64,000 nucleotides of DNA, taken from assembly GCA_030619905.1 (NCBI GenBank), contig JAUXAO010000001.1, positions 48,348 through 112,347 on the forward strand, given 5' to 3'. The notes beneath the pieces are model-generated. The model was not told the origin of the DNA and did not search any database. It saw only the letters and a program-made list of their open reading frames with translations. Position numbers and translations under genes: made by a program. Origin of the DNA: a bacterium (GTDB lineage Bacteria > Patescibacteriota > Minisyncoccia > Minisyncoccales > CG1-02-41-26). This document shows, piece by piece, positions 1 to 64,000 of this stretch (its first letter is position 1; every line of letters starts with the position of its first letter).

Positions 1-2
1 AC

Positions 3-551
3 GACGCGGCTGGTGAATGCTTTGATAAAACAGCCAGGATTTTAGGGCTTGATTATCCAGGAGGACCAGCTATTGCATCTGAGGCATTAAAATTATCAAT
101 TACCAAAGATCAATCATTAATTAGACTACCAAGGCCGATGATTAACAGTAAAAATTATGATTTCTCTTTTTCAGGATTGAAGACAGCAGTCTTATATGAT
201 TTCAAAAAAAGACCAGAAAAGATAAGACATTCAAGAAAATATATCAGCGAAATGGCAAAAGAAATTCAGCAGACAATTATTGACATCCTAATTAAAAAAA
301 CAATTAAAGCCGCTAAAGATTACAAGGTAAAAAGCATTATCCTGGGAGGCGGCGTGGCTGCTAATAAAGAATTGCGAAAACAATTTAAAGAAAGAATTAA
401 AAAAGAAATACCAAGTATTAAATATTATTTATCAAACACTGGATATTGCACTGATAATGCAGCTATGATTGGAGTAGCAGGATATTTTAACCAAAAAAAG
501 TCCACAAAAAATTGGCGAAAAATCCAAGTAAATGCTAATTTAAGGATATGA
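3..551 (+). CDS. tsaD: tRNA N6-threonylcarbamoyladenosine synthase TsaD (Kae1/YgjD family), C-terminal part; 5' end lies outside the window
   Basis: The frame is open from the window edge (DAAGECFDKTARILGLDYPGGPAIA...). The C-terminal region GGGVAANKELR...YCTDNAAMIG is typical of Kae1/TsaD. The track ORF 138..551 starts at an internal Met. Confidence 0.75.
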   Translation, partial: DAAGECFDKTARILGLDYPGGPAIASEALKLSITKDQSLIRLPRPMINSKNYDFSFSGLKTAVLYDFKKRPEKIRHSRKYISEMAKEIQQTIIDILIKKTIKAAKDYKVKSIILGGGVAANKELRKQFKERIKKEIPSIKYYLSNTGYCTDNAAMIGVAGYFNQKKSTKNWRKIQVNANLRI

Positions 552-2683
552 ATATTCCAAAAGTTTACAAACCAAAAACTATTGAAGGAAAAATCTACAA
601 ACTCTGGGAAAAATCAGGTTTTTTAAAAGCTAATCCTAAAAGCAAGAAAAAACCCTTTACTATTATTATGCCACCGCCTAATGCTAACGGGGTTTTACAT
701 ATTGGACACGCTGTTTTTGTTACTTTAGAAGATATTATGATTCGTTATCAAAGAATGAAAGGGAGAGAGGTTCTCTGGCTACCAGGAACTGATCATGCTG
801 GAATCATGACTCAAGTCGTTTATGAAAAAAAATTAGCTAAACAAGAAAAGACAAGATTTGATTTGGGCCGAGAAGAATTTTACAAACAGACATATAAATT
901 CTCAATGGAAAATAAGAAAAAAGTGGAAAGCCAACTTAGGAAATTAGGAGCAAGTTGTGATTGGAGTCGTTCAAAGTTCACTCTAAATCCAAAAATAAGT
1001 AAAGCTGTTTTTTATACTTTTAAAAAAATGTATGAAGATGGGTTGATTTATCGAGGTAAAAGAATTATAAATTGGTGCCCGAGATGCCAGACAGCCCTTT
1101 CTGATTTAGAAGTAGATCATCAAAAGAGAAAAGATCCACTTTTTTATATAAAATACGGACCTTTGGTTCTGGCTACAGTGAGACCGGAAACAAAATTCGG
1201 TGATACAGCTATAGCAGTTCATCCAGACGATAAACGCTACAAAAAATATATTAATAAAGAGATTAAAGTAAAAACTGTCTTAGGTGAAGTCAAAATGAAG
1301 GTTATTTCTGACAAGAACATTGATCCAGAATTTGGGACTGGTGTAGTAAAAATAACGCCAGCTCATGATCCTAATGATTTTGAAATTGGAAAAAGGCATA
1401 AATTAGAAATTCGTCAGGTTATCGGTTTTGACGGTAAAATGAACAAAAAAGCAGGAAAATATGTTGGAATGAAAATATTAGAAGCCAGGGAAAAAATTGT
1501 CAAAGAATTGCAAAAAATGAATCTGATAAAAAAAATCGATTCAAATTATAAACATAATGTGGCAGTTTGTGGACGCTGTAAAGCCACTATCGAACCATTA
1601 ATTTCTGAACAATGGTTTATCAAAACTAAAAAATTAGCTGCTCCGGCTATAAAAGCAGTAAAAGATAAAAAGATAGAATTTATCCCCAAGTATTTTAAAA
1701 AGATTTACTATCATTGGATGGAGAATATCAGAGATTGGTGCATATCCAGACAAATTTGGTGGGGTCACAGAATACCTGTCTGGTATTGCCAGTGTGGAGA
1801 AAAAATAATAGCTATTGAAAAACCAAAATCTTGTCCTAAATGTAAGAATTCAAAATTAAGACAGGATACTGACACTCTTGATACATGGTTTTCTTCGGGT
1901 CAATGGCCATTTACTGTCTTTGGTTGGCCTAAAAAAACTGAAGATTTTAAATATTTTTATCCCACTACTGTTTTAGAGACAGGCTGGGATATTCTATTCT
2001 TTTGGGTAGCTAGAATGATTATGTTCGGAATTTACTGTACTAAAAAAATACCCTTTCATTATGTTTATCTGCATGGTTTAGTCCGAGATAAAGATCGTCA
2101 GAAAATGTCAAAATCGAAAGGCAACGTGATTGATCCTTTGGGCGTAATTGATCTCTATGGAGCCGATGCTCTACGTATGGCTCTGGTTTTTGGAACAAGC
2201 CCGGGAAGAGATGTTATAATTTCTGAAGACAAAATTATCAGTCAAAGAAAATTTACCAATAAGATTTGGAATGCTACCAGGTTTATTCTAGGACAAATTG
2301 AAAACTCAAAATTTCAAAATCCAAAATTAAAAATCAAAACAGAAAATTTGACTAAAGCAGATAAAAAAATATTGAAGGCATTAGATAAAACAGTTAGATT
2401 AGTAACTAAAAATCTCGACGATTTCCAATTTCATGAAGCGGCTCAAAACTCCTATCATTTTTTCTGGCATGAATTCTGTGATTATTATATTGAAGAATCA
2501 AAAAAACAATTCCAAACTCCGGATATCAAATATCAAACATCAAATATTCTTTTATACGTTTTACTGGCTTCCTTAAAACTTCTTCATCCTTTTATGCCTT
2601 TTATCACTGAAGAAATATATCAAAAATTACCATTAGAAAACAAGAAAAAATGTTTAATGGTTGAACAATGGCCCAAAATATGA
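548..2683 (+). CDS. valS: valyl-tRNA synthetase (shortened, 711 aa)
   Basis: PPPNANGVLHIGHA (ValRS-type HIGH signature); KMSKSKGN motif; class I editing and anticodon-binding regions present. Short relative to typical ValRS of about 880 aa. Confidence 0.8.
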   Translation: MNIPKVYKPKTIEGKIYKLWEKSGFLKANPKSKKKPFTIIMPPPNANGVLHIGHAVFVTLEDIMIRYQRMKGREVLWLPGTDHAGIMTQVVYEKKLAKQEKTRFDLGREEFYKQTYKFSMENKKKVESQLRKLGASCDWSRSKFTLNPKISKAVFYTFKKMYEDGLIYRGKRIINWCPRCQTALSDLEVDHQKRKDPLFYIKYGPLVLATVRPETKFGDTAIAVHPDDKRYKKYINKEIKVKTVLGEVKMKVISDKNIDPEFGTGVVKITPAHDPNDFEIGKRHKLEIRQVIGFDGKMNKKAGKYVGMKILEAREKIVKELQKMNLIKKIDSNYKHNVAVCGRCKATIEPLISEQWFIKTKKLAAPAIKAVKDKKIEFIPKYFKKIYYHWMENIRDWCISRQIWWGHRIPVWYCQCGEKIIAIEKPKSCPKCKNSKLRQDTDTLDTWFSSGQWPFTVFGWPKKTEDFKYFYPTTVLETGWDILFFWVARMIMFGIYCTKKIPFHYVYLHGLVRDKDRQKMSKSKGNVIDPLGVIDLYGADALRMALVFGTSPGRDVIISEDKIISQRKFTNKIWNATRFILGQIENSKFQNPKLKIKTENLTKADKKILKALDKTVRLVTKNLDDFQFHEAAQNSYHFFWHEFCDYYIEESKKQFQTPDIKYQTSNILLYVLLASLKLLHPFMPFITEEIYQKLPLENKKKCLMVEQWPKI

Positions 2684-3363
2684 CTTACTTTCTTTATCTT
2701 TTTGGCTTTCTGCCAAGTATTATCTGGCTTTTATTCTATTTGAGAAAAGATGTCCATCCCGAATCAAATCATGCCGTCTTGAAAATCTTCTTCTATGGAA
2801 TGTTGATTGCCTTCGCAGCAATCTTTCTCGAAATAGGATTCAAAAAAATATCTTCAAATTTACTTTTGTATGTTTTCATCGGTGGAGCAATGGTTGAAGA
2901 ATACTTAAAATATTTAGTTATTAAATTTAAAGTTTTGAGAAGTTCGGAATTAGATGAACCAGTAGACATCATTCTTTATATGATTATTGCTGGTTTAGGT
3001 TTTGCCGCTCTAGAAAATATTTTAATTCTTATTAACTACCATCCTTTTTTAGAACTGCCAAAGACATTAGAGATTATTACTCTGCGTTTTTTGACAGCTA
3101 CTTTCCTTCACGCTCTATGTTCAGGAGTCGTGGGCTATTTTTTAGCAATTTCTTTTTTCAATATCAGAAAACAGAAAAAACTCTTATTAATGGGTCTAGG
3201 AATAGCAACTATCTTGCACGGTTTATATAATTTATCTATAATAAAGATTGATGGTTGGGAAAAGTTTATTCTACCAATTATCATCCTTATTGGAACAGCT
3301 TCGTTTGTTTCCATCAGTTTCAAAAAACTTAAAAGGTTAAAAAGTATTTGTATAATAAAATAA
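2668..3363 (+). CDS. PrsW-family intramembrane metalloprotease-like membrane protein
   Basis: Polytopic membrane protein with the EEYLK (EExxK), FLHAL (FxxxH) and HGLYN (HxxxN) motifs characteristic of the PrsW/CPBP-like family. Confidence 0.6.
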   Translation: MAQNMTYFLYLFGFLPSIIWLLFYLRKDVHPESNHAVLKIFFYGMLIAFAAIFLEIGFKKISSNLLLYVFIGGAMVEEYLKYLVIKFKVLRSSELDEPVDIILYMIIAGLGFAALENILILINYHPFLELPKTLEIITLRFLTATFLHALCSGVVGYFLAISFFNIRKQKKLLLMGLGIATILHGLYNLSIIKIDGWEKFILPIIILIGTASFVSISFKKLKRLKSICIIK

Positions 3364-3376
3364 TTAATTTAATTTT

Positions 3377-3859
3377 ATGTCCTTTTTAAAAAAATCAAAA
3401 AGGAATATTGAGCTTGAAGAAGAAACAGGAGAAAAATTAAAAGAGAATAAAAAGAGAAAAAATGAGAGAAAAGGAGAAGTTTCTCTTCAAAAACCAGATG
3501 AAGAGATAAATGATTGGCTAGAAACTGAAGGTCAACTAGCAGTTGATGTTTACCAGACAAAATCTTTTTTCATTATTCAAGCTCCAGTGGCTGGAATAAA
3601 ACCAGAGGATCTGGATATTTCAATTGAAGACGGAATTTTAGTTATAAAAGGAAAAAGAGAAAAAATAGAAGAAGTCCAAGAAAAAGATTATTTCTATCAG
3701 GAATGCTACTGGGGAGCTTTTTCCAGAAAAGTAAGTTTACCAGAAGATGTTGACTCTTCAAAAATAAAAGCGTCTCTGAAAAAAGGAATCTTAGTTATAA
3801 AACTTCCAAGAATCATTAAAAAAGGAAAGAAGAAGATTATTATTGAAGAGGAAGAATAA
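3377..3859 (+). CDS. Hsp20/alpha-crystallin family small heat shock protein
   Basis: Alpha-crystallin domain pattern (LAVDVYQT...IQAPVAGIKPEDLDISIEDGILVIKG...SLPEDVDSSKIKASLKKGILVIKLPR). Confidence 0.75.
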   Translation: MSFLKKSKRNIELEEETGEKLKENKKRKNERKGEVSLQKPDEEINDWLETEGQLAVDVYQTKSFFIIQAPVAGIKPEDLDISIEDGILVIKGKREKIEEVQEKDYFYQECYWGAFSRKVSLPEDVDSSKIKASLKKGILVIKLPRIIKKGKKKIIIEEEE

Positions 3860-3894
3860 TTAAAACTCTATTTTGATATTAAGTTTTATTGAAT

Positions 3895-3922
3895 AAAAAA
3901 AGCCGTTTCAACGGCTTTTTTG
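3895..3922. terminator. Rho-independent terminator-like hairpin (bidirectional)
   Basis: aaaaaGCCGTTtcaAACGGCtttttt lies directly after the Hsp20 stop codon, with A and T runs on both sides. Confidence 0.6.
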
Positions 3923-4004
3923 TGCCCTCGGCAGGATTTGAACCTGCATGGGTTTCCCCACAGCGTCCTAGGCGCTGCGCGTCTACCAATTTCGCCACGA
4001 GGGC
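3923..4004 (-). tRNA. tRNA-Leu (anticodon TAG), long variable arm
   Basis: Reverse-complement reading GCCCTCGTGGCGAAATTGGTAGACGCG CAGCG-CCTAGGA-CGCTG ... GGTTCAAATCC...CGAGGGCA; class II tRNA with a T-loop. Position 33 reads as C, which is unusual. Confidence 0.7.
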
Positions 4005-4032
4005 TCTTTGACAAGTTTTATTTTAACAAAAA

Positions 4033-4058
4033 CTGAGGCGGTTTTAAAGCCGCCTCAG
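4033..4058 (-). terminator. Terminator hairpin downstream of minus-strand gene 4104..4445
   Basis: CTGAGGCGGttttaaaGCCGCCTCAG followed on the minus strand by a TTTTTG run. Confidence 0.5.
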
Positions 4059-4103
4059 TGGGAAAAACGTCTCGAGATATCTTAAAGATTGACAATAAAT
4101 TTT

Positions 4104-4445
4104 CTAGACGCTTCCCAGAAGAGTCTCTATCAATACAGGAAGTCCTTTTGCTAATAAAGCTACTGCAATACCTATCAAGGCGTATATTAACATTTGCCTA
4201 GCTTTAGTAATTGTATCCGGATTGCCGCCCGCTGTTAAAAAATAAAAAGCAGCTAAAATAATAAACAAAACCGCTATAAGCATTACGGCCGTGAAAACAA
4301 AGTTAGTAACATACGTAATTATAGCCAAGAGTTGCTCAGGAGTAGTGATTATTTCTGGTGGTTCATCCACTGCTGACGCTATGGCTGGGAAAACTAACAG
4401 ACTGACAAGACAGACTAAAGTTAATTTCATTAAACTTCTTTTCAT
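4104..4445 (-). CDS. small secreted/membrane pilin-like protein (TrbC/VirB2-like architecture), paralog 1
   Basis: Signal peptide followed by two hydrophobic helices, with a conserved block AAFYFLTAGGNPD...KARQML. Tandem paralog of 4512..4847. Confidence 0.45.
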   Translation of the reverse strand: MKRSLMKLTLVCLVSLLVFPAIASAVDEPPEIITTPEQLLAIITYVTNFVFTAVMLIAVLFIILAAFYFLTAGGNPDTITKARQMLIYALIGIAVALLAKGLPVLIETLLGSV

Positions 4446-4511
4446 ACTATTTTGTTATTTTATTTTTGTTTTATTTTTTAATTAAGAGTATTCGACCTTT
4501 TATAATTTTTA

Positions 4512-4847
4512 TTATTTCACACTCAAAATTTCTTTTATTATACTCATTATTCCTGTACTTAACAATACTATTGCTATTCCTATAATTGTCCAGGTAATTA
4601 TCTTCTTGCCTGTATTTACCCTATCCGGATCGCCAGATGCTGTTATTAAATAAAAGGCACCAATTATTATCATTAATGGGGCTAGAGTCAAAGCTATCCA
4701 ATAAATCCATTTAGAAATTCCTTCCACTAATTCCCGGATATCATCAGCTTCAATAGGATTTTCAATCTCTACTCCTTGAATAAACAATGGAATTAGTAAA
4801 AGAAAGAATAATCCAAAAAATATTATTTTATTAGATAATTTTCTCAT
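4512..4847 (-). CDS. small secreted/membrane pilin-like protein (TrbC/VirB2-like architecture), paralog 2
   Basis: Same architecture and motif as paralog 1 (GAFYLITASGDPDRV...GKKII). Confidence 0.45.
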   Translation of the reverse strand: MRKLSNKIIFFGLFFLLLIPLFIQGVEIENPIEADDIRELVEGISKWIYWIALTLAPLMIIIGAFYLITASGDPDRVNTGKKIITWTIIGIAIVLLSTGIMSIIKEILSVK

Positions 4848-4862
4848 TATATTATTCTACAT

Positions 4863-5387
4863 CTAATCTTTTTCAAAGACAAGTCCATAGTGATAATCCC
4901 CAGCTGAAAATTCTTTTTTCAATTTCAACTTGGACTCTTTGGCCAACTCTTTCACTTCTTCTGGAGAGATTCTCCCTTGCTCAGGCCCTAAAGAAGATTC
5001 CGGTTTCCAATCAACAACTAAAATCTTTCCTTTTTGCTTTAAAACTCTGTTTGCTTCCATGAAAATTTCTTTTTTCTTCTCTGTTTGGAATAAAAGATTT
5101 GTCATTAAAACCAAATCACAGGATAGAACCGGGATTTTCGAACCATTTTCAATTTCTATATCTGATAAAACTTTCCTAATATTCTGAATTCCTTCTGCTT
5201 TCATTTTACTTTCTAGGGCTGACAAGGGTTCTTCTTGAATATCAATAGCATAAATCAAACCCTGCTCTAATCTTTTGGCCAATGGAATAACCCAACCCCC
5301 TGAACCGCATCCAAAATCAGCCGCGGTCATATCATTTCTTAACTTTAATTTATTTAAAACCTCATTTGGATTGACAAATTTTACCAT
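4863..5387 (-). CDS. class I SAM-dependent methyltransferase
   Basis: DFGCGSGGW motif I and a Rossmann-fold pattern. Confidence 0.65.
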   Translation of the reverse strand: MVKFVNPNEVLNKLKLRNDMTAADFGCGSGGWVIPLAKRLEQGLIYAIDIQEEPLSALESKMKAEGIQNIRKVLSDIEIENGSKIPVLSCDLVLMTNLLFQTEKKKEIFMEANRVLKQKGKILVVDWKPESSLGPEQGRISPEEVKELAKESKLKLKKEFSAGDYHYGLVFEKD

Positions 5388-5390
5388 AAA

Positions 5391-7865
5391 TTATAAGCAA
5401 ATAGCTGAAGCTACATTATCCCCTTTAGTCAATCTCATCACTCTAACGCCAGATGAGGCTCGGCCAATAATTGAGATTGAACCAAGGGGAAGTCGGATTA
5501 CCTGGCCATTTTTGGAAATGACAAGTAAGTCCTTTTCTTCTCCTCCCACAATTTTAGAAAAAACAATTTTTCCTGTCTTTTCAGTGATCCTGGCTGTTTT
5601 TATCCCTGTTCCTCCTCTCTTCTGTAATCTGTATTCTCGCACTTTTGTTCTTTTCCCATAACCATTCTCCATAATCACTAGCAAAAATGTTGGGACTTTG
5701 GTCTTCGATGTTTGAGGTTTAATAATATCCATCCCTAAAACCTCATCTCCCTTAGATAACCTTATTCCTCTCACCCCGGCAGCTGCTCTTCCCATTGGTC
5801 TAATATCTTTCTGTTTAAATCGAATTGATTTACCATTTTTCGTCACTAAAATTGTCTCATCACCTTCACTTACAATAGCAACTCCTTTTAAAGTATCTTC
5901 TTTCCCTAAGTTTATAGCTATTAAACCCGACCTTCGAACATTCTGAAAATCTTTTACATTAGTCTTCTTAATTATACCATTTTTAGTCACCATTATTAAA
6001 TACTTAACCCCTTCCTCTATATCTTTCTTACTATAAGGAACTAAATTCATTATTTTCTCTTCTTGAGAAATTTCTAAAAAATTCAAAAGCCCTCTTCCTT
6101 TTGATATCCTTGAAGATTCAGGAATTTCAAAGACTTGAGTTTGAAAAACTTTTCCTGAATTGGTAAAAAAGAGCAAATTATCAAGAGTATTAGTTAAAGA
6201 AAAATGTTCAACAAAATCTTCTTTACCAGTTCCCATCCCTAATATTCCTTTTCCCCCTCTCTGCTGAACTTTATAAACGCTCGGTTTTATCCTTTTAACA
6301 TATCCTCCTTTGGTTAAAATAATTATTGTTTCTTCTTTGGGAATTAAATCTTCATCTCCAATTTCTCCCGGTCTGCCAACAACCGCTTTTGTTCTCCTGT
6401 CATCACCATATTTTTCTTTCACTTCTCTGATCTCTTTTTTCACAAGTTCTTTTATCTTTTTAGAACTCTTTAAAATTAAAGAAAGCTCTTTTATCCTTGC
6501 CTTTATCTCTTTAAGTTCCTTCTCAATTGCCTCTCTCTCCAGTTTTGCTAATGATTGAAGTTTCATTTCTAGAATAGCATTAGCTTGTATTGAGGTAAGC
6601 TTGAATTTCTTCTCTAGGTTCTTCTGAGCTTCATTTCGGTTAGCTGATTTTTTAATAGTAGATATAACTTTGTCAATGTTCTTTTGGGCAATATTCAATC
6701 CTTCCAAAATATGGCTTCTTTCTTTTGACCTCGCTAAATCAAATGTTATTCTTCTTTTGATAACTTTTTCTTTGTATTCTAAATACAAACTTAAAACATC
6801 GCTTAGAGATAAAATTTTCGGCTGAATACCATCCACTAAAGCCAACATATTCAGATGAAAGGTTTTTTGAAGCGAAGTCCATTTATAAAGGCCGTTCAAA
6901 ACTTTTTTAGGAAAACTTCCTAGCTTAAGTTCAATGATAATTCGCATTCCCTCCTTGTCTGACTCGTCTCTGGCATCTTTTATGCCATCTATTCTTTTAT
7001 CCTCCACTAATTTTGCTATCTGTCTAAGTAATTCTGATTTCTGCACTTGAAAAGGAATCTCACTGATAATAATCTGAAATCCCCTTTTTTGCTCCTGAAT
7101 TTCAGCCTTGCCACGAATTAAAATCGGCCCCTTACCTTGAGAATAAGCAGAAATTATATCTTTTTTTCCGTAAATAATACCACCAGTTGGAAAATCAGGC
7201 CCTTTAACAAATTGGAAAAGATCTTCAGTAGTGGCATTAGCGTGGTCAATGAGATAAATAGTAGCATCGCAGACCTCAGAAAGATTATGAGGAGGAATAT
7301 TTGTGGCCATTCCTACGGCAATTCCCAGGGAACCGTTAAGTAAAAGTTGGGGCGCAGGAGAAGGTAAAACAATTGGTTCTTTTTTTGTTCCATCATAATT
7401 CGGACGGAAATCAACTGTGTCTTTTTCAATATCTTGAAGCATTTCTTCACCAATTGATGAAAGGCGTGATTCAGTATATCTCATCGCAGCAAATTCACTA
7501 GGATCATCAATCGAACCAAAATTTCCTTGACCCTGTATTAAAGGATATCTTAAAGAGAAATCTTGAGTCATTCGAACTAAGGCATCATAAAGGGCAACAT
7601 CACCATGAGGGTGGAATTTTCCAAGACAACTTCCAACGACTGTAGCAGATTTTTTAAACTTTGCCGTATGTCTGAGTCCATCTTCGTACATGGTATACAA
7701 AATTCGCCGATGAACCGGTTTTAAACCATCTCTAACATCGGGTAAAGCACGGGAAATAATGACAGACATAGCATAATCTAAATAACTTTCTCTCATTTCT
7801 TCGCTAATCTCCCGAGATTTTATGTAACCTATCTCATTCTCTTGTTTTTGAACATTTTTCGTCAT
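5391..7865 (-). CDS. gyrA: DNA gyrase subunit A
   Basis: [27 protein letters not shown] active-site region and a C-terminal beta-pinwheel repeat region. Confidence 0.95.
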
Positions 7866-7880
7866 AAGTTGACTAAATAA

Positions 7881-8186
7881 TTATTCTTGGCTACTGGTTG
7901 AAACCGAATTTTCCTCCATTTCTTTTATTATCTCCTCTATTTTTTTCATTTCTTCCCCAATCTGCTCTGACCATGGAGTTTTCAATTCTTGCTTAAAACT
8001 CTGAATATTCAAGTCCTCTAAAAAACTATCTGTTTTAAGGTTTTCTAGTCTTTTTTTAGAATTCTTTAAAAATAGGACGCCTAATCCTACTGTTAAACCA
8101 ATTATTATAAACCAAAAAATAAACTTTCTATAAGTTAAATCTAATCTTTGAATTTTTTTTAAAAAATTCATTTTAACAAGGTTCAA
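7881..8186 (-). CDS. hypothetical small membrane-anchored protein
   Basis: Single N-terminal hydrophobic helix; no recognisable motifs. Confidence 0.35.
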   Translation of the reverse strand: MNLVKMNFLKKIQRLDLTYRKFIFWFIIIGLTVGLGVLFLKNSKKRLENLKTDSFLEDLNIQSFKQELKTPWSEQIGEEMKKIEEIIKEMEENSVSTSSQE

Positions 8187-8829
8187 GAACTGCTATTTCC
8201 ATCTTTTCTTTTGGTAAATTAAAGGATTTTACCTTAAGTTTTTTTTGAGGTTCAATTGCTGAAGAACCTATTTCTTTCAGGAATTGCTCTAAAGAATTGA
8301 GTTTCAGCTTCAATTTAGGAATTTGGTAGTGCATTGGAATAACCAATTTTGGCTCAATTTGAGAAATAATCTTTGAGGCACCCTTAGCATCAATTGTATA
8401 AACACCCCCTACCGGCACCACTAAAATATCTACATCACCAAGTTGGTCAAGCTGCTCAGAAGTTAATTCTTTTTGACCAAAATCTCCTAAATGACAAATT
8501 TTTATGTCCTCTGTCTCAATAAGATAGATAATAATATCTCCTCTTTTTTCACCTTGAATATTATCGTGAAAAGCTGGAATTCCTTTAATGTGAACACCGT
8601 TTATCTCATATTCGCCAGGCTCCTCAATTAAAAAAGGCGTGCCACTTATTGCTTTTTTATTTGAATGATCAGAATGTTGATGAGTAATAAGTAAAATTCG
8701 AGCTTCGGTTTTCGGCACTTTAAAACCGATGCCTTCATTAAAAGGGTCAATAACAATTTTTAATTCTTTATTTTCTCTGTCTTTGGTAACTATCTCAAAA
8801 AAAGATTGTCCATGCCAAATAATATTCAT
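8173..8829 (-). CDS. MBL-fold metallo-hydrolase
   Basis: HQHSDH (HxHxDH) metal-binding motif. Confidence 0.65.
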   Translation of the reverse strand: MNIIWHGQSFFEIVTKDRENKELKIVIDPFNEGIGFKVPKTEARILLITHQHSDHSNKKAISGTPFLIEEPGEYEINGVHIKGIPAFHDNIQGEKRGDIIIYLIETEDIKICHLGDFGQKELTSEQLDQLGDVDILVVPVGGVYTIDAKGASKIISQIEPKLVIPMHYQIPKLKLKLNSLEQFLKEIGSSAIEPQKKLKVKSFNLPKEKMEIAVLEPC

Positions 8830-8911
8830 AATACGAAAATTAATCTTTATTTATTTTACCATAAGCGCTTTCCTCTTGCAATAAATAAGCTTTTTATGTA
8901 TATTTGTATAT

Positions 8912-9718
8912 ATGTCTCCAAAAAATTTAAGAAAAATCAAAGAAGAAATAATCTGTCCACCAAAAATTGGGGATATCATAGAAGGTGAAGTTGTAGCTTC
9001 TGAATCAAATACACTTTTTTTAGATCTTGGTTTTCAAGGAGTTGGAATAATTTATGGCAGAGCTTTTTATGAATCTAAAGATATCCTAAAAAACCTGAAA
9101 ATCGGGGATAAACTTTCAGCTAAAATAACGAGTCTGGAAAATGAAGATGGTTATCGAGAATTATCGCCAAAAGAGGCAACACAAGAACTTACTTGGGAAG
9201 AATTAAGAGATAAAAAAGAAAAAGGAGAAAGTTTGGAAGTAAAAATTTCCGGAGCAAACAAAGGAGGATTACTCGTTCAAATAATGGGAATCCCAGCTTT
9301 TTTGCCTACTTCTCAATTATCTCCAGAACATTATCCAAGAGTTGAAGGAGGAGATTCTTTAAAAATCGTAAAAGAACTCCAGAAATTTATCGGCCAGAAA
9401 TTAAAAGTGAAGATATTTGCTCTTAATCAAAGGGAGGAAAAAATAATTCTTTCAGAAAAAGCCAGTAAAATGGAAAAGGTTAAAGAAATGTTGAAAAATT
9501 ATAAAACAGGAGATGTAATAGATGGAAAAATTACAGGAATAACAAGTTTCGGCTTATTTTTGAAATTTGACAAAGATAATCTGGAAGGACTTATTCATAC
9601 TTCTGAAATACCAGAAAAAATGAATAAAGATTTATCAAAGATAAAGATTGATCAAAAAGTCAAAGCAAAAATCATTGAAATTAGCGGCGATCGAATCTAT
9701 CTTTCCTTAAAGCTTTAA
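8912..9718 (+). CDS. S1 RNA-binding domain protein (ribosomal protein S1-like, shortened)
   Basis: Three S1-like OB-fold repeats (GDIIEGEVV..., GDVIDGKITGITSFGLFLKF...). Confidence 0.55.
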   Translation: MSPKNLRKIKEEIICPPKIGDIIEGEVVASESNTLFLDLGFQGVGIIYGRAFYESKDILKNLKIGDKLSAKITSLENEDGYRELSPKEATQELTWEELRDKKEKGESLEVKISGANKGGLLVQIMGIPAFLPTSQLSPEHYPRVEGGDSLKIVKELQKFIGQKLKVKIFALNQREEKIILSEKASKMEKVKEMLKNYKTGDVIDGKITGITSFGLFLKFDKDNLEGLIHTSEIPEKMNKDLSKIKIDQKVKAKIIEISGDRIYLSLKL

Positions 9719-9725
9719 TATTAAT

Positions 9726-11573
9726 ATGAACAAAGTACTGCAAAATTTTCTCTTTGTCATTCTGATTTTTCTTTTAATATCTTCCCTTTTTGCTTTGTTT
9801 AACCCTCAGATTTTTGAAAAATCAGAAGAAGTTTCTTTTAGTCAGATTAGTCAAGATATTAATCAAGGAAATATAAAAGAGATTATTGTTTCCGGAGATG
9901 ATCTTTTAATCCTTTATCAAGATGGAAAACAGGTGACTTCAAGAAAAGAATCTGATTCTTCTTTAACTCAATCTTTAATAAACTACGGTGTTTCTCAAGA
10001 GAAAATAAGGGGATTTCAGATCAAGATAGAAAAAGAAAAAGGAAGTATCTGGGAATGGCTAATGCCTGTCTTGATTTTCTTACCTCTCTTGATCTTTATC
10101 TGGTTTTTTTGGACTATTTCTAAACAAGCCAAGGCAGGAGCAGGCCAGACATTCAGTTTTTTAAAGGCACCAGCCAAACTTTTTGGAAGCGGAAAAGCTC
10201 CGGGAGAAAAAGTTACTTTCAAAGATGTTGCCGGACTTGAAGGAGCAAAAGAAGAAGTAAAGGAAGTAGTTGATTTTTTGAAAAATCCCAAAAAATTCTG
10301 GAAAATGGGAGCCCGTATTCCTCGAGGAGTTCTACTGATAGGTCCACCGGGAACAGGAAAAACCTTATTAGCTAGAGCTGTAGCAAACGAAAGTGGTGTC
10401 CCTTTTTTCTCAATAGTTGGTTCCGCTTTTGTGGAATTATTTGTTGGAGTTGGAAGCTCTAGGGTAAGAAGTCTTTTTGAAACAGCAAAAAAGAACCAAC
10501 CAAGCATTCTTTTCATTGACGAAATTGATGCTATAGGTAAAACAAGAATGCCTGGAGTAGGTGGTGGTCATGAAGAAAGAGAACAAACTTTAAATCAAAT
10601 TTTGGCTGAAATGGACGGTTTTGAAAGAGACACTGGAGTAATTGTTATCGGAGCTACTAATAAACCTGATGTTTTGGATTCTGCTCTCCTCCGGCCGGGA
10701 AGATTTGATAGAAGAATTGTTCTGGATTTACCAGACATTAAAGGGAGAAAAGAAATTTTAAAGATTCACTGCCGAGATAAACCTTTATCTTTAGATGTTA
10801 ATTTAGATGAAATCGCCGAAAGAACACCAGGATTTTCTGGGGCTGACTTAGCAAATTTAGTTAATGAAGCAGCTATTTTCGCGGCTCGCAAAGATAAAAA
10901 ACAAATTTATCAAGAAGAATTTTTAGAATCAATAGAAAAAGTATTGTTGGGTCCAGAAAGAAAAAGTCATCTTTTATCAAAAAAAGAAAAGGAAATTTGC
11001 GCTTTTCATGAAGCCGGTCACGCTTTAGTTGCCGCTTCAATTCCTGAAGCAGAGCAGGTCAGAAAAATCTCAATTGTTTCCCGTGGAATGGTAGCTGGTT
11101 ATACTTTGGCCCTGCCTAAAGAAGAAAAAAGGATTAAAACCAAATCAGAATTTTTAGCCGAACTCTCTGTTCTCTTAGGTGGATTCTGTGCTGAAAAATT
11201 AAAATTTAAGGAAATCTCAACTGGAGCAACAAACGACTTAGAAAAAGTAAGTTTATTGGCTCGAAACCTGGTAACAAAATATGGGATGTCAAAACTAGGA
11301 CCTATCTCCTTTGGTAAGAGAGAAAGTATGCCTTTTCTCGGATGGGAAGCAGAAACTGAAAGAAATTACTCTGAAAAAATAGCAACCGCAATTGACAAAG
11401 AAACCGAGAGATTTATAAAAGAGGCCGAAAAGAAGACAATAAGGATTTTAAAAAAGAAGAGAAAAACTTTGGAGAGAATAGCTAAGGTTTTGATTGAAAA
11501 GGAAACAATTGAAAAAGAAGAATTTGAAAACTTGATAAAAAAGAAAGGAAAAATAAAGAAAGTAAAAAGATAA
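9726..11573 (+). CDS. ftsH: ATP-dependent zinc metalloprotease FtsH
   Basis: N-terminal TM segments, AAA Walker [12 protein letters not shown] region and the HEAGHA zinc-binding motif. Confidence 0.95.
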
Positions 11574-11578
11574 ACATT

Positions 11579-11650
11579 GGGCATGTAGCTCAGTGGTAGA
11601 GCGCCAAACTTATAATTTGGTGGTCCCAGGTTCAAATCCTGGCATGCCCA
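11579..11650 (+). tRNA. tRNA with anticodon TAT (reads AUA; tRNA-Ile UAU-type)
   Basis: GGGCATG TA GCTC AGTGGTA GAGC G CCAAA-CTTATAA-TTTGG ... GGTTCAAATCC ... CATGCCCA cloverleaf. Confidence 0.65.
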
Positions 11651-11654
11651 CCCT

Positions 11655-11728
11655 GGGCGCGTAGCTCAGTTGGTAAGAGTGTCGCTTTGACATAGCGGAG
11701 GTCACAGGTTCAACTCCTGTCGCGCCCA
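11655..11728 (+). tRNA. tRNA-Val (anticodon GAC)
   Basis: GGGCGCG TA GCTCAGTTGGTAAGAGT ... TCGCT-TTGACAT-AGCGG ... GGTTCAACTCC ... CGCGCCCA. Confidence 0.75.
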
Positions 11729-11740
11729 CTAAATAAAAAT

Positions 11741-12091
11741 ATGGCAGAAAAAACTGAAAAAATTATACAACCATTTCTAAAAAAAGATTTAGTTGATGTC
11801 CAACCAGGAAATACGGTCAAGGTTTATCAAAAAATTCCTGGAGAAAAAGAAAGGATCCAGGTTTTTGAAGGCGTTGTCTTAGCTAGAAAACATGGGAAAG
11901 GAATTTCCTCTACTTTGACAGTAAGAAAAATGGTTGGCGATGTTGGAGTAGAAAAAATCTTTCCTTTACATTCTCCAAATATTGAAAAAATTGAAGTTTT
12001 AGAGAGAGGAAAAGTAAGAAGAGCAAAACTTTATTATTTAAGAGAAAGAGTTGGTAAAAAAGCAAGATTAAAGAGGAAGAAAGATAAATAA
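11741..12091 (+). CDS. rplS: 50S ribosomal protein L19
   Basis: Conserved bL19 sequence over its whole length (…[13 protein letters not shown]…RIQVFEGVV…). Confidence 0.9.
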
Positions 12092-12093
12092 AT

Positions 12094-12178
12094 GCCCAGG
12101 TGCTGAAATTTGGTATACAGGCTAGCTTGAGGTGCTAGTGAGCGTTAGCTCGTGGGAGTTCAAGTCTCCCCCTGGGCA
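12094..12178 (+). tRNA. tRNA-Leu (anticodon GAG), long variable arm
   Basis: GCCCAGG...CTAGC-TTGAGGT-GCTAG, variable arm, GAGTTCAAGTCTCC ... CCTGGGCA. Confidence 0.75.
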
Positions 12179-12183
12179 CAAAT

Positions 12184-12258
12184 GGGCACTTGGCGCAGTT
12201 GGTTTAGCGCGTCACGCTTACATCGTGAAGGTCGGGGGTTCGAATCCCTCAGTGCCCA
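12184..12258 (+). tRNA. tRNA-Val (anticodon TAC)
   Basis: GGGCACT TG GCGCAGTTGGTTTAGCGC G TCACG-CTTACAT-CGTGA ... GGTTCGAATCC ... AGTGCCCA. Confidence 0.75.
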
Positions 12259-12263
12259 CATTT

Positions 12264-12339
12264 GCCGCGGTAGCTCATGTAGTAGAGCGCAAAGCTGAAA
12301 ACTTTGAGGTAGCCAGTGCAAGTCTGGCCCGCGGCACCA
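12264..12339 (+). tRNA. tRNA-Phe (anticodon GAA), CCA encoded
   Basis: GCCGCGG TA GCTC...GAGC G CAAAG-CTGAAAA-CTTTG ... CCGCGGCACCA. Confidence 0.8.
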
Positions 12340-12412
12340 AAGAGTCACGTCCATTGACATAGGATTAGACACTGGTATATAATTAATAATACATACTAAC
12401 TAGTGTCTAACT

Positions 12413-13093
12413 ATGAATGAAAAAGGACGTAAAATTATTGCCCTTCGTAAGCAAGGAAAGACCTACGGAGAAATAGAAAATATCTTGAAATTACCCAAAA
12501 GCACAGTGGGCTGGTGGTTAAGAGGTGTCAAAATACCAAAGATGATAGAAAGACAAACACTCGAACGATGTAGAGAAAAATGGCGTAGAAATATTTCTGA
12601 CTATAATAAAATCTATGCCCAAATTCGCTCTCAGAAAGCAGCTAGAATAAGAGAAAAATATAAAGAAAAAGGATTTAGAGAAATTAAAAAATTAACCAAG
12701 AAGGATTTAAAAATAATCGGTGGCGCCCTTTATTGGGCTGAAGGAAATACCAAAAACAGACATATTTTGCGTTTCGCAAATTCTAACCCAGAGATCATAA
12801 GAATAATGATGAAGTTTTTTCGTAAACCTTGTAATATAGCTGAAGAAAAAATTAAAGCAAGAATCCATCTTTATCCAACAATAAACCAGCGTAAAGCGAC
12901 CAATTACTGGAAAAAGATTACTGGTTTACCTAAAAAGAATTTTCATCCACCCCAAATGCAAATAAGCCGAGCAAGTAAGGGCAAAAGGTCAAGAAATACT
13001 CTACCTTATGGAACTCTACACTTGACGGCCGGTAACACTGAAATTACTTGCAAAGTAAAAGGATGGATTAGAGCTATCTCTGAAAAAATTTAA
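12413..13093 (+). CDS. HTH-domain protein with a degenerate LAGLIDADG-like motif (possible homing-endonuclease relic)
   Basis: N-terminal HTH (KTYGEIENILKLPKSTVGWWLRGV). Internal IIGGALYWAEGNTK resembles a single LAGLIDADG motif. Sits between tRNA-Phe and tRNA-Gly. Confidence 0.35.
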   Translation: MNEKGRKIIALRKQGKTYGEIENILKLPKSTVGWWLRGVKIPKMIERQTLERCREKWRRNISDYNKIYAQIRSQKAARIREKYKEKGFREIKKLTKKDLKIIGGALYWAEGNTKNRHILRFANSNPEIIRIMMKFFRKPCNIAEEKIKARIHLYPTINQRKATNYWKKITGLPKKNFHPPQMQISRASKGKRSRNTLPYGTLHLTAGNTEITCKVKGWIRAISEKI

Positions 13094-13094
13094 C

Positions 13095-13166
13095 GCGGGT
13101 GTAGTATAGTGGTTATTATGCAACCTTGCCAAGGTTGAGGCGGCGGTTCGATTCCGCTCACCCGCT
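13095..13166 (+). tRNA. tRNA-Gly (anticodon GCC)
   Basis: GCGGGTG...CAACC-TTGCCAA-GGTTG ... GGTTCGATTCC ... CACCCGCT. Confidence 0.75.
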
Positions 13167-13236
13167 CCGCCAGGTCTTGACATTCAGTCTCAAATATGAT
13201 ATTTTGAGCAAATCCCTATTCCTTAGGGATTTTAAT

Positions 13237-13746
13237 ATGTTATCAAATAAAAAATGGTATTTGCTGATTTCCTCAATTTTGATAGGAGTTTTAGGAATTT
13301 TCCCCTTCTATCTGCCAAGCGGAAAGCAAGTAATGGCAGATGCTGAGATTGATTTAACCAACCAAGAGTTTTTGGATTTACAAGTCATCCAGCAAACAAC
13401 CTTACTTCCTTTAATCTCTCATTTATCTTCAGAAAATATAGAGACCCTGGAAAAATTTGAGGTAATAGTAACCGCTTATTCTTCCAGTGTTTGGGAGACT
13501 CAAGGAGATCCTTTTATTACTGCTTCCGGAGCCAGAGTGGAAGATGGGATTGTGGCTAATAATTTTCTTCCATTCGGAAGTCAAATTAGATTACCAAAAA
13601 TCTTTGGTGATAAAATTTTTACAGTGAAAGACAGAATGCATTCAAGGAAAGGCCCTTATCAAATTGATGTCTGGTTCTCCTCAAGAGAAGAGGCTCTAGA
13701 ATTCGGAGCTAAATTAACAGAAATGGAAATTGTAAAATTACCTTAA
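13237..13746 (+). CDS. 3D-domain (YuiC/MltA-like) cell-wall protein, N-terminal membrane anchor
   Basis: Starts at the first Met after tRNA-Gly; the track start 13126 overlaps the tRNA. 3D-domain pattern VTAYSS...TASGARVEDGIVAN..LPFGSQIRLP...FTVKDRM...IDVWFSS...EFG. Confidence 0.5.
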   Translation: MLSNKKWYLLISSILIGVLGIFPFYLPSGKQVMADAEIDLTNQEFLDLQVIQQTTLLPLISHLSSENIETLEKFEVIVTAYSSSVWETQGDPFITASGARVEDGIVANNFLPFGSQIRLPKIFGDKIFTVKDRMHSRKGPYQIDVWFSSREEALEFGAKLTEMEIVKLP

Positions 13747-13774
13747 TAGTTTTAATAAATATAAATTTTATGTA

Positions 13775-13805
13775 AAACTCCGCGACAGCATCGCGGAGTT
13801 TTTGT
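13775..13805 (+). terminator. Rho-independent terminator
   Basis: CTCCGCGAcagcaTCGCGGAG followed by TTTTTGTTT, directly after the 3D-domain gene. Confidence 0.7.
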
Positions 13806-14011
13806 TTCTCTTTTGTACACTATAATTGAAAATAGTTCTAAGATTTTTCGTCGCCGCAGGCGGCGAAAACAAGTCTCCATAATTTGCGACTCGCCTGCAA
13901 GTTATCGGTTAGAAAACAAAGCACGAAAAAACAGAATCTTTTCAAATTTCTGTTTCCAAGTTAACAATGAAAAATTTCCTTTTATTAAAATATGATTCAA
14001 GCCGATATTTT

Positions 14012-14233
14012 TTACAGGTTTTCTAATAGTTTTTCAGTAAAAATTTTTTTATTTAATTGCCAACCAATTTTTGAAGGGTAGTTTTGTTTTATATAATGCC
14101 GTCTTTTCATTAATTTCCATTTCTCAAAAATTTTGCGTTTTCGAGAAAGATACAAAGTTGGATTATTTCTATACATGGATTTAGCCAATTTCTCACAATC
14201 ATCAATATAGAGACAAATATCATATAAAATCAT
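14012..14233 (-). CDS. 73-aa ORF overlapping the LAGLIDADG gene stop by 4 nt (ATGA); possible detached C-terminal extension or frameshifted tail
   Basis: Start/stop overlap of 4 nt. A basic tail (KRKIFEKWKLMKRRHYIK) is typical of homing-endonuclease DNA-binding C-termini. Confidence 0.3.
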   Translation of the reverse strand: MILYDICLYIDDCEKLAKSMYRNNPTLYLSRKRKIFEKWKLMKRRHYIKQNYPSKIGWQLNKKIFTEKLLENL

Positions 14234-14778
14234 TCTAACTCCCTGTTTATCAATTTTTGATGCACAGACTTTGTAGAGATATTTAAATTTTTACAAAGTT
14301 GTTGATTAAATCCAGTAATAAAAGATAAACTGGAACTCACGAATCCGACTTTAATCTGTGGTGTTTTATTAACTTTATAAATATAAACTGATCCATCACC
14401 ATCAAAAAATCCTCGAACAAAATCAGAGAAGTATCTATTAGGAACCTTGATGGGTTTTAGATTGTTATAGGTTTTCTTGGGTATAATTCCCAGATTTATT
14501 AAACTTTTACAAACTTCTTTATTGGAAATTTGGATGAAAGAATATTTTTTTTCGCCAGTACAACTACTGCTTTTTAGTCCTAATTTGTATTGAGACGACA
14601 TCGCTTTTTGAATTTTCTCTAAATGTTTTCTATCCTTACTGGTGATATTCATTATATAAGAATCTTTTCTATCTTTACGTTTGCACACCGAACCATCAGC
14701 TACAATAAAACCTAATATATATGCCATATTAGATGACCATTGCTGAAAAAATTTAGTATTTATTCTTTGTTTTAACAT
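14230..14778 (-). CDS. LAGLIDADG homing endonuclease (two-motif, monomeric type)
   Basis: Two canonical motifs, LGFIVADGSV and RGFFDGDGSV, about 100 aa apart. Free-standing between tRNA clusters. Confidence 0.8.
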   Translation of the reverse strand: MLKQRINTKFFQQWSSNMAYILGFIVADGSVCKRKDRKDSYIMNITSKDRKHLEKIQKAMSSQYKLGLKSSSCTGEKKYSFIQISNKEVCKSLINLGIIPKKTYNNLKPIKVPNRYFSDFVRGFFDGDGSVYIYKVNKTPQIKVGFVSSSLSFITGFNQQLCKNLNISTKSVHQKLINRELE

Positions 14779-14791
14779 TTTAAAATTTCAT

Positions 14792-14878
14792 TGGTGCCCG
14801 GAGTGGGATTTGCACCCACACGGGGAGAATCCCCACTGGATTTTAAGTCCAGATCGTCTGCTGTTCCGACACCCGGGC
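14792..14878 (-). tRNA. tRNA-Leu (anticodon TAA), long variable arm, CCA encoded
   Basis: Reverse complement GCCCGGG...CTGGA-CTTAAAA-TCCAG, long variable arm, GGGTGCAAATCCCAC TCCGGGCACCA. Confidence 0.75.
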
Positions 14879-14897
14879 AAATTAATATTTTTACAAG

Positions 14898-14969
14898 AGG
14901 CCGGGGTGAGAATTGCACCCACGTATAGCGGTTTTGCAAACCGCTGCCTTGCTACTTGGCTACCCGGCC
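14898..14969 (-). tRNA. tRNA-Cys (anticodon GCA)
   Basis: Reverse complement GGCCGGG TA GCCAAGTAGCAAGGC A GCGGT-TTGCAAA-ACCGC ... GGGTGCAATTCTCAC CCCGGCCT. Confidence 0.7.
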
Positions 14970-15006
14970 TTACTTAACTTTATTAAAACTTATTTCTCAA
15001 GATTTT

Positions 15007-15357
15007 TCAATCTTTTTCTTCCCGGATTTTGTCCAAAATCTCCTCAATCTTCTGAGTTTCTACTAATTTAGATTCTTTAAGAAATTCTATTCTGGGAACT
15101 GGTCTCATTTTTAGACGTTTATCAAGTTTTTTTTGAAGATTGTAGATATTTCTTTTTAAAACTCGGAAAGCTAGGAAAATTTGATTTTCAGGTATTACCG
15201 AGACCCAAATCTTTGCTCCTCTTAAATCAGGTGAACTTTCAACATTAGTTATAGTTATCAAGGTGTTTCTCGGAAATTCAAGTTCTTTAAGAATTATTTT
15301 TCCTAATTCCCTTTTTAGAAGTTCGTTTACTTTTTGAATTCTTTGGGAGCTTGCCAT
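15007..15357 (-). CDS. rbfA: ribosome-binding factor A
   Basis: KH-like RbfA pattern (RIQKVNELLKRELGKII...RGAKIWVSV...). Confidence 0.75.
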   Translation of the reverse strand: MASSQRIQKVNELLKRELGKIILKELEFPRNTLITITNVESSPDLRGAKIWVSVIPENQIFLAFRVLKRNIYNLQKKLDKRLKMRPVPRIEFLKESKLVETQKIEEILDKIREEKD

Positions 15358-15382
15358 TTAATTATTAATCATTTATTAGTGA

Positions 15383-16870
15383 TCACAATTCTCCTTTTTT
15401 CCTTTCTTCTTCATATATTTTCAGGATGTCTCCTTGCTCAATTTTAATTTCAGTTTCAAATAATATTCCGCACTCATTCCCCTTAATGGCTCTTTCAATA
15501 TCTTTTCTATTTTGCTGGAGATTGATGATCTTTCCCTCCCCAATTACTTCTTTTCCTCTCAAAATTTCACACTTCTTTCCTTTTTCCATAAACCCATCAA
15601 TTACCCTGCCCCCAATGGTTTGGCGATTTTTTCTTTTGCTAAAAAGGTTTGATATTTCAATTTCTCCTAAATCTTTTCTTAAAATTTCGGGCTCTAATAT
15701 TTTTTCCATTGCCTCTCTTACTCCTTGAACTAATTCATAAATTATCTCAAAAATTTTCACCTTTACCCTTTTCTGGCGCAGAAGATTTAATCCTGAAGGA
15801 TCTACTTTTATCCTAAAACCAAAGATTTGTGCTTTTGACGACTCAGCTAATTTGATATCAACTTCTTGGATGTTTCCTACTTCGCTTTTCAAAATTCTTA
15901 AAATTACTTTTTCTTGGGGAATATTCTTCAAAATATCCTCGATCGCCTCTAAAGAACCCAGAACGTCTGTCTTAAGGATTATATTTAAAACTTTTTTTTC
16001 TTCTTCTACAAAAAGAACAGAGGAAATCTTCTTTTCTTTTTTTTCTATCCCTTCTATAGCTTGATTAATATTTCCATAGACTTTGAATTTATCTCCAACC
16101 CGAGGAGTTTTTTCAAATCCCAAAATACTAACCGGCTGAGATGGTTTAGCATTTTTTATCGGAAATCCTTGAAAATCCATCAAATTCTTAATTTTCCCCC
16201 AGGTTGAGGGAGTACCAATAATCTGTTGTTCTTTCAAATCTCCTTTTTCCAAAATTAGAGTAGCGATCGGTCCCTTTTTCTCGTCAAGATAAGCCTCAAT
16301 TATTGTCCCTTCGCCAAACCCGGAAATATCAGCTTTCAAATTTTCCATTTCAGCCACTAATAAGATTATATCTAAAAGCCCTTCTATACCTTGACCAGTC
16401 TTAGCTGAGAGTTCAATTGAAGGAACTTTACCTCCTAATGATTCAACCAAGATCTCATTTTCCCCTAACTCCCTTTTTGCTCTTTCTATTTGGGCTTGCG
16501 GTTTATCAATTTTATTGATAGCAACAATCATTGGGATACCCGATTTTTTAACAAGATTAATAGCCTCTTTTGTCTGAGTTTTCACTCCTTCATCAGCTGC
16601 AACTACCAAAACAACAATATCAGCCACTTTAGCTCCCCTGGCTCTCATAGACGAAAAAGCTTCATGACCAGGCGTATCAATAAAAGTAATTTTCTTACCA
16701 TCTTTTTCTATTTCATAAGCTCCTATATGCTGAGTAATTCCACCACTTTCCTTCTCCGTAATTTTCAAATCTTTAATTTTCTCTAAAATTGATGATTTTC
16801 CATGATCAACATGGCCCAACATAACGACTACTGGCGGTCGGTCTATTAAATTCTTATTCTCTTCTGTCAT
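15383..16870 (-). CDS. infB: translation initiation factor IF-2 (shortened, 495 aa)
   Basis: G-domain GHVDHGKSS, DTPGHEAF, NKID; followed by the domain II and C-terminal beta-barrels. Confidence 0.9.
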   Translation of the reverse strand: MTEENKNLIDRPPVVVMLGHVDHGKSSILEKIKDLKITEKESGGITQHIGAYEIEKDGKKITFIDTPGHEAFSSMRARGAKVADIVVLVVAADEGVKTQTKEAINLVKKSGIPMIVAINKIDKPQAQIERAKRELGENEILVESLGGKVPSIELSAKTGQGIEGLLDIILLVAEMENLKADISGFGEGTIIEAYLDEKKGPIATLILEKGDLKEQQIIGTPSTWGKIKNLMDFQGFPIKNAKPSQPVSILGFEKTPRVGDKFKVYGNINQAIEGIEKKEKKISSVLFVEEEKKVLNIILKTDVLGSLEAIEDILKNIPQEKVILRILKSEVGNIQEVDIKLAESSKAQIFGFRIKVDPSGLNLLRQKRVKVKIFEIIYELVQGVREAMEKILEPEILRKDLGEIEISNLFSKRKNRQTIGGRVIDGFMEKGKKCEILRGKEVIGEGKIINLQQNRKDIERAIKGNECGILFETEIKIEQGDILKIYEEERKKGEL

Positions 16871-16936
16871 ATAAAAGCATATTAACCCAATTAAGTATTT
16901 ATTTCAAGGAAAAACCGCCCTTTCGGACGGCAGTAG

Positions 16937-17030
16937 CGGTGGGTGCAGGATTCGAACCTGCGAGAGCTTTCGCTCACTGCTTTTCGAAAGCAGCACTTTA
17001 AACCACTCAGACAACCCACCTTTCTAGTGA
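16937..17030 (-). tRNA. tRNA-Ser (anticodon CGA), long variable arm
   Basis: Reverse complement GGTGGGT...CTGCT-TTCGAAA-AGCAG, variable arm TGAGCGAAAGCTCTC, GCAGGTTCGAATCCTGC ACCCACCG. Confidence 0.7.
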
Positions 17031-17986
17031 AAGATAGAAGGGAAATCATTATCCCATTTCACTTCTTTAGGCAAAAGAAAAGGAAAATTATTACCAAAGA
17101 AATAAACTAAAGAATTAAGCAATTTTCCTTTAATAATTTTTAACCTGAAAAAACTTTTAACCTTCCTATGATATTTTTCAAAATCAGGAAAATTATCTAG
17201 CAGAATATTAGATGCTTTCAATCCCCAGATTATTCCTCCTCCACTCCAAGGTTTTGTTAAACCCATGCTATCTCCGCAAAGAGTAATATTCTTTGTTTTT
17301 GGAATAATTAATCCTTGAGGGACTAAGCTGGTTTTTAATTCTGTTTTTGAAATATTGACTTTTTGTTTCAGGTAAAATTCCTTAAATCCCTTTTTAATTA
17401 AACCTATTTTCCCGATTCCTCCGTATTCTACTTCTTCACCTCTGGGAATTTTCCATAAAAATCCTGATTTTAATGGCCAAGTTTCCACTTGAAAAGAAGA
17501 ATCCTGACAAGGAATTCTGAAAAAAATCCCTTGACGGAGATAAGGTTTAGGAAGAAAAAGACAATCCCTTATCTTTGATAAAGCTCCATCACAACCAATA
17601 ATTCTATCAAAACCTTCAGGAATTTTACTGACAAATTTATTAAATTTTACTTGAACACCGGCTCTCTGACTAAACTCAAGTAAACTTTCATCAAGTTTTT
17701 TTCGGTTAACAACTAAGTGGGGTGTTTTTAAATTCAGAATTATGTCTTTTTTAGAAAAATGAATAATAAAAGAACTAATTCTATTAGTAGCTGTTGATTC
17801 TTCTAAAGGAATAAAATCTTTTAGTCGTTCTGAAATAAGAGAAGAACAAGGTTTTTCTCCGACTTTGGCTTTTCTTTCAAAAACAGTAACTTTATAACCT
17901 TTCTCAGCCAACTTCCAAGCTAAATATAATCCTATTGTTCCAGCTCCAACAATAGCAACTTTCATTCTTTTAGAGTTTGTTTTCAT
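17024..17986 (-). CDS. FAD-dependent oxidoreductase (geranylgeranyl-reductase-like family)
   Basis: N-terminal Rossmann VAIVGAGTIGLYLAWKLAEKGYKVTVFERK. Confidence 0.55.
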   Translation of the reverse strand: MKTNSKRMKVAIVGAGTIGLYLAWKLAEKGYKVTVFERKAKVGEKPCSSLISERLKDFIPLEESTATNRISSFIIHFSKKDIILNLKTPHLVVNRKKLDESLLEFSQRAGVQVKFNKFVSKIPEGFDRIIGCDGALSKIRDCLFLPKPYLRQGIFFRIPCQDSSFQVETWPLKSGFLWKIPRGEEVEYGGIGKIGLIKKGFKEFYLKQKVNISKTELKTSLVPQGLIIPKTKNITLCGDSMGLTKPWSGGGIIWGLKASNILLDNFPDFEKYHRKVKSFFRLKIIKGKLLNSLVYFFGNNFPFLLPKEVKWDNDFPSIFH

Positions 17987-17992
17987 AAAATA

Positions 17993-18064
17993 TGGACCCG
18001 GCGGGACTCGAACCCGCGATCTTTAATATGCCATACTAACGCTTTTCCTCTAAGCTACGGGCCC
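17993..18064 (-). tRNA. tRNA-Ala (anticodon GGC)
   Basis: Reverse complement GGGCCCG TA GCTTAGAGGAAAAGC G TTAGT-ATGGCAT-ATTAA ... GCGGGTTCGAGTCCCGC CGGGTCCA. The G3:U70 Ala identity pair is present. Confidence 0.65.
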
Positions 18065-18070
18065 TGTGTG

Positions 18071-18143
18071 TGCCCCTGATAGGAATCGAACCTATATTTA
18101 AGGCTTAGGAGTCCTTTGTTCTAATCCATTGAACTACAGGGGC
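18071..18143 (-). tRNA. tRNA-Arg (anticodon CCT)
   Basis: Reverse complement GCCCCTG TA GTTCAATGGATTAGAAC...AAGGA-CTCCTAA-GCCTT ... AGGTTCGATTCCT ATCAGGGGCA. Confidence 0.6.
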
Positions 18144-18149
18144 TGAATG

Positions 18150-18224
18150 GGTGGCCGACGCGACTCGAACGCGCAACCGCCGGGGCCACATCCCGGAGCT
18201 CTAGCCAATTGAGCTACGGCCACC
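18150..18224 (-). tRNA. tRNA-His (anticodon GTG) with an extra 5' G(-1)
   Basis: Reverse complement G-GTGGCCG TA GCTCAATTGGCTAGAGC T CCGGG-ATGTGGC-CCCGG ... GCGCGTTCGAGTCGCGT CGGCCAC C. G-1:C73 is the His hallmark. Confidence 0.75.
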
Positions 18225-18230
18225 ATAAAT

Positions 18231-18704
18231 TTATAAAATCTTTTTATAATTGTGAACTAAGTGATGACAATTATGGCAAAGCCAAATAAGATTTGCAAAT
18301 TTGTTATTTTTTCTATCGCCATCTTTATGATGAACTACAAGTACACGTTTGTCAGAAATACCACAGTTCTCACATTTCATCTTTCTATTAGAACGCTTCA
18401 AAATTCCACGACCAGCAAATTCACCACCGGTCCAGTTTGGATGATTCTGTCCTACGAACATTATTCTGTTTTTCCAAATCATAAAACACGATTTACTGCA
18501 AAAGAATTTCCCGCTTTTTGAATGTTTAATCTTAGAAGGTATTCTCCAGGTTTTCTTTCCACAAATTTCACAATATACAAATTTTCCTTTTAAATAGGAC
18601 TTGTATTGGCATTTAGCAGAACAGAATTTTCCCCATCCACGTTTTAAATGACTTGGCTTTGCGTAAAATTCTTTTCCACAAATTTTACAGGATACAATAG
18701 GCAT
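18231..18704 (-). CDS. HNH endonuclease with three N-terminal zinc-ribbon repeats
   Basis: C-terminal HNH motif (ENCGISDKRVLVVHHKDGDRKNNKFANLIWLCHNCHHLVH). Three CxxCGKxF...KFCSxxC repeats. Lies directly beside tRNA-His. Confidence 0.7.
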   Translation of the reverse strand: MPIVSCKICGKEFYAKPSHLKRGWGKFCSAKCQYKSYLKGKFVYCEICGKKTWRIPSKIKHSKSGKFFCSKSCFMIWKNRIMFVGQNHPNWTGGEFAGRGILKRSNRKMKCENCGISDKRVLVVHHKDGDRKNNKFANLIWLCHNCHHLVHNYKKIL

Positions 18705-18784
18705 TCTTTTATTTTATCAAAGAACTAGTAAAAAGTAAACAGACGTCTTTATCACAGACTCTCGTGCTAACCCCTACATCATAG

Positions 18785-18856
18785 TGCCCCCAAGAGGAGT
18801 CGAACCTCTATCCCAAGCTTAGAAGGCTCGTGTTCTATCCATTGAACTATGGGGGC
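18785..18856 (-). tRNA. tRNA-Arg (anticodon TCT)
   Basis: Reverse complement GCCCCCA TA GTTCAATGGATAGAAC A CGAGC-CTTCTAA-GCTTG ... GAGGTTCGACTCCTC TGGGGGCA. Confidence 0.7.
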
Positions 18857-18872
18857 TGGTGATTATCTTAAC

Positions 18873-19166
18873 TCAAAAACGAAATAAATCAAGATATTGT
18901 TTAGAATCAACTGACTTGAAAGTTTCTTCTCTTTCCTGCCATTCTTCTAAAACATTATTTAAAAGTTTTTCATTTAATCCAAATACCTGAGATTGAAATT
19001 CTAAATCCCTCTTCTGAAGATAATATTTGTAAAATAAAACTCCTGTTAGAATTAAATCTAAAATTAAGAGAAAAAAGAGAGTTATAAAAAAATGCTTAAC
19101 CAAAATCTTGGGAATATTTAGTAAAAAATCTTTAATTTTTTTAATTTTATTTTTTTTAGGAATCAT
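18873..19166 (-). CDS. small membrane protein at the end of the type IV pilus assembly operon (PilP-position protein)
   Basis: One TM helix; last gene of the pilM-N-O-like run and translationally coupled by a 4-nt overlap. Confidence 0.3.
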   Translation of the reverse strand: MIPKKNKIKKIKDFLLNIPKILVKHFFITLFFLLILDLILTGVLFYKYYLQKRDLEFQSQVFGLNEKLLNNVLEEWQEREETFKSVDSKQYLDLFRF

Positions 19167-19732
19167 TTTTCTTTTGTATAAACCTTTAAAATAATGGAGA
19201 AGGAAACATCACCTAAAGAAAAATCTTTAAATCTTTCAAACTGAAGTTCTTTTTCTGCAATTCTTCTGACCTCTGTCATCTGAACCTCTAAAAGCCAGGG
19301 GCTTACTTGAAGTTTTTCTAAAAACTTCAGACAATTTGGGAAAGAACCTGTAAGTAAAATTTGGAATCCTATACTTTCCCAAGTATCGTTTTCTCGAGAG
19401 GTAATAATTGAAGGAGAAATTTTAATTAAAAGACCTAGATTCTTGCTCTCTTCCTCTAAGAATTGGACAAAATCAACAGGGACTTCCGCATTAAGAAATA
19501 ATTTATCAAGTTTTTCTAAATTTGACTGATAAAAAGCAGCATTCTTTTCAAAATTCTCAAATTCTTGAAATTCTCTTTCCATTGAAGTTAATGTTTTTCT
19601 CTCTAAAAGAAATTCTTGAGAATTTCTTTGAATATCTTTCATTAAAAAAATAACTAATAAAAGCATCAGGATAAAAGCTATCAGAATAATGCTAATTAAA
19701 ATAAAGAAAATTTTTCTTTTAAGAATAATCAT
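19163..19732 (-). CDS. PilO-like type IV pilus assembly protein
   Basis: N-terminal TM helix followed by a coiled-coil; positioned after pilN; 4-nt overlaps. Confidence 0.45.
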   Translation of the reverse strand: MIILKRKIFFILISIILIAFILMLLLVIFLMKDIQRNSQEFLLERKTLTSMEREFQEFENFEKNAAFYQSNLEKLDKLFLNAEVPVDFVQFLEEESKNLGLLIKISPSIITSRENDTWESIGFQILLTGSFPNCLKFLEKLQVSPWLLEVQMTEVRRIAEKELQFERFKDFSLGDVSFSIILKVYTKEK

Positions 19733-20286
19733 TTGATTTCAAGGGTTAAATTAAAATCAACATCTGTTGGCTCTAACCAGCTCTGGAGAGAAACATCAAC
19801 CTCTTTAAAATCATCGTTTTCGCTGAGAGCTTTTTGAAAGAGAAATAAATCTTCTCTGTTTTCGGCATAACCCCAAATATTTATTTTAAATAAATAGTCT
19901 TTCTCCTCCTCAGAAATTTCAGGTTTTTGAATAAAAAGTCGAGTAAAATAAACTTTTCGAGGAACAAGTTTTGAGAGTTCTTCTAAGATAGGTGTTATCA
20001 AAATCTGATTTTCGTAAAAGTTTTTAACCTTTGCTAATTCTTGGTTAGTTTCTTTAATTGTCTGTTTAAAGTCTTGAAATTGAGGAATTGACAGTTCTCT
20101 TTCTTTATTAAAGAGGAGTTCCTTTTGAAAATTAACCTGAGAAAAGAAATAGATTTTAAATAGAAATAAAAACAGGATTAAACAAACTAGAAAAAAGAGA
20201 CAAAAGACTCCTAAAATTAAAATCATCTTCCTGTTTTTACCGGATTCTAACTCCTTCTTCTCTTTTTCTGGTAATAAATTAATCAT
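19729..20286 (-). CDS. pilN: PilN-like type IV pilus assembly protein
   Basis: Characteristic N-terminal MINLLPEKEK, then a TM helix; directly downstream of pilM. Confidence 0.6.
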   Translation of the reverse strand: MINLLPEKEKKELESGKNRKMILILGVFCLFFLVCLILFLFLFKIYFFSQVNFQKELLFNKERELSIPQFQDFKQTIKETNQELAKVKNFYENQILITPILEELSKLVPRKVYFTRLFIQKPEISEEEKDYLFKINIWGYAENREDLFLFQKALSENDDFKEVDVSLQSWLEPTDVDFNLTLEIK

Positions 20287-21346
20287 AGTTTCTTAAAGCT
20301 AAACCTAAAGCAGAAGTATAGGCCAGAGATTTTTCAAATGACAACTCTGGTACTTCTTTAACTGTTTCTTTTAAAATATTTATCCAGGGATTGCTAAGTT
20401 CTACTTTAACTTTAAGAGTTGAAGATAAAAAGCCAACTAATCCCTTAAGATTCGCCCCTCCGCCACAAAGTAAAATTCTTTCTAATTTTCTTTTATCAGT
20501 TAAGGTTTGATCTTTAGGAGCATGGGAACGATAATATTTCAAACAAGTTTTTATTTGTTCAGCCAAATCTGTTAATGGAGGAATTATTGCCTCAAAAATT
20601 TCTTTTTTCCCCTCCAATCCTTCTTTCTTTTTTAGTTTTTCAGCTTTTTCATAACTAATTTTTAAATTTTTAGAAATATTTTCGGTTAAGGCTTGAGAAG
20701 AAATAGGAATAGTAGAGGTAAACCTTAAGCTTTTCCCAAAAAAAATAATAAAACTGGTTCTTGTTTCTCCAAAATCAATTATTAAAAGTGGTCCTGTGGA
20801 AGTATTTTTTTTAATTAAAGATCTAACAATAGCTAAGGATTCAATTTCCAAGGCTATCGGTCTTAACCCTGCTTGCTCTAAAGCCTTAAAGTAAGGATCA
20901 ACTATATGTTTAGGAGTAGCAGCAATTAATATTTCTTGATATTTTTTTTGTTTAGAAATCGGCTGAATTTTTTCAAAATCAAAATAGACATCATCTAGTT
21001 TAAGGGGAATATAATTTTCGGCTTCAAATCTTACTGCATTTTCAATTTCTTCTTCATTCATAACCGGAATTTGCAAAATATCTAGAAATGATTTTTCTTC
21101 GGGTAAAGAGGAGATTACATATTTAGTTCTTATCCTTTTGCCCTTAACCTGCTTCAAACCTTTTTTAATGATCTTGGCAAGGTTTTCTATATCTTTTATT
21201 TCGCCTCCTTTAATGATTCCAGAGGGAATTCTTGTTTCTCCAAAAGAGCTTAATTTTAAGCCTTCCCCATCTTTCTCAAGTTTTATTATCTTTAAAGAGA
21301 GATCGGAAATGTCAAGCCCAAAAGATTGTGATTCTAATTTAAACAT
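20279..21346 (-). CDS. pilM: type IV pilus assembly ATPase-fold protein PilM
   Basis: Actin/FtsA-like fold sequence (two GG-containing phosphate loops, …LLIIDFGETRTSF…CGGGANLKGL…). Confidence 0.7.
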   Translation of the reverse strand: MFKLESQSFGLDISDLSLKIIKLEKDGEGLKLSSFGETRIPSGIIKGGEIKDIENLAKIIKKGLKQVKGKRIRTKYVISSLPEEKSFLDILQIPVMNEEEIENAVRFEAENYIPLKLDDVYFDFEKIQPISKQKKYQEILIAATPKHIVDPYFKALEQAGLRPIALEIESLAIVRSLIKKNTSTGPLLIIDFGETRTSFIIFFGKSLRFTSTIPISSQALTENISKNLKISYEKAEKLKKKEGLEGKKEIFEAIIPPLTDLAEQIKTCLKYYRSHAPKDQTLTDKRKLERILLCGGGANLKGLVGFLSSTLKVKVELSNPWINILKETVKEVPELSFEKSLAYTSALGLALRNYD

Positions 21347-21379
21347 AATAATTATTCATCATTAATAATTGATTATTAA

Positions 21380-22750
21380 TCAGTACTCTTCTTCCCAATG
21401 ATCAATGGTTATAACTGGAGAATATTCCGGATCTCTAAAAGTATCAATAATCACATCAGGATCTAGATAAATATCAATTCCGTTCCACATGCTTGATAAT
21501 CTAAATTTTCTCGAGGCAATACCTCCATGTATCTCGATAAAAGCTCCTACGCTGGAAATCTTTATTTCATCCCCAGCATAAATCAAACCGTCAATATCCA
21601 TGGCTTTATCCTCAAACCCAAGCCAACTTCCTGTAGTTATCTTTCTTCTGGCCAAAATTCCTGCCGACTTGTTTTCTTCTGGAAGTCCTGGTCTATTAAC
21701 CATAACCCGGCTTGAGCCACAGCGAAGGAAAGGATATTCCGAACTTGTCCAACAATAATCTTCCCCCATATTAATATCTCTCTCAGCAATCAAAACACCA
21801 TTAACTGTTAATATTTGACCTGCTCTTATATTGATATCACCTCTAATATATGTGACAACGTCTTCCGGCAAGGAAAGCTCCGGATAGTTTTGCCACATTA
21901 ATTTTTCGAATTCCTCCAGGGTAAAAAGACAATTCGTTTTACCATCTATTCGCAGAAAACTACAATCGCTACTCTCGGCTGCTTGAAGGTAAAAATCAAA
22001 ATCTAAAGGAGGCATTGAAACTTCAGCCGGGGGACATTCAGTGCTTGTAGCACAACCAGGTTCACATATATCCGATGAACAAGTTATTGCATTTAACTCA
22101 GAATACGAAGAAATATTAATTTGATTACCAGCTAATGCTTTATTATCTACATTCACTTTACTCCAATATTTTATATTTATATTATTATTCGAGAAAAGAC
22201 TGCCATTATAAATATTCAGAGGATCAGTAGATTTAATATAAATATTTTCACTAGAACCACCTGTAAAAATATTAAAGTCAGAAACAGGATTTCCAATTGC
22301 TTTAAATACTTTCGTTTTTACCACTCTCTGAGCAATTTTTCCGCTTGAAAAAATTATAGTTGAAGTTGAAGTAATTTCTGCCTTGGCACAACCAAGATTT
22401 TCGATTCCAACTTCATAAGATCCATTTTCAAACAAGGCCTGATTTCTTTTATAAGGAGAAATTGACCAAGAAGAACAAGTAGGGTCATCAATAGTAGGCA
22501 TGGTCTCGAAAGCATTTCTCCAATCATCATCATTTTTAAGTTTAAAAATAGCCTCTTGAATTCCTGTTTCAGCTAAATAATAAGATTTAGCAGCATATAT
22601 TTGGCTCTCAGACATTCGAGAACCGGTTAAACTGAAAGAGATAAAATAAGAGGATAAAAGAAGCATTGTTGCCAAAAGCAAAATAGTAAAGATTAAAACT
22701 GATCCATTTTTAGCCCTATTATTTTCTATTTTCTCTAATAAGTTTACCAT
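21380..22750 (-). CDS. PilX-like minor pilin / pilus-associated large protein
   Basis: N-terminal TM helix followed by a PilX_N-like segment (SRMSESQIYAAKSYYLAETGIQEAIFKL). Large Cys-containing C-terminal domain. Confidence 0.4.
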   Translation of the reverse strand: MVNLLEKIENNRAKNGSVLIFTILLLATMLLLSSYFISFSLTGSRMSESQIYAAKSYYLAETGIQEAIFKLKNDDDWRNAFETMPTIDDPTCSSWSISPYKRNQALFENGSYEVGIENLGCAKAEITSTSTIIFSSGKIAQRVVKTKVFKAIGNPVSDFNIFTGGSSENIYIKSTDPLNIYNGSLFSNNNINIKYWSKVNVDNKALAGNQINISSYSELNAITCSSDICEPGCATSTECPPAEVSMPPLDFDFYLQAAESSDCSFLRIDGKTNCLFTLEEFEKLMWQNYPELSLPEDVVTYIRGDINIRAGQILTVNGVLIAERDINMGEDYCWTSSEYPFLRCGSSRVMVNRPGLPEENKSAGILARRKITTGSWLGFEDKAMDIDGLIYAGDEIKISSVGAFIEIHGGIASRKFRLSSMWNGIDIYLDPDVIIDTFRDPEYSPVITIDHWEEEY

Positions 22751-22753
22751 AGA

Positions 22754-23371
22754 TTAAAAATTCCTACCAAAAAGTTTCACCTGAAGATCTAATTCTTGCC
22801 CTCTGTTTTTTAAAACTAAAGAAATATCAATTAGACCAGCTCCCCAAAATTTTAAATCGTCAATATACTCACCAATTATTTTTTCCTCTAAGTTGCAAAA
22901 AACGGGATAGACTGTTTCTTCACCTTCAATCATAGTATCGTTCCATTGGAAATAAGTATTGCAGATGAGACAAGAGTCAAAACAATATACCCGGTACTGA
23001 CGATAAATCTCCCCGGTTGAAGTAGAAAAATAATAACGAATATAATAGTAATCACTTCCCAGATGTTCATATGGGGAAGGCATATGACCATCTTGGAATT
23101 CAATTTCTAAAGAAGGAGGATTATCTGGATTATCAGCTACCTGAGGCAAAGGAGTAACTATTTCTTCGGCCTGACGAATTTCTCTGGCCATTCTTTCTAA
23201 AATCACTCTCCCGTTTTGTAAAAGCTCTGCCCTAATAGTTCCTTGGCTATAAAATCTTTGGCTAAAAGAAAATAAATTAAAAACAGCTATTGAAACCAAA
23301 ACAAAAATGGTTATAGTTATTAATATTTCAACTAATGTAAAACCTGTATTTGATCGGCGATTTGGTATCAT
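22754..23371 (-). CDS. type IV prepilin-like protein (minor pilin)
   Basis: Prepilin N-terminus GFTLVEILITITIF (G/F cleavage-methylation motif with E+5). Confidence 0.65.
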   Translation of the reverse strand: MIPNRRSNTGFTLVEILITITIFVLVSIAVFNLFSFSQRFYSQGTIRAELLQNGRVILERMAREIRQAEEIVTPLPQVADNPDNPPSLEIEFQDGHMPSPYEHLGSDYYYIRYYFSTSTGEIYRQYRVYCFDSCLICNTYFQWNDTMIEGEETVYPVFCNLEEKIIGEYIDDLKFWGAGLIDISLVLKNRGQELDLQVKLFGRNF

Positions 23372-23377
23372 ATTGTT

Positions 23378-23782
23378 TTACTTCTCGGCAATTAAAGTGA
23401 CAAGATTCACACTTTTTCCTCTTAGTCTTAAAGGGGATTGCCATCGAACCGTAACCTCTATCTTTTTTAACCCTAAATCTAAAGTCGTGTCTGCTAAATC
23501 AGAATCTACATAAACTATCTTTATTTCCCTAGAAAACCTCTCAAATGGAGAAGGAAGAGAATCTTCAGTTTCAATGGTAACTTGAATGTCTTGATAAGCT
23601 CTGGAAATTTTCTCTTCAATTTTCTCTTGAGCTAAAAAGACGGCTTGCGTCTCCATTTGATTAAGTTTCTCAATATTTAAAGCTAAGGGAAAGACCTGCA
23701 GAACGGCAATGATTCCAATTATTAAAACTGAAATGGCAATTATTACTTCTAAAAATGTAAATCCAGTATTTATAGATTTCAT
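23378..23782 (-). CDS. type IV prepilin-like protein (minor pilin)
   Basis: Prepilin N-terminus TGFTFLEVIIAISVL. Confidence 0.65.
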   Translation of the reverse strand: MKSINTGFTFLEVIIAISVLIIGIIAVLQVFPLALNIEKLNQMETQAVFLAQEKIEEKISRAYQDIQVTIETEDSLPSPFERFSREIKIVYVDSDLADTTLDLGLKKIEVTVRWQSPLRLRGKSVNLVTLIAEK

Positions 23783-23784
23783 AT

Positions 23785-24252
23785 TTATTTTATTTTGACA
23801 AAACCAGAAGGTCTTACTTCAATAATTTTTATCTTTTCTTCGATATTAATTAAGGAAACACTACCCATTTCCTTTACTGCCCCATATGGGTTAAAAACTA
23901 CCTCATCATTGCTAAAACCTGTAATTTGATAAAAATCGACTCCTTCAGAAAGAGATTTTTCCAAAACATTTTCAGTTGTTGTTCCATACCTGATTATCTG
24001 ATATTCATTGGTAGTTGAAGAAAAGTGAATCCCGTAATTAATCTGCTCCGTAACTGATTGTTGCTGAGCATAACGGAGATCAGTAGCCAAATCACGCACA
24101 GCACCATCTAGTCGCCAGGAAGGTTGAAGTGTTCTGAGGGCAGACCAGGAAATAGTAGCAATTATTCCAATTATGGCGATAATAACTAAAAACTCAAATA
24201 GGGTAAATCCTCTTGACTTTTGACTTCTGATTTTTGATTCTTGATTTTCCAT
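23785..24252 (-). CDS. type IV prepilin-like protein
   Basis: Prepilin N-terminus RGFTLFEFLVIIAIIGIIA. Confidence 0.65.
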   Translation of the reverse strand: MENQESKIRSQKSRGFTLFEFLVIIAIIGIIATISWSALRTLQPSWRLDGAVRDLATDLRYAQQQSVTEQINYGIHFSSTTNEYQIIRYGTTTENVLEKSLSEGVDFYQITGFSNDEVVFNPYGAVKEMGSVSLINIEEKIKIIEVRPSGFVKIK

Positions 24253-25482
24253 TTATAATCCTCCCATTATGCTATATATTGGTTGAAACATTGAAACGGC
24301 AAAAAAACCAACTACTCCTCCAATAATTAAGATAAGAATTGGTTCTATAGTGGAAGATAGTTTCTGAAGAGCATCTATAACCTCTTCTTCGTAAAAATCA
24401 GCAAGGCCTTCTAAAACATCGGAAGTTTCCCCTGTTTCCTCACCAATTTCTATCATTTCTGTAACCATAGGTAAATAAAGATTTTTATATGGGCTGAGAG
24501 CTTGAGAAAGTCTCTCTCCTTTCTCTACCACTCTAGCCGTTTTCTCTAATGATTCTCTGAAATAGAAGTTTGTCAAAGTTTTGGAGGTAATTTCTAGAGC
24601 ACGGACAATCGGCACTCCTGCTTTTAAAAGAGAGCTAAGGGTTCTAAGACTTAAAGCAGAATTAGTTTGTTTGGTAATTTTAGAAATTATAGGAAGCTTT
24701 AAAATTAATCTTGACTTAAATTTTTCACCTCTTTGGCTTTTAAAATAAGTAAATAAAACAAAAATCAATGAACCTATAATTAAAATAGCAGTTACCCAAT
24801 TCTTAGTCATAAAATCAGCCAAAGCAAAAATTATCTTAGTAGTAAGAGGAAGTTCAATACTCAAATCTTCAAAAACCACTTTTAGATTTGGGATAATAAA
24901 AATGAACATAAATATACCCATTACCAGAGCTAAACCTAAAACAATTAAAGGATAAAGCATGGCTGTTTTAATTTTTGACTTTAAATTATATTCTTTTTCC
25001 ATTTGATCACTTAAAACTTTTAGTGAACTCTCCAAACTTCCTGTTTCTTCACCTACTCTTAAAGTTTCCTGGTATAAATTAGAAAAAATCTCCGGGAAAA
25101 TTCCAAGAGAGTTAGAAAGAGATTCTCCTTGAGCTATTTTTTCAGAAATTGCTTCTAAGGCTTTTTTAAATTTTTTATCTTTAGCCTGATTTGACAAAAT
25201 TTTAAAGGCTCTTGGTAAAGAAATTCCTGTTTTTACCATTATTCTTAGATTTCTGGTAAAAAATAGTTTTTCAGACAGAGAAATTCCAATAAATTTTTCA
25301 AAAAAAACTAAATTGGGAAGTTTAAATTTTCTTTTTTTCTCTGAGCCTTTTTTTTCTGCTGATATTAAAAAATATCCTTTTCGACGCAAAATTCTAGATA
25401 AATGAGAAGAACTTTGAGCGCTTAAAAAGCCTGATTCTTCTTCTCCTTTGAGATTTTTTGCTTTGTAAAAATAAATGGGCAT
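24253..25482 (-). CDS. pilC: type IV pilus inner-membrane platform protein PilC (GspF family)
   Basis: Two GspF-type repeats each with TM helices; gene order pilB-pilC. Confidence 0.85.
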   Translation of the reverse strand: MPIYFYKAKNLKGEEESGFLSAQSSSHLSRILRRKGYFLISAEKKGSEKKRKFKLPNLVFFEKFIGISLSEKLFFTRNLRIMVKTGISLPRAFKILSNQAKDKKFKKALEAISEKIAQGESLSNSLGIFPEIFSNLYQETLRVGEETGSLESSLKVLSDQMEKEYNLKSKIKTAMLYPLIVLGLALVMGIFMFIFIIPNLKVVFEDLSIELPLTTKIIFALADFMTKNWVTAILIIGSLIFVLFTYFKSQRGEKFKSRLILKLPIISKITKQTNSALSLRTLSSLLKAGVPIVRALEITSKTLTNFYFRESLEKTARVVEKGERLSQALSPYKNLYLPMVTEMIEIGEETGETSDVLEGLADFYEEEVIDALQKLSSTIEPILILIIGGVVGFFAVSMFQPIYSIMGGL

Positions 25483-25493
25483 ATTTCCTCATC

Positions 25494-27242
25494 CTATTCA
25501 ATAATAACCCGCAATACTTCTTCTATTGAGGTTATACCCTGGGCTGCTTTGATAAATCCATCTTCAATCATTGATCTCATCCCTTCTTTTTGAGCTCTTA
25601 TCTGAATCTCATCACTGGTCGCCCCTTTATTTATTAGGGTCTTTATAGACTCTGAAATCCTTAAAACTTCATAAATACCAATTCTTCCTTTATAACCATC
25701 AGGAGATTCTTTTGAAGCTTTGGGACGATAAAATTCAACATCTTTAAGTCCTTTTTTACCCTTTAGTATTTTTTCTTCTCTTAAAACCTCTTCTATTCTT
25801 TTTAAGCCACAATACTTAGCCAGGTTTTTTAATTCATCTTTTTTCATCTTGTATTTTTCCTTTTCTCCGCATAATCTTCTAACTAAACGCTGGGCCAAGA
25901 TTAAATTCAAGGTAGAAGAGAGTAAAAATGGCTCCACTTTCATATCAATCAGTCTAGGAATAGTACCTGCGGCTGAGTTAGTATGCAAAGTAGAAAGAAC
26001 TAAATGGCCAGTTAAGGCAGCATTAATTGATAAAGAAGCGGTTTCTTCATCTCTGATTTCCCCGACCATAATAATATCCGGGTCTTGTCTTAAGAGAGAC
26101 CTTAATCCCGAAGCAAAGGTCAATCCAATTTTTGGATTAACTTGGGTCTGATTAATTTTAGGCATTCGATATTCAATCGGATCCTCAACTGTTGAAATGT
26201 TTACTCCCGGAGTATTTAAAATCTCCATCATTGAATATAAGGTTGTTGTTTTTCCACAACCAGTAGGACCAGTGACTAAAATCATTCCTACTGGTTTTCT
26301 TATTGCTTCTTGGACTCTTTCTAATGTTTCTTCCCATAAACCTAAGGTTTCTAAACTGTATCCGCGAGCTTTTTCCGGTAAAAGTCGCATTACTGCTTTT
26401 TCTCCATTAAAAACAGGTAAAATTGAGACTCGAACTGAATATTTGTAATCTTCTGACTCTATTTTAAAACGACCATCTTGTGGAAGTCGATGTTCATCTA
26501 ATTTTAAATTACTAAGGACTTTTATTCTGGCTACAATTCCAGATTTAGTAATTATTGGCAAGGTCATAGCATCTCTCAGAATTCCATCTATTCGATACCT
26601 GACTAAAACCTCTTTTTCCATCGGTTCAATGTGGATATCTGAAGCTCTCTGCAAAATCGCGTGTTTTAATAAAGTGTCTACAATTCTTATAATTGGCAGT
26701 TCCTGAGCTTGTTTTTCCAACTCTTGTTTTTCTTCGACTACTTCTTCATCTGGAAGTTTTTTAATACCTCCTGCTTCTTTTTTTATAATCTCTCCAAATT
26801 CTGCTTCTAAACTTTCTTGATATTGGGTAAGAACATTTTTAATACTTTTAGGAGTGGTTAACCTTGGCATAATTTTCAAGTTGGCCTTTTTTCTAATAAA
26901 CTCAATTGTTTTTAAATCTTCGGGATCAAGCATCGCTACTTCTAAATTTTTCCCTTTTTTTCTAAAGGCAACAATATTATGAGAACGAGCAATAGGTTCT
27001 GGTATAATTCTCAAAATTTCCGGTGAAATTTTCTCTTTTTCTAAGTCAACAAAGGGAACCCCTAAAATATATGCCTCTAGTCTTATCAATTTTTCTTGGG
27101 AGACTAAATTCTGAGAAATTAAAATATCTCCAATTTTTTGATTGGTTTTTTTAGCTTTCTTATAAGCTTCTTCAAACTGGTCCTCCTTAATCAAACCAGC
27201 ATCCAAAAGAAATGCCTTTAATTGTTGGGGTTCTACCCGCAT
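25494..27242 (-). CDS. pilB: type IV pilus assembly ATPase PilB (GspE family)
   Basis: Walker A GPTGCGKTTTLYS, Asp box, His box and a tetracysteine-region equivalent. Confidence 0.9.
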   Translation of the reverse strand: MRVEPQQLKAFLLDAGLIKEDQFEEAYKKAKKTNQKIGDILISQNLVSQEKLIRLEAYILGVPFVDLEKEKISPEILRIIPEPIARSHNIVAFRKKGKNLEVAMLDPEDLKTIEFIRKKANLKIMPRLTTPKSIKNVLTQYQESLEAEFGEIIKKEAGGIKKLPDEEVVEEKQELEKQAQELPIIRIVDTLLKHAILQRASDIHIEPMEKEVLVRYRIDGILRDAMTLPIITKSGIVARIKVLSNLKLDEHRLPQDGRFKIESEDYKYSVRVSILPVFNGEKAVMRLLPEKARGYSLETLGLWEETLERVQEAIRKPVGMILVTGPTGCGKTTTLYSMMEILNTPGVNISTVEDPIEYRMPKINQTQVNPKIGLTFASGLRSLLRQDPDIIMVGEIRDEETASLSINAALTGHLVLSTLHTNSAAGTIPRLIDMKVEPFLLSSTLNLILAQRLVRRLCGEKEKYKMKKDELKNLAKYCGLKRIEEVLREEKILKGKKGLKDVEFYRPKASKESPDGYKGRIGIYEVLRISESIKTLINKGATSDEIQIRAQKEGMRSMIEDGFIKAAQGITSIEEVLRVIIE

Positions 27243-27252
27243 GATTTAAATT

Positions 27253-27621
27253 TTATTCTTCAAGAGCTTTTTCTATTTTCTTCACCACTTCTTCTAAAGT
27301 GTAACTTGATTTAACTAAATAAGTAGTTGCTCCCAGTTCTAATGCTTTTTGAATATCCTCTGTTTCTTCAAGGTTAGTCAAAATTATTACAGGAATATTC
27401 TTGGTTTCTTCATTTGTCTTTAGTCCTTTCAAAACCTTAAAACCATCCATTCTGGGTAAAATCAGGTCTAGCAAAATCAAATCTGGTCTTTCCTCTTTAG
27501 CTGATCTCAGACCACTTTCTCCATCTAGTGCTTTTATTACTCTATAATCTTTACTCTTTAAAATATCACCTATTGTTCTTTGAAGAGCTGATTCGTCTTC
27601 AATAAATAAGATGTTTTTCAT
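27253..27621 (-). CDS. response regulator receiver-domain protein (CheY-like, stand-alone)
   Basis: ILFIEDE...PDLILLDLILPRMDG...K pattern; 122 aa. Confidence 0.8.
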   Translation of the reverse strand: MKNILFIEDESALQRTIGDILKSKDYRVIKALDGESGLRSAKEERPDLILLDLILPRMDGFKVLKGLKTNEETKNIPVIILTNLEETEDIQKALELGATTYLVKSSYTLEEVVKKIEKALEE

Positions 27622-27724
27622 AGAAAATATGATGCAAACATATAAATAGTATACTAATCTACAAATTGCTAATAGTTATACAATTTACAGTATTAGTATT
27701 AAATTCGCATATCAGCATCATTCT

Positions 27725-28666
27725 TTATTTTATTGGTAATGTAAACCAAAATGTTGTACCTTTGTTTTCTTTAGATTTAAAATTAACTTTACCCTTCATT
27801 TTAGTAATAATTTCTTTAACAATATAAAGACCAAGGCCTGTTCCAATAGTTTGATATCTGAGAGCATTTTTGGCTCGAAAAAACTTTTGGAAAATATATT
27901 TTTGGTCTTCTTCTGGAATCCCAACTCCGGAATCACTGATTTCAAAGTAAATATTTTTTCCTTGTCTCCGGAGTGCAAGTTTAATATCACCTTTATTTTT
28001 TTGATAACGAATAGCATTATCCAGGAGATTTCTAAAAACTTCCTTTAAGCAAAAAGGATCAGAAAAAATCTTCGGTAACCCTTTTTCTTTTTCAAACTCT
28101 AGTGTCATATTCGAAGCCCCTAAAAGAGGTTTGAATCCTAAAATAGTTTCTTCTACTAAATTGGCCATTGAAATCATCTCTTTTCTGAGTTTGAATGTCC
28201 CTAATGAAATCCTGGAAACAGTTAAAATATTATTAATCAAATCTCCAGTTCGTTCTGTATTTTCCCTTAAAATTCTAAAATACTCTTCTTGATCTTTCTC
28301 TGTTAATTCTTCTGAAGTTAGGGCTTCCAGTGAATATTTTATATTTGTAATCGGAGATCTTAAGTGATGGGTTATTACACTAATAAATTCCATTTTTGCT
28401 CTGGCTACTTCGGCTAACTTTTCAAAACTATGCATAATAATATAATCAATAACTATTAAAACAGCACTTAAGAAAAGGACAATTAAAACTACTAACTGTG
28501 GGTCCTCTATTTGACGAGAAGCTATAAGAAAAGAAACAATAATAATAATCATTATAACAATTCCCATCAACACAAACAGGAACTGAGGGCATTGCCAAAG
28601 AGGAAGTCCATATTTTCTGCACTGAGCTCTAATATTTAATTGGTCATAAATCTTTTTGCGAATCAT
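27725..28666 (-). CDS. sensor histidine kinase
   Basis: N-terminal TM segments; H-box ITHHLRSP; N, G1 and G2 boxes (DNAIRY, DSGVGIP, GTGLGLYIVK). Confidence 0.85.
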   Translation of the reverse strand: MIRKKIYDQLNIRAQCRKYGLPLWQCPQFLFVLMGIVIMIIIIVSFLIASRQIEDPQLVVLIVLFLSAVLIVIDYIIMHSFEKLAEVARAKMEFISVITHHLRSPITNIKYSLEALTSEELTEKDQEEYFRILRENTERTGDLINNILTVSRISLGTFKLRKEMISMANLVEETILGFKPLLGASNMTLEFEKEKGLPKIFSDPFCLKEVFRNLLDNAIRYQKNKGDIKLALRRQGKNIYFEISDSGVGIPEEDQKYIFQKFFRAKNALRYQTIGTGLGLYIVKEIITKMKGKVNFKSKENKGTTFWFTLPIK

Positions 28667-28723
28667 ATATTAAATTATATCATAAATTGACTTCAAGAAA
28701 AAACAAGGATATACTTTTATAGT

Positions 28724-28794
28724 CGGGGTGTAGTGCAATGGTAGCACGAGTCCTTTGGGAGGATTTAGTCCGGGTTCGAGTCCCGGCACCCCGA
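28724..28794 (+). tRNA. tRNA-Pro (anticodon TGG)
   Basis: CGGGGTG TA GTGCAATGGTAGCAC G AGTCC-TTTGGGA-GGATT ... CCGGGTTCGAGTCCCGG CACCCCGA. Confidence 0.75.
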
Positions 28795-28800
28795 AAGATT

Positions 28801-28875
28801 GCGGGTGTCGTATAGTGGTTATTACTCGGCTCTTCCAAAGCCGTGACGAGGGTTCGATTCCCTTCACCCGCTCCA
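28801..28875 (+). tRNA. tRNA-Gly (anticodon TCC), CCA encoded
   Basis: GCGGGTG...CGGCT-CTTCCAA-AGCCG ... GGGTTCGATTCCC TTCACCCGCTCCA. Confidence 0.8.
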
Positions 28876-28876
28876 A

Positions 28877-28909
28877 AGACAAAACCCGCCTAGAGGGCGG
28901 GTTTTGTCT
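28877..28909. terminator. bidirectional Rho-independent terminator
   Basis: AGACAAAACCCGCCCtagaGGGCGGGTTTTGTCT lies between the tRNA-Gly 3' end and the stop of the convergent HU gene. Confidence 0.75.
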
Positions 28910-28923
28910 TTCTCAACTCTTTT

Positions 28924-29205
28924 TTATTTTACTGCGTCTTTTAATCCTTTACCAGATTTAAATTTGGGAACTTTCTTGGCCGCAATTTTGATGCTAGCGC
29001 CTGTCTGAGGATTTCTTCCTATTCTGGCTTTCCTATGGGAAACAGAAAAAGTTCCGAAGCCAGTCAAAACAACATCACTGCCTTTTGCTAAAGACGATTT
29101 GATTTCGTCTAATAAAGTGTTTAAACAATCTACGGCTTCCTTTTTTGAACAACAAACTTTTTTGGCTAAAACTTCGATTAAATCTTCTTTAGTTATCCTT
29201 GCCAT
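28924..29205 (-). CDS. DNA-binding protein HU/IHF family
   Basis: MARITKEDLIEVLAKK...GFGTFSVSHRKARIGRNPQTG...KVPKFKSGKGLKDAV. Confidence 0.85.
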   Translation of the reverse strand: MARITKEDLIEVLAKKVCCSKKEAVDCLNTLLDEIKSSLAKGSDVVLTGFGTFSVSHRKARIGRNPQTGASIKIAAKKVPKFKSGKGLKDAVK

Positions 29206-29285
29206 TTTTTTATTAAAAGTTATTTAAATTACTCGACCTTTCTTCTTTTTATGGCTATTATACCACATAATGACTAATCAAGCGA

Positions 29286-30815
29286 CTACCGAGCGTATTC
29301 TACTACCCTAGTCTCACGAATAACATTCACTTTTATCTCACCAGGATAATTAAGTTCCTCTTGAATTCTTGAAGCAATATCTTTGGCTAATTTATAAGCT
29401 TCAAGGTCGTCAATCTGTTCTGGTTCAACAAAGACCCGAATCTCTCTACCAGCTTGAATAGCATAAGCCCTGTTTACTCCTGGAAAACTCAAGGCAATAT
29501 CTTCTAATTCTTTTAATCTCTTGAGATAATTTTCTAAACTGTCTTTTCTGGCACCTGGTCTGGCTCCAGAAATAGCATCAGCAGTTTTTACTAAAATCGC
29601 TTCAATACTTTCAGCTGGATATTCATCGTGGTGAGCTTTCATAGCGTTAATTACTTCTTCCTTTTCATCAAATCTCTCTAGGATTTTTATCCCGATATCA
29701 ACATGAGAACCTTGAATTTGTTGGTCAACCGCTTTTCCAATATCGTGTAAAAGACCAGCTCTTCTTGCTACCTCAACATCTACTTTTAATTCCTCTGCTA
29801 AGGCTGAGGCTAAATGACTTACCTCAATAGAATGAAGTAAAACGTTCTGACCATAACTTGTCCTAAAATATAATCTCCCTAAAAGATGGACTAGTTTTGG
29901 ATGAAGATCTAAAATACCTGTTTCATAAACTGCTTTTTCTCCTGCTTCTTTTATCTGCTCTGCTATTTGTTCTTTTGCTGAAGAAACCACTTCCTCAATT
30001 CTGGCTGGCTGAATTCTTCCATCCTGAACAAGTTTTTCCAAAGCAACTTTGGCAATCTGACGTCTAATAGGGCTAAAACCAGAAATAATAACTGCTTCTG
30101 GGGTATCGTCAACTATAACTTCCACACCGGTCAGTTTTTCAAATACCTTGATATTTCTTCCTTCTTTTCCAATAATTCTTCCTTTAACTTCATCCGAGGG
30201 AAGAGCTAAGGTGGTAGTTGTTATTTCCTGAGCCTGAGAAAGACCGTATTTTTGAATAGCTTGAGTTATTATCTCTTTGGCTCTCTTTTCGAGTCGTTCT
30301 TCACCCACATTATTTAACTTTTGCATTCTTTCTAATATTTCTTTTTGATGTTCTTTTTCTACACTTTCTAAAAGTTTTTTCTTTGCTTCTTCCTTAGAAA
30401 GACCAGAGATTTTTTCCAATTCACTCTTGGCTTTTTCCTCCAGTTCCAGTACTCCTTCTTTCACTTTTTTAAGTTGACCTACTTTTTCTTTAAACTCTTT
30501 TTCTTTGTCCTCAAAAAGAGATATCTTTTCGTCTAAAGTATGTTCTCTTTTTAAAAGAATCCTTTCGGTTTTTAAAATTTGATTTCTTCTTTCATCGCTG
30601 TCTTTCTGAGCAGCAGCAACTACTTCTTTTGCTTTTTCCCGAGTTTTTTCTAAAATTTCTTCGGCTTCAACTTTGGTTTGGGAAATTTTCTTCTGAAGCT
30701 TTGCCTCTATGCTCCCCTTTCTCTTTCTAAGAATTGACTGGCGAGCATAATAACCTAAAACAGCTCCTACCCATAACAAAGCAATGCCTATTAAAAATAG
30801 GATAAATTGATTCAT
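29286..30815 (-). CDS. rny: ribonuclease Y
   Basis: N-terminal TM helix, coiled-coil, KH domain (GRIIGKEGRNIK) and HD domain (HSIEVSHLA...LLHDIGKA). Confidence 0.9.
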   Translation of the reverse strand: MNQFILFLIGIALLWVGAVLGYYARQSILRKRKGSIEAKLQKKISQTKVEAEEILEKTREKAKEVVAAAQKDSDERRNQILKTERILLKREHTLDEKISLFEDKEKEFKEKVGQLKKVKEGVLELEEKAKSELEKISGLSKEEAKKKLLESVEKEHQKEILERMQKLNNVGEERLEKRAKEIITQAIQKYGLSQAQEITTTTLALPSDEVKGRIIGKEGRNIKVFEKLTGVEVIVDDTPEAVIISGFSPIRRQIAKVALEKLVQDGRIQPARIEEVVSSAKEQIAEQIKEAGEKAVYETGILDLHPKLVHLLGRLYFRTSYGQNVLLHSIEVSHLASALAEELKVDVEVARRAGLLHDIGKAVDQQIQGSHVDIGIKILERFDEKEEVINAMKAHHDEYPAESIEAILVKTADAISGARPGARKDSLENYLKRLKELEDIALSFPGVNRAYAIQAGREIRVFVEPEQIDDLEAYKLAKDIASRIQEELNYPGEIKVNVIRETRVVEYAR

Positions 30816-30984
30816 AATTCAAACTAAAATTTTGGTAATTAAACATAGGTTTGATACTTTGGGTATCAAAATTATCCACCAAATTTCAATAATTAATTTC
30901 TAAGCCCATTTTAATCAAAAAAGCCCTTTTTGTAAAGGGCATATTCAGTAGACAATATCTAATAAAATAATCAGGGTTCAATTA

Positions 30985-32025
30985 TTATGGCGCTGACTCC
31001 TCCCATTCAGGTAATGGAAAAGTAACTCCAACCTGCTGGGTTTTACCACAAGTACCAACATCATCAGTTATTTCAAGTTTAATATTATAAGAATCTGAAC
31101 TACTGAATTTCATTTGGGGATTTTCCGTCGTATTTGTGGTTGACGTCCCTACTAATTCCACTCCTAGAGGTAATGTCCAGAGAAAAGTTTTTCCTGAACA
31201 AGATATAGGATTATTGTTTATATCATAGCAAGTACTGACATTCTCGGAACAAACACCAACTTCCTGAACTGCACAAAATTGGACAATCTCATCTACGCTT
31301 GGTGGAGAAGGAGACCAAGTAAAATCAGGGTCAGGATAAATATGCTGAGGAGTAGTAAATGATGGTCCATAAATCCAACTAGACTGAAGATCCTTGTCAT
31401 CCCAAACCTTTAATCTCCAATAATATGTGGTTTTGTAAGAAAGTCCGCTTGCTGTATAGATTTCTGAAGAAGAATAGACTTTACCAGAATCTACTTCCAA
31501 CGAAGAAAAATCAGAATTGTTATCTACTTGAACTTGATAAGCTCCTTGAGTATCACCCGGGTCAGAGTCGGAAAATTGCCAAGATAAAAACACATAGAGA
31601 GCACTACCACAATAATTTCCCTCTGTAACAGTTAGATCGGTAGCTGTTGGAGCATTATTAGTTATTGTTATAGTAACAGTATCACTTACTGTTCCACCTC
31701 CACCAGTACAGGTAACATTATAAGTAGTAGTAATAATCGGCGAAACAACATAGTTATAGTTCCCATCGTTAAGACTCTCATTAGAAATCACTCCTTGGGT
31801 AATAGAACAGATAGCAAAACTATCAGGAGTATTATCAACCTTGAGAGTCAGGGTTGATGAATTTCCTGCAGGAATAGCAGTCGGAAAAGCAGTAAACTCA
31901 ATACAGATCTCACAATGAATATCAAGTTGGGCAAAGATAAACTGCCTAAAAACTATTAATCCTGTTATTATTGAAAATGCTATAAGGAAAAAGATAAATC
32001 TTTTTTTGTTTTCGGACAACTTCAT
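30985..32025 (-). CDS. membrane-anchored secreted protein with PKD/FN3-like beta-sandwich repeats
   Basis: N-terminal TM helix; Thr-rich; FN3-like motif YKTTYYWRLKVWDDKD; PKD-like motif YNIKLEITDDVGTCG. Confidence 0.45.
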   Translation of the reverse strand: MKLSENKKRFIFFLIAFSIITGLIVFRQFIFAQLDIHCEICIEFTAFPTAIPAGNSSTLTLKVDNTPDSFAICSITQGVISNESLNDGNYNYVVSPIITTTYNVTCTGGGGTVSDTVTITITNNAPTATDLTVTEGNYCGSALYVFLSWQFSDSDPGDTQGAYQVQVDNNSDFSSLEVDSGKVYSSSEIYTASGLSYKTTYYWRLKVWDDKDLQSSWIYGPSFTTPQHIYPDPDFTWSPSPPSVDEIVQFCAVQEVGVCSENVSTCYDINNNPISCSGKTFLWTLPLGVELVGTSTTNTTENPQMKFSSSDSYNIKLEITDDVGTCGKTQQVGVTFPLPEWEESAP

Positions 32026-32094
32026 AACCTTAACGTTCTTAATCTAACTCTTTATATTATTATACTTGAAGTTTTAAAACTGTGTCAACTCAAA

Positions 32095-33402
32095 TTATCC
32101 TATTAAAGAGGCGATAATCGAACCTCTAAATAAAATGGTAACAATTAGACCTATGAATATCAAAATAGCAAATGGCGACGGTTTATATACTTCTAATAGT
32201 TTTATTTCTTTTCCTTTCACAAACTCCTTTAAAAATACTATCTGTTCTTCAGTTAGACCATCCGAATAAATCTTACCAATGGATTTTTTAAATAATCCTT
32301 CTTCTTTGCCTTTTAATTTATTGATTGTTTCTTCGGTCAAGCGCATACCTGATTTTAATTCTTCTATTTTGACTTTTTGAATCTCTTTTTCCTTAACATA
32401 CCAATCAAACGTTTTTCTAAAAGCAAAACCTCCAAAAATGATTATGGCTGTAACACTTAACATGGGTCTTATTATGAGAGCAGGAGATTGATTTAAACCA
32501 ATCCATTTATAGAACAACCAGAGAAGAAGAGCTACAGCTGCTACATAAAAAACCTTTTTAATTTTTTGTAAGAATTTCATTAAAAAAACAAAAACTCCTA
32601 AAAAAGTGATAAGCAAAACCCATTTTTCAAGGCCCAATATAATCGTGAAAAAATAAGTTAAATTTTCACCTATAATACTTTTAAAAAAGAGTCCAAAAAA
32701 ACTAACCATAACAAAGAAAATAACAAGAAGATTAAGAATTTCTTTAAATAGTGAGAAAATGCTCCTTTTAAATTCTTTTTCTCGAGCAATTTTTTCTTTT
32801 TCAGTTAAAGTTTCTTTTTTCCTTATAAAAATCCGACGAATAAAAGTGAAAACAAGTATTATTAAAAATATCCCTAAAGCAATAATGAAAATATTCAATA
32901 ATAAAGCAAAAGAAGGAAAATAAGATAAGTACGTTTTTGAATAAAATCTTAAAGGTAAAAGGAAAGAAAAAAGAGTAAAAAGTTTAGCATCTCCAGCCGA
33001 CCAAACATTCCAAAACCACATTAAAAATCCCATTCCTAAAGCGATGCCTGTATTAAGAGCGACTTCGCCGAGATAAGAAAGTTTAAAAACCGAGAAAGAA
33101 TATGGACTGATTTTAAAATATTCAAGAATCCAAAAAGTAAAATTCCAGAGAATATATAAACTAAAGATTGTTATGCCCCATAAAAAACCAATTTTTATCC
33201 ATTTATTTTTGATCTTGCCATATTTAAAATCTTCAAAACTAGTAATAAAACCAATAATAAAAATAGGAATCAAAAAAATATAATCTGTAAAAAAAAATTT
33301 ACTTAATAGAAACATTTTGAATCGGGCGATATTTATCAGTTGTTCCCTCGACAATATATTTTTTCTTGATTGGCTTAAACTCGTCACTGCCAACTTTTTC
33401 AA
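32095..33402 (-). CDS. polytopic integral membrane protein (about 10 TM helices) at the downstream end of the rSAM block
   Basis: Hydrophobic helices throughout. Same strand as the upstream rSAM gene and overlapping it; the true start is probably an internal Met (MFLLSKFFF). Confidence 0.45.
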   Translation of the reverse strand: MKKLAVTSLSQSRKNILSREQLINIARFKMFLLSKFFFTDYIFLIPIFIIGFITSFEDFKYGKIKNKWIKIGFLWGITIFSLYILWNFTFWILEYFKISPYSFSVFKLSYLGEVALNTGIALGMGFLMWFWNVWSAGDAKLFTLFSFLLPLRFYSKTYLSYFPSFALLLNIFIIALGIFLIILVFTFIRRIFIRKKETLTEKEKIAREKEFKRSIFSLFKEILNLLVIFFVMVSFFGLFFKSIIGENLTYFFTIILGLEKWVLLITFLGVFVFLMKFLQKIKKVFYVAAVALLLWLFYKWIGLNQSPALIIRPMLSVTAIIIFGGFAFRKTFDWYVKEKEIQKVKIEELKSGMRLTEETINKLKGKEEGLFKKSIGKIYSDGLTEEQIVFLKEFVKGKEIKLLEVYKPSPFAILIFIGLIVTILFRGSIIASLIG

Positions 33403-34237
33403 GATAATCTTTATGGATACCTAAACAATATTTTTTGTAAAGGCAAACTTCACACTTAGGCAAAAAAGTTATTTCATATTCTGGAAGCGTTCTCCAGGTA
33501 TATTTCCATAAAGAATGGTCAATTGTACAGAGGGGAAAATGATAAAAGCGGAATCCTTTAAATTCTGGAATCCATTTAGCTATTTTTGGTATAAATTTTC
33601 TAAACTGAGTATAGGTTAATCCAACAATTTTGAAGTTTTTTTTTGCTTGACCTTCCATTTCCATAAAAATAATCACGATTCGGTCTACTTCAGGAAAATG
33701 ATCCTTGATAAACTCCAATATTTTCTCAGTATACTTATAAGTAAGCTTAGTAATAATAATTCTTAATTCTAATTCATGAAGACCAAGATTTTTATACTTA
33801 AAAATATTTTCAATCCCTTTTATAGTTTGCAAAAAACTCCCCGGTGTTCTAGTAACAGCATCATGAGTCTTTGCATTAAATCCGTGCAAAGATGTATAAA
33901 TATTTATTCTTTTGAATCTTAAAACCTTTTTAGTAAAAGAATCATAACAAAATCTCCTCCCATTAGTGTCTAATTCTATTATTACCGGGGGAAATATTCT
34001 TTTAATGAAAGAAAGTATTCTAAAAAAATCCGGATGGATTGTTGGTTCTCCACCAGTTAGAATCATTTTATCGTCAATCAAGTTGCCTCTTTCATCGAAA
34101 ATTTTAGCAGCACTAATTCTTTTCTTAAGTTCATTAAAACCGTAATTATCATAGGAATCCTTGGCTTGAAAATCAGACGGATTCGTACACATAATACAGT
34201 TACTATTACATTTATTCCAAATAGAAATCACCGGCAT
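33299..34237 (-). CDS. radical SAM protein (short family 'MPxISIWNKC'; paralog of 42670..43599)
   Basis: CNSNCIMC (CxxxCxxC) at the N-terminus; GGEPT; C-terminal CEVCLYKKYCLGIHKDYLEKVG. Confidence 0.8.
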   Translation of the reverse strand: MPVISIWNKCNSNCIMCTNPSDFQAKDSYDNYGFNELKKRISAAKIFDERGNLIDDKMILTGGEPTIHPDFFRILSFIKRIFPPVIIELDTNGRRFCYDSFTKKVLRFKRINIYTSLHGFNAKTHDAVTRTPGSFLQTIKGIENIFKYKNLGLHELELRIIITKLTYKYTEKILEFIKDHFPEVDRIVIIFMEMEGQAKKNFKIVGLTYTQFRKFIPKIAKWIPEFKGFRFYHFPLCTIDHSLWKYTWRTLPEYEITFLPKCEVCLYKKYCLGIHKDYLEKVGSDEFKPIKKKYIVEGTTDKYRPIQNVSIK

Positions 34238-34271
34238 AATTCAAAATTATATTAAGATTATTATTTTATTT

Positions 34272-34481
34272 CTAATTAATATCAAAAGTGATCCTTTCTT
34301 GCTCTTTAAGCTCTCCAATTATTGCTTCCTCTATCTCGTAGAATTTTGCTTCACTTTTTAACTCTTTTTGAGCGCGAGTTATAGCTTTTTTTATATCTGA
34401 AGCCCTAACATATCCTAATACCTCATAATGTTCCTGACTCCGATAAACGACTATGTATCTCTTTAATAATGTTTTAGCCAT
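34272..34481 (-). CDS. 69-aa hypothetical protein embedded between rSAM genes
   Basis: Tightly packed (overlaps the neighbouring gene by 8 nt); no Cys or His; charged helical composition. Confidence 0.35.
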   Translation of the reverse strand: MAKTLLKRYIVVYRSQEHYEVLGYVRASDIKKAITRAQKELKSEAKFYEIEEAIIGELKEQERITFDIN

Positions 34482-35427
34482 ATTTTTTATTTATTTTTAT
34501 TTTTTTATTAACAGGGATAAGTTCTTTATCTCCATAATATTTTAAGTATTCTTTCCAAATTCCCTCACATTCATCATAAAGCTTACATCCTTCACATCTT
34601 TTAGTTTTTGCTCTACCAACTACCCGACGAGATTCTTCAACATCTCGATTCTCGAAATCTGGAGCCAAATGTTCAGTATGAAAAATTACTACCTCCTTTA
34701 ATTCGCTTATCTGGTCTAAATAATCAGTAAAATAACAAAGAGGAACATAACGGATATCCCAATGAGGAACTTTATAAATTCTACCAACATCAAGACATTT
34801 GCGAATATAGGATGCTGCCTCTGAGATTTTTGGAACAAATTTATAAAAATCATCATGGGCCGCTCCATAAGTCGGGTCAACAAAAATAAATTCTGAATTT
34901 CTAATTCCCAAATCGTAAATCAATTTTCCAATATGAGACAAGTTTTTGTAGTTTTGTTTAATTATTGTGGTATTTGAACCAATATCCTTTAGCCCTGCTT
35001 TTCTTACATTTTTTATTCCTTTTTTTAACTGCTCAAAACTACCTGGAACCTGAGTTAAAGAATCATGTAACTTAGCATTATGCCCATGAATAGAAAAAAC
35101 CAAACTATTTAAACCGGCTTCAATTATCTCTTCGGCAAACTTCTTGTAAGAATACATTCGACCATTAGTTGCCATCATTATCGTTTCAAACCCCAACTCC
35201 TTAGCGAATTTTATTAACTCGATAATATCCTGCCTAATACTCATCTCCCCTCCAACTAATTCTAAATAAGTTGTTCCTGAATTTTTGGCCTCCGCCATTT
35301 CTTTTTTTATCTGAAGGGTCGTTTTCTGAGGAATACTATTTCTTTTATGAATATTCAAACAGAAAATGCAATTATTATTGCAACGGTATCCAGGGATAAT
35401 AACTGTTTTTTTAATTTTAAAAGTCAT
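34474..35427 (-). CDS. radical SAM protein (short family '...EGIWKEYLKYYGDKEL'; paralog of 45054..45995)
   Basis: CNNNCIFC motif; GGEMS; C-terminal CEGCKLYDECEGIWKEY. Confidence 0.8.
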   Translation of the reverse strand: MTFKIKKTVIIPGYRCNNNCIFCLNIHKRNSIPQKTTLQIKKEMAEAKNSGTTYLELVGGEMSIRQDIIELIKFAKELGFETIMMATNGRMYSYKKFAEEIIEAGLNSLVFSIHGHNAKLHDSLTQVPGSFEQLKKGIKNVRKAGLKDIGSNTTIIKQNYKNLSHIGKLIYDLGIRNSEFIFVDPTYGAAHDDFYKFVPKISEAASYIRKCLDVGRIYKVPHWDIRYVPLCYFTDYLDQISELKEVVIFHTEHLAPDFENRDVEESRRVVGRAKTKRCEGCKLYDECEGIWKEYLKYYGDKELIPVNKKIKINKKYG

Positions 35428-35439
35428 CTTTTATTTTGA

Positions 35440-36348
35440 TTATTTCTCTTTAAAATCAAGGATAAACCCATCTGTTTTATCTTTTTTAAGATAAGAATAA
35501 AGGGATGAATTATTTTTAAGTATCTCGATCTTTTTTTCTTTAATGACAATCTTATTTCCTTTTATTATTTTATTAAGTAATGAAAAATCTATCGGAGAAA
35601 TCGGAAGAATCACTTTCTTGTAAAATAAGGTATTTTTTCTAACATATCCATCAAGGATAACCCATTTAAAAACATCAAAAAATAAGATTGGCTTAGAAAG
35701 AGTATATGTTACTACTTTTTCCACCTCAGGGGCATATTTTTTTAATAAAGCATTAATCTCTTTACCTGTTTTTATACTCTTCTGACAATTATAACTACAA
35801 GGAATATGGGAAATAAATTGCAGATATACAATAGGGATGGGAAAACGTTTATTCAAAAGAAGATATTGTTCTAATTTTTCATAGTCTTCTTTAGTATAAA
35901 GCCTAGTGGAAAAATTTAACAAATTATTTGTCAAAAAATTAAACTGTTTACTATTTTGATAGGATTGATAAGTTACAATTGGAGAATAACGTTGAAGGTT
36001 ATGTTGAAAAAAATACGAATGATTTTTAATACAACATTCTGGGTACCCTAATAATTTTCCGATTTTTTCTGAATCTTTTCTAGCAGTAAGGGAATTTACT
36101 GCCTCCTTTGCTATTTCTTTTTTCTTTGAAAGAGCACAGACTGTTATTTGTTTATTTGCTATAATTTTTTGTTTACACTCGATACTTAACTCTGGGAATT
36201 CACGGATAATTATTCTCTTTCTTTTTTCATTAAGATCCATGGTAAAACAAGGTTTTATTCCTGCTATAACTGCTAAAATTTCTTGAAGAATTACGCCTGT
36301 TTTAGAGACATTCAATAGTTTTTTTCTAAGTTTTTGGGATGTATTCAT
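35440..36348 (-). CDS. hypothetical protein (no rSAM motif) conserved inside the rSAM block
   Basis: 302 aa; LGYPECC and HIPCSYNCQ Cys motifs; no recognisable family. Confidence 0.4.
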   Translation of the reverse strand: MNTSQKLRKKLLNVSKTGVILQEILAVIAGIKPCFTMDLNEKRKRIIIREFPELSIECKQKIIANKQITVCALSKKKEIAKEAVNSLTARKDSEKIGKLLGYPECCIKNHSYFFQHNLQRYSPIVTYQSYQNSKQFNFLTNNLLNFSTRLYTKEDYEKLEQYLLLNKRFPIPIVYLQFISHIPCSYNCQKSIKTGKEINALLKKYAPEVEKVVTYTLSKPILFFDVFKWVILDGYVRKNTLFYKKVILPISPIDFSLLNKIIKGNKIVIKEKKIEILKNNSSLYSYLKKDKTDGFILDFKEK

Positions 36349-36412
36349 AGAAAATATTCAATAGCTACATACCAACAGAGATTAGATTACTTTATCAGTT
36401 AATACCCGGTAT

Positions 36413-37258
36413 CTATAACCTGAATTCCTTGGTCCAATATAAATCTATATAAGATTTTAAAACTCCGTCGCATTTATCGCTATAAGGACAATTTTTACAT
36501 AAAGGAATTCTTACTTTTTCTGGATTTTTTTCAAGACAAGGAAAAAAATATTTTCTTCCTTCCTTAGGAAGCGCACAAGGAAGAAATTCTACCAGTAAAA
36601 ATTTAAGAGAGAAATCAGTTTTGTAATCTTCTAAGATATTTATCACATACTGACCAAGTTCACTCATCTTCATTATAATCTTTTTACTGCGGGAACGTTT
36701 AGAAAGAGGAGCAGCATTGAGAATATTGATTTCCTTTATTCCTAAATCTTTTACTAAATTAATCATTTTAGGAAGTTCCAGATAATTTATTTTAGTCAAA
36801 AGTAGATTAATAATCAAGCTAAAATTTTCTTTTTTAAGGTCCAATATATTTTTTATTCCCATTATAGTTTGAGAAAAACTTCCATTAACTCGAGTCTGGT
36901 TATCATGTACTTCAGGGGTCGCTCCATTAAGAGAAACAACTATTTGATTAACTCCAGCAGCAAATATTTTTTTAACAAAATCCCTGTAAGCAAGTAGTCG
37001 TCCGTTAGTGGTAAAACCAATTTGCCTAAAATCTAGTTTTTGGGTAAATTCCAAAATTTCAATAAAATCCTTTCTTAAAGTCGGTTCTCTCCCCATAAAA
37101 TTAACAAAATCATAATGTTTTCTGGCTTGGGAAACTTCTTTTTTTATCTGTTTAATGGTTTTTAACTTTAAATCTTCCATATATTCGTCTGCTTCTGAAC
37201 AAAAAATACAATTATTATTACAACGGTAACTAATATATATATAAGGACTAATTTCCAT
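36413..37258 (-). CDS. radical SAM protein (short family)
   Basis: CNNNCIFC; GREPT; C-terminal CKNCPYSDKCDG. Confidence 0.8.
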   Translation of the reverse strand: MEISPYIYISYRCNNNCIFCSEADEYMEDLKLKTIKQIKKEVSQARKHYDFVNFMGREPTLRKDFIEILEFTQKLDFRQIGFTTNGRLLAYRDFVKKIFAAGVNQIVVSLNGATPEVHDNQTRVNGSFSQTIMGIKNILDLKKENFSLIINLLLTKINYLELPKMINLVKDLGIKEINILNAAPLSKRSRSKKIIMKMSELGQYVINILEDYKTDFSLKFLLVEFLPCALPKEGRKYFFPCLEKNPEKVRIPLCKNCPYSDKCDGVLKSYIDLYWTKEFRL

Positions 37259-37272
37259 AAAAAATGTGATGT

Positions 37273-38361
37273 TTATTCTACGTTTTCTTTAATAAATTCT
37301 CTAATTTTTCTCAACCGCTGCTCATCTTTTACTGGTCTAAGCTCCTCTGTTCCATATATCTGAGCATATATTTTCCAAAGACCAGCGCAGTAATTATTTA
37401 AAAGACAAATATTGCATCTTTCTGGCTTTATCTTGCTTTTACTATGAAATTCTTTTGTAGCTAATTGATATTGTTTTTTTACTTTCCCATCGATTAATTT
37501 AATATTTTCTGGCTGGTCAATAATTTGTTGAGCTATAAAATATTGCTCATAATTCTTGAAAAAACATAAAGGAACCATTCCACAACTGGAAATACTAAAA
37601 AATATATCTTTCTTCTTGCAAAGATCCAAGGCTTTTAAAAAATAAGGTTCTACTTCTGAAAGCTTTGGAAATATATGTTTATTTTTCAAAGCGGCACCAG
37701 CAGGATAAATAAAAGAAAAAATTACACACTTTATTGCCGGAAAACAATTAGAAAGAAATTCAATAAAATCAGGAGTATCTTTGTAATTTTGTCTTGCGAT
37801 AATATGATAAATAGAAATATATGCCCCAAGATTCAAGAGATTCTCAATGCCTTTTATGGTCTTCTTAAAGGTATTAGGAGTATCAACCAAATATTCGGAA
37901 ATTTCTTTTTTATGAGAATGAAGAGAGACCGAAAAAGATGGTTGTGTTTTACGAAAAGCAGAAACTATTTTAGCAGCAAATTTCTTATCAGAAAATTTAA
38001 GGGCATTAGTTAAAATACAAATTTTTCTGAACCCTAAATCTTCTGCAAAACTGATCAGTTCAGGCAGGTCTTTTCTTAAAGTTGGCTCTCCTCCGTCAAA
38101 CTGTAATTCTTGATAATTTTCCTCATATCCCTTTTTAATTTCCTTTTTACATTCTTCCGTATCAAGAGTTATTTCAGGATCTTTACTTTCTCTTTTCACA
38201 CAAAAAAGACAATTCTCATTACAAGAAGAAAGTGAAGAAAAATAAAACTTTTTTACTCTTTTAAACATTGATGTTTTTGGCTCAGAGCCATAATTTCTTC
38301 TTGACCATACAAATCTAAATAATCTTTCCAAATCCCACCGCATTCCTTGTAAAACTTGCAT
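37273..38361 (-). CDS. radical SAM protein (short family); true start probably internal (MFKRVKK...)
   Basis: CNENCLFC; GGEPT; C-terminal CNICLLNNYCAGLWKIY. The track ORF overlaps the upstream gene by 109 nt. Confidence 0.75.
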   Translation of the reverse strand: MQVLQGMRWDLERLFRFVWSRRNYGSEPKTSMFKRVKKFYFSSLSSCNENCLFCVKRESKDPEITLDTEECKKEIKKGYEENYQELQFDGGEPTLRKDLPELISFAEDLGFRKICILTNALKFSDKKFAAKIVSAFRKTQPSFSVSLHSHKKEISEYLVDTPNTFKKTIKGIENLLNLGAYISIYHIIARQNYKDTPDFIEFLSNCFPAIKCVIFSFIYPAGAALKNKHIFPKLSEVEPYFLKALDLCKKKDIFFSISSCGMVPLCFFKNYEQYFIAQQIIDQPENIKLIDGKVKKQYQLATKEFHSKSKIKPERCNICLLNNYCAGLWKIYAQIYGTEELRPVKDEQRLRKIREFIKENVE

Positions 38362-39224
38362 TTCACGCAGATACCTATTCTTTCCTTATGGATATCTGTA
38401 TAGATGTCATCTTCCTTTTTTTTAAATCTCACAGGTTTATATCCTATTTGTTTGGCAATGTTTTTCCTACCTTCAGCTGTAATAAAAGTAGTATGAAGAT
38501 TATCTTTTATTTCCGATTTAAAAAGACAAAGAGGGAAATCAAAAAAAGTAACAAGATCAAATTTATTTAAGATGCTTTCAAGATTATTTAAGGCGTCTGA
38601 TAAATCATTCATTCTCACCACTAATGTCTCATAGAAATCTTTTGCATAGCCGTCGGGAATAAGGTCTAAAATATTGAAAAATTTAATTTTTAAAGAGAGG
38701 ATAAACTTCCCCATATCAGTAAGATGAGAATAGTTCAACTTGGAAATTACCGTGTTTACAATAATTATCACTTCAGGAAACTTTTGAATGTTTTTTATTC
38801 CTTGAATAGTTTGTTCAAAAGCATTAGGAGTACGAGTGACAGCATTATGAATTTTTGCATTGTGCCCATAAAGGGAAAAATTGATTCGCCTTACACCATT
38901 TTTAATCAATTCCTCGGCAAAATCATTATAACTCAACATTCTTCCATTGGTACTCAGGGCTATATCTTTATAACCTAAATCTTTAGCAGATTTTATTAAA
39001 TCTAAAATATCTTTTCTTATAGTTGGTTCACCACCAGTAAATTCTACTCTTCTAAAGCCCTGCTTTATGCCTTTTTGAAGATCGTCTAATATTTCTTGAG
39101 TAGTCCTGTCTTTATAATTCTTCTCTTTGGGCTTAGTGGTACACATAATACAGTTATTATTACATGAAAACCCAAGCATGGCTAAAAATACTTGATCTGA
39201 TGGTTTATTTAAAGATTGAGGCAT
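38253..39224 (-). CDS. radical SAM protein (short family)
   Basis: CNNNCIMC; GGEPT; C-terminal CVKCKFYKECGGIWKDY. Confidence 0.8.
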   Translation of the reverse strand: MPQSLNKPSDQVFLAMLGFSCNNNCIMCTTKPKEKNYKDRTTQEILDDLQKGIKQGFRRVEFTGGEPTIRKDILDLIKSAKDLGYKDIALSTNGRMLSYNDFAEELIKNGVRRINFSLYGHNAKIHNAVTRTPNAFEQTIQGIKNIQKFPEVIIIVNTVISKLNYSHLTDMGKFILSLKIKFFNILDLIPDGYAKDFYETLVVRMNDLSDALNNLESILNKFDLVTFFDFPLCLFKSEIKDNLHTTFITAEGRKNIAKQIGYKPVRFKKKEDDIYTDIHKERIGICVKCKFYKECGGIWKDYLDLYGQEEIMALSQKHQCLKE

Positions 39225-39227
39225 AAA

Positions 39228-40145
39228 TTAAATTTTTGTATTTTTAGTTTCTACTGGTTTAAATTCTTCCCAGCCAAAAATTTGGGGATATTCTTTCCAT
39301 GGACCTTCACAAATTTTGAAATATTTACATTTTGAACAGTTCGGACCTTTGAGTTTCCCTTCTCTCCTTCTATATTCGCCATAATCCTCAATAGACCATT
39401 CAGCATCATAGACCGACCCATTTGGGATTCCCTTTTCAGCAATATAATCTTCATAGCCTTTCATAAAACAATAAGGAATAGCTTCAGTCATTACTCTTAC
39501 CCCTGCATCTATACCAATTTGAAGACCTTTTCTAACATAAGACATTATTTTGGATTTTCGAGGAACAATTTCATCTATTAATTTTTTATTTTCTAAAAGG
39601 ATATGATTAATGTGGATAAAAGCGAATTGGAATTGGTCAACTCCTAGACTTACCAGAAGTTTTGCAATCTGGGGGAGATATCTATAATTAGGTTTGGTAA
39701 TCACCGTATTCATGAGAATACGTTGACCTAACGATTTAAGATTCTTTATACCGGTAGTACTCTGCTTAAAACTTCCAGGAACAGTAGTTAAACTATCGTG
39801 AAGTTTAGCATTATGACCATGTAGGGCTAAAGCAAATTCGTTAGCTCCTTTTTTAATTAAATTCTCACAAAACTTTTTATAAGCAAACATCCGTCCATTG
39901 GTCTGAATCTGAATTACCTTAAAATCTAATTCCTTTGCATATTTAACAAGATCTGGTAAGTCTTTTCTAATAGTTGGTTCGCCACCGGTAAAAACTAGTG
40001 CCTCATGTTTTTTCCGGGCCTCTCTTAAAATCCTTTTAATTTCTTTAGTAGTTTTATCAGGGTATTCCTCTCTTTTATTTCCTTGGACGCAAAATCGACA
40101 ACGATTATTACATTGAAAACCTACTTTTATATCTACTCTCTGCAT
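39228..40145 (-). CDS. radical SAM protein (short family)
   Basis: CNNRCRFC; GGEPT; C-terminal CSKCKYFKICEGPWKEY. Confidence 0.8.
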   Translation of the reverse strand: MQRVDIKVGFQCNNRCRFCVQGNKREEYPDKTTKEIKRILREARKKHEALVFTGGEPTIRKDLPDLVKYAKELDFKVIQIQTNGRMFAYKKFCENLIKKGANEFALALHGHNAKLHDSLTTVPGSFKQSTTGIKNLKSLGQRILMNTVITKPNYRYLPQIAKLLVSLGVDQFQFAFIHINHILLENKKLIDEIVPRKSKIMSYVRKGLQIGIDAGVRVMTEAIPYCFMKGYEDYIAEKGIPNGSVYDAEWSIEDYGEYRRREGKLKGPNCSKCKYFKICEGPWKEYPQIFGWEEFKPVETKNTKI

Positions 40146-40154
40146 ATTTAAAAA

Positions 40155-41297
40155 TTATTTAAATAATTGCCAGCATTGAGGGTCTGGCAAAAATTGAGGA
40201 TCTTCCAAGTAAGAATCTTTCCAGTATCCATAACTTACACATTTAGCTCCTCCTTGACATTTATCAAAATAAGTACAACTTTGACAACGAGTGTTTATAT
40301 TCCTTGGATTTCTTAATTTTTTCAATTCTTCAGATTTATAGAATATTTCTTCTAAAGATTGTTTTAAAACACTACCAACATAAATTGGCAATCTCCGGCA
40401 GGGATAAACATCACCATTTGGTAAAATTGTCAAAGAAGAGTATCCAGCTACACAGGTATTTGCCTTATATCCTTCCTGGGCTAAAATTCCATCTTCGCAA
40501 CCTATGCCTACACTCAGTTTCGATTTCTGATTGATTAACTTTCTATTAGTTTTCAGAAGGGAGAGATACAATCTTTTTGTCTCTTGAGGAGAAAGGATTA
40601 ATTTCTTCATTTCTTCTCCTCTGCCAAGAGGAATGAATCTTCTTAATCCTAGACTATTTACTCCTAACTTTCTAGCCAGTTCAATTAATAAAGAAATATC
40701 TCTTAAATTCTGTTTAGTCACTGTTACTGAAATACCCGTATTAATTCTATTTTTAACTAGTAATTCTATTGCTTTTGCTATTTTTTTAAAAGTTCCTTTG
40801 CCCCGAATTTCATCATTTTTCTCTCTCATGCCTTCTAAACTTACCTGAGCATAATCAATCTTGAATCTGTTAAGTTTAATTATTTTCTTATCGTCAAGTA
40901 ATATACCATTAGTAAGGATTCCATATCTAGTTTTTTCTCTATTTTGGTAACATTTCTTCAGAAATTCAAAAAAATCATCTCTGAGCAATGGTTCGCCACC
41001 AGTAATAGAAATTCTTGATTTGTCGCAGGGAAGGTTCCATTTTTTTAGAAGTTTCATGTAATTATCAAGAATTTCAAAAAGCTTACTTAAAAAAAGCTCA
41101 TTTTTCAAAAATTTCTCATCAAAATAACAATGCTTACAGGACAAATTGCATCTTTCCGTAATATGCCATTGTAGATGGAAAGAATCTGGTTGATATTGAG
41201 ATTCAGTAAACATTTTCTTATAATAACACACTAGTCCTATTCTGAGAAATATTTTTTGGATTATACTTTCAAAATAGAAAATCCCTTGCCAAAACAA
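40155..41297 (-). CDS. radical SAM/SPASM-domain peptide-maturase-like protein
   Basis: CNLSCKHC; GGEPL; SPASM-type C-terminus (CVAGYSSLTILPNGDVYPC ... CQSCTYFDKCQGGAKC). Confidence 0.8.
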   Translation of the reverse strand: MFWQGIFYFESIIQKIFLRIGLVCYYKKMFTESQYQPDSFHLQWHITERCNLSCKHCYFDEKFLKNELFLSKLFEILDNYMKLLKKWNLPCDKSRISITGGEPLLRDDFFEFLKKCYQNREKTRYGILTNGILLDDKKIIKLNRFKIDYAQVSLEGMREKNDEIRGKGTFKKIAKAIELLVKNRINTGISVTVTKQNLRDISLLIELARKLGVNSLGLRRFIPLGRGEEMKKLILSPQETKRLYLSLLKTNRKLINQKSKLSVGIGCEDGILAQEGYKANTCVAGYSSLTILPNGDVYPCRRLPIYVGSVLKQSLEEIFYKSEELKKLRNPRNINTRCQSCTYFDKCQGGAKCVSYGYWKDSYLEDPQFLPDPQCWQLFK

Positions 41298-41311
41298 ACT
41301 GACAAGGGATT

Positions 41312-42502
41312 TTAATCACGTCCTACTATTTTTGAGAGACATCTGATTGATCCGCCAAATTTGGTAATTCCCATACCTATTTCTACTTCTTTTACTCTAA
41401 AACCTAAAGATTCGTAAATTTCTATTGCCTTCTTATCTAGTGACTCTATCCCGTATATTGGTAAATACACAACTTTTTCCTTTCCTTTTTCTTCAATTAG
41501 AACATTATTATATGTAATAAAATGAGCAAATCTCCCGTGCAAAATCTGAGTAGAATAAATAACTCCAAAGTAAGGTATTCTTATTACTCGAAATCCCTGA
41601 TTTTCAAGTTTATCTTTTGCCTTCTCTAGTGCTCCAGAGATATCTTCGGAAAGATTTAATTCAATCTGTTTTCTAAAAATCGGTGAATCAAGAATTGAAG
41701 GATCACCTGTTTTAAGCAATAAATCTACTGCTAATCTTGAATCTCCTAAAAGCAGAGTCTTCTTTCCGATTGGAGTTAAATACATATCGATATGATCAAA
41801 TGGGGCTCTATGATTCTTGTCTCCAATGATAACCACATTTTTACCAAACATTTCTTCTAATTTCTGGATGATTTCTTGTTCATCTAATTCTAATCTACTA
41901 TTTTCCTCAATCAGAGAATATCCTATGAATACATTTCTATCATTAGATACGATGTTCCCGCCATCGAAATCTAGATCGGATACAATACTTGTCATATGAG
42001 GATATGTTTCAGATAAAGCCCTTGAAACCGCTGAATACCTTTCTGATGCAGGCACTATAAGTGTAATTCCTTTATCTTTGTTTTTAACAATAACATACCC
42101 ATCTTGTCCCCAAGGAGAAAGTTTTTCCTCGCTTTCTGGAATCAGTAATGTTCTAATAGTATTGTGGATATTCCATTTGTCTTTTATTATTTCGGGCAAT
42201 CTTTCAAAATACGACTGAGATTCGGTAATTATAGTTATCTCTACATTACTATCAAGTTCTTCTAGTATCGATCGGAAGTAACTTAGTGAGACAGACCAAA
42301 AATAATTGTTTTTTGATTGTGGAATCTGAAATACAATGTGTTGAATTTTACCTTGATTGTCTGATAATATCTTCTCTGTTTCATATCTCCGAAAAATAAG
42401 GTCTGCAAATCCGGGAACGGTCTCATTCAAAACGACCAATAAGATTATCAAAAAAATCAACGAAACTACCAAAAATGATTGTCTCTTCATCTTTTTCACC
42501 AC
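41312..42502 (-). CDS. guanidino-group-modifying enzyme superfamily protein (agmatine deiminase / PAD_porph-like), membrane-anchored
   Basis: N-terminal TM helix; WGQDG, DFDGGNIVSNDRNVFIG, HIDMYL and C-terminal GGSIRCLS (catalytic Cys in a GGxIHCxT-like context). Confidence 0.55.
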   Translation of the reverse strand: MVKKMKRQSFLVVSLIFLIILLVVLNETVPGFADLIFRRYETEKILSDNQGKIQHIVFQIPQSKNNYFWSVSLSYFRSILEELDSNVEITIITESQSYFERLPEIIKDKWNIHNTIRTLLIPESEEKLSPWGQDGYVIVKNKDKGITLIVPASERYSAVSRALSETYPHMTSIVSDLDFDGGNIVSNDRNVFIGYSLIEENSRLELDEQEIIQKLEEMFGKNVVIIGDKNHRAPFDHIDMYLTPIGKKTLLLGDSRLAVDLLLKTGDPSILDSPIFRKQIELNLSEDISGALEKAKDKLENQGFRVIRIPYFGVIYSTQILHGRFAHFITYNNVLIEEKGKEKVVYLPIYGIESLDKKAIEIYESLGFRVKEVEIGMGITKFGGSIRCLSKIVGRD

Positions 42503-42669
42503 CTCTTTTATTTTTAATTTTCTGAAAATAAGAAATTCTTATATTTTCTTATTTTCCAATCTCTATTATAGCGCAAAATTAAACTGATGTCAAGATTCTA
42601 TTTTTCAATTAAAGGAATTCTTGTTTAAATCAATCTGCTGAGAAGATAATATGCTTTATTTTGATATAT

Positions 42670-43599
42670 CTATCTGCTCTGATTAAGATCCTTAATTTCG
42701 ACAATAGGGTGATAAAAATCATCTTCTGTCTTAATGGGTATCTTTTTTCTAATAGGTATAAATTCTTTACCTCCTACTAATTTTAAATAATCTTTATGAA
42801 TACCTAAACAATATTTTTTGTATAAGCATTTATTACAAGAAGGTAAAAAAGTAACCTCATCTTTACGCAGAGTTCTCCAATGATATTTCCATAAATTAAA
42901 ATCAATAGTGCATAAAGGGAAATGATATAAGCGAAGCTCTTTAAATTTTTTTTCCCATTTTTCAAACAAAGGTGGTAAATACTTTCTAATCTCTTTATAG
43001 GTAATACCCACCGTTTTAAAGTTCTCTCCGCATACCCCTTCCATCTCTTGAAAAAGGAGTACTACCCGGTCAACTGAAGGAAACTTATTTATTACTAAAT
43101 TAAGTATTTTATCTAAATATTTGTAATTTTGTCTGATAAGAATTATTCTTATTTCCAATTGGTGAGAATCGTTTTTATACTTCAAAACATTATGAATACC
43201 GGCTATTGTCTGGTTGAAGCTTCCTTTGACCCTAGTAATATTATCATGCATTCGAGCATTATAACCATGGATAGCTATTTCAAAAATAACATCATTTATA
43301 AAAAAACATTCTCTAGCGAATTTCGGATAACAAAACATCCTTCCGTTGGTGGCTACAACAACCTTCGTTTGGGGAAATTGTTTTCTGAACCATTTGAGTA
43401 ATCTTAAAAAATCGGGGTGAATAGTTGGCTCCCCTCCAGAGAGGTTAATTGTCTCTTCAATCTTCCCAAAAGATTTAATGTTCTGAATAATCTTTTCAAA
43501 CCTAAGAAGATCCGAATCTATTTCATTCTGAAAATTTGGAGAATTGGTGCACATTACGCAATTATTATTACATTTATTCCAAATCGAAATATCAGGCAT
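42670..43599 (-). CDS. radical SAM protein (short family 'MPxISIWNKC')
   Basis: CNNNCVMC; GGEPT; C-terminal CNKCLYKKYCLGIHKDYLKLVG. About 60% identical to 33299..34237. Confidence 0.8.
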   Translation of the reverse strand: MPDISIWNKCNNNCVMCTNSPNFQNEIDSDLLRFEKIIQNIKSFGKIEETINLSGGEPTIHPDFLRLLKWFRKQFPQTKVVVATNGRMFCYPKFARECFFINDVIFEIAIHGYNARMHDNITRVKGSFNQTIAGIHNVLKYKNDSHQLEIRIILIRQNYKYLDKILNLVINKFPSVDRVVLLFQEMEGVCGENFKTVGITYKEIRKYLPPLFEKWEKKFKELRLYHFPLCTIDFNLWKYHWRTLRKDEVTFLPSCNKCLYKKYCLGIHKDYLKLVGGKEFIPIRKKIPIKTEDDFYHPIVEIKDLNQSR

Positions 43600-43615
43600 G
43601 ATACAATTAAATAAT

Positions 43616-43762
43616 TTATTTTATTACTTTTAGCTCTTTATCTCCGTAATGTTTTAAATATTCCTTCCAAATTCCTTCACATTTATCGTATAATTTACAA
43701 GTTCGGCATTTTTCTGTTTTACCTTTAGCAATGATAATGAAAATCAATAATTTTTTCCATAT
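43616..43762 (-). pseudogene. remnant C-terminal fragment (about 45 aa) of an 'EGIWKEYLKHYGDKEL'-family rSAM gene
   Basis: The minus-strand translation ...AKGKTEKCRTCKLYDKCEGIWKEYLKHYGDKELKVIK* is nearly identical to the C-terminus of 45054..45995. It has no N-terminal part. Confidence 0.6.
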
Positions 43763-43765
43763 TCT

Positions 43766-44821
43766 TTAAATCCAACACATCGGGTCTGTTTCCAAATAAT
43801 CATCTCTTAAATTATGTGCCGTTCCTCTGCAACCACCACAAATATTTCGTTTTGGACATTTTCTACATTTACCCTTTAAATTATCTCTATTTCTTAATTT
43901 AAGAAAAAGTTCTGAGGTTAGCCAGAGATTTTTCAAATTATCCTTTCTCACATTCCCAACTTTAATCATTAATACAGGACAAGGAGTCACATCTCCAGTT
44001 GGAGTTATACATAAGCTCGTAACTCCTGCTCCACACCCACCATAAATACTTTTATAGGGACTCTTGGGATAATCGGGATCTAACAAACACTTTAACGGAT
44101 CACCGGTGCTAATTAACAATTTTCCCTCTAATTTTTTTTTATTTCTGTAAATCAATTTAAGTATTTTTTTGTTTTGTTCTTTAGTTAACGCTAAATAGCG
44201 ATTTTTTGCTCCTCTTCCAGTGGGAATAAATCGCTCCAAAGACAAGGCATTAACTTCTAATTTTAAAGCTAATTCAAAAAGTTTTTCTATTACAGGGCTT
44301 GTTTTTGTTAATGATGTTATAACTGAAACCATTGTAACTCTCATACCTTCTTTCTTGGCAATCTTAATTCCCTTAATTACTTTTCTAAATGTACCCTTTC
44401 CTCTTATTTCATCATTTAATTCAGCTGTGGGTCCATCAATACTGAAATGCATTTCTTCCATTCCAGCTTCTTTAAGTTTTTTTATAAGTCCCTTTGTAAC
44501 AATCGTTCCGTTAGTTGCTGTAGAAACTCGCAATCCAGCTTCAGAGGCTTTCTTTGTGTATTCTATGATGTGCTCATGCAACAAAGGTTCTCCACCTGAA
44601 AAAAAAAGCATCTTTACACCAGCTTCTATTATTTGATTAAGTACTTTTAAGCATTCTTCATGACTTAGCTCATCTCTCAGAGCTTTTCCGGAAAAAGAAC
44701 AGCATGTTTTGCACATTAGATTACATTTATGAGTAATTTCCCACACAACCATTATTAAACTATATTCCCTTTCTTTATTAACCATGTTTAAAAAAGTGTC
44801 AATTATTTTTTTACTTGCCAA
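43766..44821 (-). CDS. radical SAM/SPASM-domain protein (TTG start)
   Basis: CNLMCKTC; GGEPL; SPASM C-terminus (CGAGVTSLCITPTGDVTPC ... CRKCPKRNICGGC). Confidence 0.8.
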   Translation of the reverse strand: MASKKIIDTFLNMVNKEREYSLIMVVWEITHKCNLMCKTCCSFSGKALRDELSHEECLKVLNQIIEAGVKMLFFSGGEPLLHEHIIEYTKKASEAGLRVSTATNGTIVTKGLIKKLKEAGMEEMHFSIDGPTAELNDEIRGKGTFRKVIKGIKIAKKEGMRVTMVSVITSLTKTSPVIEKLFELALKLEVNALSLERFIPTGRGAKNRYLALTKEQNKKILKLIYRNKKKLEGKLLISTGDPLKCLLDPDYPKSPYKSIYGGCGAGVTSLCITPTGDVTPCPVLMIKVGNVRKDNLKNLWLTSELFLKLRNRDNLKGKCRKCPKRNICGGCRGTAHNLRDDYLETDPMCWI

Positions 44822-45053
44822 TTATTACTACAAATTTGCCTTTGATTTTACTACTAATTTTATCTTTCTAAATTTTTCCAATTACTCTCTTAATAGTGCA
44901 TTGGCAAATTATTTTAAATTTTCTAATCAATTTACGGTTGGACAATATAATTCTGGACATTATCTGGATCTAACTTAGAAGCTTTACTAAAATATTCTTC
45001 AACTTTTTCTAAATTTCCAAATAGAAATGTTAGGCATGATACAATTAAACAAT

Positions 45054-45995
45054 TCATTTTATTACCTTTAACTCTTTATCTCCGTAATGTTTTAAATATT
45101 CCTTCCAAATTCCTTCACATTTATCATATAATTTACAGTCCTGACATTTCTCCGTTTTGCTTTTAGCTAAATTTATTCTTGATTTTTCCACATTTAAATT
45201 AGTAAAATCTGGAGCAATATGTTCGGTACGGAAAATTTTCAATTCTTCTAATTCGCTTATCTGGTCTAAATAATCTCTAAAATAGCAAAGGGGAACATAT
45301 CGAATATGCCAGTGAGAAATATTATTTTTCCTCCCGATATCTAAACATTTGTGAGCATAGGGAGCTACTTCCGAAATTCGTGGGACAATTTTATCAAAGT
45401 TATCAAAGGCCGCTCCACAAGTTGGATCAACAAAAATAAACTCAGAATCTTTAAATCCTAAATTTAAAAGAAACTCTCCAATTTGAGGAAGATGTCGATA
45501 ATTTTGTTTAACTATAACAGTGTCTGAACCGAGATAAATATTTTTCAGTCTTAGTGCTTTTATATATTTTTTTACGTTTTCTAAACCTTTCTTTAATTTT
45601 TCGAAACTGCCAAGAACTTGTGTCAAAGAATCATGGAGTTCGGCTGTTTCACCATGAATAGAGAAAATAATGTTGTTCAGACCTGCTTTTAATATTTCTT
45701 TGGTAAAAGTTTCATAATAAAACATCATCCCATTAGTTGGAATAGTCATAACTAAAAACCCTAAGTTCCTAGCAAATTTTACTAAATCAATAATATCAGA
45801 CCTAATAGTCATTTCTCCTCCATTCAATTCTATGTAATCGGACCCTTTTTTTCTTGCTTTTATCATCTCTCTTTTTATTTCGTCACTAGTCTTGTCTGGG
45901 ATATCTCTCTTATTGGAATTAAGACAAAATAAACAGTGACAGTTACACCTATATCCAGCAATGATTACTGTTCTTTTTATTTTTTTTCTCTGCAT
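45054..45995 (-). CDS. radical SAM protein (short family '...EGIWKEYLKHYGDKEL')
   Basis: CNCHCLFC; GGEMT; C-terminal CQDCKLYDKCEGIWKEY. Confidence 0.8.
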   Translation of the reverse strand: MQRKKIKRTVIIAGYRCNCHCLFCLNSNKRDIPDKTSDEIKREMIKARKKGSDYIELNGGEMTIRSDIIDLVKFARNLGFLVMTIPTNGMMFYYETFTKEILKAGLNNIIFSIHGETAELHDSLTQVLGSFEKLKKGLENVKKYIKALRLKNIYLGSDTVIVKQNYRHLPQIGEFLLNLGFKDSEFIFVDPTCGAAFDNFDKIVPRISEVAPYAHKCLDIGRKNNISHWHIRYVPLCYFRDYLDQISELEELKIFRTEHIAPDFTNLNVEKSRINLAKSKTEKCQDCKLYDKCEGIWKEYLKHYGDKELKVIK

Positions 45996-47811
45996 ATTTT
46001 GTAAGACTATTTTTATAATCTTTAAATATCTGTTTCCTATCAGAGTAATCGCTTATTTTTTTAGTACTCCAGATTCCATTACAAAATTTAATTTTTTTGT
46101 TTTGGACAGTAAATAATTCTAAACATTCATAACAGTCTTTAGGAATTTTGTAGTTCTGAATAATCTCTCTATGTCTTAAGCCAAATAGACGTTTAGGAAG
46201 AGGCTTGGTCACTTTAAAAAATACTTTATTCTTCTTGAGATTGGAAAGAAAAATTTCCACCTTTTTTCCGGTTTCAATATTTAAATCATTCTTGAAAAAG
46301 TTGAAAGAAAGTAAAAGTAACTTTGGCTTATAGTCTTTATTTTTACAGGATAATATTTGTTTTAATAATAAACTTAAGTCTTTTTGGGCTAGATTAATTT
46401 TAATTAAGGAACTTTTCTCCATTAAATTTCCATCTGTTTCCATTAACTCGAATTTGTTGAAATACATAACGAAAAATAACGCTGATTTCTTCCGTTCAAA
46501 AAAAGGTTTTATTCCCTCCCAATATTTCTCAGCACGATAAAGTATATATTTTTTGGATACCTTTCTCGTAAATAAACAATCTTCTTTGGATGGTTTAAAT
46601 ATGTTTTTTGTTACTCTCAACGCTCGTGAAGGACAACTCCCCCCGCAATTCCATTTTAAAAAACAATCATGACATTTTCTCATATTATTTACAGTTCTCC
46701 TTTGTAAGTATTTAACTTTCTTTTGGTTCAAAATGAACTTGTTATTCTTTTTATCGTATTTCCCATAAATGAAAGGGGACTTTTCATGCGATTCGCCTAG
46801 ATAATCATCATAACATGCGCTGATAAAACCGTCCGTAGTCAACATAAAGTTAGGGATAGAACAATCACAATAAATATTTCTTTTACAATAAATGTTAAAG
46901 AAAACGTTTTCTTTTAGATAAATATCAAGCTCTTCTGCTAATTCTCTCGCAGCCAAAAACTCATTAATGTATGTGTCAAAATCTGGACGCTGAGTGAATA
47001 GACTTGTTGTTTGATCGCTCCTGCCCATTTTAAACAATGGCGAAAAATGTATTTGATTTATACCTAATCTGCGCAAATATTCTAATATTTCCTTCTGTCT
47101 TTCGACTGAATATGCTGTAATAGTAGCTCTAACAAAAAGATTAATATTAAATTTTGAAAGAATTTTTATTGTCCTTTCTATAAAATGACTAGTTTGCTTT
47201 CCATTTTTAGACGGCCTCTGCTTGTCCTGTACAGATGGGGGACCATCACAGGAAATTGAAACCCAATCCATATTTTTTGCCAGCCATAAAGCAGTTTCTT
47301 TTGCAAATACTCCATTTGTTTGAATACCAAAATAAGCTCTTTCTACTCTCTTTCTGGCATAAGCCACTATTTTTTTGACCAATTCTATTCTGACAGTAGG
47401 TTCTCCACCTCCTTGAAAACGAATGCAAAGACTTTTGGGATTCTTTCTAAGTTTTAAGAAAAAATCAATACTTTTTTTTGCTAATTCTAAATTTATATTA
47501 ATCTTTTTTTCTCCTCCTCTGGCATAACAATACTTACACTTTAAATTACAATTCGTCGTTGGGAAAATAAACATTAGAGTCCTAGGACCAAAAGATTGAT
47601 TATCCGGAATTGGCAAAGTATAAGAAACATTTCTATTTTTAATATTTCCTAATTTATTATTAAATAGAAAAACTCTGTTTAGTAAAGAACTATAAAAAAT
47701 ATAACCATCTTTAATTCGGCCTATTCTATGTAAATCCGGCTTAATTCTAATTTTATCATTGAGATTTCTTAGTTTCGAGTTGTCGATTAAATCAAATTTT
47801 TTTGTTTTCAT
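45949..47811 (-). CDS. large radical SAM/SPASM protein (anSME-like core with N- and C-terminal extensions; paralog of 48821..50182); HxsB/HxsC-like candidate
   Basis: CNLKCKYCYARGGEKK; GGGEPT; SPASM (CDCSIPNFMLTTDGFISAC ... CHDCFLKWNCGGSCP). The N-terminal 60 aa are shared with 48821..50182. Confidence 0.8.
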   Translation of the reverse strand: MKTKKFDLIDNSKLRNLNDKIRIKPDLHRIGRIKDGYIFYSSLLNRVFLFNNKLGNIKNRNVSYTLPIPDNQSFGPRTLMFIFPTTNCNLKCKYCYARGGEKKININLELAKKSIDFFLKLRKNPKSLCIRFQGGGEPTVRIELVKKIVAYARKRVERAYFGIQTNGVFAKETALWLAKNMDWVSISCDGPPSVQDKQRPSKNGKQTSHFIERTIKILSKFNINLFVRATITAYSVERQKEILEYLRRLGINQIHFSPLFKMGRSDQTTSLFTQRPDFDTYINEFLAARELAEELDIYLKENVFFNIYCKRNIYCDCSIPNFMLTTDGFISACYDDYLGESHEKSPFIYGKYDKKNNKFILNQKKVKYLQRRTVNNMRKCHDCFLKWNCGGSCPSRALRVTKNIFKPSKEDCLFTRKVSKKYILYRAEKYWEGIKPFFERKKSALFFVMYFNKFELMETDGNLMEKSSLIKINLAQKDLSLLLKQILSCKNKDYKPKLLLLSFNFFKNDLNIETGKKVEIFLSNLKKNKVFFKVTKPLPKRLFGLRHREIIQNYKIPKDCYECLELFTVQNKKIKFCNGIWSTKKISDYSDRKQIFKDYKNSLTKYAEKKNKKNSNHCWI

Positions 47812-48272
47812 TATATTAAATACTAAAAAACATTAAAACTATTATTCTCTCTATTCTTTTTATCTATAGAATTTCTAAATATTCATACTAATAGATTTTA
47901 TGATACTTCTTTTTGAATCGAATTCAATAGACTTGAACCGATAAAAAAATGAACCTGCAGATACGACCGTTATTATTTTATTTTTAGGATCACCAGAATT
48001 TGTAGGAAGTGAGAAATTTATTATAGTAATATCTTTTTTCCTACTCATAATTTATTTATCTTTTATAACTATATCTAAAAAATACTTTATAAATAATTAA
48101 TAACTATTTCCTCCTAAGATGATAGTTATGTCCATCAGAAATACTTTTTACTTAAATAAAAAATAAACACTTAATTTCTTCATCGTTGGATTTGATAATA
48201 AGTGTAAAAACTTGAGATAACTTTTTCAATTTTTGCTATAAAATGCTTACGAGATCAATTACCTTAGAGATG

Positions 48273-48818
48273 TTATTCTATAATCAATTTTAGCTCGGCT
48301 ATAATGGAATTAAACATTCCAACTAATAAATCGTCGTCTTTCGATACAGCAATGGCTTGGTCTCTACCAGGATAGACTGGTTCTGTAAAAAGTATTAGTT
48401 CTTTTCTTTCCTCTGAAATTGTTAAGTCAAAAATTGCATCGCATTTTCTTTCGCTCAGAGCAGGGATAATTTTAGGCCAAGGAACATAATAATAGGTAAT
48501 CTTTATGCCTAATCCTTCTTCTATTGCTTCAGCAATATCTTTATACAATACAGAAGGCACATAGAATCTATCTTGACAGATAGTTATTTCTTTTTTCACA
48601 GCAATATCAGAATTCTCTTTTAACCAACTAACCAATAATTCTTTCTGTTGACCTTCAAGACTAAAATCTAACGGCAGGAATTTCTCTCTGACCTGAAGAT
48701 CTGTTTCAGGAGGAAGATTATTATTAGAAAGAGAAAAATAAATGACACAGCCTAAAACTGCTGAAATAATAATCAAGATAACAAGTATTTTCTTATTTCT
48801 AAAATTAAATAATTTCAT
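48273..48818 (-). CDS. membrane-anchored fragment of a family-3 solute-binding protein (SBP_bac_3 N-lobe only)
   Basis: N-terminal TM helix; the CDAIFDLTISEERKELILFTEPVY block matches the SBP_bac_3 signature D-x6-T-x2-R-x5-F-[ST]-x-P-[YV]; the residue preceding the final P is E rather than the usual S/T (…FTEPVY), so the fit is close but not exact. Only 181 aa, against about 250-280 for a full SBP. Confidence 0.45.
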   Translation of the reverse strand: MKLFNFRNKKILVILIIISAVLGCVIYFSLSNNNLPPETDLQVREKFLPLDFSLEGQQKELLVSWLKENSDIAVKKEITICQDRFYVPSVLYKDIAEAIEEGLGIKITYYYVPWPKIIPALSERKCDAIFDLTISEERKELILFTEPVYPGRDQAIAVSKDDDLLVGMFNSIIAELKLIIE

Positions 48819-48820
48819 TT

Positions 48821-50182
48821 TTATTTAATAGAGCAAAGTTCCTTTTCTACTTTATAAAGTAGATACTCCTTGCTACATTTTTGTTTTGTACTACATCTCT
48901 CCCGATTAACTTTGAACATATCACCTGTCAAAGCGATCGTTTTACTATGACATCCTCCTGCACAATTCCATTTTAAGAAACAATTTTGACAGGATTGCAT
49001 ATTGCAAACTATTCTTTTCTGTAAATAATTAATCCTTTTTTGGTTAAAAACAATTTTCTTTCTTTTTTTATCAAACCTTCCATATATTAATTCTTTCGGA
49101 GCCGTTCTTCCAAGATAGGCTTCATAACAACAGCTGATATAACTATCAGGCGTAAGAAATATATTAGGAATGGAAGCACCACAATGAGCACATGATCTTC
49201 TGTAAACTGGTAAAAAAGCACTTATTAATTTAATATTTAATTCATCCGCTAATTTTTTTGCTTCCAAATAATTCTCTATGTATAAAGCTAGGTCAGGCGC
49301 TTTGGAAAAATTATCTTTTGGCTTAAAGCTCCTTCCTGCCTCAAATATTGGCTCAAAATGAACTGATTTTATGCCTAATTTATGAAAATATTTAATTATT
49401 TCTCTCTGTTTTGTAACGGAAAAAGCAGAAATTGTAGATCTTACTGAAAAAGGATAGTTATTTTTTACCAGGAATTCAATAGTTTTCTCGACAAAAGGAC
49501 TACTTTTATCTCCATCCTTTAATGGCCTCTGTCTATCCTGAATACGAGGTGGCCCATCTATAGATACAGAAAGTTGAAAATTATTCTTTATTAAATAAAC
49601 AAGGGTTGTTTTAGGAAGTTTACCGTTTATTTGGGTACCAAAATTTAATTTATCTATCTTCTTCTCGGCATATTTAATTATTTTCTTTATTAAACCAATT
49701 GCTAAAGTGGGTTCTCCTCCTCCATGAAAGTAAATATTCAAAGATTTTTTATTTCTCTCCGAAATATAATCTAAAACTGTTTTAACAAAACTGAAGTCAA
49801 TTGTTTCCTTTATATCTCCTCCTTGAGCAAAACAATACTTACACTTTAGATTACAGTCAGTAGTCAAAAGGATGAAGAGGTCACCATAATATCGAAACTT
49901 AGTATAAGGATTACAGTAAGAACGAAAAATATTACTATCTTTATTTAACAACAACTTAGCTTGAGAAAATGCTTTTTGTTTATCTTTCGGTATCTTCTTA
50001 GAATTAAGCAGATTTTTTGCCTCTTTATCTAATAAAAAAACTCTGTTTAGCAAAGAACTATAAAGAACATAATCATTTTTTATTTTACCAATATAATGTA
50101 GGTCTGGTATAATTTTTAAATCATCACCGAAACTTATTTTTGCATACGAATTATCTAAAAAATCAATAAAGTTTATTCTCAT
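48821..50182 (-). CDS. radical SAM/SPASM protein directly upstream-adjacent to the HxS-repeat genes (HxsB/HxsC-like candidate)
   Basis: CNLKCKYCFAQGGDIKE; GGGEPT; SPASM (CAHCGASIPNIFLTPDSYISCC ... CQNCFLKWNCAGGCH). Confidence 0.8.
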   Translation of the reverse strand: MRINFIDFLDNSYAKISFGDDLKIIPDLHYIGKIKNDYVLYSSLLNRVFLLDKEAKNLLNSKKIPKDKQKAFSQAKLLLNKDSNIFRSYCNPYTKFRYYGDLFILLTTDCNLKCKYCFAQGGDIKETIDFSFVKTVLDYISERNKKSLNIYFHGGGEPTLAIGLIKKIIKYAEKKIDKLNFGTQINGKLPKTTLVYLIKNNFQLSVSIDGPPRIQDRQRPLKDGDKSSPFVEKTIEFLVKNNYPFSVRSTISAFSVTKQREIIKYFHKLGIKSVHFEPIFEAGRSFKPKDNFSKAPDLALYIENYLEAKKLADELNIKLISAFLPVYRRSCAHCGASIPNIFLTPDSYISCCYEAYLGRTAPKELIYGRFDKKRKKIVFNQKRINYLQKRIVCNMQSCQNCFLKWNCAGGCHSKTIALTGDMFKVNRERCSTKQKCSKEYLLYKVEKELCSIK

Positions 50183-50205
50183 AAAAAGGAATTCTAATCA
50201 GGATA

Positions 50206-50745
50206 TTATATTTCTGCCCCAACTCCCGCACAACAAGGACAAGCACTACCATGGGAAGAATGATTAGAATGGGAGTCGTGAGAACTATGGGAACCATGAG
50301 AACCATGAGAAGAATGAGAAGAATGGGAGGCATGAGAACAATGAGATTGATGAGAACTATGAGAACTGTGAGATCCATGAGATCCATGAGATCCATGGGA
50401 AGAATGGGAAGAATGGGAACTGTGCGAGCCATGCGAGCCGTGGGAAACATGGGATCCATGAGAGCCATGCGAGCCATGAGAGACATGAGAAGAATGGGAG
50501 CCATGCGAGCCATGGGAAACATGAGAAGAATGGGATGTATGGGAGGCATGGGAAGAATGGGAAGAGTGGTCACATTTCCACTCTGCCTGAACATCCTTAG
50601 CGATCATAGACCCTCCTACAGCTGCACCTAACACAAGAAGCATTGTTCCTGCTTTAACAATGTCTTTTTTATTGACATTTCCTTCTTCAGAGGTAAGAAA
50701 GGCTTTAATATTCTTTTTAAATTTTGGCAATAATTTGTTTTCCAT
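50206..50745 (-). CDS. His-Xaa-Ser repeat precursor-like protein (HxsA-like), copy 1: leader followed by about 35 consecutive HxS triplets and a Cys-rich tail
   Basis: MENKLLPKFKKNIKAFLTSEEGNVNKKDIVKAGTMLLVLGAAVGGSMIAKDVQAEWKCD, then HSS HSS HAS HTS HSS HVS HGS ... HGS, then ACPCCAGVGAEI. The leader is shared with copy 2. Confidence 0.8.
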   Translation of the reverse strand: MENKLLPKFKKNIKAFLTSEEGNVNKKDIVKAGTMLLVLGAAVGGSMIAKDVQAEWKCDHSSHSSHASHTSHSSHVSHGSHGSHSSHVSHGSHGSHGSHVSHGSHGSHSSHSSHSSHGSHGSHGSHSSHSSHQSHCSHASHSSHSSHGSHGSHSSHDSHSNHSSHGSACPCCAGVGAEI

Positions 50746-50770
50746 TTTTTATCTATATTCGAATATTTTA

Positions 50771-51166
50771 TTAACACCAACCACCCTGAGCATGAGAACT
50801 ATGAGAACCGTGTGAGGCATGAGAACAATGGGAACTATGGGAACGATGGCAAGAACTATGAGATCCATGGGAAGAATGGGAAGAATGGGAACTGTGCGAG
50901 CCATGCGAGCCATGAGAGACATGAGAAGAATGGGAGCCATGCGAGCCATGAGAGACATGAGAAGAATGGGAAGAATGGGAACCATGGGAAGAATGTTCAC
51001 ACTCAGGCCACTGGGCTTGCACTTCACGAGCAATCATAGACCCTCCTACAGCTGCACCTAACACAAGAAGCATTGTTCCTGCTTTAACAATGTCTTTTTT
51101 ATTGACATTTCCTTCTTCAGAGGTAAGAAAGGCTTTAATATTCTTTTTAAATTTTGGTAGCTTCAT
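50771..51166 (-). CDS. His-Xaa-Ser repeat precursor-like protein (HxsA-like), copy 2: same leader followed by about 22 HxS triplets and a Cys/Trp tail
   Basis: MKLPKFKKNIKAFLTSEEGNVNKKDIVKAGTMLLVLGAAVGGSMIAREVQAQWPECE, then HSS HGS HSS HSS HVS ..., then AQGGWC. Confidence 0.8.
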   Translation of the reverse strand: MKLPKFKKNIKAFLTSEEGNVNKKDIVKAGTMLLVLGAAVGGSMIAREVQAQWPECEHSSHGSHSSHSSHVSHGSHGSHSSHVSHGSHGSHSSHSSHSSHGSHSSCHRSHSSHCSHASHGSHSSHAQGGWC

Positions 51167-51630
51167 TCTTGTTCACTTACCATTTTAGTTATTCTAATAG
51201 CTGTAAATTCATTAAGTTCATTGATTCCATCACGAGTTGACTCAATTGTCACTACTACAACATCATCGTCTACGCCTATTTCAGAAAACTCACAGGGATT
51301 TTTTTGTTTGTCATCTACGTAGTAAACTTCACACTCTGTATTGTTTGTAAGTTTGATAGTCTTTTCCATTGTTTCTTCCTGGGCATTTTCAATTAGAAAG
51401 GTTCTTGCTTCTATTTTAAAAGTCATTTCTTCAGAATCGATTGCCTTAACTATCCCCTCTATAAGATTATTTGGATATTCTTCTTCCAAAAGTTCTCTGT
51501 CTTCCTCTTCAGTAACAGGAGGCTGATAGGTCAATGCCAGAAAACCGATCAGAGCAACAATAATTACTCCTATTAAAATAAATAAATTCCTTTTATTTTT
51601 TTTCATAATTTTCATAATTTCAGTTTTCAT
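51163..51630 (-). CDS. cluster-specific membrane-anchored protein (paralog of 56841..57203)
   Basis: N-terminal TM helix. The YPNNLIEGI and NEFTAIRITKM motifs are shared with 56841..57203 (YPPNLIEGK, SKFTATKISKF). Confidence 0.45.
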   Translation of the reverse strand: MKTEIMKIMKKNKRNLFILIGVIIVALIGFLALTYQPPVTEEEDRELLEEEYPNNLIEGIVKAIDSEEMTFKIEARTFLIENAQEETMEKTIKLTNNTECEVYYVDDKQKNPCEFSEIGVDDDVVVVTIESTRDGINELNEFTAIRITKMVSEQE

Positions 51631-51719
51631 AATTTTATATTATTATATTATTATATGTTATTATATTATTTTATCTTACCAAATTAGACAGTGTCAAGCA
51701 ATTATCTTAAAAATTATAT

Positions 51720-52802
51720 CTAAAAGCAAATCTCTTCCTCTATTCTTTGAATATAATGGTTAAATAAGTTGTTACTTAAAGCATTAAGTTTAATTTTCTT
51801 GGAGGCTTTTAAACAAAGATTACGGCATATTCCATATACTTTCTCAGCTTTTTTATCAGCATAAGGATAATCAGAAGAATAATTTAATTGGCACATCTGA
51901 CAATTATGATTTTTAAAATTATATTTGCACTTTTTAAAACTTCCAAAAAATCCGGAATTAACATTGCCAATAATATATTTCTCTTTATCTGGAGAGTTTA
52001 ACAAAAAAGGGGAAAAGGCCATTATGCCTGAGGGATAAACTTCCAGGTTATACCAGAAAGGACATTCGATCCTAAGCGATTGACTGATTTTCTGATACTT
52101 AATTTCCCAATTAACCGGATTTAGAAATATAAAGTTCTCTTTTTGAATATTAATGAGAATAAAATCTATAATTTTATTGAAACTCGAAATAAATTTCTTC
52201 TGAGCCTCTTTTGACCATTCTTCGTACTGCTGGATTATTTCAAAACTCATATGATTAAAGCCGAGTTTTAATAGATGTTTAAAATTCTTTTCCATCCTTA
52301 TTACCGTAGAAGGAAATAAACAGAAACCAACGCCTAAATTCTTTCTGGGAATTTTTTCAAAAATCATTGGTAGTTTTTTTGAAATTATTTCATAAGTACC
52401 TTCGTTTTTCTCCAGATTTCTGAATTTATCCTGGTCAGACCTTCCTCCCACCAAGCTGATAATTAATTTTATGTCATGTTTTTCTAGAAAATCTAAATGT
52501 TTTTTTTCGAGCAAAACAGCGTTCGTACAAACTGTTGTGGTCAAATTCTTTTTCAACTTTTTAGCTTGAGATATCGCATAAGGTACCATTTCCTTAATTA
52601 ACTTAAAATTAAGTAAAGGTTCACCGCCATAAATTGATAAAAGTTTATCTTCCCCCCGCGATTTTAACAACAAATCAATACTATTTTTGGCAGTAGTAAG
52701 GTCCATGTATTCATTAGTCTTTTTTACAAAACAGTAATCACAGTTAAGATTACATTTTGTAGTTATGGCTAATTTTATTCTGTTTATTCGTTTTTTTATC
52801 AT
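51720..52802 (-). CDS. radical SAM protein with Cys-rich C-terminal (twitch/SPASM-like) region
   Basis: CNLNCDYC; GGEPL; C-terminal CPFWYN ... CQMCQLNYS ... CRNLC. Confidence 0.75.
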   Translation of the reverse strand: MIKKRINRIKLAITTKCNLNCDYCFVKKTNEYMDLTTAKNSIDLLLKSRGEDKLLSIYGGEPLLNFKLIKEMVPYAISQAKKLKKNLTTTVCTNAVLLEKKHLDFLEKHDIKLIISLVGGRSDQDKFRNLEKNEGTYEIISKKLPMIFEKIPRKNLGVGFCLFPSTVIRMEKNFKHLLKLGFNHMSFEIIQQYEEWSKEAQKKFISSFNKIIDFILINIQKENFIFLNPVNWEIKYQKISQSLRIECPFWYNLEVYPSGIMAFSPFLLNSPDKEKYIIGNVNSGFFGSFKKCKYNFKNHNCQMCQLNYSSDYPYADKKAEKVYGICRNLCLKASKKIKLNALSNNLFNHYIQRIEEEICF

Positions 52803-52803
52803 T

Positions 52804-53664
52804 TTATCTAAAATAAACCTCCAATTGTTTATTTTTAATAGCTATGAAGCTAACTCTAAAGTTTTTAACATGAGTTTTAATTTGTTCTAAAAAAGATTTA
52901 TGGGAGCTGAAACAAGACATTTTTGAAAACTGTTTGAAATCTAATCCTTTACAGCGAAAATATATGTCTTTTGAAAAAGGTTTATTATTTCTAAATCTAG
53001 TTAGTAAACCAATTCTTTTTATCGGCTTCAACTTATTAAGTTGTTGGAATACATTTTTCTCTTCCTTTCTTAAAATTTTAGAAGATGCTTTTATCGCCTG
53101 ATAAATTTTTAATGAACACTCACCATTTGGATAAAAATCGAAAATAATATTTTCTATATTAGTAAAATTTTGGTAAAGTGACTCCCATCTCTTTATTCCC
53201 AAAAATTTGCCTATAGTGGGTAGTAATTTAGTACTAACAGGATTTAAACCGATGCTAATTTTATCGAATTGGTTGCTAAAAGAATTAAAATCAACGTAAA
53301 ATACGATTACGTCATTTTTTCTTCCATGGGATAATGGAATAGATAAGATAAAATCTAAGATTTTTCGGTTAAACTTGAATTTAAAATTATCACTAATTTT
53401 TTTAAAAATATTTAATAGAATATCGCCTTTTATAAAATCTTGACATTTTTTTCGTCCAGAAAGCTTTGAATAATGAAAACAATAGGTAGCCTTAACCACT
53501 TTAAATTTTTCCATAGTGTTAAAAGAACTTTCAATATGATATCTTACCTTAGATTTTCTTAGATTATCGCCTAAATCAACTATCTTAAAAAATAACTTCT
53601 GGGTCTTTTTCGGGACTTTTATTAAAAATTTACTCGCCCATTTTTTATATTTATTTCTAGTCAT
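52804..53664 (-). CDS. hypothetical protein (no rSAM motif) inside the Hxs-like core
   Basis: 286 aa, basic, no recognisable motifs; packed at 2-nt spacing between rSAM genes. Confidence 0.4.
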   Translation of the reverse strand: MTRNKYKKWASKFLIKVPKKTQKLFFKIVDLGDNLRKSKVRYHIESSFNTMEKFKVVKATYCFHYSKLSGRKKCQDFIKGDILLNIFKKISDNFKFKFNRKILDFILSIPLSHGRKNDVIVFYVDFNSFSNQFDKISIGLNPVSTKLLPTIGKFLGIKRWESLYQNFTNIENIIFDFYPNGECSLKIYQAIKASSKILRKEEKNVFQQLNKLKPIKRIGLLTRFRNNKPFSKDIYFRCKGLDFKQFSKMSCFSSHKSFLEQIKTHVKNFRVSFIAIKNKQLEVYFR

Positions 53665-53680
53665 AATGGTCTACTTTTAG

Positions 53681-54787
53681 TCATAATGGTCTACTTTTCC
53701 ATTTTAAGATATTCTTTATTTTTAGAAAAGAAGAAATATAAATTTTTGAAATATTACAAAAGGTTTTAAAATATTTTTTAAAATCTTTCTCATTCTCAAT
53801 GCACCAGAGATATAAACCTATAGGACAAAAACAGTAATTTTCTAAAGAACACTTCAGACAACTATTTTGAGTTGATTCAACTATTTCTCTTTTTGCCTTT
53901 TTTAATAGCTCTAATCTTTTTACATAATTAACTCCTTTTTCTCCATTGCCAATTATGTATTTTTTTCTTCTGTTATCAAAGAAAGAAAATATTTTGTCAC
54001 AAAGATAAAAGTTCCCATCTGGACCTAATATCAGTTTTTGGCAGCAGAAATTATCACTATCTTTGTTCAACATCCTATTTATAAAAAGAATTTCGAGAGA
54101 AGAATCATAATTAGAATTCAAACTGCTATAAAATTCAGCAAATATATCAAATTCTTTTTTTAAAACATTAAGATGCTTCTTTGACCATAATCTATATATT
54201 TCTGGATAAAAATCTAGCTGGGAAAAACCATTCTCAACAAAAAACTTAATATTTTTGTTAAAATATTCTACTGTTTCCGGAGTAAAAACCGAACAAATCT
54301 TAATCTTTTTTTTATCCAAATCCTTGATATTACCCCAAGTTGTCTTAAAAACAGAAGATTTTCCATCTTTAAACACTCTATTTATATCATTTATATTTTT
54401 TCTACCATCTAGGCTCACTGAAAGAACAATATTATTTTTCTTTAAAAAGTCATACTTTTTTTTATTAAGTAAAGTTCCATTGGTAGAAACTATTATAATA
54501 GATTCCTTCCCTTTTTGGTTTTTCCTAACCGATTCTATTAATTTTTTTAGAGAAGACCAATATAACAAAGGTTCTCCTCCGGTAAAACTTATAACAGGAT
54601 TTTCTGAAGGATTTCTCAAAAAGAAATTAATTCCTTTTTTTATTAAAGGAATATTTAAAGGGATTTTTCTCAGGTTTTCTTTATCAATAAAACAATAGCT
54701 GCAATCAAGATTGCAGCTCCCACCAAGAAAAATAGAAAGAGAATGATATTTCATAAATAATACTAATGTTATCTTCTGCTGGTCCAT
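53681..54787 (-). CDS. radical SAM/SPASM-like protein (HxsC-like candidate)
   Basis: CNLDCSYC; GGEPL; C-terminal CCQKLILGPDGNFYLC ... CLKCSLENYCFC. Confidence 0.75.
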   Translation of the reverse strand: MDQQKITLVLFMKYHSLSIFLGGSCNLDCSYCFIDKENLRKIPLNIPLIKKGINFFLRNPSENPVISFTGGEPLLYWSSLKKLIESVRKNQKGKESIIIVSTNGTLLNKKKYDFLKKNNIVLSVSLDGRKNINDINRVFKDGKSSVFKTTWGNIKDLDKKKIKICSVFTPETVEYFNKNIKFFVENGFSQLDFYPEIYRLWSKKHLNVLKKEFDIFAEFYSSLNSNYDSSLEILFINRMLNKDSDNFCCQKLILGPDGNFYLCDKIFSFFDNRRKKYIIGNGEKGVNYVKRLELLKKAKREIVESTQNSCLKCSLENYCFCPIGLYLWCIENEKDFKKYFKTFCNISKIYISSFLKIKNILKWKSRPL

Positions 54788-56214
54788 TTCTTAAGCACCT
54801 TTAAACTCTTGGGTTCTTCGAATTTCTGGAATAGATAATCTAAGATACCTCTGTTTACCTGACAGCGAAAATTATTTGGAGTCTGGGAAAAAATGTTATC
54901 ACCTTCAGAATAATTAAAGACAGGACAAACTCCACAATAAGGAAGGTAAACGCACTCGCTGCATCCGCTAAGCCCTTCTAATGTGGAAGCAAGACATAAA
55001 GATTTAGTTACTGGTGAAGAAATAATTTCCTCATAACTATTTTTGTAGACATTACCAATTTTAAATGTCTCATCACCCATCTGACCGAGCATTCTTCCCT
55101 CATCGCACGTGTAAATGTCTCCGTTATAATGATAAGCTATCTGGCCGATACCTGCTCCACAAGGGGAGCGAAGATCTAAAAAATTAGGATCATTATCAGT
55201 AAATACTTTTTGAATAATTATAGCTGCTGTTCTTTCTCTAATCCTTACTCCTTTGATATTTAATTTTATAATATAGTCTAACGCCTTCTTGTAAAATTCA
55301 AGAAATTCCTCTGCTGTATATCCTATCACCTTTTGAAGACTCTTGGCCATTCCAAAAGGATTAAGGGGTCTTAGATGAATATCTCTCGCGCCTAATTTCA
55401 CATATTCATCGACAATCTCTTTCCAGAAAGGAAGAGAATATCGGGTTGTGGTTACTAAAGCGTTTACTCGATATCCCAAACCCCTATATTTATCTTTTAC
55501 CTTTTTAATTCTTTGTAATGTAATAGAATGACCATTCTTTTTATTAATCATTGGCCTATTCTTATTATGAAGCTTTTCTGGTCCGTCCAAGGAACTGCAC
55601 ATAGAAATCTTTTTGTTATAGAGCCAATTTAATTTCTTGTCATCCAAGAGTGTCAGGGTGGAAACTAAACTAAACCTTAATTTTTTCTTTGCTTTCTTAT
55701 TTTTCTCAAGCGCATAATCTACAATAAATTTAACTATCTCAAAATTTGCCAATGGTTCTCCTCCCTGAAATTCAATAATAATCTCAGAGGAAGTAGTTTG
55801 GAAAATCATATCTACTACCTTTTTGGCCGTCTTTTTCGTCATATCTAAATCTTTCCTAGCCATACTTTTCGAGGAAGCATGACAATATATACAAGCATGG
55901 TCGCAACGAAGAGTAATAACAATAATATGCAAACTTGGTCCTTGGGTTAAATATTTATGACGCTGAGCATATATTTGAGTCATCTGCATCTGACAATTTT
56001 GACAATTCCACGATTCAGAAGTAAAATGTTTTTTATCTAATTCCTTGTAGATAATACTGTTTCTTTTCAATTTACCTTGCGTGAAATCTTTAAATTCCTT
56101 TTCCTTAAGGAATCTAAAATCACCAAGATCATTGGTTAAAAGATATTTATTTCCTAATTTCCTAAAGCGAAGAAGTCCTGTTGAATTAATTTTTGATTTA
56201 TTATGATTATGCAT
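54769..56214 (-). CDS. radical SAM/SPASM protein with an N-terminal extension (about 100 aa) (HxsB-like candidate)
   Basis: CDHACIYC; GGEPL; SPASM (CGAGIGQIAYHYNGDIYTC ... CSECVYLPYCGVC). Adjacent to the HxsD-like gene. Confidence 0.8.
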   Translation of the reverse strand: MHNHNKSKINSTGLLRFRKLGNKYLLTNDLGDFRFLKEKEFKDFTQGKLKRNSIIYKELDKKHFTSESWNCQNCQMQMTQIYAQRHKYLTQGPSLHIIVITLRCDHACIYCHASSKSMARKDLDMTKKTAKKVVDMIFQTTSSEIIIEFQGGEPLANFEIVKFIVDYALEKNKKAKKKLRFSLVSTLTLLDDKKLNWLYNKKISMCSSLDGPEKLHNKNRPMINKKNGHSITLQRIKKVKDKYRGLGYRVNALVTTTRYSLPFWKEIVDEYVKLGARDIHLRPLNPFGMAKSLQKVIGYTAEEFLEFYKKALDYIIKLNIKGVRIRERTAAIIIQKVFTDNDPNFLDLRSPCGAGIGQIAYHYNGDIYTCDEGRMLGQMGDETFKIGNVYKNSYEEIISSPVTKSLCLASTLEGLSGCSECVYLPYCGVCPVFNYSEGDNIFSQTPNNFRCQVNRGILDYLFQKFEEPKSLKVLKKWTSRR

Positions 56215-56410
56215 TTTTAATTAATCCTAAAACATAATTACAAAATTCTTCTTTTATCACATTTCTTGATTCTGGATCTATATTTTTCAAATCAACTTTG
56301 ATATTTTTTTTACCCACTTCTATATCAAAATCAGCCAATCCTTTATAGTCATGGATGGCTTTTTCAATAGATTTCAGATTGTAAAAATTCCTATTGAAGT
56401 TAATAGTCAT
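56207..56410 (-). CDS. 67-aa hypothetical protein between the HxsD-like gene and the rSAM gene
   Basis: Overlaps both neighbours by 4-8 nt (translational coupling); no motifs. Confidence 0.3.
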   Translation of the reverse strand: MTINFNRNFYNLKSIEKAIHDYKGLADFDIEVGKKNIKVDLKNIDPESRNVIKEEFCNYVLGLIKNA

Positions 56411-56844
56411 GATTTTTTCTTCTCTCCATATCTTTCTTCCCAGGGTACAGCAATCCCAAGAGGATCTTCTTCAAATACTTCTTCTACTCCTTTTTCTCTC
56501 GTCTCTTGGGGAGAAAGAGCAGAAAATAAAGCTCTTTCAACAATAGTATCGCGAATCTTTCCTGTATTCTTGGCAATAGACAGTCTTAAAACATAATTCA
56601 GAAGTTCATTCTTAAATTCCCCGACTAATATTTCCAGTTCCTTGGAATTTAATTCCTTTTTTCCTTTTATGGAAACTTTTATTTCTTTTTTAGGATTCCC
56701 ATTTAAAAATAAATAAGCCCGATCAATAAAAACATAACAGGCTCCATAAACAGCTTCTAAAGGATACACGTCAGGATTAAGAGAGATTATAATCTCATTC
56801 TTTTTTTTAGTAATTTTTATACTTTTTTTATTTTTTGATTTCAT
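56407..56844 (-). CDS. HxsD-like protein (His-Xaa-Ser system accessory protein candidate)
   Basis: 145 aa. It contains ELLNYVLRL, resembling the LLNDYxLRE signature after which the HxsD family model is named. Located first in the operon. Confidence 0.45.
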   Translation of the reverse strand: MKSKNKKSIKITKKKNEIIISLNPDVYPLEAVYGACYVFIDRAYLFLNGNPKKEIKVSIKGKKELNSKELEILVGEFKNELLNYVLRLSIAKNTGKIRDTIVERALFSALSPQETREKGVEEVFEEDPLGIAVPWEERYGEKKKS

Positions 56845-57203
56845 TTACTTTTCTGATAATTAACGAATTTACTTATTTTAGTGGCTGTAAATTTACTGAT
56901 CTCATCTATTTTTTCATAGGTTGGTTCTTTGGTACTGATTACTATACAATCTCCTTTTCTAAATCTCGAAAACATTATGAGAGATTCTTTCTTTGTGGCC
57001 ATATCATATAATACAAGTTTAGTTTTTGGGGTAAGTTTAATTGTTTTTTTCATAAAAGGAGCCTTGGCCGTGCTAATTTTTGAAGTATCTGCATTCAAAA
57101 CCAAACTCTTTGGAATTGAGTAGTCAATTTTTAAAATCTTGCCTTCTATTAGATTAGGAGGATATTCTAACTCAGGCTGTATTTGTTTCTTCTTTTTTCG
57201 CAT
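56841..57203 (-). CDS. cluster-specific protein, paralog of 51163..51630 (lacks the TM anchor)
   Basis: Shares the YPPNLIEGK and SKFTATKISKF motifs with 51163..51630. Confidence 0.4.
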   Translation of the reverse strand: MRKKKKQIQPELEYPPNLIEGKILKIDYSIPKSLVLNADTSKISTAKAPFMKKTIKLTPKTKLVLYDMATKKESLIMFSRFRKGDCIVISTKEPTYEKIDEISKFTATKISKFVNYQKSK

Positions 57204-57226
57204 ACTAAATCTTTCTTGTTATATCT

Positions 57227-57811
57227 CTATTTCTTTCCCTTTATGACCTCGTCAATAATGCCGTATTTTTTGGCTTCTTCAGCTGATAAATAAAAGTCCC
57301 GGTCAGTGTCTTTTTCAACTTTTTTTATGGATTGACCAGTATGCTCAGCTAAAATCTGATTAAGTTTTCCTTTTATTTTCAATATCTGTTTGGCTTCAAT
57401 TTCAATTTCCGTGGCTTGACCTTTAATACCCCCAGCTACCTGATGGAGTAAGATCTCTGAGTTAGGCAAAGCAAATCGCTTACCTTTTGTCCCAGCTGCT
57501 AACAAAGTTGCTCCCATTGAAGCAGCCATACCAATACAAATAGTGGATACATCACAATTTATATGCTGGATTGTATCATAAATAGCTAAGCCAGCAGTTA
57601 CTGAACCACCAGGGGTATTAATATAGAGTTTTATATCTTTATTTGAATCTTTGGAAGCTAAAAATAGGATCTGGGCAATAACTAAATTAGCAACATCATC
57701 ACTAATAAGACCAGCTAAAAATATAATTCTTTCCTCTAAGAGACGGGAATATATGTCATAAACCCTCTCTCCTCTTTGTGATTTTTCAACAATTGATGGA
57801 ATTAAAGGCAT
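57227..57811 (-). CDS. clpP: ATP-dependent Clp protease proteolytic subunit
   Basis: Catalytic Ser (GMAASMGA), His (LLHQ) and Asp region; 194 aa. Confidence 0.9.
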
Positions 57812-57822
57812 ATTTTTATTTA

Positions 57823-59166
57823 TTATTTTAAAAAAGTTTCCAGTTTTTTAAATACTTTCTCATTATATATTACACTTTCAGTATAATCTTTTAACCTATC
57901 AAGGTCAATTTTTTCCTTAGTATTTCCAAGATCAGAATATTTTTTCAAGATTTTATTCGTCTCTTCTTTGATTTCATCCTCAGAAACCATAATATTTTCT
58001 GTTTTCCCAATTTCTCGCAAAACCAAAAAGTTCTTGACTCTTTTTTGGGCGTTTTCTGAAAAAGAATCCTTAATTTCTCCTTCTGTTTTTTTAATCTGAG
58101 TTAGATATTCATCAAAAGATACCTGAAGACCTTGACTAACCCTTTGTTTTAAATCGTCAAGAAGATGAGTTTTCTCAATTTCAACTAAAGATTCGGGTAA
58201 TTCACATTCTGAATCTTGAGCTATCTTTTCTAAAATTTCATTTCTTATCCTCTGACTTTCTTCAAGCTCTTTTTCTTTCTTAACCCCTTGCCTTAAATTT
58301 TCTTTTAATGAATTCAAATTTTCAAATTTCCCAAACTTAAGAGCAAACTCATCATTGATTTCCGGCAATTCCATTTTCTGAACTAATTTCATTTTGACTT
58401 TGAAGGGTATTTTTTTGTCAGCTAGTAATTTATTAGAATAATCCTTTGGAAAAAGAACGCTAAACTCTTTTTCTTCTTCCTTCTTCATCCCTTTTAGATT
58501 TTCTTCAAATCCAGAAACAAATTTTGCCTTGCCTAAAACAAATTTGTCTTTAAAAAGTTTATTGCTTTCAATCTGAGGACTCTGGTATTCAATTTCTACA
58601 AAATCATCGGATCTTGCTTCTCTTTCTAAAGGAGTAAAAACTGCCTTTGATTGTTGAATCCACTTTAACGTATCTTCAACGTCTTTATCTTCAACTAAAA
58701 CCTCCCTTTTTTTGATTTGGGAGGCAATTTTTTTGTAATCAGGAAGATTGACTTTCGGTAAAATGCAAATTTCCGCTTTAAACTCAAAGGGATTTCCCTT
58801 GGCTAATTTTGTAATATTAATTTGAGGCTGAGATGCTACTTCTATCTTCTTTTCTCTAATAATTTGAGAATATTTTTCTTCAATTGCTAAGTTGGCTGCT
58901 TTTTGAAGAATTTTTTCAGTTCCAATTTGTTCCTCCAATACCTCCTGAGGCATCTTCCCAGGCCTGAATCCTTTAACTATTATATCTTTACCTAATATCA
59001 AAGATGCTTTTTTAAAATAGCTTTCAAATTCTTCCCAAGGAACTTCAAATAGAATCTCCATCTTTGATTTCAATAATCTCTTAACCTCAGCCTTCATACC
59101 TTTCAACCGCTTTTTGTATAATTTCTTTAGCTTTATCTGCTTTTTCCCATCCTTTAATCTTGACAA
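57823..59166 (-). CDS. tig: trigger factor (true start probably an internal Met; the track ORF overlaps ppa by 80 nt)
   Basis: Trigger-factor N-domain, PPIase-like middle domain and C-terminal arm; tig-clpP gene order. Confidence 0.8.
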
Positions 59167-59617
59167 ATTTATCTTTTTCTAATTTTTTGTAGTCCTCAAA
59201 AAAGACCTTAATTTCTTCTTTTAAATGTTGATTAATATCTTCAATGTCTTTTATGTTTTTAAAATGAGGATCTATTTTCTCTAAAGGCACAGCAACAATT
59301 TTATGATCAATTCCTTTTTCGTCTTCCATTAAAAGGACTCCTACTGGTCTTGCTTTTATTAAACAACCAGAAAAGGTGGGGAATGTTGTCAAAACCAAGA
59401 CATCTAAAGAATCTTCATCCCCTGATAATGTTTGAGGCATAAATCCGTACTCAAAAGGAAAAAAGAGGGGAGAATAAATAACCCTGTCCAGCTCAAAATA
59501 TCCCTCTCCTTCTTTATACTCGTATTTATTCGAACAACCTTTTGGGATATCAATTATTACATTAATCTCTTCTGGCAGATTGTCACCAGGAGAAATATCT
59601 TTATAAAGATTAATCAT
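59087..59617 (-). CDS. ppa: inorganic pyrophosphatase (family I)
   Basis: DIPKGCSNKYEY...DVLVL...DHKIVAV pattern. Confidence 0.8.
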   Translation of the reverse strand: MINLYKDISPGDNLPEEINVIIDIPKGCSNKYEYKEGEGYFELDRVIYSPLFFPFEYGFMPQTLSGDEDSLDVLVLTTFPTFSGCLIKARPVGVLLMEDEKGIDHKIVAVPLEKIDPHFKNIKDIEDINQHLKEEIKVFFEDYKKLEKDKFVKIKGWEKADKAKEIIQKAVERYEG

Positions 59618-59643
59618 AGATTTAAATTTCTAATAAAGCTGAT

Positions 59644-60000
59644 TTAGTTTTGGCACTTTTTACAATAAACTGCCCGAGGGTAAACCTTTAAACGGTCTTC
59701 AGAAATAGGATTCTTGCATTTTTCACATATTCCATATTTGCCTCTTTCAATTTTTTCCAAGGCCCGATTAACTTTTTCTAATTCTATTTCCAGAGTATTT
59801 TCAATAGGTAAAAGATTACTGTATTCTTCCACTTCATCGGCCTCTTCTTCCATCTTGCCACCATCAAATTTCGGATATCTAGTATCCCAATCTCCTTTAG
59901 GTCTTTTATCTTTTTCGGCAAAACTCTTTAATTCTCTTTCTAATTTTTTCTTATTCTCTTCTAATTTATTCTTTAATTTTTTTAATAAATTGTCTTCCAT
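59644..60000 (-). CDS. DksA/TraR-family C4 zinc-finger protein
   Basis: N-terminal coiled-coil and C-terminal CEKCKNPI...CKKCQ. Confidence 0.7.
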   Translation of the reverse strand: MEDNLLKKLKNKLEENKKKLERELKSFAEKDKRPKGDWDTRYPKFDGGKMEEEADEVEEYSNLLPIENTLEIELEKVNRALEKIERGKYGICEKCKNPISEDRLKVYPRAVYCKKCQN

Positions 60001-60009
60001 AATTCAATC

Positions 60010-61992
60010 TTAAAAATACCTATATCGTAATAAATAAATTGCAATACCAATAGCAACAATCAGAAGAAAGATTAATACTCTCATCAAAATTTTCTCCTGA
60101 GAAGACTGCCCTTTGGGGAGGGGACGAAAAACAACTGTTTCCTGAGGCTTTTCAAGAGTAAAAAGAGCTTCCTCCTCTTTAACAGGTTTTCCCTTTGCTG
60201 ATTTCTTTTGTCTATTTTTAATTTTAGCTAAAAACTTTTCTCTTTCTTCTTCCTCTTTTGGAGAAATTCTACCCAACCCTTTTAGAATCTTTTCTTTTGC
60301 AAAAGTCCTTTCTTTTTCCTCTTCTATCTCCCTTAGTCTTGCTATTTCTCTCCTTTTTTCTTCTATTTTTCTCCTTTCTTTTTCCTCTTCTGACTCTTCT
60401 TTTTTAGCCACAGGGGTTTTGGCAGGGATGTCTTTTTTCATTTCTTCTTCCTCAATTACTATTCTCTCTTTTATCTCAGAAATTATATCTTCTTTTTCTT
60501 TTTTAATCGTTGCTTTGTCTTTGGCGACCTTAGCAGGAGCAGGAACCATAACCGGAACCGTCTTTTCTTTCTCTTTTCCTACCTTCTTTTCAGTAGGTTC
60601 AGAAACAGGAGTTATCTCTTTTAATAAAATATCTATCTCTTTTATTGTTGCTTCCAATTTTTCTTTTCCTTCCAAAATCTTTTGATACCTAGAATTGACT
60701 TCTTTTATCTCGTCTATGAGTTTTTCTCTCTTTTTTTCTATAGCCCATCTTTCTCTTTCTATTTTTTCTCTTTTTTCCTCTGCCTCCCATCTTTCTTTTT
60801 CTACCTCTTTTTCTCCTTTTAGAGTCTTGGCTCCTTTCTTTTTTTCTTCAATCAAATCCACTTCTTCCTCAATCTCTTCTTCCCTTTCTAAAATGTTCTC
60901 AAGTAACTGATCTAATTTTTCTTTTTGGCTTTCCATGTCCGCTCTGTCGGCTATTAAAGGCGCCAATTGGAGACGAAATAATCCAACTTCTCTTTTTATC
61001 TTTTCTTTTTCTCTTTCTAATTTTATATTTTCTTGAAAATGCAGAATCTCTTTTTTTCTTTTTTTAAATTCTCTTTCTTCTCTTGATATTTCTTCTAATT
61101 TTAATTCAATGTCTTCAATTTTTTCATTTATCTGCTCGATCTCCCCTGATTTCCCCCATTTCTTTTCCTCTACTTCCCGTCTCTTTTTTTCCAACTGCCA
61201 TCTCTGTCTTTCCACTAAATGTTTTTGTTTTGGGTCAGGAGTTTCTTTCTCCTCTTTTTCAATTTGTCTCCTCTTTTCTTTAATTTCTGTTTCTTCTTTT
61301 AAAATATTTTCAAGTATTTTTTCTAATTCTTTTTTCTCAACTTCAAACTCTGATTTTTGAGCTTCTAAAGGTAACTTTCTTGCCGGAAATTCTTTTAATC
61401 TTCTTTCTAAATCAAGATATTCCTTTCTGAATTTTTCCTCCATTTCTTTTTTCTTTAATGTCGTTTCTTTCTTTTCTCGTGCTTCCTCAATTGCTTTTTG
61501 CCTTATTTCTTCTATTATCTTCTCTTCTTCCTCTCTTCTGCTTTCTCTTTCTCTCTCCTTTGCTTCTTCTGTTTCCTTTTTTATTCTTTCTGCTTCCCTC
61601 TTGGCTTTTTCCTTGATCTCGGCTATCTTTTCTCTTTCCTTTCTCTCTCCTTCTTCCTTCAATTCTCTTTCTTCTTCTTTGGCTCTTCTTCTAATTTCTT
61701 CTATCTTTTTTCTCTCTTTTTCCAATCTTTCCTTTTCTTGTTTTATTTTCTCCTCCTTTTTTCTTTTTTCTATCTCTGTCTTTCCCGTATCTTCAGCTGC
61801 TTTTGCTCTCAACATCTCCGCTAATCTTTTATCTATCTCCTCTTCTATCCCTGCTTCCTCTATTTCCTTCCCTCTCCTCAAAAAATGAAGATCGCCTTTC
61901 ATAGTTAAAATTACTCCCTGCTCTAAAATTTCAGGAATTGACTTTTTAAAAAATGGTGATTGTTGTTTTGTTTCTTTTAATTTTTCCTCCAT
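60010..61992 (-). CDS. 660-aa E/K/R-rich coiled-coil protein with a C-terminal TM anchor
   Basis: More than half the residues are charged (KEEE/EKER repeats). The terminal segment ILMRVLIFLLIVAIGIAIYLL is hydrophobic. Confidence 0.5.
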   Translation of the reverse strand: MEEKLKETKQQSPFFKKSIPEILEQGVILTMKGDLHFLRRGKEIEEAGIEEEIDKRLAEMLRAKAAEDTGKTEIEKRKKEEKIKQEKERLEKERKKIEEIRRRAKEEERELKEEGERKEREKIAEIKEKAKREAERIKKETEEAKERERESRREEEEKIIEEIRQKAIEEAREKKETTLKKKEMEEKFRKEYLDLERRLKEFPARKLPLEAQKSEFEVEKKELEKILENILKEETEIKEKRRQIEKEEKETPDPKQKHLVERQRWQLEKKRREVEEKKWGKSGEIEQINEKIEDIELKLEEISREEREFKKRKKEILHFQENIKLEREKEKIKREVGLFRLQLAPLIADRADMESQKEKLDQLLENILEREEEIEEEVDLIEEKKKGAKTLKGEKEVEKERWEAEEKREKIERERWAIEKKREKLIDEIKEVNSRYQKILEGKEKLEATIKEIDILLKEITPVSEPTEKKVGKEKEKTVPVMVPAPAKVAKDKATIKKEKEDIISEIKERIVIEEEEMKKDIPAKTPVAKKEESEEEKERRKIEEKRREIARLREIEEEKERTFAKEKILKGLGRISPKEEEEREKFLAKIKNRQKKSAKGKPVKEEEALFTLEKPQETVVFRPLPKGQSSQEKILMRVLIFLLIVAIGIAIYLLRYRYF

Positions 61993-62016
61993 AAATTTAA
62001 GAAAAATAAAATTAAC

Positions 62017-64000
62017 TTATTTTTTAAAACCTGCCGCTTTGGCTGATAAATTGATTCTTCCCATTTCATCAATGCTTATCACCTTAACCGGAATAACATC
62101 TCCAACCTTTACCACATCAGTAACTTTGTTTACTCTCTCGGAAAGAAACTGGGAAATATGAACCAACCCTTCCTGTCCAGGCAGAACTTCCACAAAAGCG
62201 CCGAAGTCCAGGATCCTTTTTACCTTGCCTTGAAAGGTTTCTCCGATTTTAACTTCTTTGGTAATTCCTTTTACCCAGTCAATTGCTTTTTTAGCTGCTT
62301 CTTCTTTTTCAGCCGTGACAAATACTTTTCCTGAATCTTCAATATCAATAGTCACCCCACAACTATCTATTATTTCATTAATTATTTTACCTCCCGGACC
62401 AATAACATCTCCTATCTTCTCGGGATTAATCTGCAGAATATAGATTTTGGGAGCCCACTCTGAAAGTTGAGACCGTGGTTGAGAAAGTACTTTTCCTGTT
62501 TCAGCTAAAATCTTCAATCTGGCTTTCTTTGCTTTGTCTAAGCCTTCTTTTAATATTCTATCACTAATTCCATCTACTTTCACGTCCATTTGGATAGCCG
62601 TAATACCTATATCTGTTCCAGCCACCTTAAAATCCATACCACCATGACTATCTTCAGCTCCTTGAATATCAGTAAAAAGTTTTTGGTTTCCTTCTGAATC
62701 TTCTACTAAACCTATAGAAATCCCGGCAGCTGGTCTTTTTACTGGAACCCCTGCATCCATTAAGGCTAAACAAGCACCAGAGACCGAAGCCATACTGGTT
62801 GAGCCATTAGAAGAAATAACTTCTGAAACTATTAAAATAGTATATGGAAAATCATCAAAACTCGGGATTAAAGGGAAAAGAGCTTTTTCTGCCAAAACTC
62901 CATGCCCTATTTCTCTTCTTCCCGGACCTCTCATCGGTTTTACCTCTCCTGAAGAATAAGGAGGGAAATTATAATAATGAATAAATCGCTTTTTACCAAC
63001 AATCTCCATTTCATCAATAATCTGCTGATCATGGGGAGAACCCAAGGTTGCCACTGATAAAACATTAGTAAGCCCCCGGGAAAAAAAACCAGAACCGTGG
63101 ACTCTTGGTAAAAGGCCAACTTTTGCTTTAATCTCCCGAATTTCATCTAATTTTCTCCCGTCAGGCCTTTTGTTATTCTTTAAAATATTCTCTCTTAAAC
63201 TTGTTTCAAGATTTTCTTCAAAAAAATGAAGGGTTTGTTCAATTTTTTCTTCGCCAGCTTTAATCTCAGAAGCATATTTTTCTTCTATTTCTTTCAAAAG
63301 ATTTTCTTTTAGTGATTTAATCTCTTTCTCTCTTTTCTGAGCATCCTTCTGATAAAATGCTTTTTCTAATTTGCCAGATAAAAAACTTTCAACCTCCTTT
63401 TCCAAATCAGAATCATAAGATGGGGGAGATAAAACAATTTTCTCTTTACCAATCTTTTGACCAATTTCTTTTTGGAAATCAATCAAATTTTTCAAAAAAG
63501 GTCTGGCAAACTCAAAAGCCTGACAAATTAAATCCTCGCTGAGTTCATTAGCTTGACCTTCAATCATATTTATTAAAAGCTCTCCATTTTTTTCAACTGC
63601 TGCTAAAAGTAAATCTAATTCACCCTCTTCTCTCTCTTCGTAGTTTGGGTTTAGGATAAACTTATCATTTTTTCTTCCAATTCTTACAGCCGATACAGGA
63701 CCTTGCCAAGGGATTTCAGAAATTAACAAACTGAGAGAACTACCTAAAAGGCCTAAAATAGCCGGGTCGTTTTCTTTATCCCAGGAAAGACAAGTAGCAA
63801 CTATTTGAATTTCTCTTTTAAAATCTTTTTGAAATCTAGGTCGGACTGCCCTATCAATTATTCTGGAAATTAAAACAGATCTATCTGAAGGCCGCCCTTC
63901 TCTTTTCATAAAACGCGAACCGCGAATTCTACCAGCCGCATAATATCTTTCTTCATAACGGCAGGTCAAAGGAAAAAAATCAATTCCTTCTTTTTCTTCG
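62017..64000 (-). CDS. pnp: polynucleotide phosphorylase (N-terminus beyond the window edge)
   Basis: Two RNase PH-like domains, a KH domain (GPGGKIINEI) and C-terminal S1 (GETFQGKVKRILDFGAFVE). The frame stays open to the window end. Confidence 0.9.
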   Translation of the reverse strand, partial: EEKEGIDFFPLTCRYEERYYAAGRIRGSRFMKREGRPSDRSVLISRIIDRAVRPRFQKDFKREIQIVATCLSWDKENDPAILGLLGSSLSLLISEIPWQGPVSAVRIGRKNDKFILNPNYEEREEGELDLLLAAVEKNGELLINMIEGQANELSEDLICQAFEFARPFLKNLIDFQKEIGQKIGKEKIVLSPPSYDSDLEKEVESFLSGKLEKAFYQKDAQKREKEIKSLKENLLKEIEEKYASEIKAGEEKIEQTLHFFEENLETSLRENILKNNKRPDGRKLDEIREIKAKVGLLPRVHGSGFFSRGLTNVLSVATLGSPHDQQIIDEMEIVGKKRFIHYYNFPPYSSGEVKPMRGPGRREIGHGVLAEKALFPLIPSFDDFPYTILIVSEVISSNGSTSMASVSGACLALMDAGVPVKRPAAGISIGLVEDSEGNQKLFTDIQGAEDSHGGMDFKVAGTDIGITAIQMDVKVDGISDRILKEGLDKAKKARLKILAETGKVLSQPRSQLSEWAPKIYILQINPEKIGDVIGPGGKIINEIIDSCGVTIDIEDSGKVFVTAEKEEAAKKAIDWVKGITKEVKIGETFQGKVKRILDFGAFVEVLPGQEGLVHISQFLSERVNKVTDVVKVGDVIPVKVISIDEMGRINLSAKAAGFKK

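What the first reader, a model, noticed from the sequence alone, without database searches (positions are those of the whole stretch)
50206..51166. Two tandem genes encoding almost pure His-Xaa-Ser triplet arrays behind a shared leader
Both minus-strand ORFs start with the same roughly 55-aa leader (…KFKKNIKAFLTSEEGNVNKKDIVKAGTMLLVLGAAVGGSMIA…, containing a hydrophobic helix). Copy 1 then carries about 35 uninterrupted H-x-S triplets and copy 2 about 22, with X restricted to S/G/V/A/T/Q/C/D/R. The arrays are bracketed by Cys residues (AEWKCD…ACPCCAGVGAEI; QWPECE…AQGGWC). This matches the architecture of HxsA 'His-Xaa-Ser repeat protein' precursors of the His-Xaa-Ser (Hxs) system defined by comparative genomics, whose chemistry is still unknown. 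Here there are two copies of unusual repeat length, sitting immediately beside SPASM radical SAM maturases. The product could be a heavily modified or cross-linked His/Ser polymer, or a metal-chelating peptide.
Basis: partly seen in the sequence, partly recalled or inferred. Interest (0 to 1): 0.95.

Follow-up and report, generated by a model that had tools for sequence, protein, structure and literature searches.

The report
Tandem His-Xaa-Ser precursors in CPR bacterium
Two neighbouring genes in a tiny uncultured (Patescibacteria) bacterium encode secreted proteins made almost wholly of His-x-Ser triplets, and they belong to a catalogued but chemically unsolved radical-SAM maturation system (Hxs) whose only studied relative blocks phage DNA entry.

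Summary
Minus-strand ORFs 50206..50745 (179 aa) and 50771..51166 (131 aa) share a leader that is 100% identical over about 125 nt. They carry 35 and 22 in-register H-x-S triplets, with longest runs of 33 and 16 against at most 6 in 20,000 shuffles. Both pass NCBIfam's curated cut-offs for HxsA4 and HxsA3. A true HxsB, an HxsD and an HxsD-like protein lie upstream. No protein reaches the HxsC cut-off, although eight HxsC-like paralogues are present. The host is a Patescibacteria (CPR) bacterium. The order HxsD, HxsD-like, HxsB, leader-HxS precursor recurs in about 30 CPR genomes, with 5 to 50 or more triplets, so long arrays are normal for this clade. Close relatives differ by whole 12-aa blocks. 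Each precursor has a conserved hydrophilic leader, a Sec-type hydrophobic region with an AxA site, a variable array and a conserved Cys-bearing C-terminus. The 15-rSAM block is two separable modules. One is the Hxs module, 42.6–57.2 kb, with 8 rSAM genes. The other is a widespread CPR module with HxsC-like rSAMs and an A24 prepilin-type peptidase. The chemistry is unknown. A 2026 paper showed that the canonical proteobacterial system is anti-phage. This locus is a new variant of a known kind, interesting but less novel than first scored.

The parts
50206..50745 (-). HxsA copy 1 (179 aa). Leader and signal region are residues 1-54 (50584..50745). The HxS array is residues 60-167 (50245..50568). 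The tail is the Cys-rich ACPCCAGVGAEI.
   Evidence: NF038313 96.4 bits (cut-off 55) and NF038309 70.8 bits (cut-off 65).
50771..51166 (-). HxsA copy 2 (131 aa). Leader and signal region are residues 1-51 (51014..51166). The HxS array is residues 58-124 (50795..50995). The tail is AQGGWC. Its start overlaps the stop of the upstream gene (ATGA).
   Evidence: NF038313 71.0 bits and NF038309 65.4 bits.
51163..51630 (-). TM155, a single-pass membrane protein of unknown function, translationally coupled to copy 2. It is a paralogue of p120 (56841..57203).
   Evidence: It lies directly upstream of HxsA in L001 and L005-L008. It has no Pfam or NCBIfam family.
51668..51697 (-). Promoter-like site (TTGACA-18-TAAAAT, 11 of 12 matches) in the 90-nt gap upstream of TM155, copy 2 and copy 1.
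   Evidence: This is a consensus match only.
54769..56214 (-). HxsB, a radical SAM/SPASM maturase with an N-terminal extension.
   Evidence: TIGR03978 535.9 bits (cut-off 370). It is 40% identical over its full length to the annotated Aeromonas HxsB.
56407..56844 (-). HxsD (145 aa).
   Evidence: TIGR03976 63.9 bits (cut-off 50).
56207..56410 (-). HxsD-like small protein (67 aa).
   Evidence: NF038315 70.3 bits (cut-off 41). It lies between HxsD and HxsB in about 25 loci.
56841..57203 (-). p120, a paralogue of TM155, marking the upstream edge of the Hxs module.
   Evidence: It is syntenic in L006 and L007.
53681..54787 (-). HxsB/PapB-like SPASM radical SAM protein (368 aa), with no N-terminal extension.
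   Evidence: The best hit is PapB at 147.5 bits (cut-off 340). CxxxCxxC is intact.
52804..53664 (-). unk286, a protein of unknown function conserved within the window's clade.
   Evidence: No family found. Present in L001 and L005-L008.
51720..52802 (-). HxsB/PapB-like radical SAM protein (360 aa).
48821..50182 (-). HxsB/PapB-like SPASM radical SAM protein (453 aa) with an HxsB-type N-terminal extension, starting 23 nt downstream of copy 1.
48273..48818 (-). Membrane-anchored fragment of an SBP_bac_3 solute-binding domain (181 aa).
   Evidence: PF00497 51.3 bits. Syntenic in L001.
47875..48048 (-). In-frame deletion remnant (57 aa) of a B12-binding radical SAM gene.
   Evidence: tblastn of the intact 454-aa L001 protein matches only its first 35 and last 35 residues here. 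About 1.2 kb is missing relative to L001.
45949..47811 (-). HxsB/PapB-like SPASM radical SAM protein (620 aa) with N- and C-terminal extensions.
45054..45995 (-). HxsC-like radical SAM protein (313 aa).
   Evidence: Best hit is HxsC4 at 145 bits (cut-off 500). It has a C-terminal CxxCx5C motif like canonical HxsC.
43766..44821 (-). AhbD/NirJ2-like SPASM radical SAM protein (351 aa).
   Evidence: Syntenic in L001.
42670..43599 (-). The closest HxsC equivalent (309 aa). It lacks the N-terminal domain of about 110 aa found in canonical HxsC.
   Evidence: TIGR03977 184.6 bits (cut-off 267.9). It is 26% identical (1e-30) to Aeromonas HxsC from residue 116 on. Retained in L001.
30985..42502 (-). Adjoining Module 2. 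It holds a PAD-like protein, a SPASM rSAM (40155..41297) and six HxsC-like rSAMs (39228, 38253, 37273, 36413, 34474, 33299). It also holds a DUF483-like protein (35440..36348), an A24 GxGD peptidase (32095..33402) and an Ig/PKD protein (30985..32025). It is distributed separately from the Hxs genes, so whether it belongs to the Hxs system is uncertain.
   Evidence: It occurs without HxsA, B or D in L037-L039. It is absent next to the Hxs module in L001.

Best explanation
These are two paralogous precursor genes of a Patescibacteria-type His-Xaa-Ser (Hxs) maturation system, belonging to NCBIfam subfamilies HxsA3 and HxsA4. Each product has four parts. First is a conserved hydrophilic leader of about 30 aa with an invariant F-L-x-x-E-E-G motif. 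Second is a Sec-type hydrophobic segment followed by a -3/-1 small-residue site (VQA|E, VQA|Q). Third is a length-variable HxS array. Fourth is a conserved C-terminal stretch with Cys-, Gln-, Arg- or Asp-containing triplets and a Cys motif. The proposed mechanism has several steps. Shown here: the family memberships, the gene linkage and the domain anatomy. Inferred by analogy with the canonical system (PMC13128918): in the cytoplasm the leader docks the precursor on HxsB and on an HxsC-like/HxsD(-like) pair. These enzymes install radical-SAM modifications on particular His/Ser motifs, most likely in the conserved C-terminal triplets. Inferred from best-hit similarity and co-occurrence: the four extra HxsB/PapB-like SPASM enzymes act on the Cys-bearing ends, probably forming thioether-type cross-links. 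Inferred from sequence: the protein is then exported and its N-terminus is removed. That leaves an extracytoplasmic, largely unstructured His ladder of 125 or 80 residues (36 or 23 His). The ladder is cationic at mildly acidic pH and multivalent for polyanions or metals. The function is not established. The only experimental precedent is an envelope barrier to phage DNA entry, and I rate that reading at about 0.3 here. Metal capture or another surface or host-interaction role is about equally likely.
For: HMM membership is met for HxsA4/A3, HxsB, HxsD and HxsD-like, and 25 of 25 family members match HxsA3. HxsD, HxsD-like, HxsB and the precursor are adjacent in about 25 of 30 genome loci and in 5 further metagenomic loci. 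All 15 rSAM proteins keep CxxxCxxC. The C-like paralogues share the CxxCx5C motif with canonical HxsC. Every family member has a hydrophobic segment (Kyte-Doolittle about 2) followed 6-12 residues later by a -3/-1 site just before the Cys/His core. The AF2 model predicts a leader helix (residues 9-19) and a TM helix (26-44), with the array at pLDDT below 50. Length changes among close relatives are whole 12-aa blocks in the leader-proximal and middle array, while the C-terminal 30-45 residues are conserved. Extra HxsB-like SPASM genes occur in 6 of 6 loci whose cores have 2 or more Cys and end in GGWC, GSWC or CPCC, and in only 1 of 17 loci with single-Cys …SSY cores. In the canonical system HxsB, C and D are all needed for N-terminal processing, a +8 Da modification maps to the last HxS motif, and each repeat is needed for function.
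Against: No protein reaches the HxsC or HxsC4 cut-off, and the C-like proteins lack the N-terminal domain of canonical HxsC. There is no peptidoglycan-binding domain. X is neutral (S or G) rather than basic as in canonical HxsA, so the electrostatic DNA-binding model transfers poorly. The neighbourhoods are housekeeping or transporter genes, not defence islands, and PADLOC gave nothing specific. The correlation between Cys content and B-like enzymes rests on about 2-3 independent lineages. No modification, export or cleavage has been observed for any member of this subfamily. The signal-peptide call is by inspection, because no dedicated predictor was available.
Confidence: 0.7

Rival explanations
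1. The product is a secreted RiPP-type natural product. After leader removal the modified His/Ser/Cys peptide is released as a metallophore or metal-buffering peptide (H-x-x-H spacing throughout), or as an antimicrobial or signalling peptide. It would not be an envelope-resident defence effector.
For: His recurs at i and i+3 for up to 36 positions, and Cys residues bracket the array. The same leader also fronts short Cys/Pro/Trp-rich cores typical of RiPPs. Neighbours in distant loci include MacB/FtsX and other ABC transporters, solute-binding proteins and an S8 peptidase. There is no defence-island context. A solute-binding-domain fragment lies inside the module.
Against: The window's module has no dedicated exporter or leader peptidase. 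Products of 80-125 residues are long for a diffusible RiPP. The only experimental data for an Hxs system point to defence.
Confidence: 0.25
2. The product is a pilin-like substrate. The co-located A24 (prepilin-type) GxGD peptidase cleaves the leader just before the invariant F-L-x-x-E-E, recalling Phe1 and Glu5 of type IV pilins, and the HxS array is displayed on or with type IV pili.
Against: The -1 residue is variable (A, D, N, K, R, H, M, Y) instead of Gly. A polar stretch of 9-10 residues separates the motif from the hydrophobic segment. The precursors do not hit N_methyl. The peptidase module occurs without any such leader in L037-L039. L001 has the Hxs module without the peptidase module. 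The peptidase is most simply the lineage's PilD.
Confidence: 0.07
3. These are generic His-rich metal-storage or low-complexity proteins that merely sit near radical SAM genes.
For: The composition is extreme: 20% His and 28% Ser in copy 1.
Against: The curated HMM cut-offs are met through the leader, not only through the repeats (profile positions 2-91 of 93). HxsD, HxsD-like and HxsB are adjacent in nearly all relatives.
Confidence: 0.03
4. The ORFs are artefacts of repetitive DNA, or the array is a collagen-like Gly-X-Y triple-helix protein.
For: Period-9/18/36 tandem DNA repeats leave all six frames open. There are weak hits to Scl collagen-like adhesins at 22 bits. Some relatives are pure (GSH)n.
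Against: The leader, start codon, mixed TCN/AGT Ser codons and cross-lineage protein conservation fix the frame. In the window Gly fills the X position in only 13 of 35 and 7 of 22 triplets, so an uninterrupted Gly-X-Y register is absent. The Scl scores are far below the cut-offs of 325-400.
Confidence: 0.02

Closest known systems
Canonical HXS anti-phage system of Pseudomonadota (HxsD-HxsB-HxsC-HxsA; PMC13128918, Nat Commun 2026; families TIGR03976-TIGR03979)
   Same: Both have an HxsB orthologue (40% identity over full length, above the equivalog cut-off) and an HxsD above its cut-off. Both have an exported substrate with tandem HxS triplets. Both have HxsC-type rSAM proteins with CxxxCxxC plus a C-terminal CxxCx5C motif.
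   Different: The arrays have 22-35 neutral triplets against 5-6 basic ones. The precursors have no peptidoglycan-binding domain. A long conserved leader precedes the signal segment. There are two tandem precursors and an extra HxsD-like protein. No protein reaches the HxsC cut-off, and the C-like proteins lack the N-terminal domain of about 110 aa. Four extra HxsB-like SPASM enzymes are present. The gene order is D-D'-B-…-A-A-…-C instead of D-B-C-A. The host is Patescibacteria, whereas 99.7% of canonical systems are in Pseudomonadota.
NCBIfam HxsA3 (NF038309), HxsA4 (NF038313), HxsD-like (NF038315) and HxsC4 (NF038332)
   Same: Both precursors and the 67-aa protein pass the curated cut-offs, and the whole CPR precursor family matches.
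   Different: The HxsC-like paralogues score only 111-184 bits against the HxsC4 cut-off of 500. These families are database definitions, and no experimental or published description was found.
Triceptides: three-residue cyclophane RiPPs made by SPASM rSAM enzymes on aromatic-X-X motifs, including His-C2 to Cβ links on HAA, HNR and HTK (PMC11499958)
   Same: H-x-S fits the Ω1-X2-X3 motif, the motif is tandemly repeated, and SPASM rSAM maturases are adjacent.
   Different: The window's SPASM enzymes score far below the XyeB, GrrM/OscB, YhhB and FxsB cut-offs (42-79 bits against 310-450). The canonical HxS modification is +8 Da, not the −2 Da of a cyclophane. No chemistry is known here.
Ranthipeptide, sactipeptide and SCIFF thioether maturases (PapB, SCIFF maturase, QhpD)
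   Same: These are the best NCBIfam hits of the four extra SPASM enzymes (PapB 138-148 bits). The precursors carry conserved Cys at both ends, and the enzymes co-occur with Cys-rich cores.
   Different: All scores are far below the cut-offs of 340-425. The cores are dominated by His and Ser, not by Cys/Asp/Glu motifs.

Membership tests
Hxs (His-Xaa-Ser) system, canonical definition | An HxsA repeat protein with tandem His-Xaa-Ser triplets | tested here: met
   There are 35 and 22 triplets. The proteins pass the HxsA4 and HxsA3 cut-offs. The original TIGR03979 model does not list either window protein at E<=0.01 and matches only 2 of 25 family members.
Hxs (His-Xaa-Ser) system, canonical definition | HxsB radical SAM/SPASM maturase (TIGR03978) | tested here: met
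   54769..56214 scores 535.9 bits against a cut-off of 370 and is 40% identical to the annotated Aeromonas HxsB.
Hxs (His-Xaa-Ser) system, canonical definition | HxsC radical SAM maturase (TIGR03977) | tested here: not met
   The best scores are 184.6 bits (42670..43599) and 165.3 bits (33299..34237) against a cut-off of 267.9. These proteins lack the canonical N-terminal domain but share the CxxCx5C motif.
Hxs (His-Xaa-Ser) system, canonical definition | HxsD small protein (TIGR03976, LLNDYxLRE motif) | tested here: met
   56407..56844 scores 63.9 bits against a cut-off of 50. The motif reads ELLNYVLRL.
Hxs (His-Xaa-Ser) system, canonical definition | Gene order hxsD-hxsB-hxsC-hxsA (99.6% of systems) and four genes only | tested here: not met
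   The order here is p120-D-D'-B-rSAM-unk-rSAM-TM155-A-A-rSAM-…-C-like. Compare.
Hxs (His-Xaa-Ser) system, canonical definition | HxsA carries a signal peptide and a peptidoglycan-binding domain | tested here: not met
   A signal-like hydrophobic region and an AxA site are present by inspection. There is no PG-binding domain, no Pfam hit, and the protein ends 12 or 6 residues after the array.
Hxs (His-Xaa-Ser) system, canonical definition | rSAM-dependent N-terminal processing, a +8 Da modification on an HxS motif, and anti-phage activity | not testable with these tools
   These are experimental properties from PMC13128918.
NCBIfam HxsA4 / HxsA3 subfamilies | Whole-protein score at or above the curated cut-off | tested here: met
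   HxsA4 scores 96.4 and 71.0 against 55. HxsA3 scores 70.8 and 65.4 against 65. The match covers the leader as well as the repeats (profile positions 2-91 of 93).
NCBIfam HxsA4 / HxsA3 subfamilies | Partner HxsD-like protein (NF038315) | tested here: met
   56207..56410 scores 70.3 bits against a cut-off of 41.
NCBIfam HxsA4 / HxsA3 subfamilies | Partner HxsC4 radical SAM protein (NF038332) | tested here: not met
   Eight paralogues score 111-184 bits against a cut-off of 500.
Triceptides (three-residue cyclophane RiPPs) | A precursor with aromatic-X-X motifs | tested here: met
   H-x-S is repeated 35 and 22 times. His-containing motifs are accepted substrates in the family.
Triceptides (three-residue cyclophane RiPPs) | A maturase belonging to a cyclophane-synthase family (XyeB, GrrM/OscB, YhhB, FxsB, AmcB) | tested here: not met
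   The scores are 42-79 bits against cut-offs of 310-450, and are lower than the hits to PapB or SCIFF.
Triceptides (three-residue cyclophane RiPPs) | An aromatic-C to Cβ cross-link (−2 Da per motif) | not testable with these tools
   This needs MS and NMR of the product.
Type IV pilin-like (class III signal peptide) proteins | Gly at -1, Phe/Met at +1 and Glu at +5, with the hydrophobic helix starting at +1, and an N_methyl motif | tested here: not met
   F and E are invariant, but the -1 residue is variable and a polar stretch precedes the TM segment. There is no PF07963 hit.
Bacterial collagen-like proteins | An uninterrupted Gly-X-Y register | tested here: not met
   Gly fills only 13 of 35 and 7 of 22 X positions. 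The Scl hits score 18-22 bits against cut-offs of 325-400.

The most novel reading that the evidence does not exclude
The radical SAM set converts most or all H-x-S triplets into covalently cross-linked units, for example His-C2 to Ser-Cβ three-residue rings or the unsolved +8 Da structure, and staples the Cys-bearing ends. That would give a ribosomal poly-macrocyclic His polymer of up to 35 consecutive rings, exported to the surface of an ultrasmall CPR bacterium. It would be a new class of polymeric RiPP or protein material. Repeat-number polymorphism would tune its length, and it could serve as a phage-DNA barrier or a metal sponge.
Probability: 0.15. Interest if true: 0.85.

Novelty: new variant of a known kind. 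Interest (0 to 1): 0.6.

Why it matters
The chemistry of the Hxs modification has been open since the system was defined by comparative genomics. Even the 2026 functional study could not reconstitute it or name the +8 Da product. The CPR subfamily offers short, domain-free precursors in which the target motif is repeated dozens of times, together with simplified HxsC-like enzymes that lack the N-terminal domain. If those enzymes are tractable, these would be favourable substrates for MS and NMR. It also matters that an Hxs system is broadly present in Patescibacteria, because the published survey placed 99.7% of systems in Pseudomonadota. These organisms have very small genomes, yet this one spends about 15 kb on the module, or about 26 kb if the neighbouring rSAM module is counted. 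Whether the product defends against phage, handles metals or mediates contact with a host cell would bear on CPR biology. The side finding of a conserved CPR module of HxsC-like rSAM enzymes, a prepilin-type peptidase and an Ig/PKD protein is undescribed in the literature I could search.

Tried and rejected
These steps led nowhere or were rejected.

- Exact-sequence look-ups of the window's HxsA copy 1 and HxsB found nothing, so the window's own assembly is not in that collection.
- The search for related loci with the full, diverse precursor alignment failed because no stretch was conserved enough. A tighter leader-only alignment worked.
- PADLOC 2023 has no HXS models and returned only weak viperin-type rSAM similarity.
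- A viral-contig scan with the leader found no relative.
- The Haft and Basu 2011 paper that defined the system could not be read. Literature searches for a CPR rSAM and peptidase module or for CPR Hxs systems found nothing.
- The idea that all 15 rSAM genes form one Hxs cluster was rejected. The lower module occurs without HxsA, B or D (L037-L039), and the close relative L001 has the Hxs module without it.
- A collagen-like triple helix was rejected, because the Gly register is broken.
- A pilin-type leader was rejected, because the -1 residue is variable and a polar spacer precedes the TM segment.
- A lipoprotein signal was rejected. The residues before the conserved Cys do not fit a lipobox, and in the window the Cys is 4-5 residues past the AxA site.
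- Shadow ORFs in other frames were rejected as genes.
- A defence-island context was looked for and not found.
Full report
OBSERVATION. The two minus-strand ORFs are real: 50206..50745 (179 aa) and 50771..51166 (131 aa). Copy 1 has 33 uninterrupted in-register H-x-S triplets, one H-S-N, then two more, giving 35. Copy 2 has 16, a single inserted Cys that shifts the register, then six more, giving 22. X is restricted to S, G, V, A, T, Q, C and D in copy 1 and to S, G, V, R, C and A in copy 2. Shuffling the residues of each mature peptide 20,000 times never gave a run longer than 6. The leaders are identical in protein from LPKFKK to GGSMIA and identical in DNA over about 125 nt, which indicates recent duplication or gene conversion. 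At the DNA level the arrays are period-9/18/36 tandem repeats. That is why every frame on both strands is open there, and those other ORFs are shadows. The HxS frame is the selected one for three reasons. It continues from a start codon and the conserved leader. Ser is written with both TCN and AGT codons. Relatives at 40-60% leader identity keep HxS as protein.

FAMILY MEMBERSHIP.
- Both precursors pass the curated NCBIfam cut-offs for HxsA4 (96.4 and 71.0 bits, cut-off 55) and HxsA3 (70.8 and 65.4 bits, cut-off 65). The match spans the leader as well as the repeats.
- 54769..56214 is HxsB (535.9 bits against 370).
- 56407..56844 is HxsD (63.9 against 50).
- 56207..56410 is the HxsD-like protein (70.3 against 41).
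- No protein reaches the HxsC cut-off (best 184.6 against 267.9) or the HxsC4 cut-off (best 184.4 against 500).

Eight proteins of about 300 aa nonetheless have HxsC or HxsC4 as their best hit. They share the C-terminal CxxCx5C motif of canonical HxsC. Against an annotated canonical locus (Aeromonas plasmid, hxsD-B-C-A), the window's HxsB is 40% identical over its full length. The best C-like protein aligns at 26% only from canonical residue 116 onward, so the N-terminal domain is missing.

ORGANISM AND RELATIVES. RNase Y from the window is 67-71% identical to proteins named Patescibacteria, Gribaldobacteria, Paceibacteria or Parcubacteria. The window has 32% GC, many tRNA genes, a type IV pilus operon and housekeeping flanks. 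A leader-only search of one genome per species returned 30 loci, almost all from Patescibacteria MAGs. An exhaustive search returned 46 cluster representatives. HxsD, HxsD-like, HxsB and the precursor are adjacent in about 25 of these loci, and in five further metagenomic loci examined through their called genes. Array length ranges from 5 to more than 50 triplets (L019 has 42, L034 has 46, L008 has 41). The window's arrays are therefore long against canonical HxsA, which has 5-6 repeats, but ordinary for this clade. L001 is 86% identical to the window in DNA, and its two precursors are 119 and 152 aa. In L005 they are 155 and 191 aa. The differences are whole blocks of 12 residues (HSSHVSHGSHGS, 36 nt) in the leader-proximal and middle array. 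The last 30-45 residues, with the Cys-, Gln-, Arg- and Asp-containing triplets and the terminal ACPCCAGVGAEI or GGWC motifs, are conserved.

PRECURSOR ANATOMY. The family alignment has invariant F, L, E and E in K-x-F-L-T-S-E-E-G. Every member then has a hydrophobic segment (Kyte-Doolittle about 2) followed 6-12 residues later by a -3/-1 small-residue site immediately before the first Cys or His of the core. In the window these sites are VQA|EW and VQA|QW. They predict mature products of 125 and 80 residues with 36 and 23 His, 5 and 4 Cys, and almost no fixed charge. AlphaFold predicts a short leader helix and a TM helix and leaves the array unstructured. The signal-peptide reading is by inspection only. 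The same leader also fronts a minority of non-HxS cores that are rich in Cys, Pro or Trp, which suggests it is a general recognition and export handle in these bacteria.

CLUSTER ANATOMY. Fifteen genes between 33.3 and 56.2 kb encode radical SAM proteins, all with an intact CxxxCxxC motif. They are not one unit.

Module 1 spans 42.6-57.2 kb. It runs p120, HxsD, HxsD-like, HxsB, two HxsB/PapB-like rSAMs with an unknown 286-aa protein between them, TM155, the two precursors, two more HxsB-like SPASM enzymes, a solute-binding fragment, two HxsC-like enzymes and an AhbD-like SPASM enzyme. This module is syntenic in L001 and L005-L008. TM155's stop codon overlaps the start codon of copy 2. A promoter-like site lies in the gap upstream of TM155.

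Module 2 spans 31-42.5 kb. It contains a SPASM enzyme, six HxsC-like enzymes, a DUF483-like protein, a polytopic membrane protein and an Ig/PKD protein. It recurs at 59-67% identity in loci that have no HxsA, B or D within 10 kb, including a complete Nealsonbacteria genome. It is not adjacent to Module 1 in L001. It does neighbour Hxs genes in several distant loci (L002, L006, L009, L012, L023, L029), so a functional link is possible but unproven.

MECHANISM. What is shown here is membership, linkage and anatomy. What is known for the canonical system (PMC13128918) is as follows. HxsB, HxsC and HxsD are each required for a non-canonical N-terminal processing of HxsA. HxsC binds HxsD. A +8 Da change maps to the last HxS motif (SHRSS). 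Every repeat is required, and the periplasmic product blocks phage DNA entry.

By analogy I infer a leader-guided cytoplasmic modification by HxsB and an HxsC-like/HxsD(-like) pair, most likely in the conserved C-terminal triplets, followed by export and N-terminal removal. The four extra SPASM enzymes are best matched, though far below cut-off, by thioether-forming PapB, SCIFF and QhpD-type maturases. They occur in 6 of 6 loci with multi-Cys cores ending in GGWC or CPCC, and in 1 of 17 loci with single-Cys cores ending in SSY. I therefore infer that they act on the Cys-bearing ends. That correlation rests on only two or three independent lineages. H-x-S also fits the Ω1-X2-X3 motif of triceptides, where His-C2 to Cβ rings are established chemistry. 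However, the window's enzymes do not belong to the cyclophane-synthase families, and the canonical mass shift is not −2 Da.

FUNCTION. The anti-phage reading rests solely on homology of HxsB and HxsD. Several points count against it. There is no peptidoglycan-binding domain. The X residues are neutral rather than basic. No defence genes lie in any neighbourhood examined. There is no PADLOC signal. Strain-level repeat polymorphism fits an arms race, but it fits slippage under weak constraint equally well. Metal binding through H-x-x-H spacing, or a surface or host-contact role, is equally open. I rate anti-phage at about 0.3.

COMPARISON AND NOVELTY. The precursor subfamily, the HxsD-like protein and an HxsC4 family are already curated in NCBIfam, so the kind is catalogued. 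I found no paper on these subfamilies or on Hxs in Patescibacteria. The published survey assigns 99.7% of systems to Pseudomonadota. A defining component (HxsC at its cut-off), the gene order and the HxsA domain architecture are all not met. I therefore file this as a new variant of a known kind rather than a plain member. My interest score is 0.6. The system is real, striking and chemically unsolved, and its substrates are attractive. It is nonetheless neither uncatalogued nor unique in repeat length.

Noticed in passing
window 47875..48048 (-): This 57-aa ORF is the in-frame fusion of the first 35 and last 35 codons of a B12-binding radical SAM gene. The gene is intact (454 aa) in the close relative L001, so about 1.2 kb has been deleted here.
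   Followed up: yes
window 30985..42502 (-); L037, L038, L039: A conserved Patescibacteria module holds 5-7 HxsC-like rSAM enzymes of about 300 aa, a DUF483-like protein, an A24 prepilin-type peptidase translationally coupled to the last rSAM gene, and an Ig/PKD protein. Pilin-like genes often follow it. It occurs with or without Hxs genes. Two of its rSAM enzymes are 59-67% identical across distant CPR lineages. Its function is unknown and I found no literature on it.
   Followed up: partly
[not shown]
   Followed up: yes
window 50698..50715 and 51128..51145 (leader motif): The invariant F-L-x-x-E-E of the leader recalls Phe1 and Glu5 of type IV pilins. The -1 residue is variable and a polar spacer precedes the TM segment, so the resemblance may be coincidental.
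   Followed up: partly
L029 335-895 and 9989-10609; L031 9989-11296; L006 9995-11662: The same leader fronts other cores: a Cys/His/Ser-rich core, a W-S-D-W repeat core, and a 435-aa protein with two Hint-like repeats in a MAG labelled Aenigmatarchaeota. In L006 an array of at least 50 HxS triplets is fused in one ORF to a C-terminal domain of about 330 aa, which may be a real fusion or an assembly artefact.
   Followed up: no
L005 (JAFCDK010000057.1): This 4.6-kb contig is labelled Candidatus Pacearchaeota archaeon. It is syntenic with the bacterial window and 98% identical in the leader, so it is probably mis-binned.
   Followed up: no
window 51163..51630 and 56841..57203 (-): Two paralogous small proteins of unknown family share the motif E-Y-P-x-N-L-I-E-G. 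One bounds the Hxs module and the other sits immediately before the precursors. Both are conserved in position in L001 and L005-L008.
   Followed up: partly
window 42597..44917 vs L001 9545..11928: The order of the HxsC-like gene and the AhbD-like SPASM gene is swapped between the window and its 86%-identical relative.
   Followed up: no
contig carrying P0018 (JGI 3300075153): A distant family member has HxsD, a 64-aa protein, HxsB, a 314-aa protein and the precursor, followed by eight radical SAM genes in a row. Multi-rSAM expansion next to these precursors therefore recurs outside the window's clade.
   Followed up: no
window 41312..42502 (-): This membrane-anchored protein has a weak Porphyromonas-type peptidyl-arginine/agmatine deiminase domain (30.8 bits) and lies between the two rSAM modules. 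It is not seen in related loci.
   Followed up: no
window 60010..61992 (-): A 660-aa ORF among housekeeping genes has no Pfam family at E<=1e-5.
   Followed up: no
window 3923..28872: Fifteen tRNA genes lie in several small clusters, a high density for 64 kb.
   Followed up: no

What the first reader, a model, noticed from the sequence alone, without database searches (positions are those of the whole stretch)
50601..51166. About 125 nt of perfect nucleotide identity between the two precursor leaders, and a 9-nt periodic GC-rich tract in the repeats
The segment atcatagaccctcctacagctgcacctaacacaagaag…ttctttttaaattttgg is identical at 50611-50737 and 51041-51160, while the downstream repeat tracts differ in length. 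This indicates recent duplication or gene conversion of the leader, with expansion or contraction of the HxS array. The array DNA is a degenerate 9-nt tandem repeat (catgagaVc/catgggaRg) and is noticeably more GC-rich than the genome. It is prone to slipped-strand length variation. It also creates long spurious alternative-frame ORFs (MGRMIRMG…, LMSLMARM…).
Basis: seen in the sequence. Interest (0 to 1): 0.55.

Follow-up and report, generated by a model that had tools for sequence, protein, structure and literature searches.

The report
Tandem HxsA4 genes homogenised by gene conversion
Two neighbouring genes for His-x-Ser repeat proteins in a Patescibacteria (candidate phyla radiation) genome keep 125 bases of identical leader sequence because one copy repeatedly overwrites the other, while their repeat tracts grow and shrink in 9-base steps; it is a clean but unsurprising case of known processes in a known gene family.

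Summary
It sits in the 5' coding parts of two tandem minus-strand genes, 50206-50745 (179 aa) and 50771-51166 (131 aa). Both score above the curated NCBIfam cut-off for His-Xaa-Ser repeat protein HxsA4. The repeat tracts have a 9-nt period and higher-order 18- and 36-nt periods. Their GC is 48-49% against 32% for the window, mostly because of His/Ser/Gly codons.

Three related genomes, at 87% and 79% nucleotide identity, carry both paralogs with paralog-specific linkers and tails. The duplication is therefore old. In the leader, 8 variable sites group by genome and none by paralog. This is concerted evolution by gene conversion, not recent duplication. Ortholog lengths differ only by multiples of 9 nt (36, 72, 81), which confirms array expansion and contraction.

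The alternative-frame ORFs are spurious; one was called in place of the real gene in a public annotation. HxsB and HxsD lie 4-6 kb upstream, within an island of 15 radical-SAM genes. Function is inferred by analogy with the E. coli HXS antiphage system. I rate it a new member of a known kind, of moderate-low interest.

The parts
50206..50745 (-). hxsA4 paralog A, 179 aa: leader, linker AKDVQAEWKCDH, about 36 H-x-S units, tail GSACPCCAGVGAEI
   Evidence: ORF. NCBIfam NF038313 HxsA4 96.4 bits (cut-off 55) and NF038309 HxsA3 70.8 bits (cut-off 65). Orthologs of 152 aa (L001) and 191 aa (L007/L044).
50771..51166 (-). hxsA4 paralog B, 131 aa: leader, linker AREVQAQWPECEH, about 22 H-x-S units interrupted by one Cys codon, tail AQGGWC
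   Evidence: ORF. HxsA4 71.0 bits and HxsA3 65.4 bits. Orthologs of 119 aa (P0001/L001) and 155 aa (L007/L044).
50603..50727 (-). Copy 1 of the 125-nt exact repeat (gene-conversion tract). It encodes PKFKKNIKAFLTSEEGNVNKKDIVKAGTMLLVLGAAVGGSMI of paralog A.
51033..51157 (-). Copy 2 of the 125-nt exact repeat, encoding the same 42 residues of paralog B
50566..50601 (-). Paralog-specific linker of A (AKDVQAEWKCDH). It is not homogenised and forms the 3' edge of the conversion tract.
   Evidence: 12 of 36 nt differ from paralog B, but only 2 of 36 from the L001 ortholog.
50993..51031 (-). Paralog-specific linker of B (AREVQAQWPECEH)
   Evidence: 3 of 39 nt differ from the L001 ortholog and 7 of 39 from the L007 ortholog.
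50251..50568 (-). HxS array of A: 9-nt period with 18- and 36-nt higher-order periods; GC 48%
50795..50995 (-). HxS array of B: 9-nt period with a 36-nt unit (SSHVSHGSHGSH) present twice; GC 49%
   Evidence: The same unit is present 1x in L001 and 4x in L007/L044.
51163..51630 (-). Conserved upstream partner ORF of 155 aa with an N-terminal hydrophobic helix. Its stop overlaps the start of paralog B by 4 nt.
   Evidence: Syntenic in L001, L002, L007, L008, L040 and L044. It has a 39%-identical paralog at 56841-57203. No Pfam or NCBIfam family matched.
51668..51697 (-). Promoter-like site TTGACA-18-TAAAAT (11 of 12 positions) upstream of the 155-aa ORF. It is a candidate start of the unit 155-aa ORF - hxsA4-B - hxsA4-A - rSAM.
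   Evidence: consensus match only. No terminator-like site was found in 49800-52000.
48821..50182 (-). Radical SAM/SPASM peptide-maturase-like gene, 23 nt downstream of paralog A and always adjacent to hxsA4 in relatives
   Evidence: PapB 140 bits and HxsB 100 bits, both below cut-off. Synteny.
54769..56214 (-). HxsB radical SAM/SPASM maturase
   Evidence: TIGR03978 535.9 bits, cut-off 370.
56407..56844 (-). HxsD
   Evidence: TIGR03976 63.9 bits, cut-off 50. The orthologs in L040 and L044 carry PF27806 HxsD.

Best explanation
The finding covers two tandem, co-oriented paralogs of the HxsA4 class of His-Xaa-Ser repeat proteins, in a Patescibacteria (CPR) genome.

Shown:
- The duplication is old, because both paralogs have orthologs in genomes 13% and 21% diverged.
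- The 125-nt leader-coding segment is kept identical within a genome by recurrent non-reciprocal recombination (gene conversion) between the copies.
- The tract starts where homology starts (codon Pro-7 of A, Pro-4 of B). It ends at a strongly diverged, paralog-specific linker.
- The HxS arrays evolve by in-frame gain and loss of 9-nt units, mostly as 36-nt blocks. Array blocks are also exchanged between the paralogs.
- The raised GC content and the long alternative-frame ORFs are by-products of a periodic His/Ser/Gly coding sequence.

Inferred:
- The mechanism of unit gain and loss is replication slippage or unequal recombination.
- The homogenised segment encodes the part of the protein that the shared maturation and export machinery must recognise. 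That part is the conserved motif LPxIKKxIKAFLTSEEGxVNKK followed by a signal-peptide-like hydrophobic helix. Selection therefore tolerates or favours identical leaders, while the linkers, arrays and Cys-containing tails diverge.
- By analogy with the E. coli HXS system, the proteins are modified in the cytoplasm by HxsB, HxsD and neighbouring radical SAM enzymes. They are then exported so that the His-rich array acts outside the membrane.
For: Identity and family.

Old duplication: both paralogs, with conserved A-type and B-type linkers and tails, occur in L001, L007 and L044. Background identity to the window is 86.7% and about 79%.

Concerted evolution of the leader:
- Paralogs differ at 0-1 of 126 nt in the window and at 1 of 126 in L001.
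- Orthologs differ at 5-15 of 126.
- There are 8 genome-specific sites shared by both paralogs and 0 paralog-specific sites.
- Polarising with L007 gives at least 4 derived changes in both L001 copies and 1 in both window copies. Conversion therefore happened separately in each lineage.

Mosaic divergence: 0 of 126 differences in the leader against 12 of 36 in the linker, Fisher p = 2.8e-9. The run-length permutation gave 5 of 100000.

Control: two copies 5 kb apart in L003 diverge evenly along their whole length.

Second example: dispersed paralogs in L025 share a 133-nt perfect block at a different position.

Arrays:
- Ortholog length differences are 36, 72, 81 and 36 nt.
- The unit (SSHVSHGSHGSH)n has n = 1, 2 and 4 in paralog B across the three lineages.
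- The four L007 copies of the 36-nt unit share L007-specific synonymous states.
- Window paralogs A and B share a 54-nt exact block, longer than A shares with its own ortholog (32 nt).

Coding frame: ortholog differences in gene B are 12 synonymous and 2 non-synonymous, counted by me from the alignment.

System context: HxsB and HxsD score above cut-off. A SPASM rSAM is always adjacent.

Leader features: conserved motif and a hydrophobic stretch with KD up to 2.1 over residues 29-49.

Functional analogy: Li et al. 2026, PMC13128918.
Against: No reads are available. Perfect identity (0 rather than 1-2 true differences) could be sharpened by an assembler choosing one path for both copies. L008 has a 10-N scaffold gap exactly inside such a pair.

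The leader protein is under strong purifying selection, being nearly invariant across 19 metagenome contigs. Part of the low divergence is therefore selection rather than conversion.

In L007/L044 the two leaders differ at 11 of 126 nt, so homogenisation is episodic and not universal.

The functional part is analogy only:
- No canonical HxsA (TIGR03979) match.
- No peptidoglycan-binding domain.
- No rSAM reaches the HxsC or HxsC4 cut-offs.
- No PADLOC defence model matched beyond generic rSAM similarity.
- No signal-peptide predictor was available.
Confidence: 0.82

Rival explanations
1. A very recent tandem duplication that has not yet had time to diverge. No gene conversion is involved.
For: The genes are adjacent and co-oriented, and they align end to end.
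Against: Both paralogs, with their distinctive linkers and tails, exist in genomes 13% and 21% diverged. Within the window the linker differs at 12 of 36 nt next to a leader with 0 of 126 differences. A uniform recent duplication cannot give that mosaic.
Confidence: 0.03
2. Assembly artefact. A repeat was collapsed or duplicated, or small differences between the two copies were erased by the metagenome assembler.
For: L008 has an N-gap inside the equivalent gene pair. In 8 of the 19 metagenome contigs that carry this leader, the match lies within about 200 nt of a contig end (my count). Repeats of this kind do trouble assemblers.
Against: The same order (155-aa ORF, B, A, rSAM) was assembled independently in L001, L007 and L044, and L007 and L044 agree at 99.8%. 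Where the copies truly differ (11 of 126 nt in L007/L044) the assemblies keep the differences. The genome-grouping site pattern would not arise from collapse.
Confidence: 0.07
3. The identity reflects selection on the nucleotide sequence itself, for example an RNA structure, a regulatory site or an antisense element inside the leader, rather than recombination.
For: The leader is more conserved between genomes (90-96% nt) than the flanks (79-87%).
Against: Orthologous leaders differ at 5-15 mostly synonymous sites, so the nucleotide sequence is not fixed. The same substitutions appear in both paralogs of a genome, which selection on one sequence does not predict. There is no Rfam match at E <= 1. 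The + strand ORFs over the leader are short and not conserved as such.
Confidence: 0.05

Closest known systems
NCBIfam NF038313 'His-Xaa-Ser repeat protein HxsA4' (and NF038309 HxsA3)
   Same: Both window proteins score above the curated cut-offs (96.4 and 71.0 bits against 55; 70.8 and 65.4 bits against 65) over the leader and the first repeats. Relatives are labelled HxsA4 in NCBI MAG annotations (P0017).
   Different: These families are defined only by curated models. I found no paper describing HxsA4. Tandem paralogs with a homogenised leader are not part of the family definition.
HXS antiphage system of E. coli and Klebsiella (HxsA-D; Haft & Basu 2011 as cited in PMC9062424; Li et al. 2026, PMC13128918)
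   Same: The window has HxsB and HxsD above cut-off, and a His-x-Ser repeat substrate with an N-terminal hydrophobic export-like segment. In E. coli, HxsB, HxsC and HxsD mature HxsA before it acts in the periplasm.
   Different: E. coli HxsA has 5 HxS repeats plus a peptidoglycan-binding domain, and the gene order is D-B-C-A. In that study, 99.7% of HXS systems were found in Pseudomonadota. Here there are 22-36 repeats, no such domain, no canonical HxsA or HxsC match, two substrates, and a 23-kb island with 15 rSAM genes in a Patescibacteria genome.
RiPP clusters with several precursor genes that share a conserved leader and have variable cores (cyanobactins and others; review PMC13500794)
   Same: One recognition segment is shared by several substrates, and variability is confined to the part downstream of it.
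   Different: Here the sharing is at the nucleotide level and is demonstrably maintained by gene conversion. The 'core' is a long low-complexity array on a 131-179 aa protein, not a short peptide. Whether the leader is removed is unknown.
Concerted evolution of tandem paralogs, and length-variable in-frame coding repeats
   Same: Sites group by genome and not by paralog, tracts are bounded by loss of homology, and repeat number changes in whole units. My classification of this pattern rests on general knowledge.
   Different: Nothing mechanistically different was detected. All changes are in frame, so this is length variation and not on/off phase variation.

Membership tests
HxsA4 (NCBIfam NF038313) | Score at or above the curated cut-off of the family model | tested here: met
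   96.4 bits (A) and 71.0 bits (B) against a cut-off of 55.
HxsA4 (NCBIfam NF038313) | Tandem His-Xaa-Ser repeats downstream of an N-terminal leader | tested here: met
   About 36 and 22 H-x-S units follow a 45-48 aa leader. The leader motif is conserved in 16 relatives.
Canonical HxsA (TIGR03979) / E. coli HXS effector | Match to the canonical HxsA model | tested here: not met
   Only HxsA4 and HxsA3 (plus weak collagen-like hits) were reported at E <= 0.01.
Canonical HxsA (TIGR03979) / E. coli HXS effector | Peptidoglycan-binding domain in HxsA (Li et al. 2026) | tested here: not met
   Paralog A has no Pfam domain. Both proteins consist only of leader, linker, array and a 6-14 aa tail.
HXS system (HxsA-D) | HxsB radical SAM/SPASM maturase present | tested here: met
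   54769-56214 scores 535.9 bits on TIGR03978 against a cut-off of 370.
HXS system (HxsA-D) | HxsC radical SAM partner present | tested here: inconclusive
   Six HxsC-like rSAMs have HxsC or HxsC4 as best hit but fall below cut-off. The best is 42670-43599, at 184.6 bits against 267.9. HxsC4 scores are 111-184 bits against 500.
HXS system (HxsA-D) | HxsD present | tested here: met
   56407-56844 scores 63.9 bits on TIGR03976 against a cut-off of 50.
HXS system (HxsA-D) | Gene order HxsD-HxsB-HxsC-HxsA | tested here: not met
   D and B are adjacent. Between B and the hxsA4 pair lie two SPASM-type rSAMs, a 286-aa ORF of unknown function and the 155-aa ORF. The HxsC-like genes lie downstream of hxsA4.
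HXS system (HxsA-D) | rSAM-dependent modification and processing of HxsA, and antiphage activity | not testable with these tools
   This needs expression, mass spectrometry and phage assays. PADLOC v2 has no specific model for it.
Concerted evolution by gene conversion | Paralogs within a genome are more alike than orthologs between genomes, with lineage-specific substitutions shared by both paralogs | tested here: met
   There are 0-1 differences against 5-15 of 126 nt, with 8 genome-grouping and 0 paralog-grouping sites.
Concerted evolution by gene conversion | Mosaic pattern: the converted tract is flanked by sequence that keeps orthologous relationships | tested here: met
   The linker differs at 12-15 of 36 nt between paralogs and at 2-7 of 36 between orthologs. 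Fisher p = 2.8e-9.

The most novel reading that the evidence does not exclude
The HxsA4 leader plus HxS array may be a portable N-terminal module in a Patescibacteria clade. Recombination would keep the recognition and export segment uniform. The array length (10 to about 50 units) would be retuned quickly, and the module would be joined to different C-terminal ends: Cys-rich tails, GGWC, or a ~330-aa domain of unknown fold. That would make it a diversification strategy for an rSAM-matured envelope effector, possibly an HXS-like barrier against phage DNA entry in bacteria with minimal genomes.
Probability: 0.15. Interest if true: 0.6.

Novelty: new member of a known kind. Interest (0 to 1): 0.33.

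Why it matters
First, the result is a warning for annotation. The periodic array makes gene callers pick wrong-frame ORFs (seen in L040), and neither window HxsA4 protein was found in the public gene-call index.

Second, the locus cleanly separates what is constrained from what is free in HxsA4 proteins. The leader is shared and kept identical. The linker and tail are paralog-specific. The array is length-labile. This points experimenters to the leader as the segment recognised by the maturases or the export machinery.

Third, it places an HXS-like system in Patescibacteria. Its only characterised relative is a 2026 E. coli antiphage system. The Patescibacteria version has a much larger radical-SAM complement, which is a lead for new peptide chemistry. 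The nucleotide-level phenomenon itself is textbook concerted evolution.

Tried and rejected
- Exact look-ups of both HxsA4 proteins and of the adjacent rSAM in the contig index found nothing. The neighbouring proteins, including that rSAM, are in the protein collection from an NCBI contig of 216,170 bp, so the HxsA4 genes were probably not called there.
- A 16-sequence leader alignment was too diverse for the search for related loci. A 6-sequence subset worked.
- Rfam with permissive thresholds over 49500-52000 gave no match, so an RNA element is not supported.
- The terminator scan found none in 49800-52000.
- PADLOC gave only generic viperin-like rSAM similarity.
- Pfam found nothing for the ~330-aa C-terminal domain fused to some relatives, nor for the 155-aa partner ORF.
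- HGT of the island was considered because HxsB clusters at >=90% protein identity while trigger factor is 65% identical in L044. I rejected it: nucleotide identity is 77% on the housekeeping side and 82% on the HxsA side, which is not a sharp discontinuity.
- The 'Pacearchaeota' label of L007 is rejected as a misbin. The 99.8%-identical L044 contig carries bacterial trigger factor, ClpP and PNPase.
- On/off phase variation is rejected because all indels are in frame.
- I did not run structure prediction, because a low-complexity array would give no usable model.

Full report
**What is in the sequence**

The region holds two adjacent minus-strand ORFs, 50206-50745 (179 aa, 'A') and 50771-51166 (131 aa, 'B'). 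At an offset of 430 nt the longest exact match is 125 nt, 50603-50727 = 51033-51157. One mismatch follows, then partial similarity; the repeat finder extends the repeat to 150 nt at 94%.

Tandem Repeats Finder reports period 9 (27.7 and 14.3 copies) and higher-order periods of 18, 36 and 45 in both arrays. Array GC is 48.0% and 49.0%, leader GC is 33-35%, and the window is 32.3%.

Most of the GC excess follows from the amino-acid composition. GC of 44.6-45.0% is expected from His/Ser/Gly codons with local codon usage. The remainder comes from enrichment of TCC and GGC codons.

The long ORFs in other frames (126 aa and 80 aa on the + strand; 143 aa and 94 aa on the - strand) exist. They arise because a periodic sequence lacks stop codons in several frames.

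**What the genes are**

Both proteins exceed the curated NCBIfam cut-offs for HxsA4 (96.4 and 71.0 bits against 55) and HxsA3. They do not match the canonical HxsA model.

Each protein has four parts:
- A leader of 45-48 aa. It contains the motif PKFKKNIKAFLTSEEGNVNKK and a hydrophobic stretch GTMLLVLGAAVGGSMIA (KD up to 2.1 over 15 residues).
- A short Trp/Cys linker: AKDVQAEWKCDH in A and AREVQAQWPECEH in B.
- An array of about 36 (A) or about 22 (B) H-x-S units.
- A short tail: GSACPCCAGVGAEI in A and AQGGWC in B.

The leader motif is conserved in 16 distant relatives.

Upstream on the same strand lie HxsB (54769-56214, 535.9 bits against 370) and HxsD (56407-56844, 63.9 bits against 50). 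A SPASM-type rSAM (48821-50182) starts 23 nt after gene A. A 155-aa ORF with an N-terminal hydrophobic helix overlaps the start of gene B. Both neighbours are syntenic in all close relatives.

Fifteen ORFs with a CxxxCxxC motif lie between 33.3 and 56.2 kb. Six of them have HxsC or HxsC4 as best hit but score below cut-off.

Trigger factor, ClpP and PNPase show that the organism is a bacterium. The best named trigger-factor relatives are Patescibacteria, Paceibacteria and Parcubacteria. Twelve of the 14 genome hits to the leader carry Patescibacteria-group labels (Saccharibacteria, Falkowbacteria or 'Patescibacteria group').

**Why the leaders are identical**

Three related assemblies carry both paralogs in the same order:
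- L001, at 86.7% nt identity to the window.
- L007 and L044, which are 99.8% identical to each other and about 77-82% identical to the window.

In all of them, A keeps the AKDVQAEWKC[DS]H linker and the ACPCCAG[VI]GAEI tail. B keeps the [AP]REVQA[QE]WPxCEH linker and the AQGGWC tail. The duplication therefore predates these lineages.

Over the 126 leader nt the pattern is as follows:

| Comparison | Differences (of 126 nt) |
|---|---|
| Paralogs within the window | 0-1 |
| Paralogs within L001 | 1 |
| Paralogs within L007 | 11 |
| Orthologs between genomes | 5-15 |

Of 20 variable sites, 8 are genome-specific and shared by both paralogs. None is paralog-specific. Ten are singletons.

Polarising with L007 gives at least four derived substitutions present in both L001 copies. 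These include the AAA to CAA (Lys to Gln) change. One derived substitution is present in both window copies. Homogenisation therefore occurred separately in each lineage.

The adjacent linker shows the opposite pattern. It differs at 12-15 of 36 nt between paralogs and at 2-7 of 36 between orthologs. The contrast of 0/126 against 12/36 gives Fisher p = 2.8e-9. A 125-nt identical run was reached in 5 of 100000 column shuffles.

This is the signature of gene conversion with a tract bounded by loss of homology. It is not the signature of a recent duplication.

Two further loci support this reading. The two copies 5 kb apart in L003 diverge evenly along their whole length, which serves as a control. 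Two dispersed copies in L025 share a 133-nt perfect block that spans the leader end, the linker and the first array units, which is another mosaic.

**Array dynamics**

| Paralog | L001 | Window | L007/L044 |
|---|---|---|---|
| B | 360 nt | 396 nt | 468 nt |
| A | 459 nt | 540 nt | 576 nt |

All length differences are multiples of 9 nt.

In B the 36-nt block encoding SSHVSHGSHGSH is present 1, 2 and 4 times. The L007 copies share L007-specific synonymous states and differ from the window's copies. The blocks therefore expanded recently within each lineage.

Window A and B share a 54-nt exact array block. That is longer than A shares with its own ortholog (32 nt), which indicates exchange between the arrays as well.

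The two assemblies at 99.8% identity (L007 and L044) have identical gene lengths. Length change is therefore not seen at that shallow divergence.

All indels are in frame. Across the wider family, arrays range from about 10 to about 50 units.

**Spurious ORFs and annotation**

In L040 the public gene call over the array is a 119-aa wrong-frame ORF (MVLTAPTVLIV...), not HxsA4. Exact look-ups found neither window HxsA4 protein in the contig index. The neighbouring proteins are on record.

L008 has a 10-N scaffold gap inside the equivalent gene pair.

**How it probably works (inference)**

[quoted passage not shown] A +8 Da modification was mapped to an SHRSS motif in the processed protein. [quoted passage not shown]

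By analogy, I propose the following for the two HxsA4 proteins:
- They are substrates of HxsB, HxsD and the adjacent rSAMs.
- The homogenised leader is the shared recognition and export segment.
- The His-rich arrays act outside the membrane.

The differences from E. coli are substantial. There are 22-36 repeats instead of 5. There is no peptidoglycan-binding domain and no rSAM above the HxsC cut-off. The gene order differs, there are two substrates, and the host is a Patescibacteria genome. That study found 99.7% of HXS systems in Pseudomonadota. Membership in the HXS defence system is therefore not established. Membership in HxsA4 is.

**Rivals**

- Recent duplication is contradicted by the comparative data.
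- An assembly artefact cannot be excluded for the last one or two differences without reads. However, the arrangement is reproduced in independent assemblies, and true differences are preserved where they exist (L007/L044).
- Nucleotide-level selection, such as an RNA element, is not supported. Orthologs differ at synonymous sites, the substitutions are shared between paralogs, and Rfam finds nothing.

**Verdict**

The cause is gene conversion, not recent duplication, and array changes occur mostly in 36-nt blocks.

The genes are new members of a curated but unpublished family, within a variant HXS-like island. The evolutionary mechanism is well known. Interest is moderate-low. The main leads are the rSAM-dense island and the modular use of the leader in this clade.

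Noticed in passing
window 33299-56214: This is an island with 15 ORFs carrying the radical-SAM CxxxCxxC motif in about 23 kb. It comprises HxsB, four further SPASM-type maturase-like genes that have HxsB among their hits, SPASM-type genes at 40155-41297 and 43766-44821, six HxsC/HxsC4-like genes below cut-off, and two more ORFs at 33299 and 34474 that I did not scan. It also holds a DUF483 protein (35440-36348) and a PAD_porph-like protein (41312-42502). A relative (L045) has unrelated genes, including TatC and TatA, directly after ClpP, so the island is accessory.
   Followed up: partly
window 47812-48272, compared with L001:5470-6834, L040:7004-8365 and L044:17893-19238: Relatives carry a B12-binding radical SAM gene (about 454 aa), and L040 and L044 also carry a DUF6580 gene, between the SBP_bac_3 gene and the 620-aa rSAM. 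The window has only about 460 nt with small ORFs there, which is an apparent deletion.
   Followed up: partly
window 51720-54787, compared with L040:1472-3422: In L040, HxsB is followed directly by the 150-aa partner ORF and a single hxsA4. The window, L001 and L044 have two extra SPASM rSAMs and a 286-aa ORF with no family match inserted there. L007 and L044 have a further 327-336 aa ORF. The accessory rSAM content varies between close relatives.
   Followed up: partly
window 51163-51630 and 56841-57203: These are two paralogous small proteins (39% identity over 108 aa, E = 6e-19) with no family match. One sits immediately upstream of the hxsA4 pair and the other immediately upstream of hxsD. 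Both are conserved in synteny in relatives.
   Followed up: partly
L022, L029, L032, L035 (metagenome contigs): These proteins have the same leader (EEGNVNKKDIVKAGTM) and an HxS array fused to a ~330-aa C-terminal domain beginning C[GS]CPF[IL]L[VL]W[ND]GKKF. That domain has no Pfam match. Other leader-sharing proteins end in varied Cys-rich tails (L025, L033, L038).
   Followed up: partly
L007 (NCBI JAFCDK010000057.1): The record is labelled Candidatus Pacearchaeota archaeon. It is 99.8% identical to L044, a 35.7-kb contig that carries bacterial trigger factor, ClpP, PNPase and DksA in synteny with the window. This is probably a binning or taxonomy error.
   Followed up: yes
L008:6255-6264 (JAHCRD010000010.1): A run of 10 N joins the array of a first hxsA4 gene to the leader end of a second. 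The result reads as one chimeric 204-aa ORF, an assembly consequence of the duplicated leader and array.
   Followed up: yes
window 50836-50851 (paralog B, residues 106-110): A single extra Cys codon (TGC) shifts the H-x-S register and creates SSCHRSHSSHCSH. This is conserved in all three B orthologs. It contains an H-R-S unit reminiscent of the SHRSS site that is modified in E. coli HxsA. Its significance is unknown.
   Followed up: no

Follow-up and report, generated by a model that had tools for sequence, protein, structure and literature searches.

A variant Hxs-type radical SAM gene core in a Patescibacteria-type bacterium, with a non-HxsC enzyme in the HxsC position

The region described here lies in a window (the whole stretch of DNA analyzed, 64,000 nucleotides) and carries a lineage-specific variant of the His-Xaa-Ser (Hxs) peptide-modification system in a Patescibacteria-type bacterium, not the canonical four-gene system, because a rare radical SAM enzyme other than HxsC fills the place of HxsC. 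It likely encodes the core enzymes of an Hxs protein-maturation system in a form specific to Patescibacteria, with this enzyme, here called HxsX, in the HxsC slot. An earlier note on this DNA had proposed a canonical Hxs core; its observation was partly confirmed and its interpretation partly supported. Our literature search found no publication on the Patescibacteria arrangement.

Reference Hxs systems

The canonical system has four components, HxsD (TIGR03976), HxsB (TIGR03978), HxsC (TIGR03977), and HxsA (TIGR03979), and its function has been shown in E. coli MEM (Li et al., Nat Commun 2026, PMC13128918). There, HxsA processing needs HxsB and HxsC, HxsC and HxsD form a complex, an SHRSS repeat carries a +8 Da modification, and the system acts as an envelope barrier against phage DNA, for which the basic repeat residues were proposed to bind DNA (PMC13128918). 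We used the locus of Aeromonas salmonicida plasmid NC_009349 (L006) as the canonical reference and built our own HMMs of HxsD, HxsB, and HxsC from annotated canonical loci of four phyla. The family identities obtained with these HMMs agreed with the curated NCBIfam models, whose cutoffs were passed for HxsD, HxsD_rel, HxsB, and HxsA4. Whereas 99.7% of described systems belong to Pseudomonadota, the host here is a member of the Patescibacteria.

Gene organization and conservation

The core consists of four genes on the minus strand, encoding HxsD (56407..56844, 145 aa), HxsD' (56207..56410, 67 aa), HxsB (54769..56214, 481 aa), and HxsX (53681..54787, 368 aa). Successive genes overlap by 4, 8, and 19 nt and are therefore translationally coupled; the lengths, coordinates, and coupling reported earlier were all correct. 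HxsD had also been placed at the operon head, but a 120-aa gene (56841..57203, minus strand), the first after clpP, precedes it with a 4-nt overlap at the hxsD start. The gap between clpP and this gene is 23 nt, and no terminator-like site was found between them. Unlike canonical systems, the core lies inside an operon with 15 radical SAM genes as counted by Pfam Radical_SAM, and not 13 (two plus 11 additions) as counted before.

The order HxsD-HxsD'-HxsB-HxsX was also found in the loci L001, L002, L003, L018, L007, L008, and L010. HxsX directly followed HxsB in 7/7 related loci carrying it, with identities down to 40% for HxsX and 49% for HxsB, and thus holds the canonical HxsC slot. In the distant loci L007, L008, and L010, an HxsA4 precursor of 80-88 aa ending in SRGGWC comes directly after HxsX, and the resulting order D-D'-B-X-A4 parallels the canonical D-B-C-A. 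Because HxsX has the HxsC position and the precursor is next in these relatives, the core of D, B, second radical SAM enzyme, and A proposed earlier is right in its positions, but its second radical SAM enzyme is not HxsC. A minimal D-D'-B locus without HxsX (L009) indicates that not every HxsB of Patescibacteria requires HxsX.

Features common to this region and canonical systems are HxsD and HxsB orthologs above curated cutoffs, HxsD immediately upstream of HxsB (here together with an additional truncated paralog of HxsD), the coupling of another radical SAM gene to the 3' end of hxsB, and a putative substrate with tandem HxS triplets after an N-terminal export signal. In contrast, the second enzyme is CteB/anSME-like SPASM rather than HxsC, and the precursor genes have moved 2.5 kb downstream, with three genes between HxsX and the precursors.

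HxsD and its truncated paralog

The 145-aa protein, already described as HxsD-like, scored 63.9 bits against TIGR03976 (E 1.3e-17; cutoff 50) and matched our HMM of four canonical HxsD proteins (E 7.3e-14). An identical protein has a precomputed Pfam match to HxsD (PF27806), and all 183 HxsD homologs carry PF27806, several of them being called HxsD by JGI or NCBI. The motif ELLNYVLRL aligns without gaps to the signature LLNDYxLRE (E-L-L-N-Y-V-L-R-L), with Asn replacing Asp. The similarity of LLNYVLR to this signature, noted earlier in a register off by one, is real homology, because HxsD and HxsB pass the NCBI curated equivalog cutoffs. The earlier note had treated a lack of HMM matches to HxsB, HxsC, and HxsD as a sign of coincidence; HxsD and HxsB matched above cutoff, and the 368-aa protein gave no match to HxsC.

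The protein has a beta-beta-alpha-beta-beta core followed by a long helix bearing ELLNYVLRL (AF2 model, pLDDT 79; >86 over residues 10-110). The motif Arg, R87, is invariant across 42 relatives; the full set of invariant residues is Y27, Y44, F77, N79, E80, R87, D127, I131, and W135. The C-terminal tail is conserved (DPLGIAVPWEERYG); with its DPLGIAVPWEE tail, the protein has 145 aa versus 96 aa in Aeromonas. On this homology, we assign it as HxsD in a long Patescibacteria form.

The 67-aa coupled ORF exists as described earlier, but its kinship with HxsD had been missed: it scored 70.3 bits against HxsD_rel (NF038315, cutoff 41) and aligned with HxsD in hhalign (probability 89.6%, E 1.9e-6; residues 2-62 on HxsD 19-83). 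It retains beta-beta-alpha-beta-beta and the EFxN helix start, but has neither the LR part of the motif nor the HxsD tail. This truncated HxsD paralog lies between HxsD and HxsB in 9/9 related Patescibacteria loci examined.

HxsB

The 481-aa protein scored 535.9 bits against TIGR03978 (cutoff 370), with residues 15-478 aligned to 4-466/466 of the model, and 479 bits with our HxsB HMM, for which the next protein in the window reached 69 bits. Along its whole length, it shared 40% identity with the annotated Aeromonas HxsB. Pfam placed Radical_SAM at 98-242 and SPASM at 352-421, behind an N-terminal extension of ~95 aa. These matches bear out the earlier description of an HxsB-like SPASM enzyme with an N-terminal extension and identify the protein as the predicted radical SAM/SPASM maturase HxsB.

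HxsX, a SPASM-type enzyme of a separate family

The 368-aa protein (counted from M1; a start at M12, position 54754, would give 357 aa) had been described as SPASM-like and HxsC-like, and only the first part stands. Its top NCBIfam match was PapB, with 147.5 bits (cutoff 340). TIGR03977 was not in its best 25 NCBIfam matches, which puts any HxsC score under about 50 bits, where the cutoff is 267.9. The HMM made from five HxsC proteins of four phyla gave no match at E<=10, and blastp against Aeromonas HxsC gave E 1.4. Given these results and a CteB/anSME-type fold, the candidate assignment of this enzyme as HxsC was rejected.

CteB and anSME are peptide- or protein-modifying enzymes of the SPASM radical SAM type. 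The HxsX profile matched CteB (PDB 5wgg) at 3.8e-39 as well as anSME (PDB 4k36-4k39), and its residue-level alignment with CteB extends through the CteB SPASM region. For the AF2 model (pLDDT 87, pTM 0.88), Foldseek returned CteB first (TM 0.73, E 5e-20), followed by anSME (TM 0.68), ChlB, and SuiB. In the family alignment, C25/C29/C32 (CX3CX2C) are invariant and C249, C263, C319, and C321 are >=90% conserved; in one subclade, the CxxC pair has been lost from the SPASM motif. HxsX shares its core and SPASM architecture with anSME and with CteB, the thioether maturase of SCIFF peptides, but it lacks an N-terminal recognition domain (RRE), which in CteB spans 92 residues, and is only about 22% identical to CteB. 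The contexts also differ, with His/Ser repeats for HxsX and Cys-rich SCIFF peptides for CteB. HxsX falls below the cutoffs of all named maturase families and is captured by no NCBIfam model, and only 36 homologs at E<=1e-20 were found among 5.8 billion clustered proteins. Judged by sequence and model, HxsX is a putative peptide maturase of the SPASM type from a separate, rare family, which occupies the HxsC gene position and yet is not an HxsC homolog.

A third SPASM-class radical SAM enzyme of 360 aa (51720..52802, minus strand; Pfam Radical_SAM), also without an N-terminal recognition domain, reached 138 bits against PapB, below cutoff. It is a distant paralog of HxsX (29% identity, E 1e-20) and is conserved in L001-L003, L007, L008, L010, and L018.

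A precedent for HxS-motif precursors with non-HxsC radical SAM enzymes is the RiPP cluster of Mucilaginibacter lappiensis, in which a His-Xaa-Ser precursor occurs with radical SAM enzymes unrelated to HxsB/HxsC (J Biol Chem 2022, PMC9062424). That cluster lacks HxsB and HxsD (PMC9062424), whereas the window has both, and only in the HxsC slot does another family take over.

HxS-repeat precursors

The repeat genes that the earlier note had taken as HxsA are present 2.5 kb downstream of the enzyme core, but they match HxsA4 (NF038313, cutoff 55) and not HxsA. The first (50771..51166, minus strand, 131 aa, 71 bits) combines a conserved leader (LPKFKKNIKAFLTSEEG) with a hydrophobic segment and 22 HxS triplets, and it ends in GGWC. 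The second (50206..50745, minus strand, 179 aa, 96.4 bits) shares this leader and has a C-terminus rich in Cys, CPCCAGVGAEI; of its 35 HxS triplets, 33 form a single uninterrupted run. Against HxsA3 (NF038309, cutoff 65), they scored 65.4 and 70.8 bits, respectively. The genes show a 9-nt DNA periodicity. Across six precursors, the leader residues P4, K7, K11, F13, L14, E17, E18, G19, K24, and K28 are invariant, and both leader and GGWC are conserved between loci. Canonical precursors have 5-7 repeats with Arg at the variable position; here, 22 and 35 repeats have mostly Ser or Gly there. No Pfam domain was found in the HxsA4 proteins of the window, so no peptidoglycan-binding domain was detected in them.

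Window proteins pass the models of the NCBIfam variants HxsA3, HxsA4, and HxsD_rel. Together with the older name [quoted passage not shown], which NCBI gives to one member of the 309-aa family described below, these passes indicate that curators have already modeled parts of this variant.

HxsC relatives downstream

TIGR03977 is the first or second NCBIfam match for eight other operon proteins. These eight HxsC paralogs lie 10-23 kb downstream of the core, all under curated cutoffs. The closest relative in the window, of 309 aa (42670..43599, minus strand), scored 184.6 bits against TIGR03977 (cutoff 267.9) and 1.7e-44 with our HxsC HMM; in blastp, residues 116-400 of Aeromonas HxsC aligned to its residues 9-302 (1e-29), and the domain of ~110 aa with which canonical HxsC begins is missing from it. 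A second HxsC-like radical SAM protein of 312 aa (33299..34237, minus strand) reached 165.3 bits (cutoff 267.9; own HMM 1e-37). The other six, HxsC/HxsC4-like radical SAM paralogs by NCBIfam, our HMM, and Pfam, span 34474..45995 on the minus strand (45054-45995, 39228-40145, 38253-39224, 37273-38361, 36413-37258, and 34474-35427). They scored 114-184 bits against HxsC4 (NF038332), at most 184 versus a cutoff of 500, 79-122 bits against TIGR03977, and 3.8e-31 to 1.6e-15 with our HxsC HMM. The genes of these six paralogs alternate with others, which encode two AhbD/SbtM-like SPASM enzymes, a PAD_porph-like protein, and a DUF483 protein. Because the 67-aa ORF is an HxsD paralog and the HxsC homologs lie further down the operon, the earlier reconstruction of a complete A/B/C/D system fails; the 368-aa protein is not HxsC and the repeat proteins are HxsA4. 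HxsC, the known partner of HxsD, has only divergent representatives here, all of them paralogs that score below threshold and lie 10 kb or more away, which speaks against the variant-core explanation. The divergent HxsC-like paralogs also lack the canonical N-terminal ~110 residues.

Proposed pathway and alternative explanations

In the variant core proposed here, the two HxsA4-type proteins would be the likely substrates. By analogy with E. coli, HxsB and HxsX would install covalent modifications on repeat His/Ser residues via 5'-deoxyadenosyl radicals and auxiliary Fe-S clusters, in the cytoplasm and ahead of precursor processing and export to the cell envelope, for which the hydrophobic segment may serve as an export or anchor segment. 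HxsD and HxsD' may be small alpha+beta adaptors that bind a radical SAM partner, and the eight HxsC-like paralogs and other radical SAM enzymes may add further tailoring steps. The link between HxsX and HxsA4 rests on gene order.

The product could act in the envelope as a barrier to phage DNA, or it could be a poly-His/Ser peptide that binds metal or is displayed at the surface. The defense mechanism of E. coli may not transfer, because the precursors have no Pfam domain and their variable position is mostly Ser/Gly and not basic. It is a serious, if tentative, possibility that the product is not antiphage and is instead a poly-(His-Xaa-Ser) peptide, heavily modified and exported, with which an episymbiotic Patescibacteria cell binds or acquires metal or interacts at its surface or with a host. 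This is consistent with 22 and 35 His residues that recur at every third position, neutral Ser/Gly between them, terminal Cys motifs, and the lack of a Pfam domain. Moreover, the locus is syntenic beside the housekeeping genes clpP/tig/pnp in five genomes, outside any mobile defense island, and PADLOC gave no defense matches in the cluster beyond generic radical SAM similarity. However, antiphage defense is the only experimentally defined Hxs role (PMC13128918), neither a metal transporter nor a regulator was identified in the region, and in more distant Patescibacteria the cluster occurs in different contexts, one next to an IS110 transposase, which is compatible with mobility.

A rather unlikely alternative is that neither HxsX nor the 360-aa enzyme acts on the HxS-repeat proteins, and that HxsA4 is matured by HxsB, either by itself or jointly with the HxsC-like paralogs. 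HxsX would then modify another operon product or make a small-molecule cofactor, and its adjacency to HxsB would reflect nothing but operon packing. Such other products could, for example, be a 286-aa protein (52804..53664, minus strand), which in the window follows HxsX in place of a precursor, or the 120-aa protein and a 155-aa protein (51163..51630, minus strand), which has a membrane segment at its N-terminus and whose gene overlaps and directly precedes the first HxsA4 gene. The latter two are paralogs (38% identity, E 5e-15) that flank the core and precursors. SPASM enzymes like anSME, which HxsX matches, act on folded proteins, and L009 retains D-D'-B without HxsX. Against this stand the precursor right behind HxsX in three independent, divergent loci and the HxsB-HxsX adjacency conserved down to 40% identity. 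In addition, the 120-aa protein, kept between clpP and hxsD in L001, L002, L003, and L018, is absent from the distant L007, L008, and L010 and thus cannot be the conserved substrate.

That the region is a canonical four-component Hxs system, with the 368-aa protein as HxsC and the other radical SAM enzymes as add-ons, is highly improbable and, as to family membership, already refuted; HxsD and HxsB above cutoff, a gene overlapping hxsB at the hxsC place, and HxS-repeat genes close by are set against a CteB/anSME-type enzyme unmatched by the HxsC models that rank high for eight other operon proteins, HxsA4 in place of HxsA, and the additional HxsD paralog.

Other genes of the cluster

Nothing was found for the 120-aa protein in Pfam or NCBIfam, or for the 286-aa protein in Pfam, NCBIfam, or PADLOC; the latter has homologs in L003 (39% identity), L008 (42%), and L018, and the 155-aa protein precedes HxsA4 in L003 too. 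Directly after the precursor genes lies an HxsB-like paralog of 453 aa (48821..50182, minus strand), which has a SPASM-class core and is extended at its N-terminus. It is Radical_SAM by Pfam and scored 100 bits against TIGR03978, below cutoff, with residues 33-444 aligned to 8-450/466.

Organization of the core genes

Four ORFs on the minus strand encode proteins of 145 aa (56407-56844), 67 aa (56207-56410), 481 aa (54769-56214), and 368 aa (53681-54787), exactly as reported in the earlier note, and the successive genes are coupled by overlaps of 4, 8, and 19 nt. The first three products were assigned to HxsD, a small HxsD paralog (HxsD'), and HxsB. The fourth is a radical SAM enzyme, which we named HxsX. 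The HxsD gene had been placed at the head of the operon. However, the gene of a 120-aa protein (p120, 56841-57203) begins 23 nt past clpP and shares 4 nt with the start of HxsD, indicating that HxsD is not the operon head, and no terminator-like site was found between clpP and the p120 gene. The order in the window was p120, HxsD, HxsD', HxsB, HxsX, a 286-aa protein, a 360-aa radical SAM enzyme, a 155-aa protein, and two HxsA4-type precursors with His-Xaa-Ser (HxS) repeats. Plus-strand ORFs within 53681-56844 lie antisense to the core genes and lacked support, and no RNA family of Rfam was detected in the same interval.

The canonical order HxsD-HxsB-HxsC-HxsA occurs in 99.6% of described systems, and 99.7% of HXS systems belong to Pseudomonadota with a fixed four-gene composition (PMC13128918). 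This order was not found in the window. In canonical systems HxsC is encoded right after HxsB, as in all five annotated reference loci that supplied the sequences for our own HMMs (Aeromonas, Nostoc, Leptospira, Methylobacter, and Sphingobium), whereas HxsX takes this position here. Thus, of the four-component A/B/C/D system proposed earlier, HxsD and HxsB stand, whereas HxsC and HxsA do not.

HxsD, HxsD', and HxsB

The 145-aa protein matched the curated HxsD model (TIGR03976 of NCBIfam) at 63.9 bits against a cutoff of 50 (E 1.3e-17), with residues 24-109 aligned to positions 3-87 of the 90-position model. Our own HxsD HMM, built from four canonical sequences, recovered both the 145-aa (E 7.3e-14) and the 67-aa protein (E 3.8e-5). 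The domain PF27806 was precomputed on a protein identical to the 145-aa HxsD, and its 183 detected homologs, nearly all of them 125-180 aa in length, carried this domain as well. JGI or NCBI had already given several of these the name HxsD, in MAGs of Parcubacteria or Falkowbacteria.

The motif ELLNYVLRL had been likened to the HxsD signature LLNDYxLRE, and this resemblance was partly retained. ELLNYVLRL aligns in the same register with no gaps and retains Leu, Tyr, Leu, and Arg (the Arg being invariant across 42 relatives), but Asp is replaced by Asn and the final Glu by Leu. In E. coli HxsD, mutants of the Asp and Arg of this signature lower HxsA processing (PMC13128918). The equivalent segment of Aeromonas HxsD reads ALIDHELRV. 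The residues invariant in the alignment of relatives include F77, N79, E80, and R87, within GEFKNELLNYVLR, and D127, I131, and W135 in the C-terminal tail DPLGIAVPWEE. Aeromonas HxsD (96 aa) lacks this tail, whereas Leptospira HxsD carries a similar DPVGF.

The 67-aa protein matched the HxsD-like model NF038315 (HxsD_rel) at 70.3 bits against a cutoff of 41, with residues 3-65 on positions 1-62 of 62. In a profile-profile alignment, residues 2-62 of its family aligned with residues 19-83 of HxsD (probability 89.6%, E 1.9e-6). This alignment indicates that HxsD' is a truncated HxsD paralog, ending just past the conserved EFxN.

The 481-aa protein matched the HxsB model TIGR03978 over its full length at 535.9 bits (cutoff 370), the next family reaching only 131.9 bits, and was 40% identical to annotated Aeromonas HxsB (blastp, E 3e-120). 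Our own HxsB HMM scored it at 479 bits and the next-best protein at 69 bits, and Pfam detected Radical_SAM and SPASM domains. A tblastn search of plasmids with this protein returned 541 records, and annotated hxsB genes lay beneath the best matches. The possibility that the similarity to the Hxs families is coincidental therefore does not apply to HxsD and HxsB, both of which are real. Neither is unusual for its family, and both would receive these names from a standard pipeline. Likewise, NCBIfam models already exist for the small HxsD paralog and for the variant precursor.

HxsX is a SPASM-type enzyme distinct from HxsC

The earlier note had taken the 368-aa protein as HxsC-like. This assignment was rejected, since HxsC (TIGR03977, cutoff 267.9) was not among the 25 best NCBIfam matches of the protein, our own HxsC HMM (five sequences) gave no match at E<=10, and Aeromonas HxsC reached only E 1.4 by blastp. 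None of the curated cutoffs for named maturase families in NCBIfam was reached either. The best match was the PapB family (147.5 bits against a cutoff of 340), and CcpM (101.8 against 500), anSME (90.7 against 349), and SCIFF (89.3 against 425) also scored below theirs, while the HxsB model gave 97 bits.

The description of the protein as a SPASM-like radical SAM enzyme was correct. Pfam detected Radical_SAM (52.7 bits) and Fer4_12, with no match of the Pfam SPASM HMM at E<=0.01, but the HxsX family profile matched CteB (5wgg) at 3.8e-39, with profile positions 4-351 on CteB 93-441, and also matched anSME. Since the alignment starts at CteB residue 93, HxsX lacks the N-terminal RRE of CteB, and at residue level it extends through the SPASM cysteines of CteB. 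A Foldseek search with the AF2 model of HxsX (pLDDT 87.3, pTM 0.88) gave CteB first (TM 0.73, E 5e-20), followed by anSME (TM 0.68), and then ChlB and SuiB. Taken together, the 368-aa protein is a SPASM-like radical SAM enzyme and is not HxsC-like.

The HxsX family is rare: at a cutoff of E<=1e-20, it accounted for 36 of 5.8 billion clustered sequences. Their Pfam domains are all of the generic radical SAM kind, and the small number of named members are from Patescibacteria. In an alignment of 26 members the CX3CX2C motif (C25, C29, and C32) was invariant, and C249, C263, C319, and C321 were kept in at least 90% of the family. The C-terminal cysteines of the window's protein also include C344 and the CxxC pair C310 and C313, which was lost in one subclade. 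The start codon of HxsX is ambiguous between M1 (54787) and M12 (54754), the latter being equivalent to the start called in close relatives.

A perfect 20-nt tandem duplication, two copies of AAAGTAGACCATTATGACTA, was observed at 53659-53698 (minus), at the junction of the HxsX stop and the start of the 286-aa gene, where a single copy would yield an ATGA stop/start overlap. At this junction position distant relatives carry an HxsA4 precursor gene. The duplication could have been left by a rearrangement or introduced during assembly.

HxS-repeat precursors and small flanking proteins

The two repeat proteins, of 131 aa (50771-51166, minus) and 179 aa (50206-50745, minus), matched HxsA4 (NF038313) at 71.0 and 96.4 bits against a cutoff of 55. 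They matched only the HxsA4 and HxsA3 models, with no match to HxsA (TIGR03979) at E<=0.01, and no Pfam domain, including peptidoglycan-binding domains, was detected. [quoted passage not shown] Both contain an N-terminal hydrophobic segment. In comparison with E. coli HxsA they carry 22 and 35 HxS triplets instead of 5-7, Ser or Gly instead of Arg at the variable position, terminal Cys motifs, and no detected Pfam domain. The leader residues P4, K7, K11, F13, L14, E17, E18, G19, K24, and K28 were invariant among the precursors, and five of six precursors ended in GGWC. In one related locus (L003, 10458-11072), the HxsA4 gene contains an N run and the leader end AREAQAQWP.CEH occurs twice, pointing to a tandem pair of precursor genes that the assembly collapsed or left with a gap.

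A promoter-like site (51632-51697, minus; TTGACA, 18 nt, TAAAAT) is near-consensus with 11 of 12 matches and shares an 89-nt gap with an AT-rich tandem repeat, upstream of the 155-aa and HxsA4 genes. The precursor genes may be transcribed from it as an internal promoter. The 155-aa protein (51163-51630) preceding HxsA4 is a paralog of p120, which precedes HxsD (38% identity, E 5e-15). The p120 of the window lacks the N-terminal membrane segment found in the 155-aa paralog and in the 168-aa orthologs of two related Patescibacteria loci (L001 and L003).

A conserved module in Patescibacteria

A scan for HxsB using one genome per species identified three Patescibacteria MAG contigs with HxsB 73-76% identical to that of the window, all in the order clpP, p120, HxsD, HxsD', HxsB, and the 368-aa protein. 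The same order was found in a 35.7-kb JGI contig (L018), continuing through the 286-aa protein and the 360-aa radical SAM enzyme. In three distant loci (L007, L008, and L010; HxsB 49-53% and the 368-aa family 40-41% identical to the window), HxsD-HxsD'-HxsB-HxsX is directly followed by an 80-88-aa HxsA4-type precursor ending in SRGGWC. This arrangement points to an ancestral module D-D'-B-X-A4, which is positionally parallel to the canonical D-B-C-A. The precursor genes of the window sit 2.5 kb further on than in this module, and a Parcubacteria locus (L009) had D-D'-B only. The cluster adjoins housekeeping genes syntenically in five genomes and lies in other contexts in distant relatives. We found no model or publication that covers HxsX as a family, its invariable association with HxsB, or the D-D'-B-X-A4 architecture in Patescibacteria.

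A 2.69-Mb contig (L011, 10001-12731) encodes, in this order, a 216-aa HxsD homolog, an unknown 314-aa protein, and an HxsC4-like radical SAM enzyme, with HxsB absent. Hxs-related genes are arranged in yet another way here, in a large genome.

HxsC-like paralogs in the operon

Pfam identified 15 Radical_SAM proteins between 33299 and 56214, rather than the 13 radical SAM genes counted earlier. They comprise HxsB and two distant HxsB-like paralogs (453 and 620 aa), which share its N-terminal extension; the SPASM enzymes of 368 and 360 aa, both without a recognition domain and with 29% identity between them; two AhbD/SbtM-like SPASM enzymes; and eight HxsC/HxsC4-like proteins, every one under the curated cutoffs. 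Our own HxsC HMM matched these eight downstream proteins at 1.7e-44 to 1.6e-15 and the two AhbD/SbtM-like enzymes weakly. Among all proteins of the window, the highest HxsC score was 184.6 bits (42670-43599), below the TIGR03977 cutoff, and six paralogs scored 114-184 bits with HxsC4 (NF038332, cutoff 500), being relatives and not members. By blastp, Aeromonas HxsC matched the products of 42670-43599 (309 aa, 1e-29) and 33299-34237 (312 aa, 8e-26). The N-terminal ~110 residues of canonical HxsC are missing from all eight. The 309-aa family is widespread in Patescibacteria, and one member was named 'His-Xaa-Ser repeat-associated downstream radical SAM protein' by NCBI, indicating that curators already tie such enzymes to HxS repeats.

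Proposed function and significance

By analogy to E. coli HXS (PMC13128918), HxsB and a second radical SAM enzyme would work in the cytoplasm on a precursor that carries a leader, and would modify its HxS repeats covalently. On the same model, HxsD-type proteins would each be a partner to a radical SAM enzyme, and the modified product would then be processed and exported. E. coli HxsD binds HxsC, and the sole study of Hxs reported a +8 Da mark and enzymes that could not be reconstituted in vitro (PMC13128918). We tentatively propose, as one possible reading, that in Patescibacteria HxsC was replaced by the non-orthologous SPASM enzyme HxsX together with a duplicated, truncated HxsD, giving a distinct D-D'-B-X-A4 type. 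In this genome, expansion would have brought the precursors to 22-35 HxS repeats, on which a 15-enzyme radical SAM assembly line would act. The resulting poly-His/Ser polymer of the envelope, heavily cross-linked or modified, might represent a new class whose chemistry differs from the +8 Da mark of E. coli HxsA.

What speaks for an antiphage role of this system is the analogy to E. coli HXS (PMC13128918). PADLOC 2023 returned generic pVip radical SAM similarity only, and the differences between the window's precursors and E. coli HxsA mean that the DNA-trapping defence mechanism is not simply transferable. Instead of defence, a role in metal binding or at the surface should be seriously considered.

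A natural variant that has HxsB and HxsD with HxsC exchanged for a CteB/anSME-like SPASM enzyme separates their contributions from that of HxsC. Reconstitution may also be easier with the 80-88-aa precursors of the distant loci than with E. coli HxsA, which is prone to form inclusion bodies. These results extend Hxs-type systems beyond Pseudomonadota into the ultra-small Patescibacteria, where ~26 kb of the window is devoted to such a system. For annotation, a position beside hxsB is insufficient for calling HxsC.

Other genes of the operon and its surroundings

The last ~29 residues of a 43-aa ORF (43616-43747, minus) are the same as those that end the HxsC4-like protein encoded by 45054-45995. 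The ORF resembles a fragment left by gene duplication, which suggests that the paralogs have recombined recently. In addition, a trio of a 69-72-aa protein with SQEHYEVLGYVRA, an HxsC-like enzyme, and a polytopic membrane protein is conserved between the window (32095-34481, minus) and a groundwater Patescibacteria contig (L012, 7745-10108). The HxsC-like enzyme may act together with this small protein or upon it.

Operon members other than radical SAM proteins are located at 41312-42502, 35440-36348, 48273-48818, and 30985-32025. A PAD_porph-like protein (peptidyl-arginine/agmatine deiminase fold) is encoded directly past the best HxsC-like gene, and further operon proteins are a DUF483 protein, a protein with a short SBP_bac_3 fragment, and a surface protein with an Ig_Rha78A_N domain, a type that also adjoins the HxsD genes of L007 and L009. 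Additionally, fifteen tRNA genes were found in several small clusters at 3923-28872, within the first 29 kb of the window.
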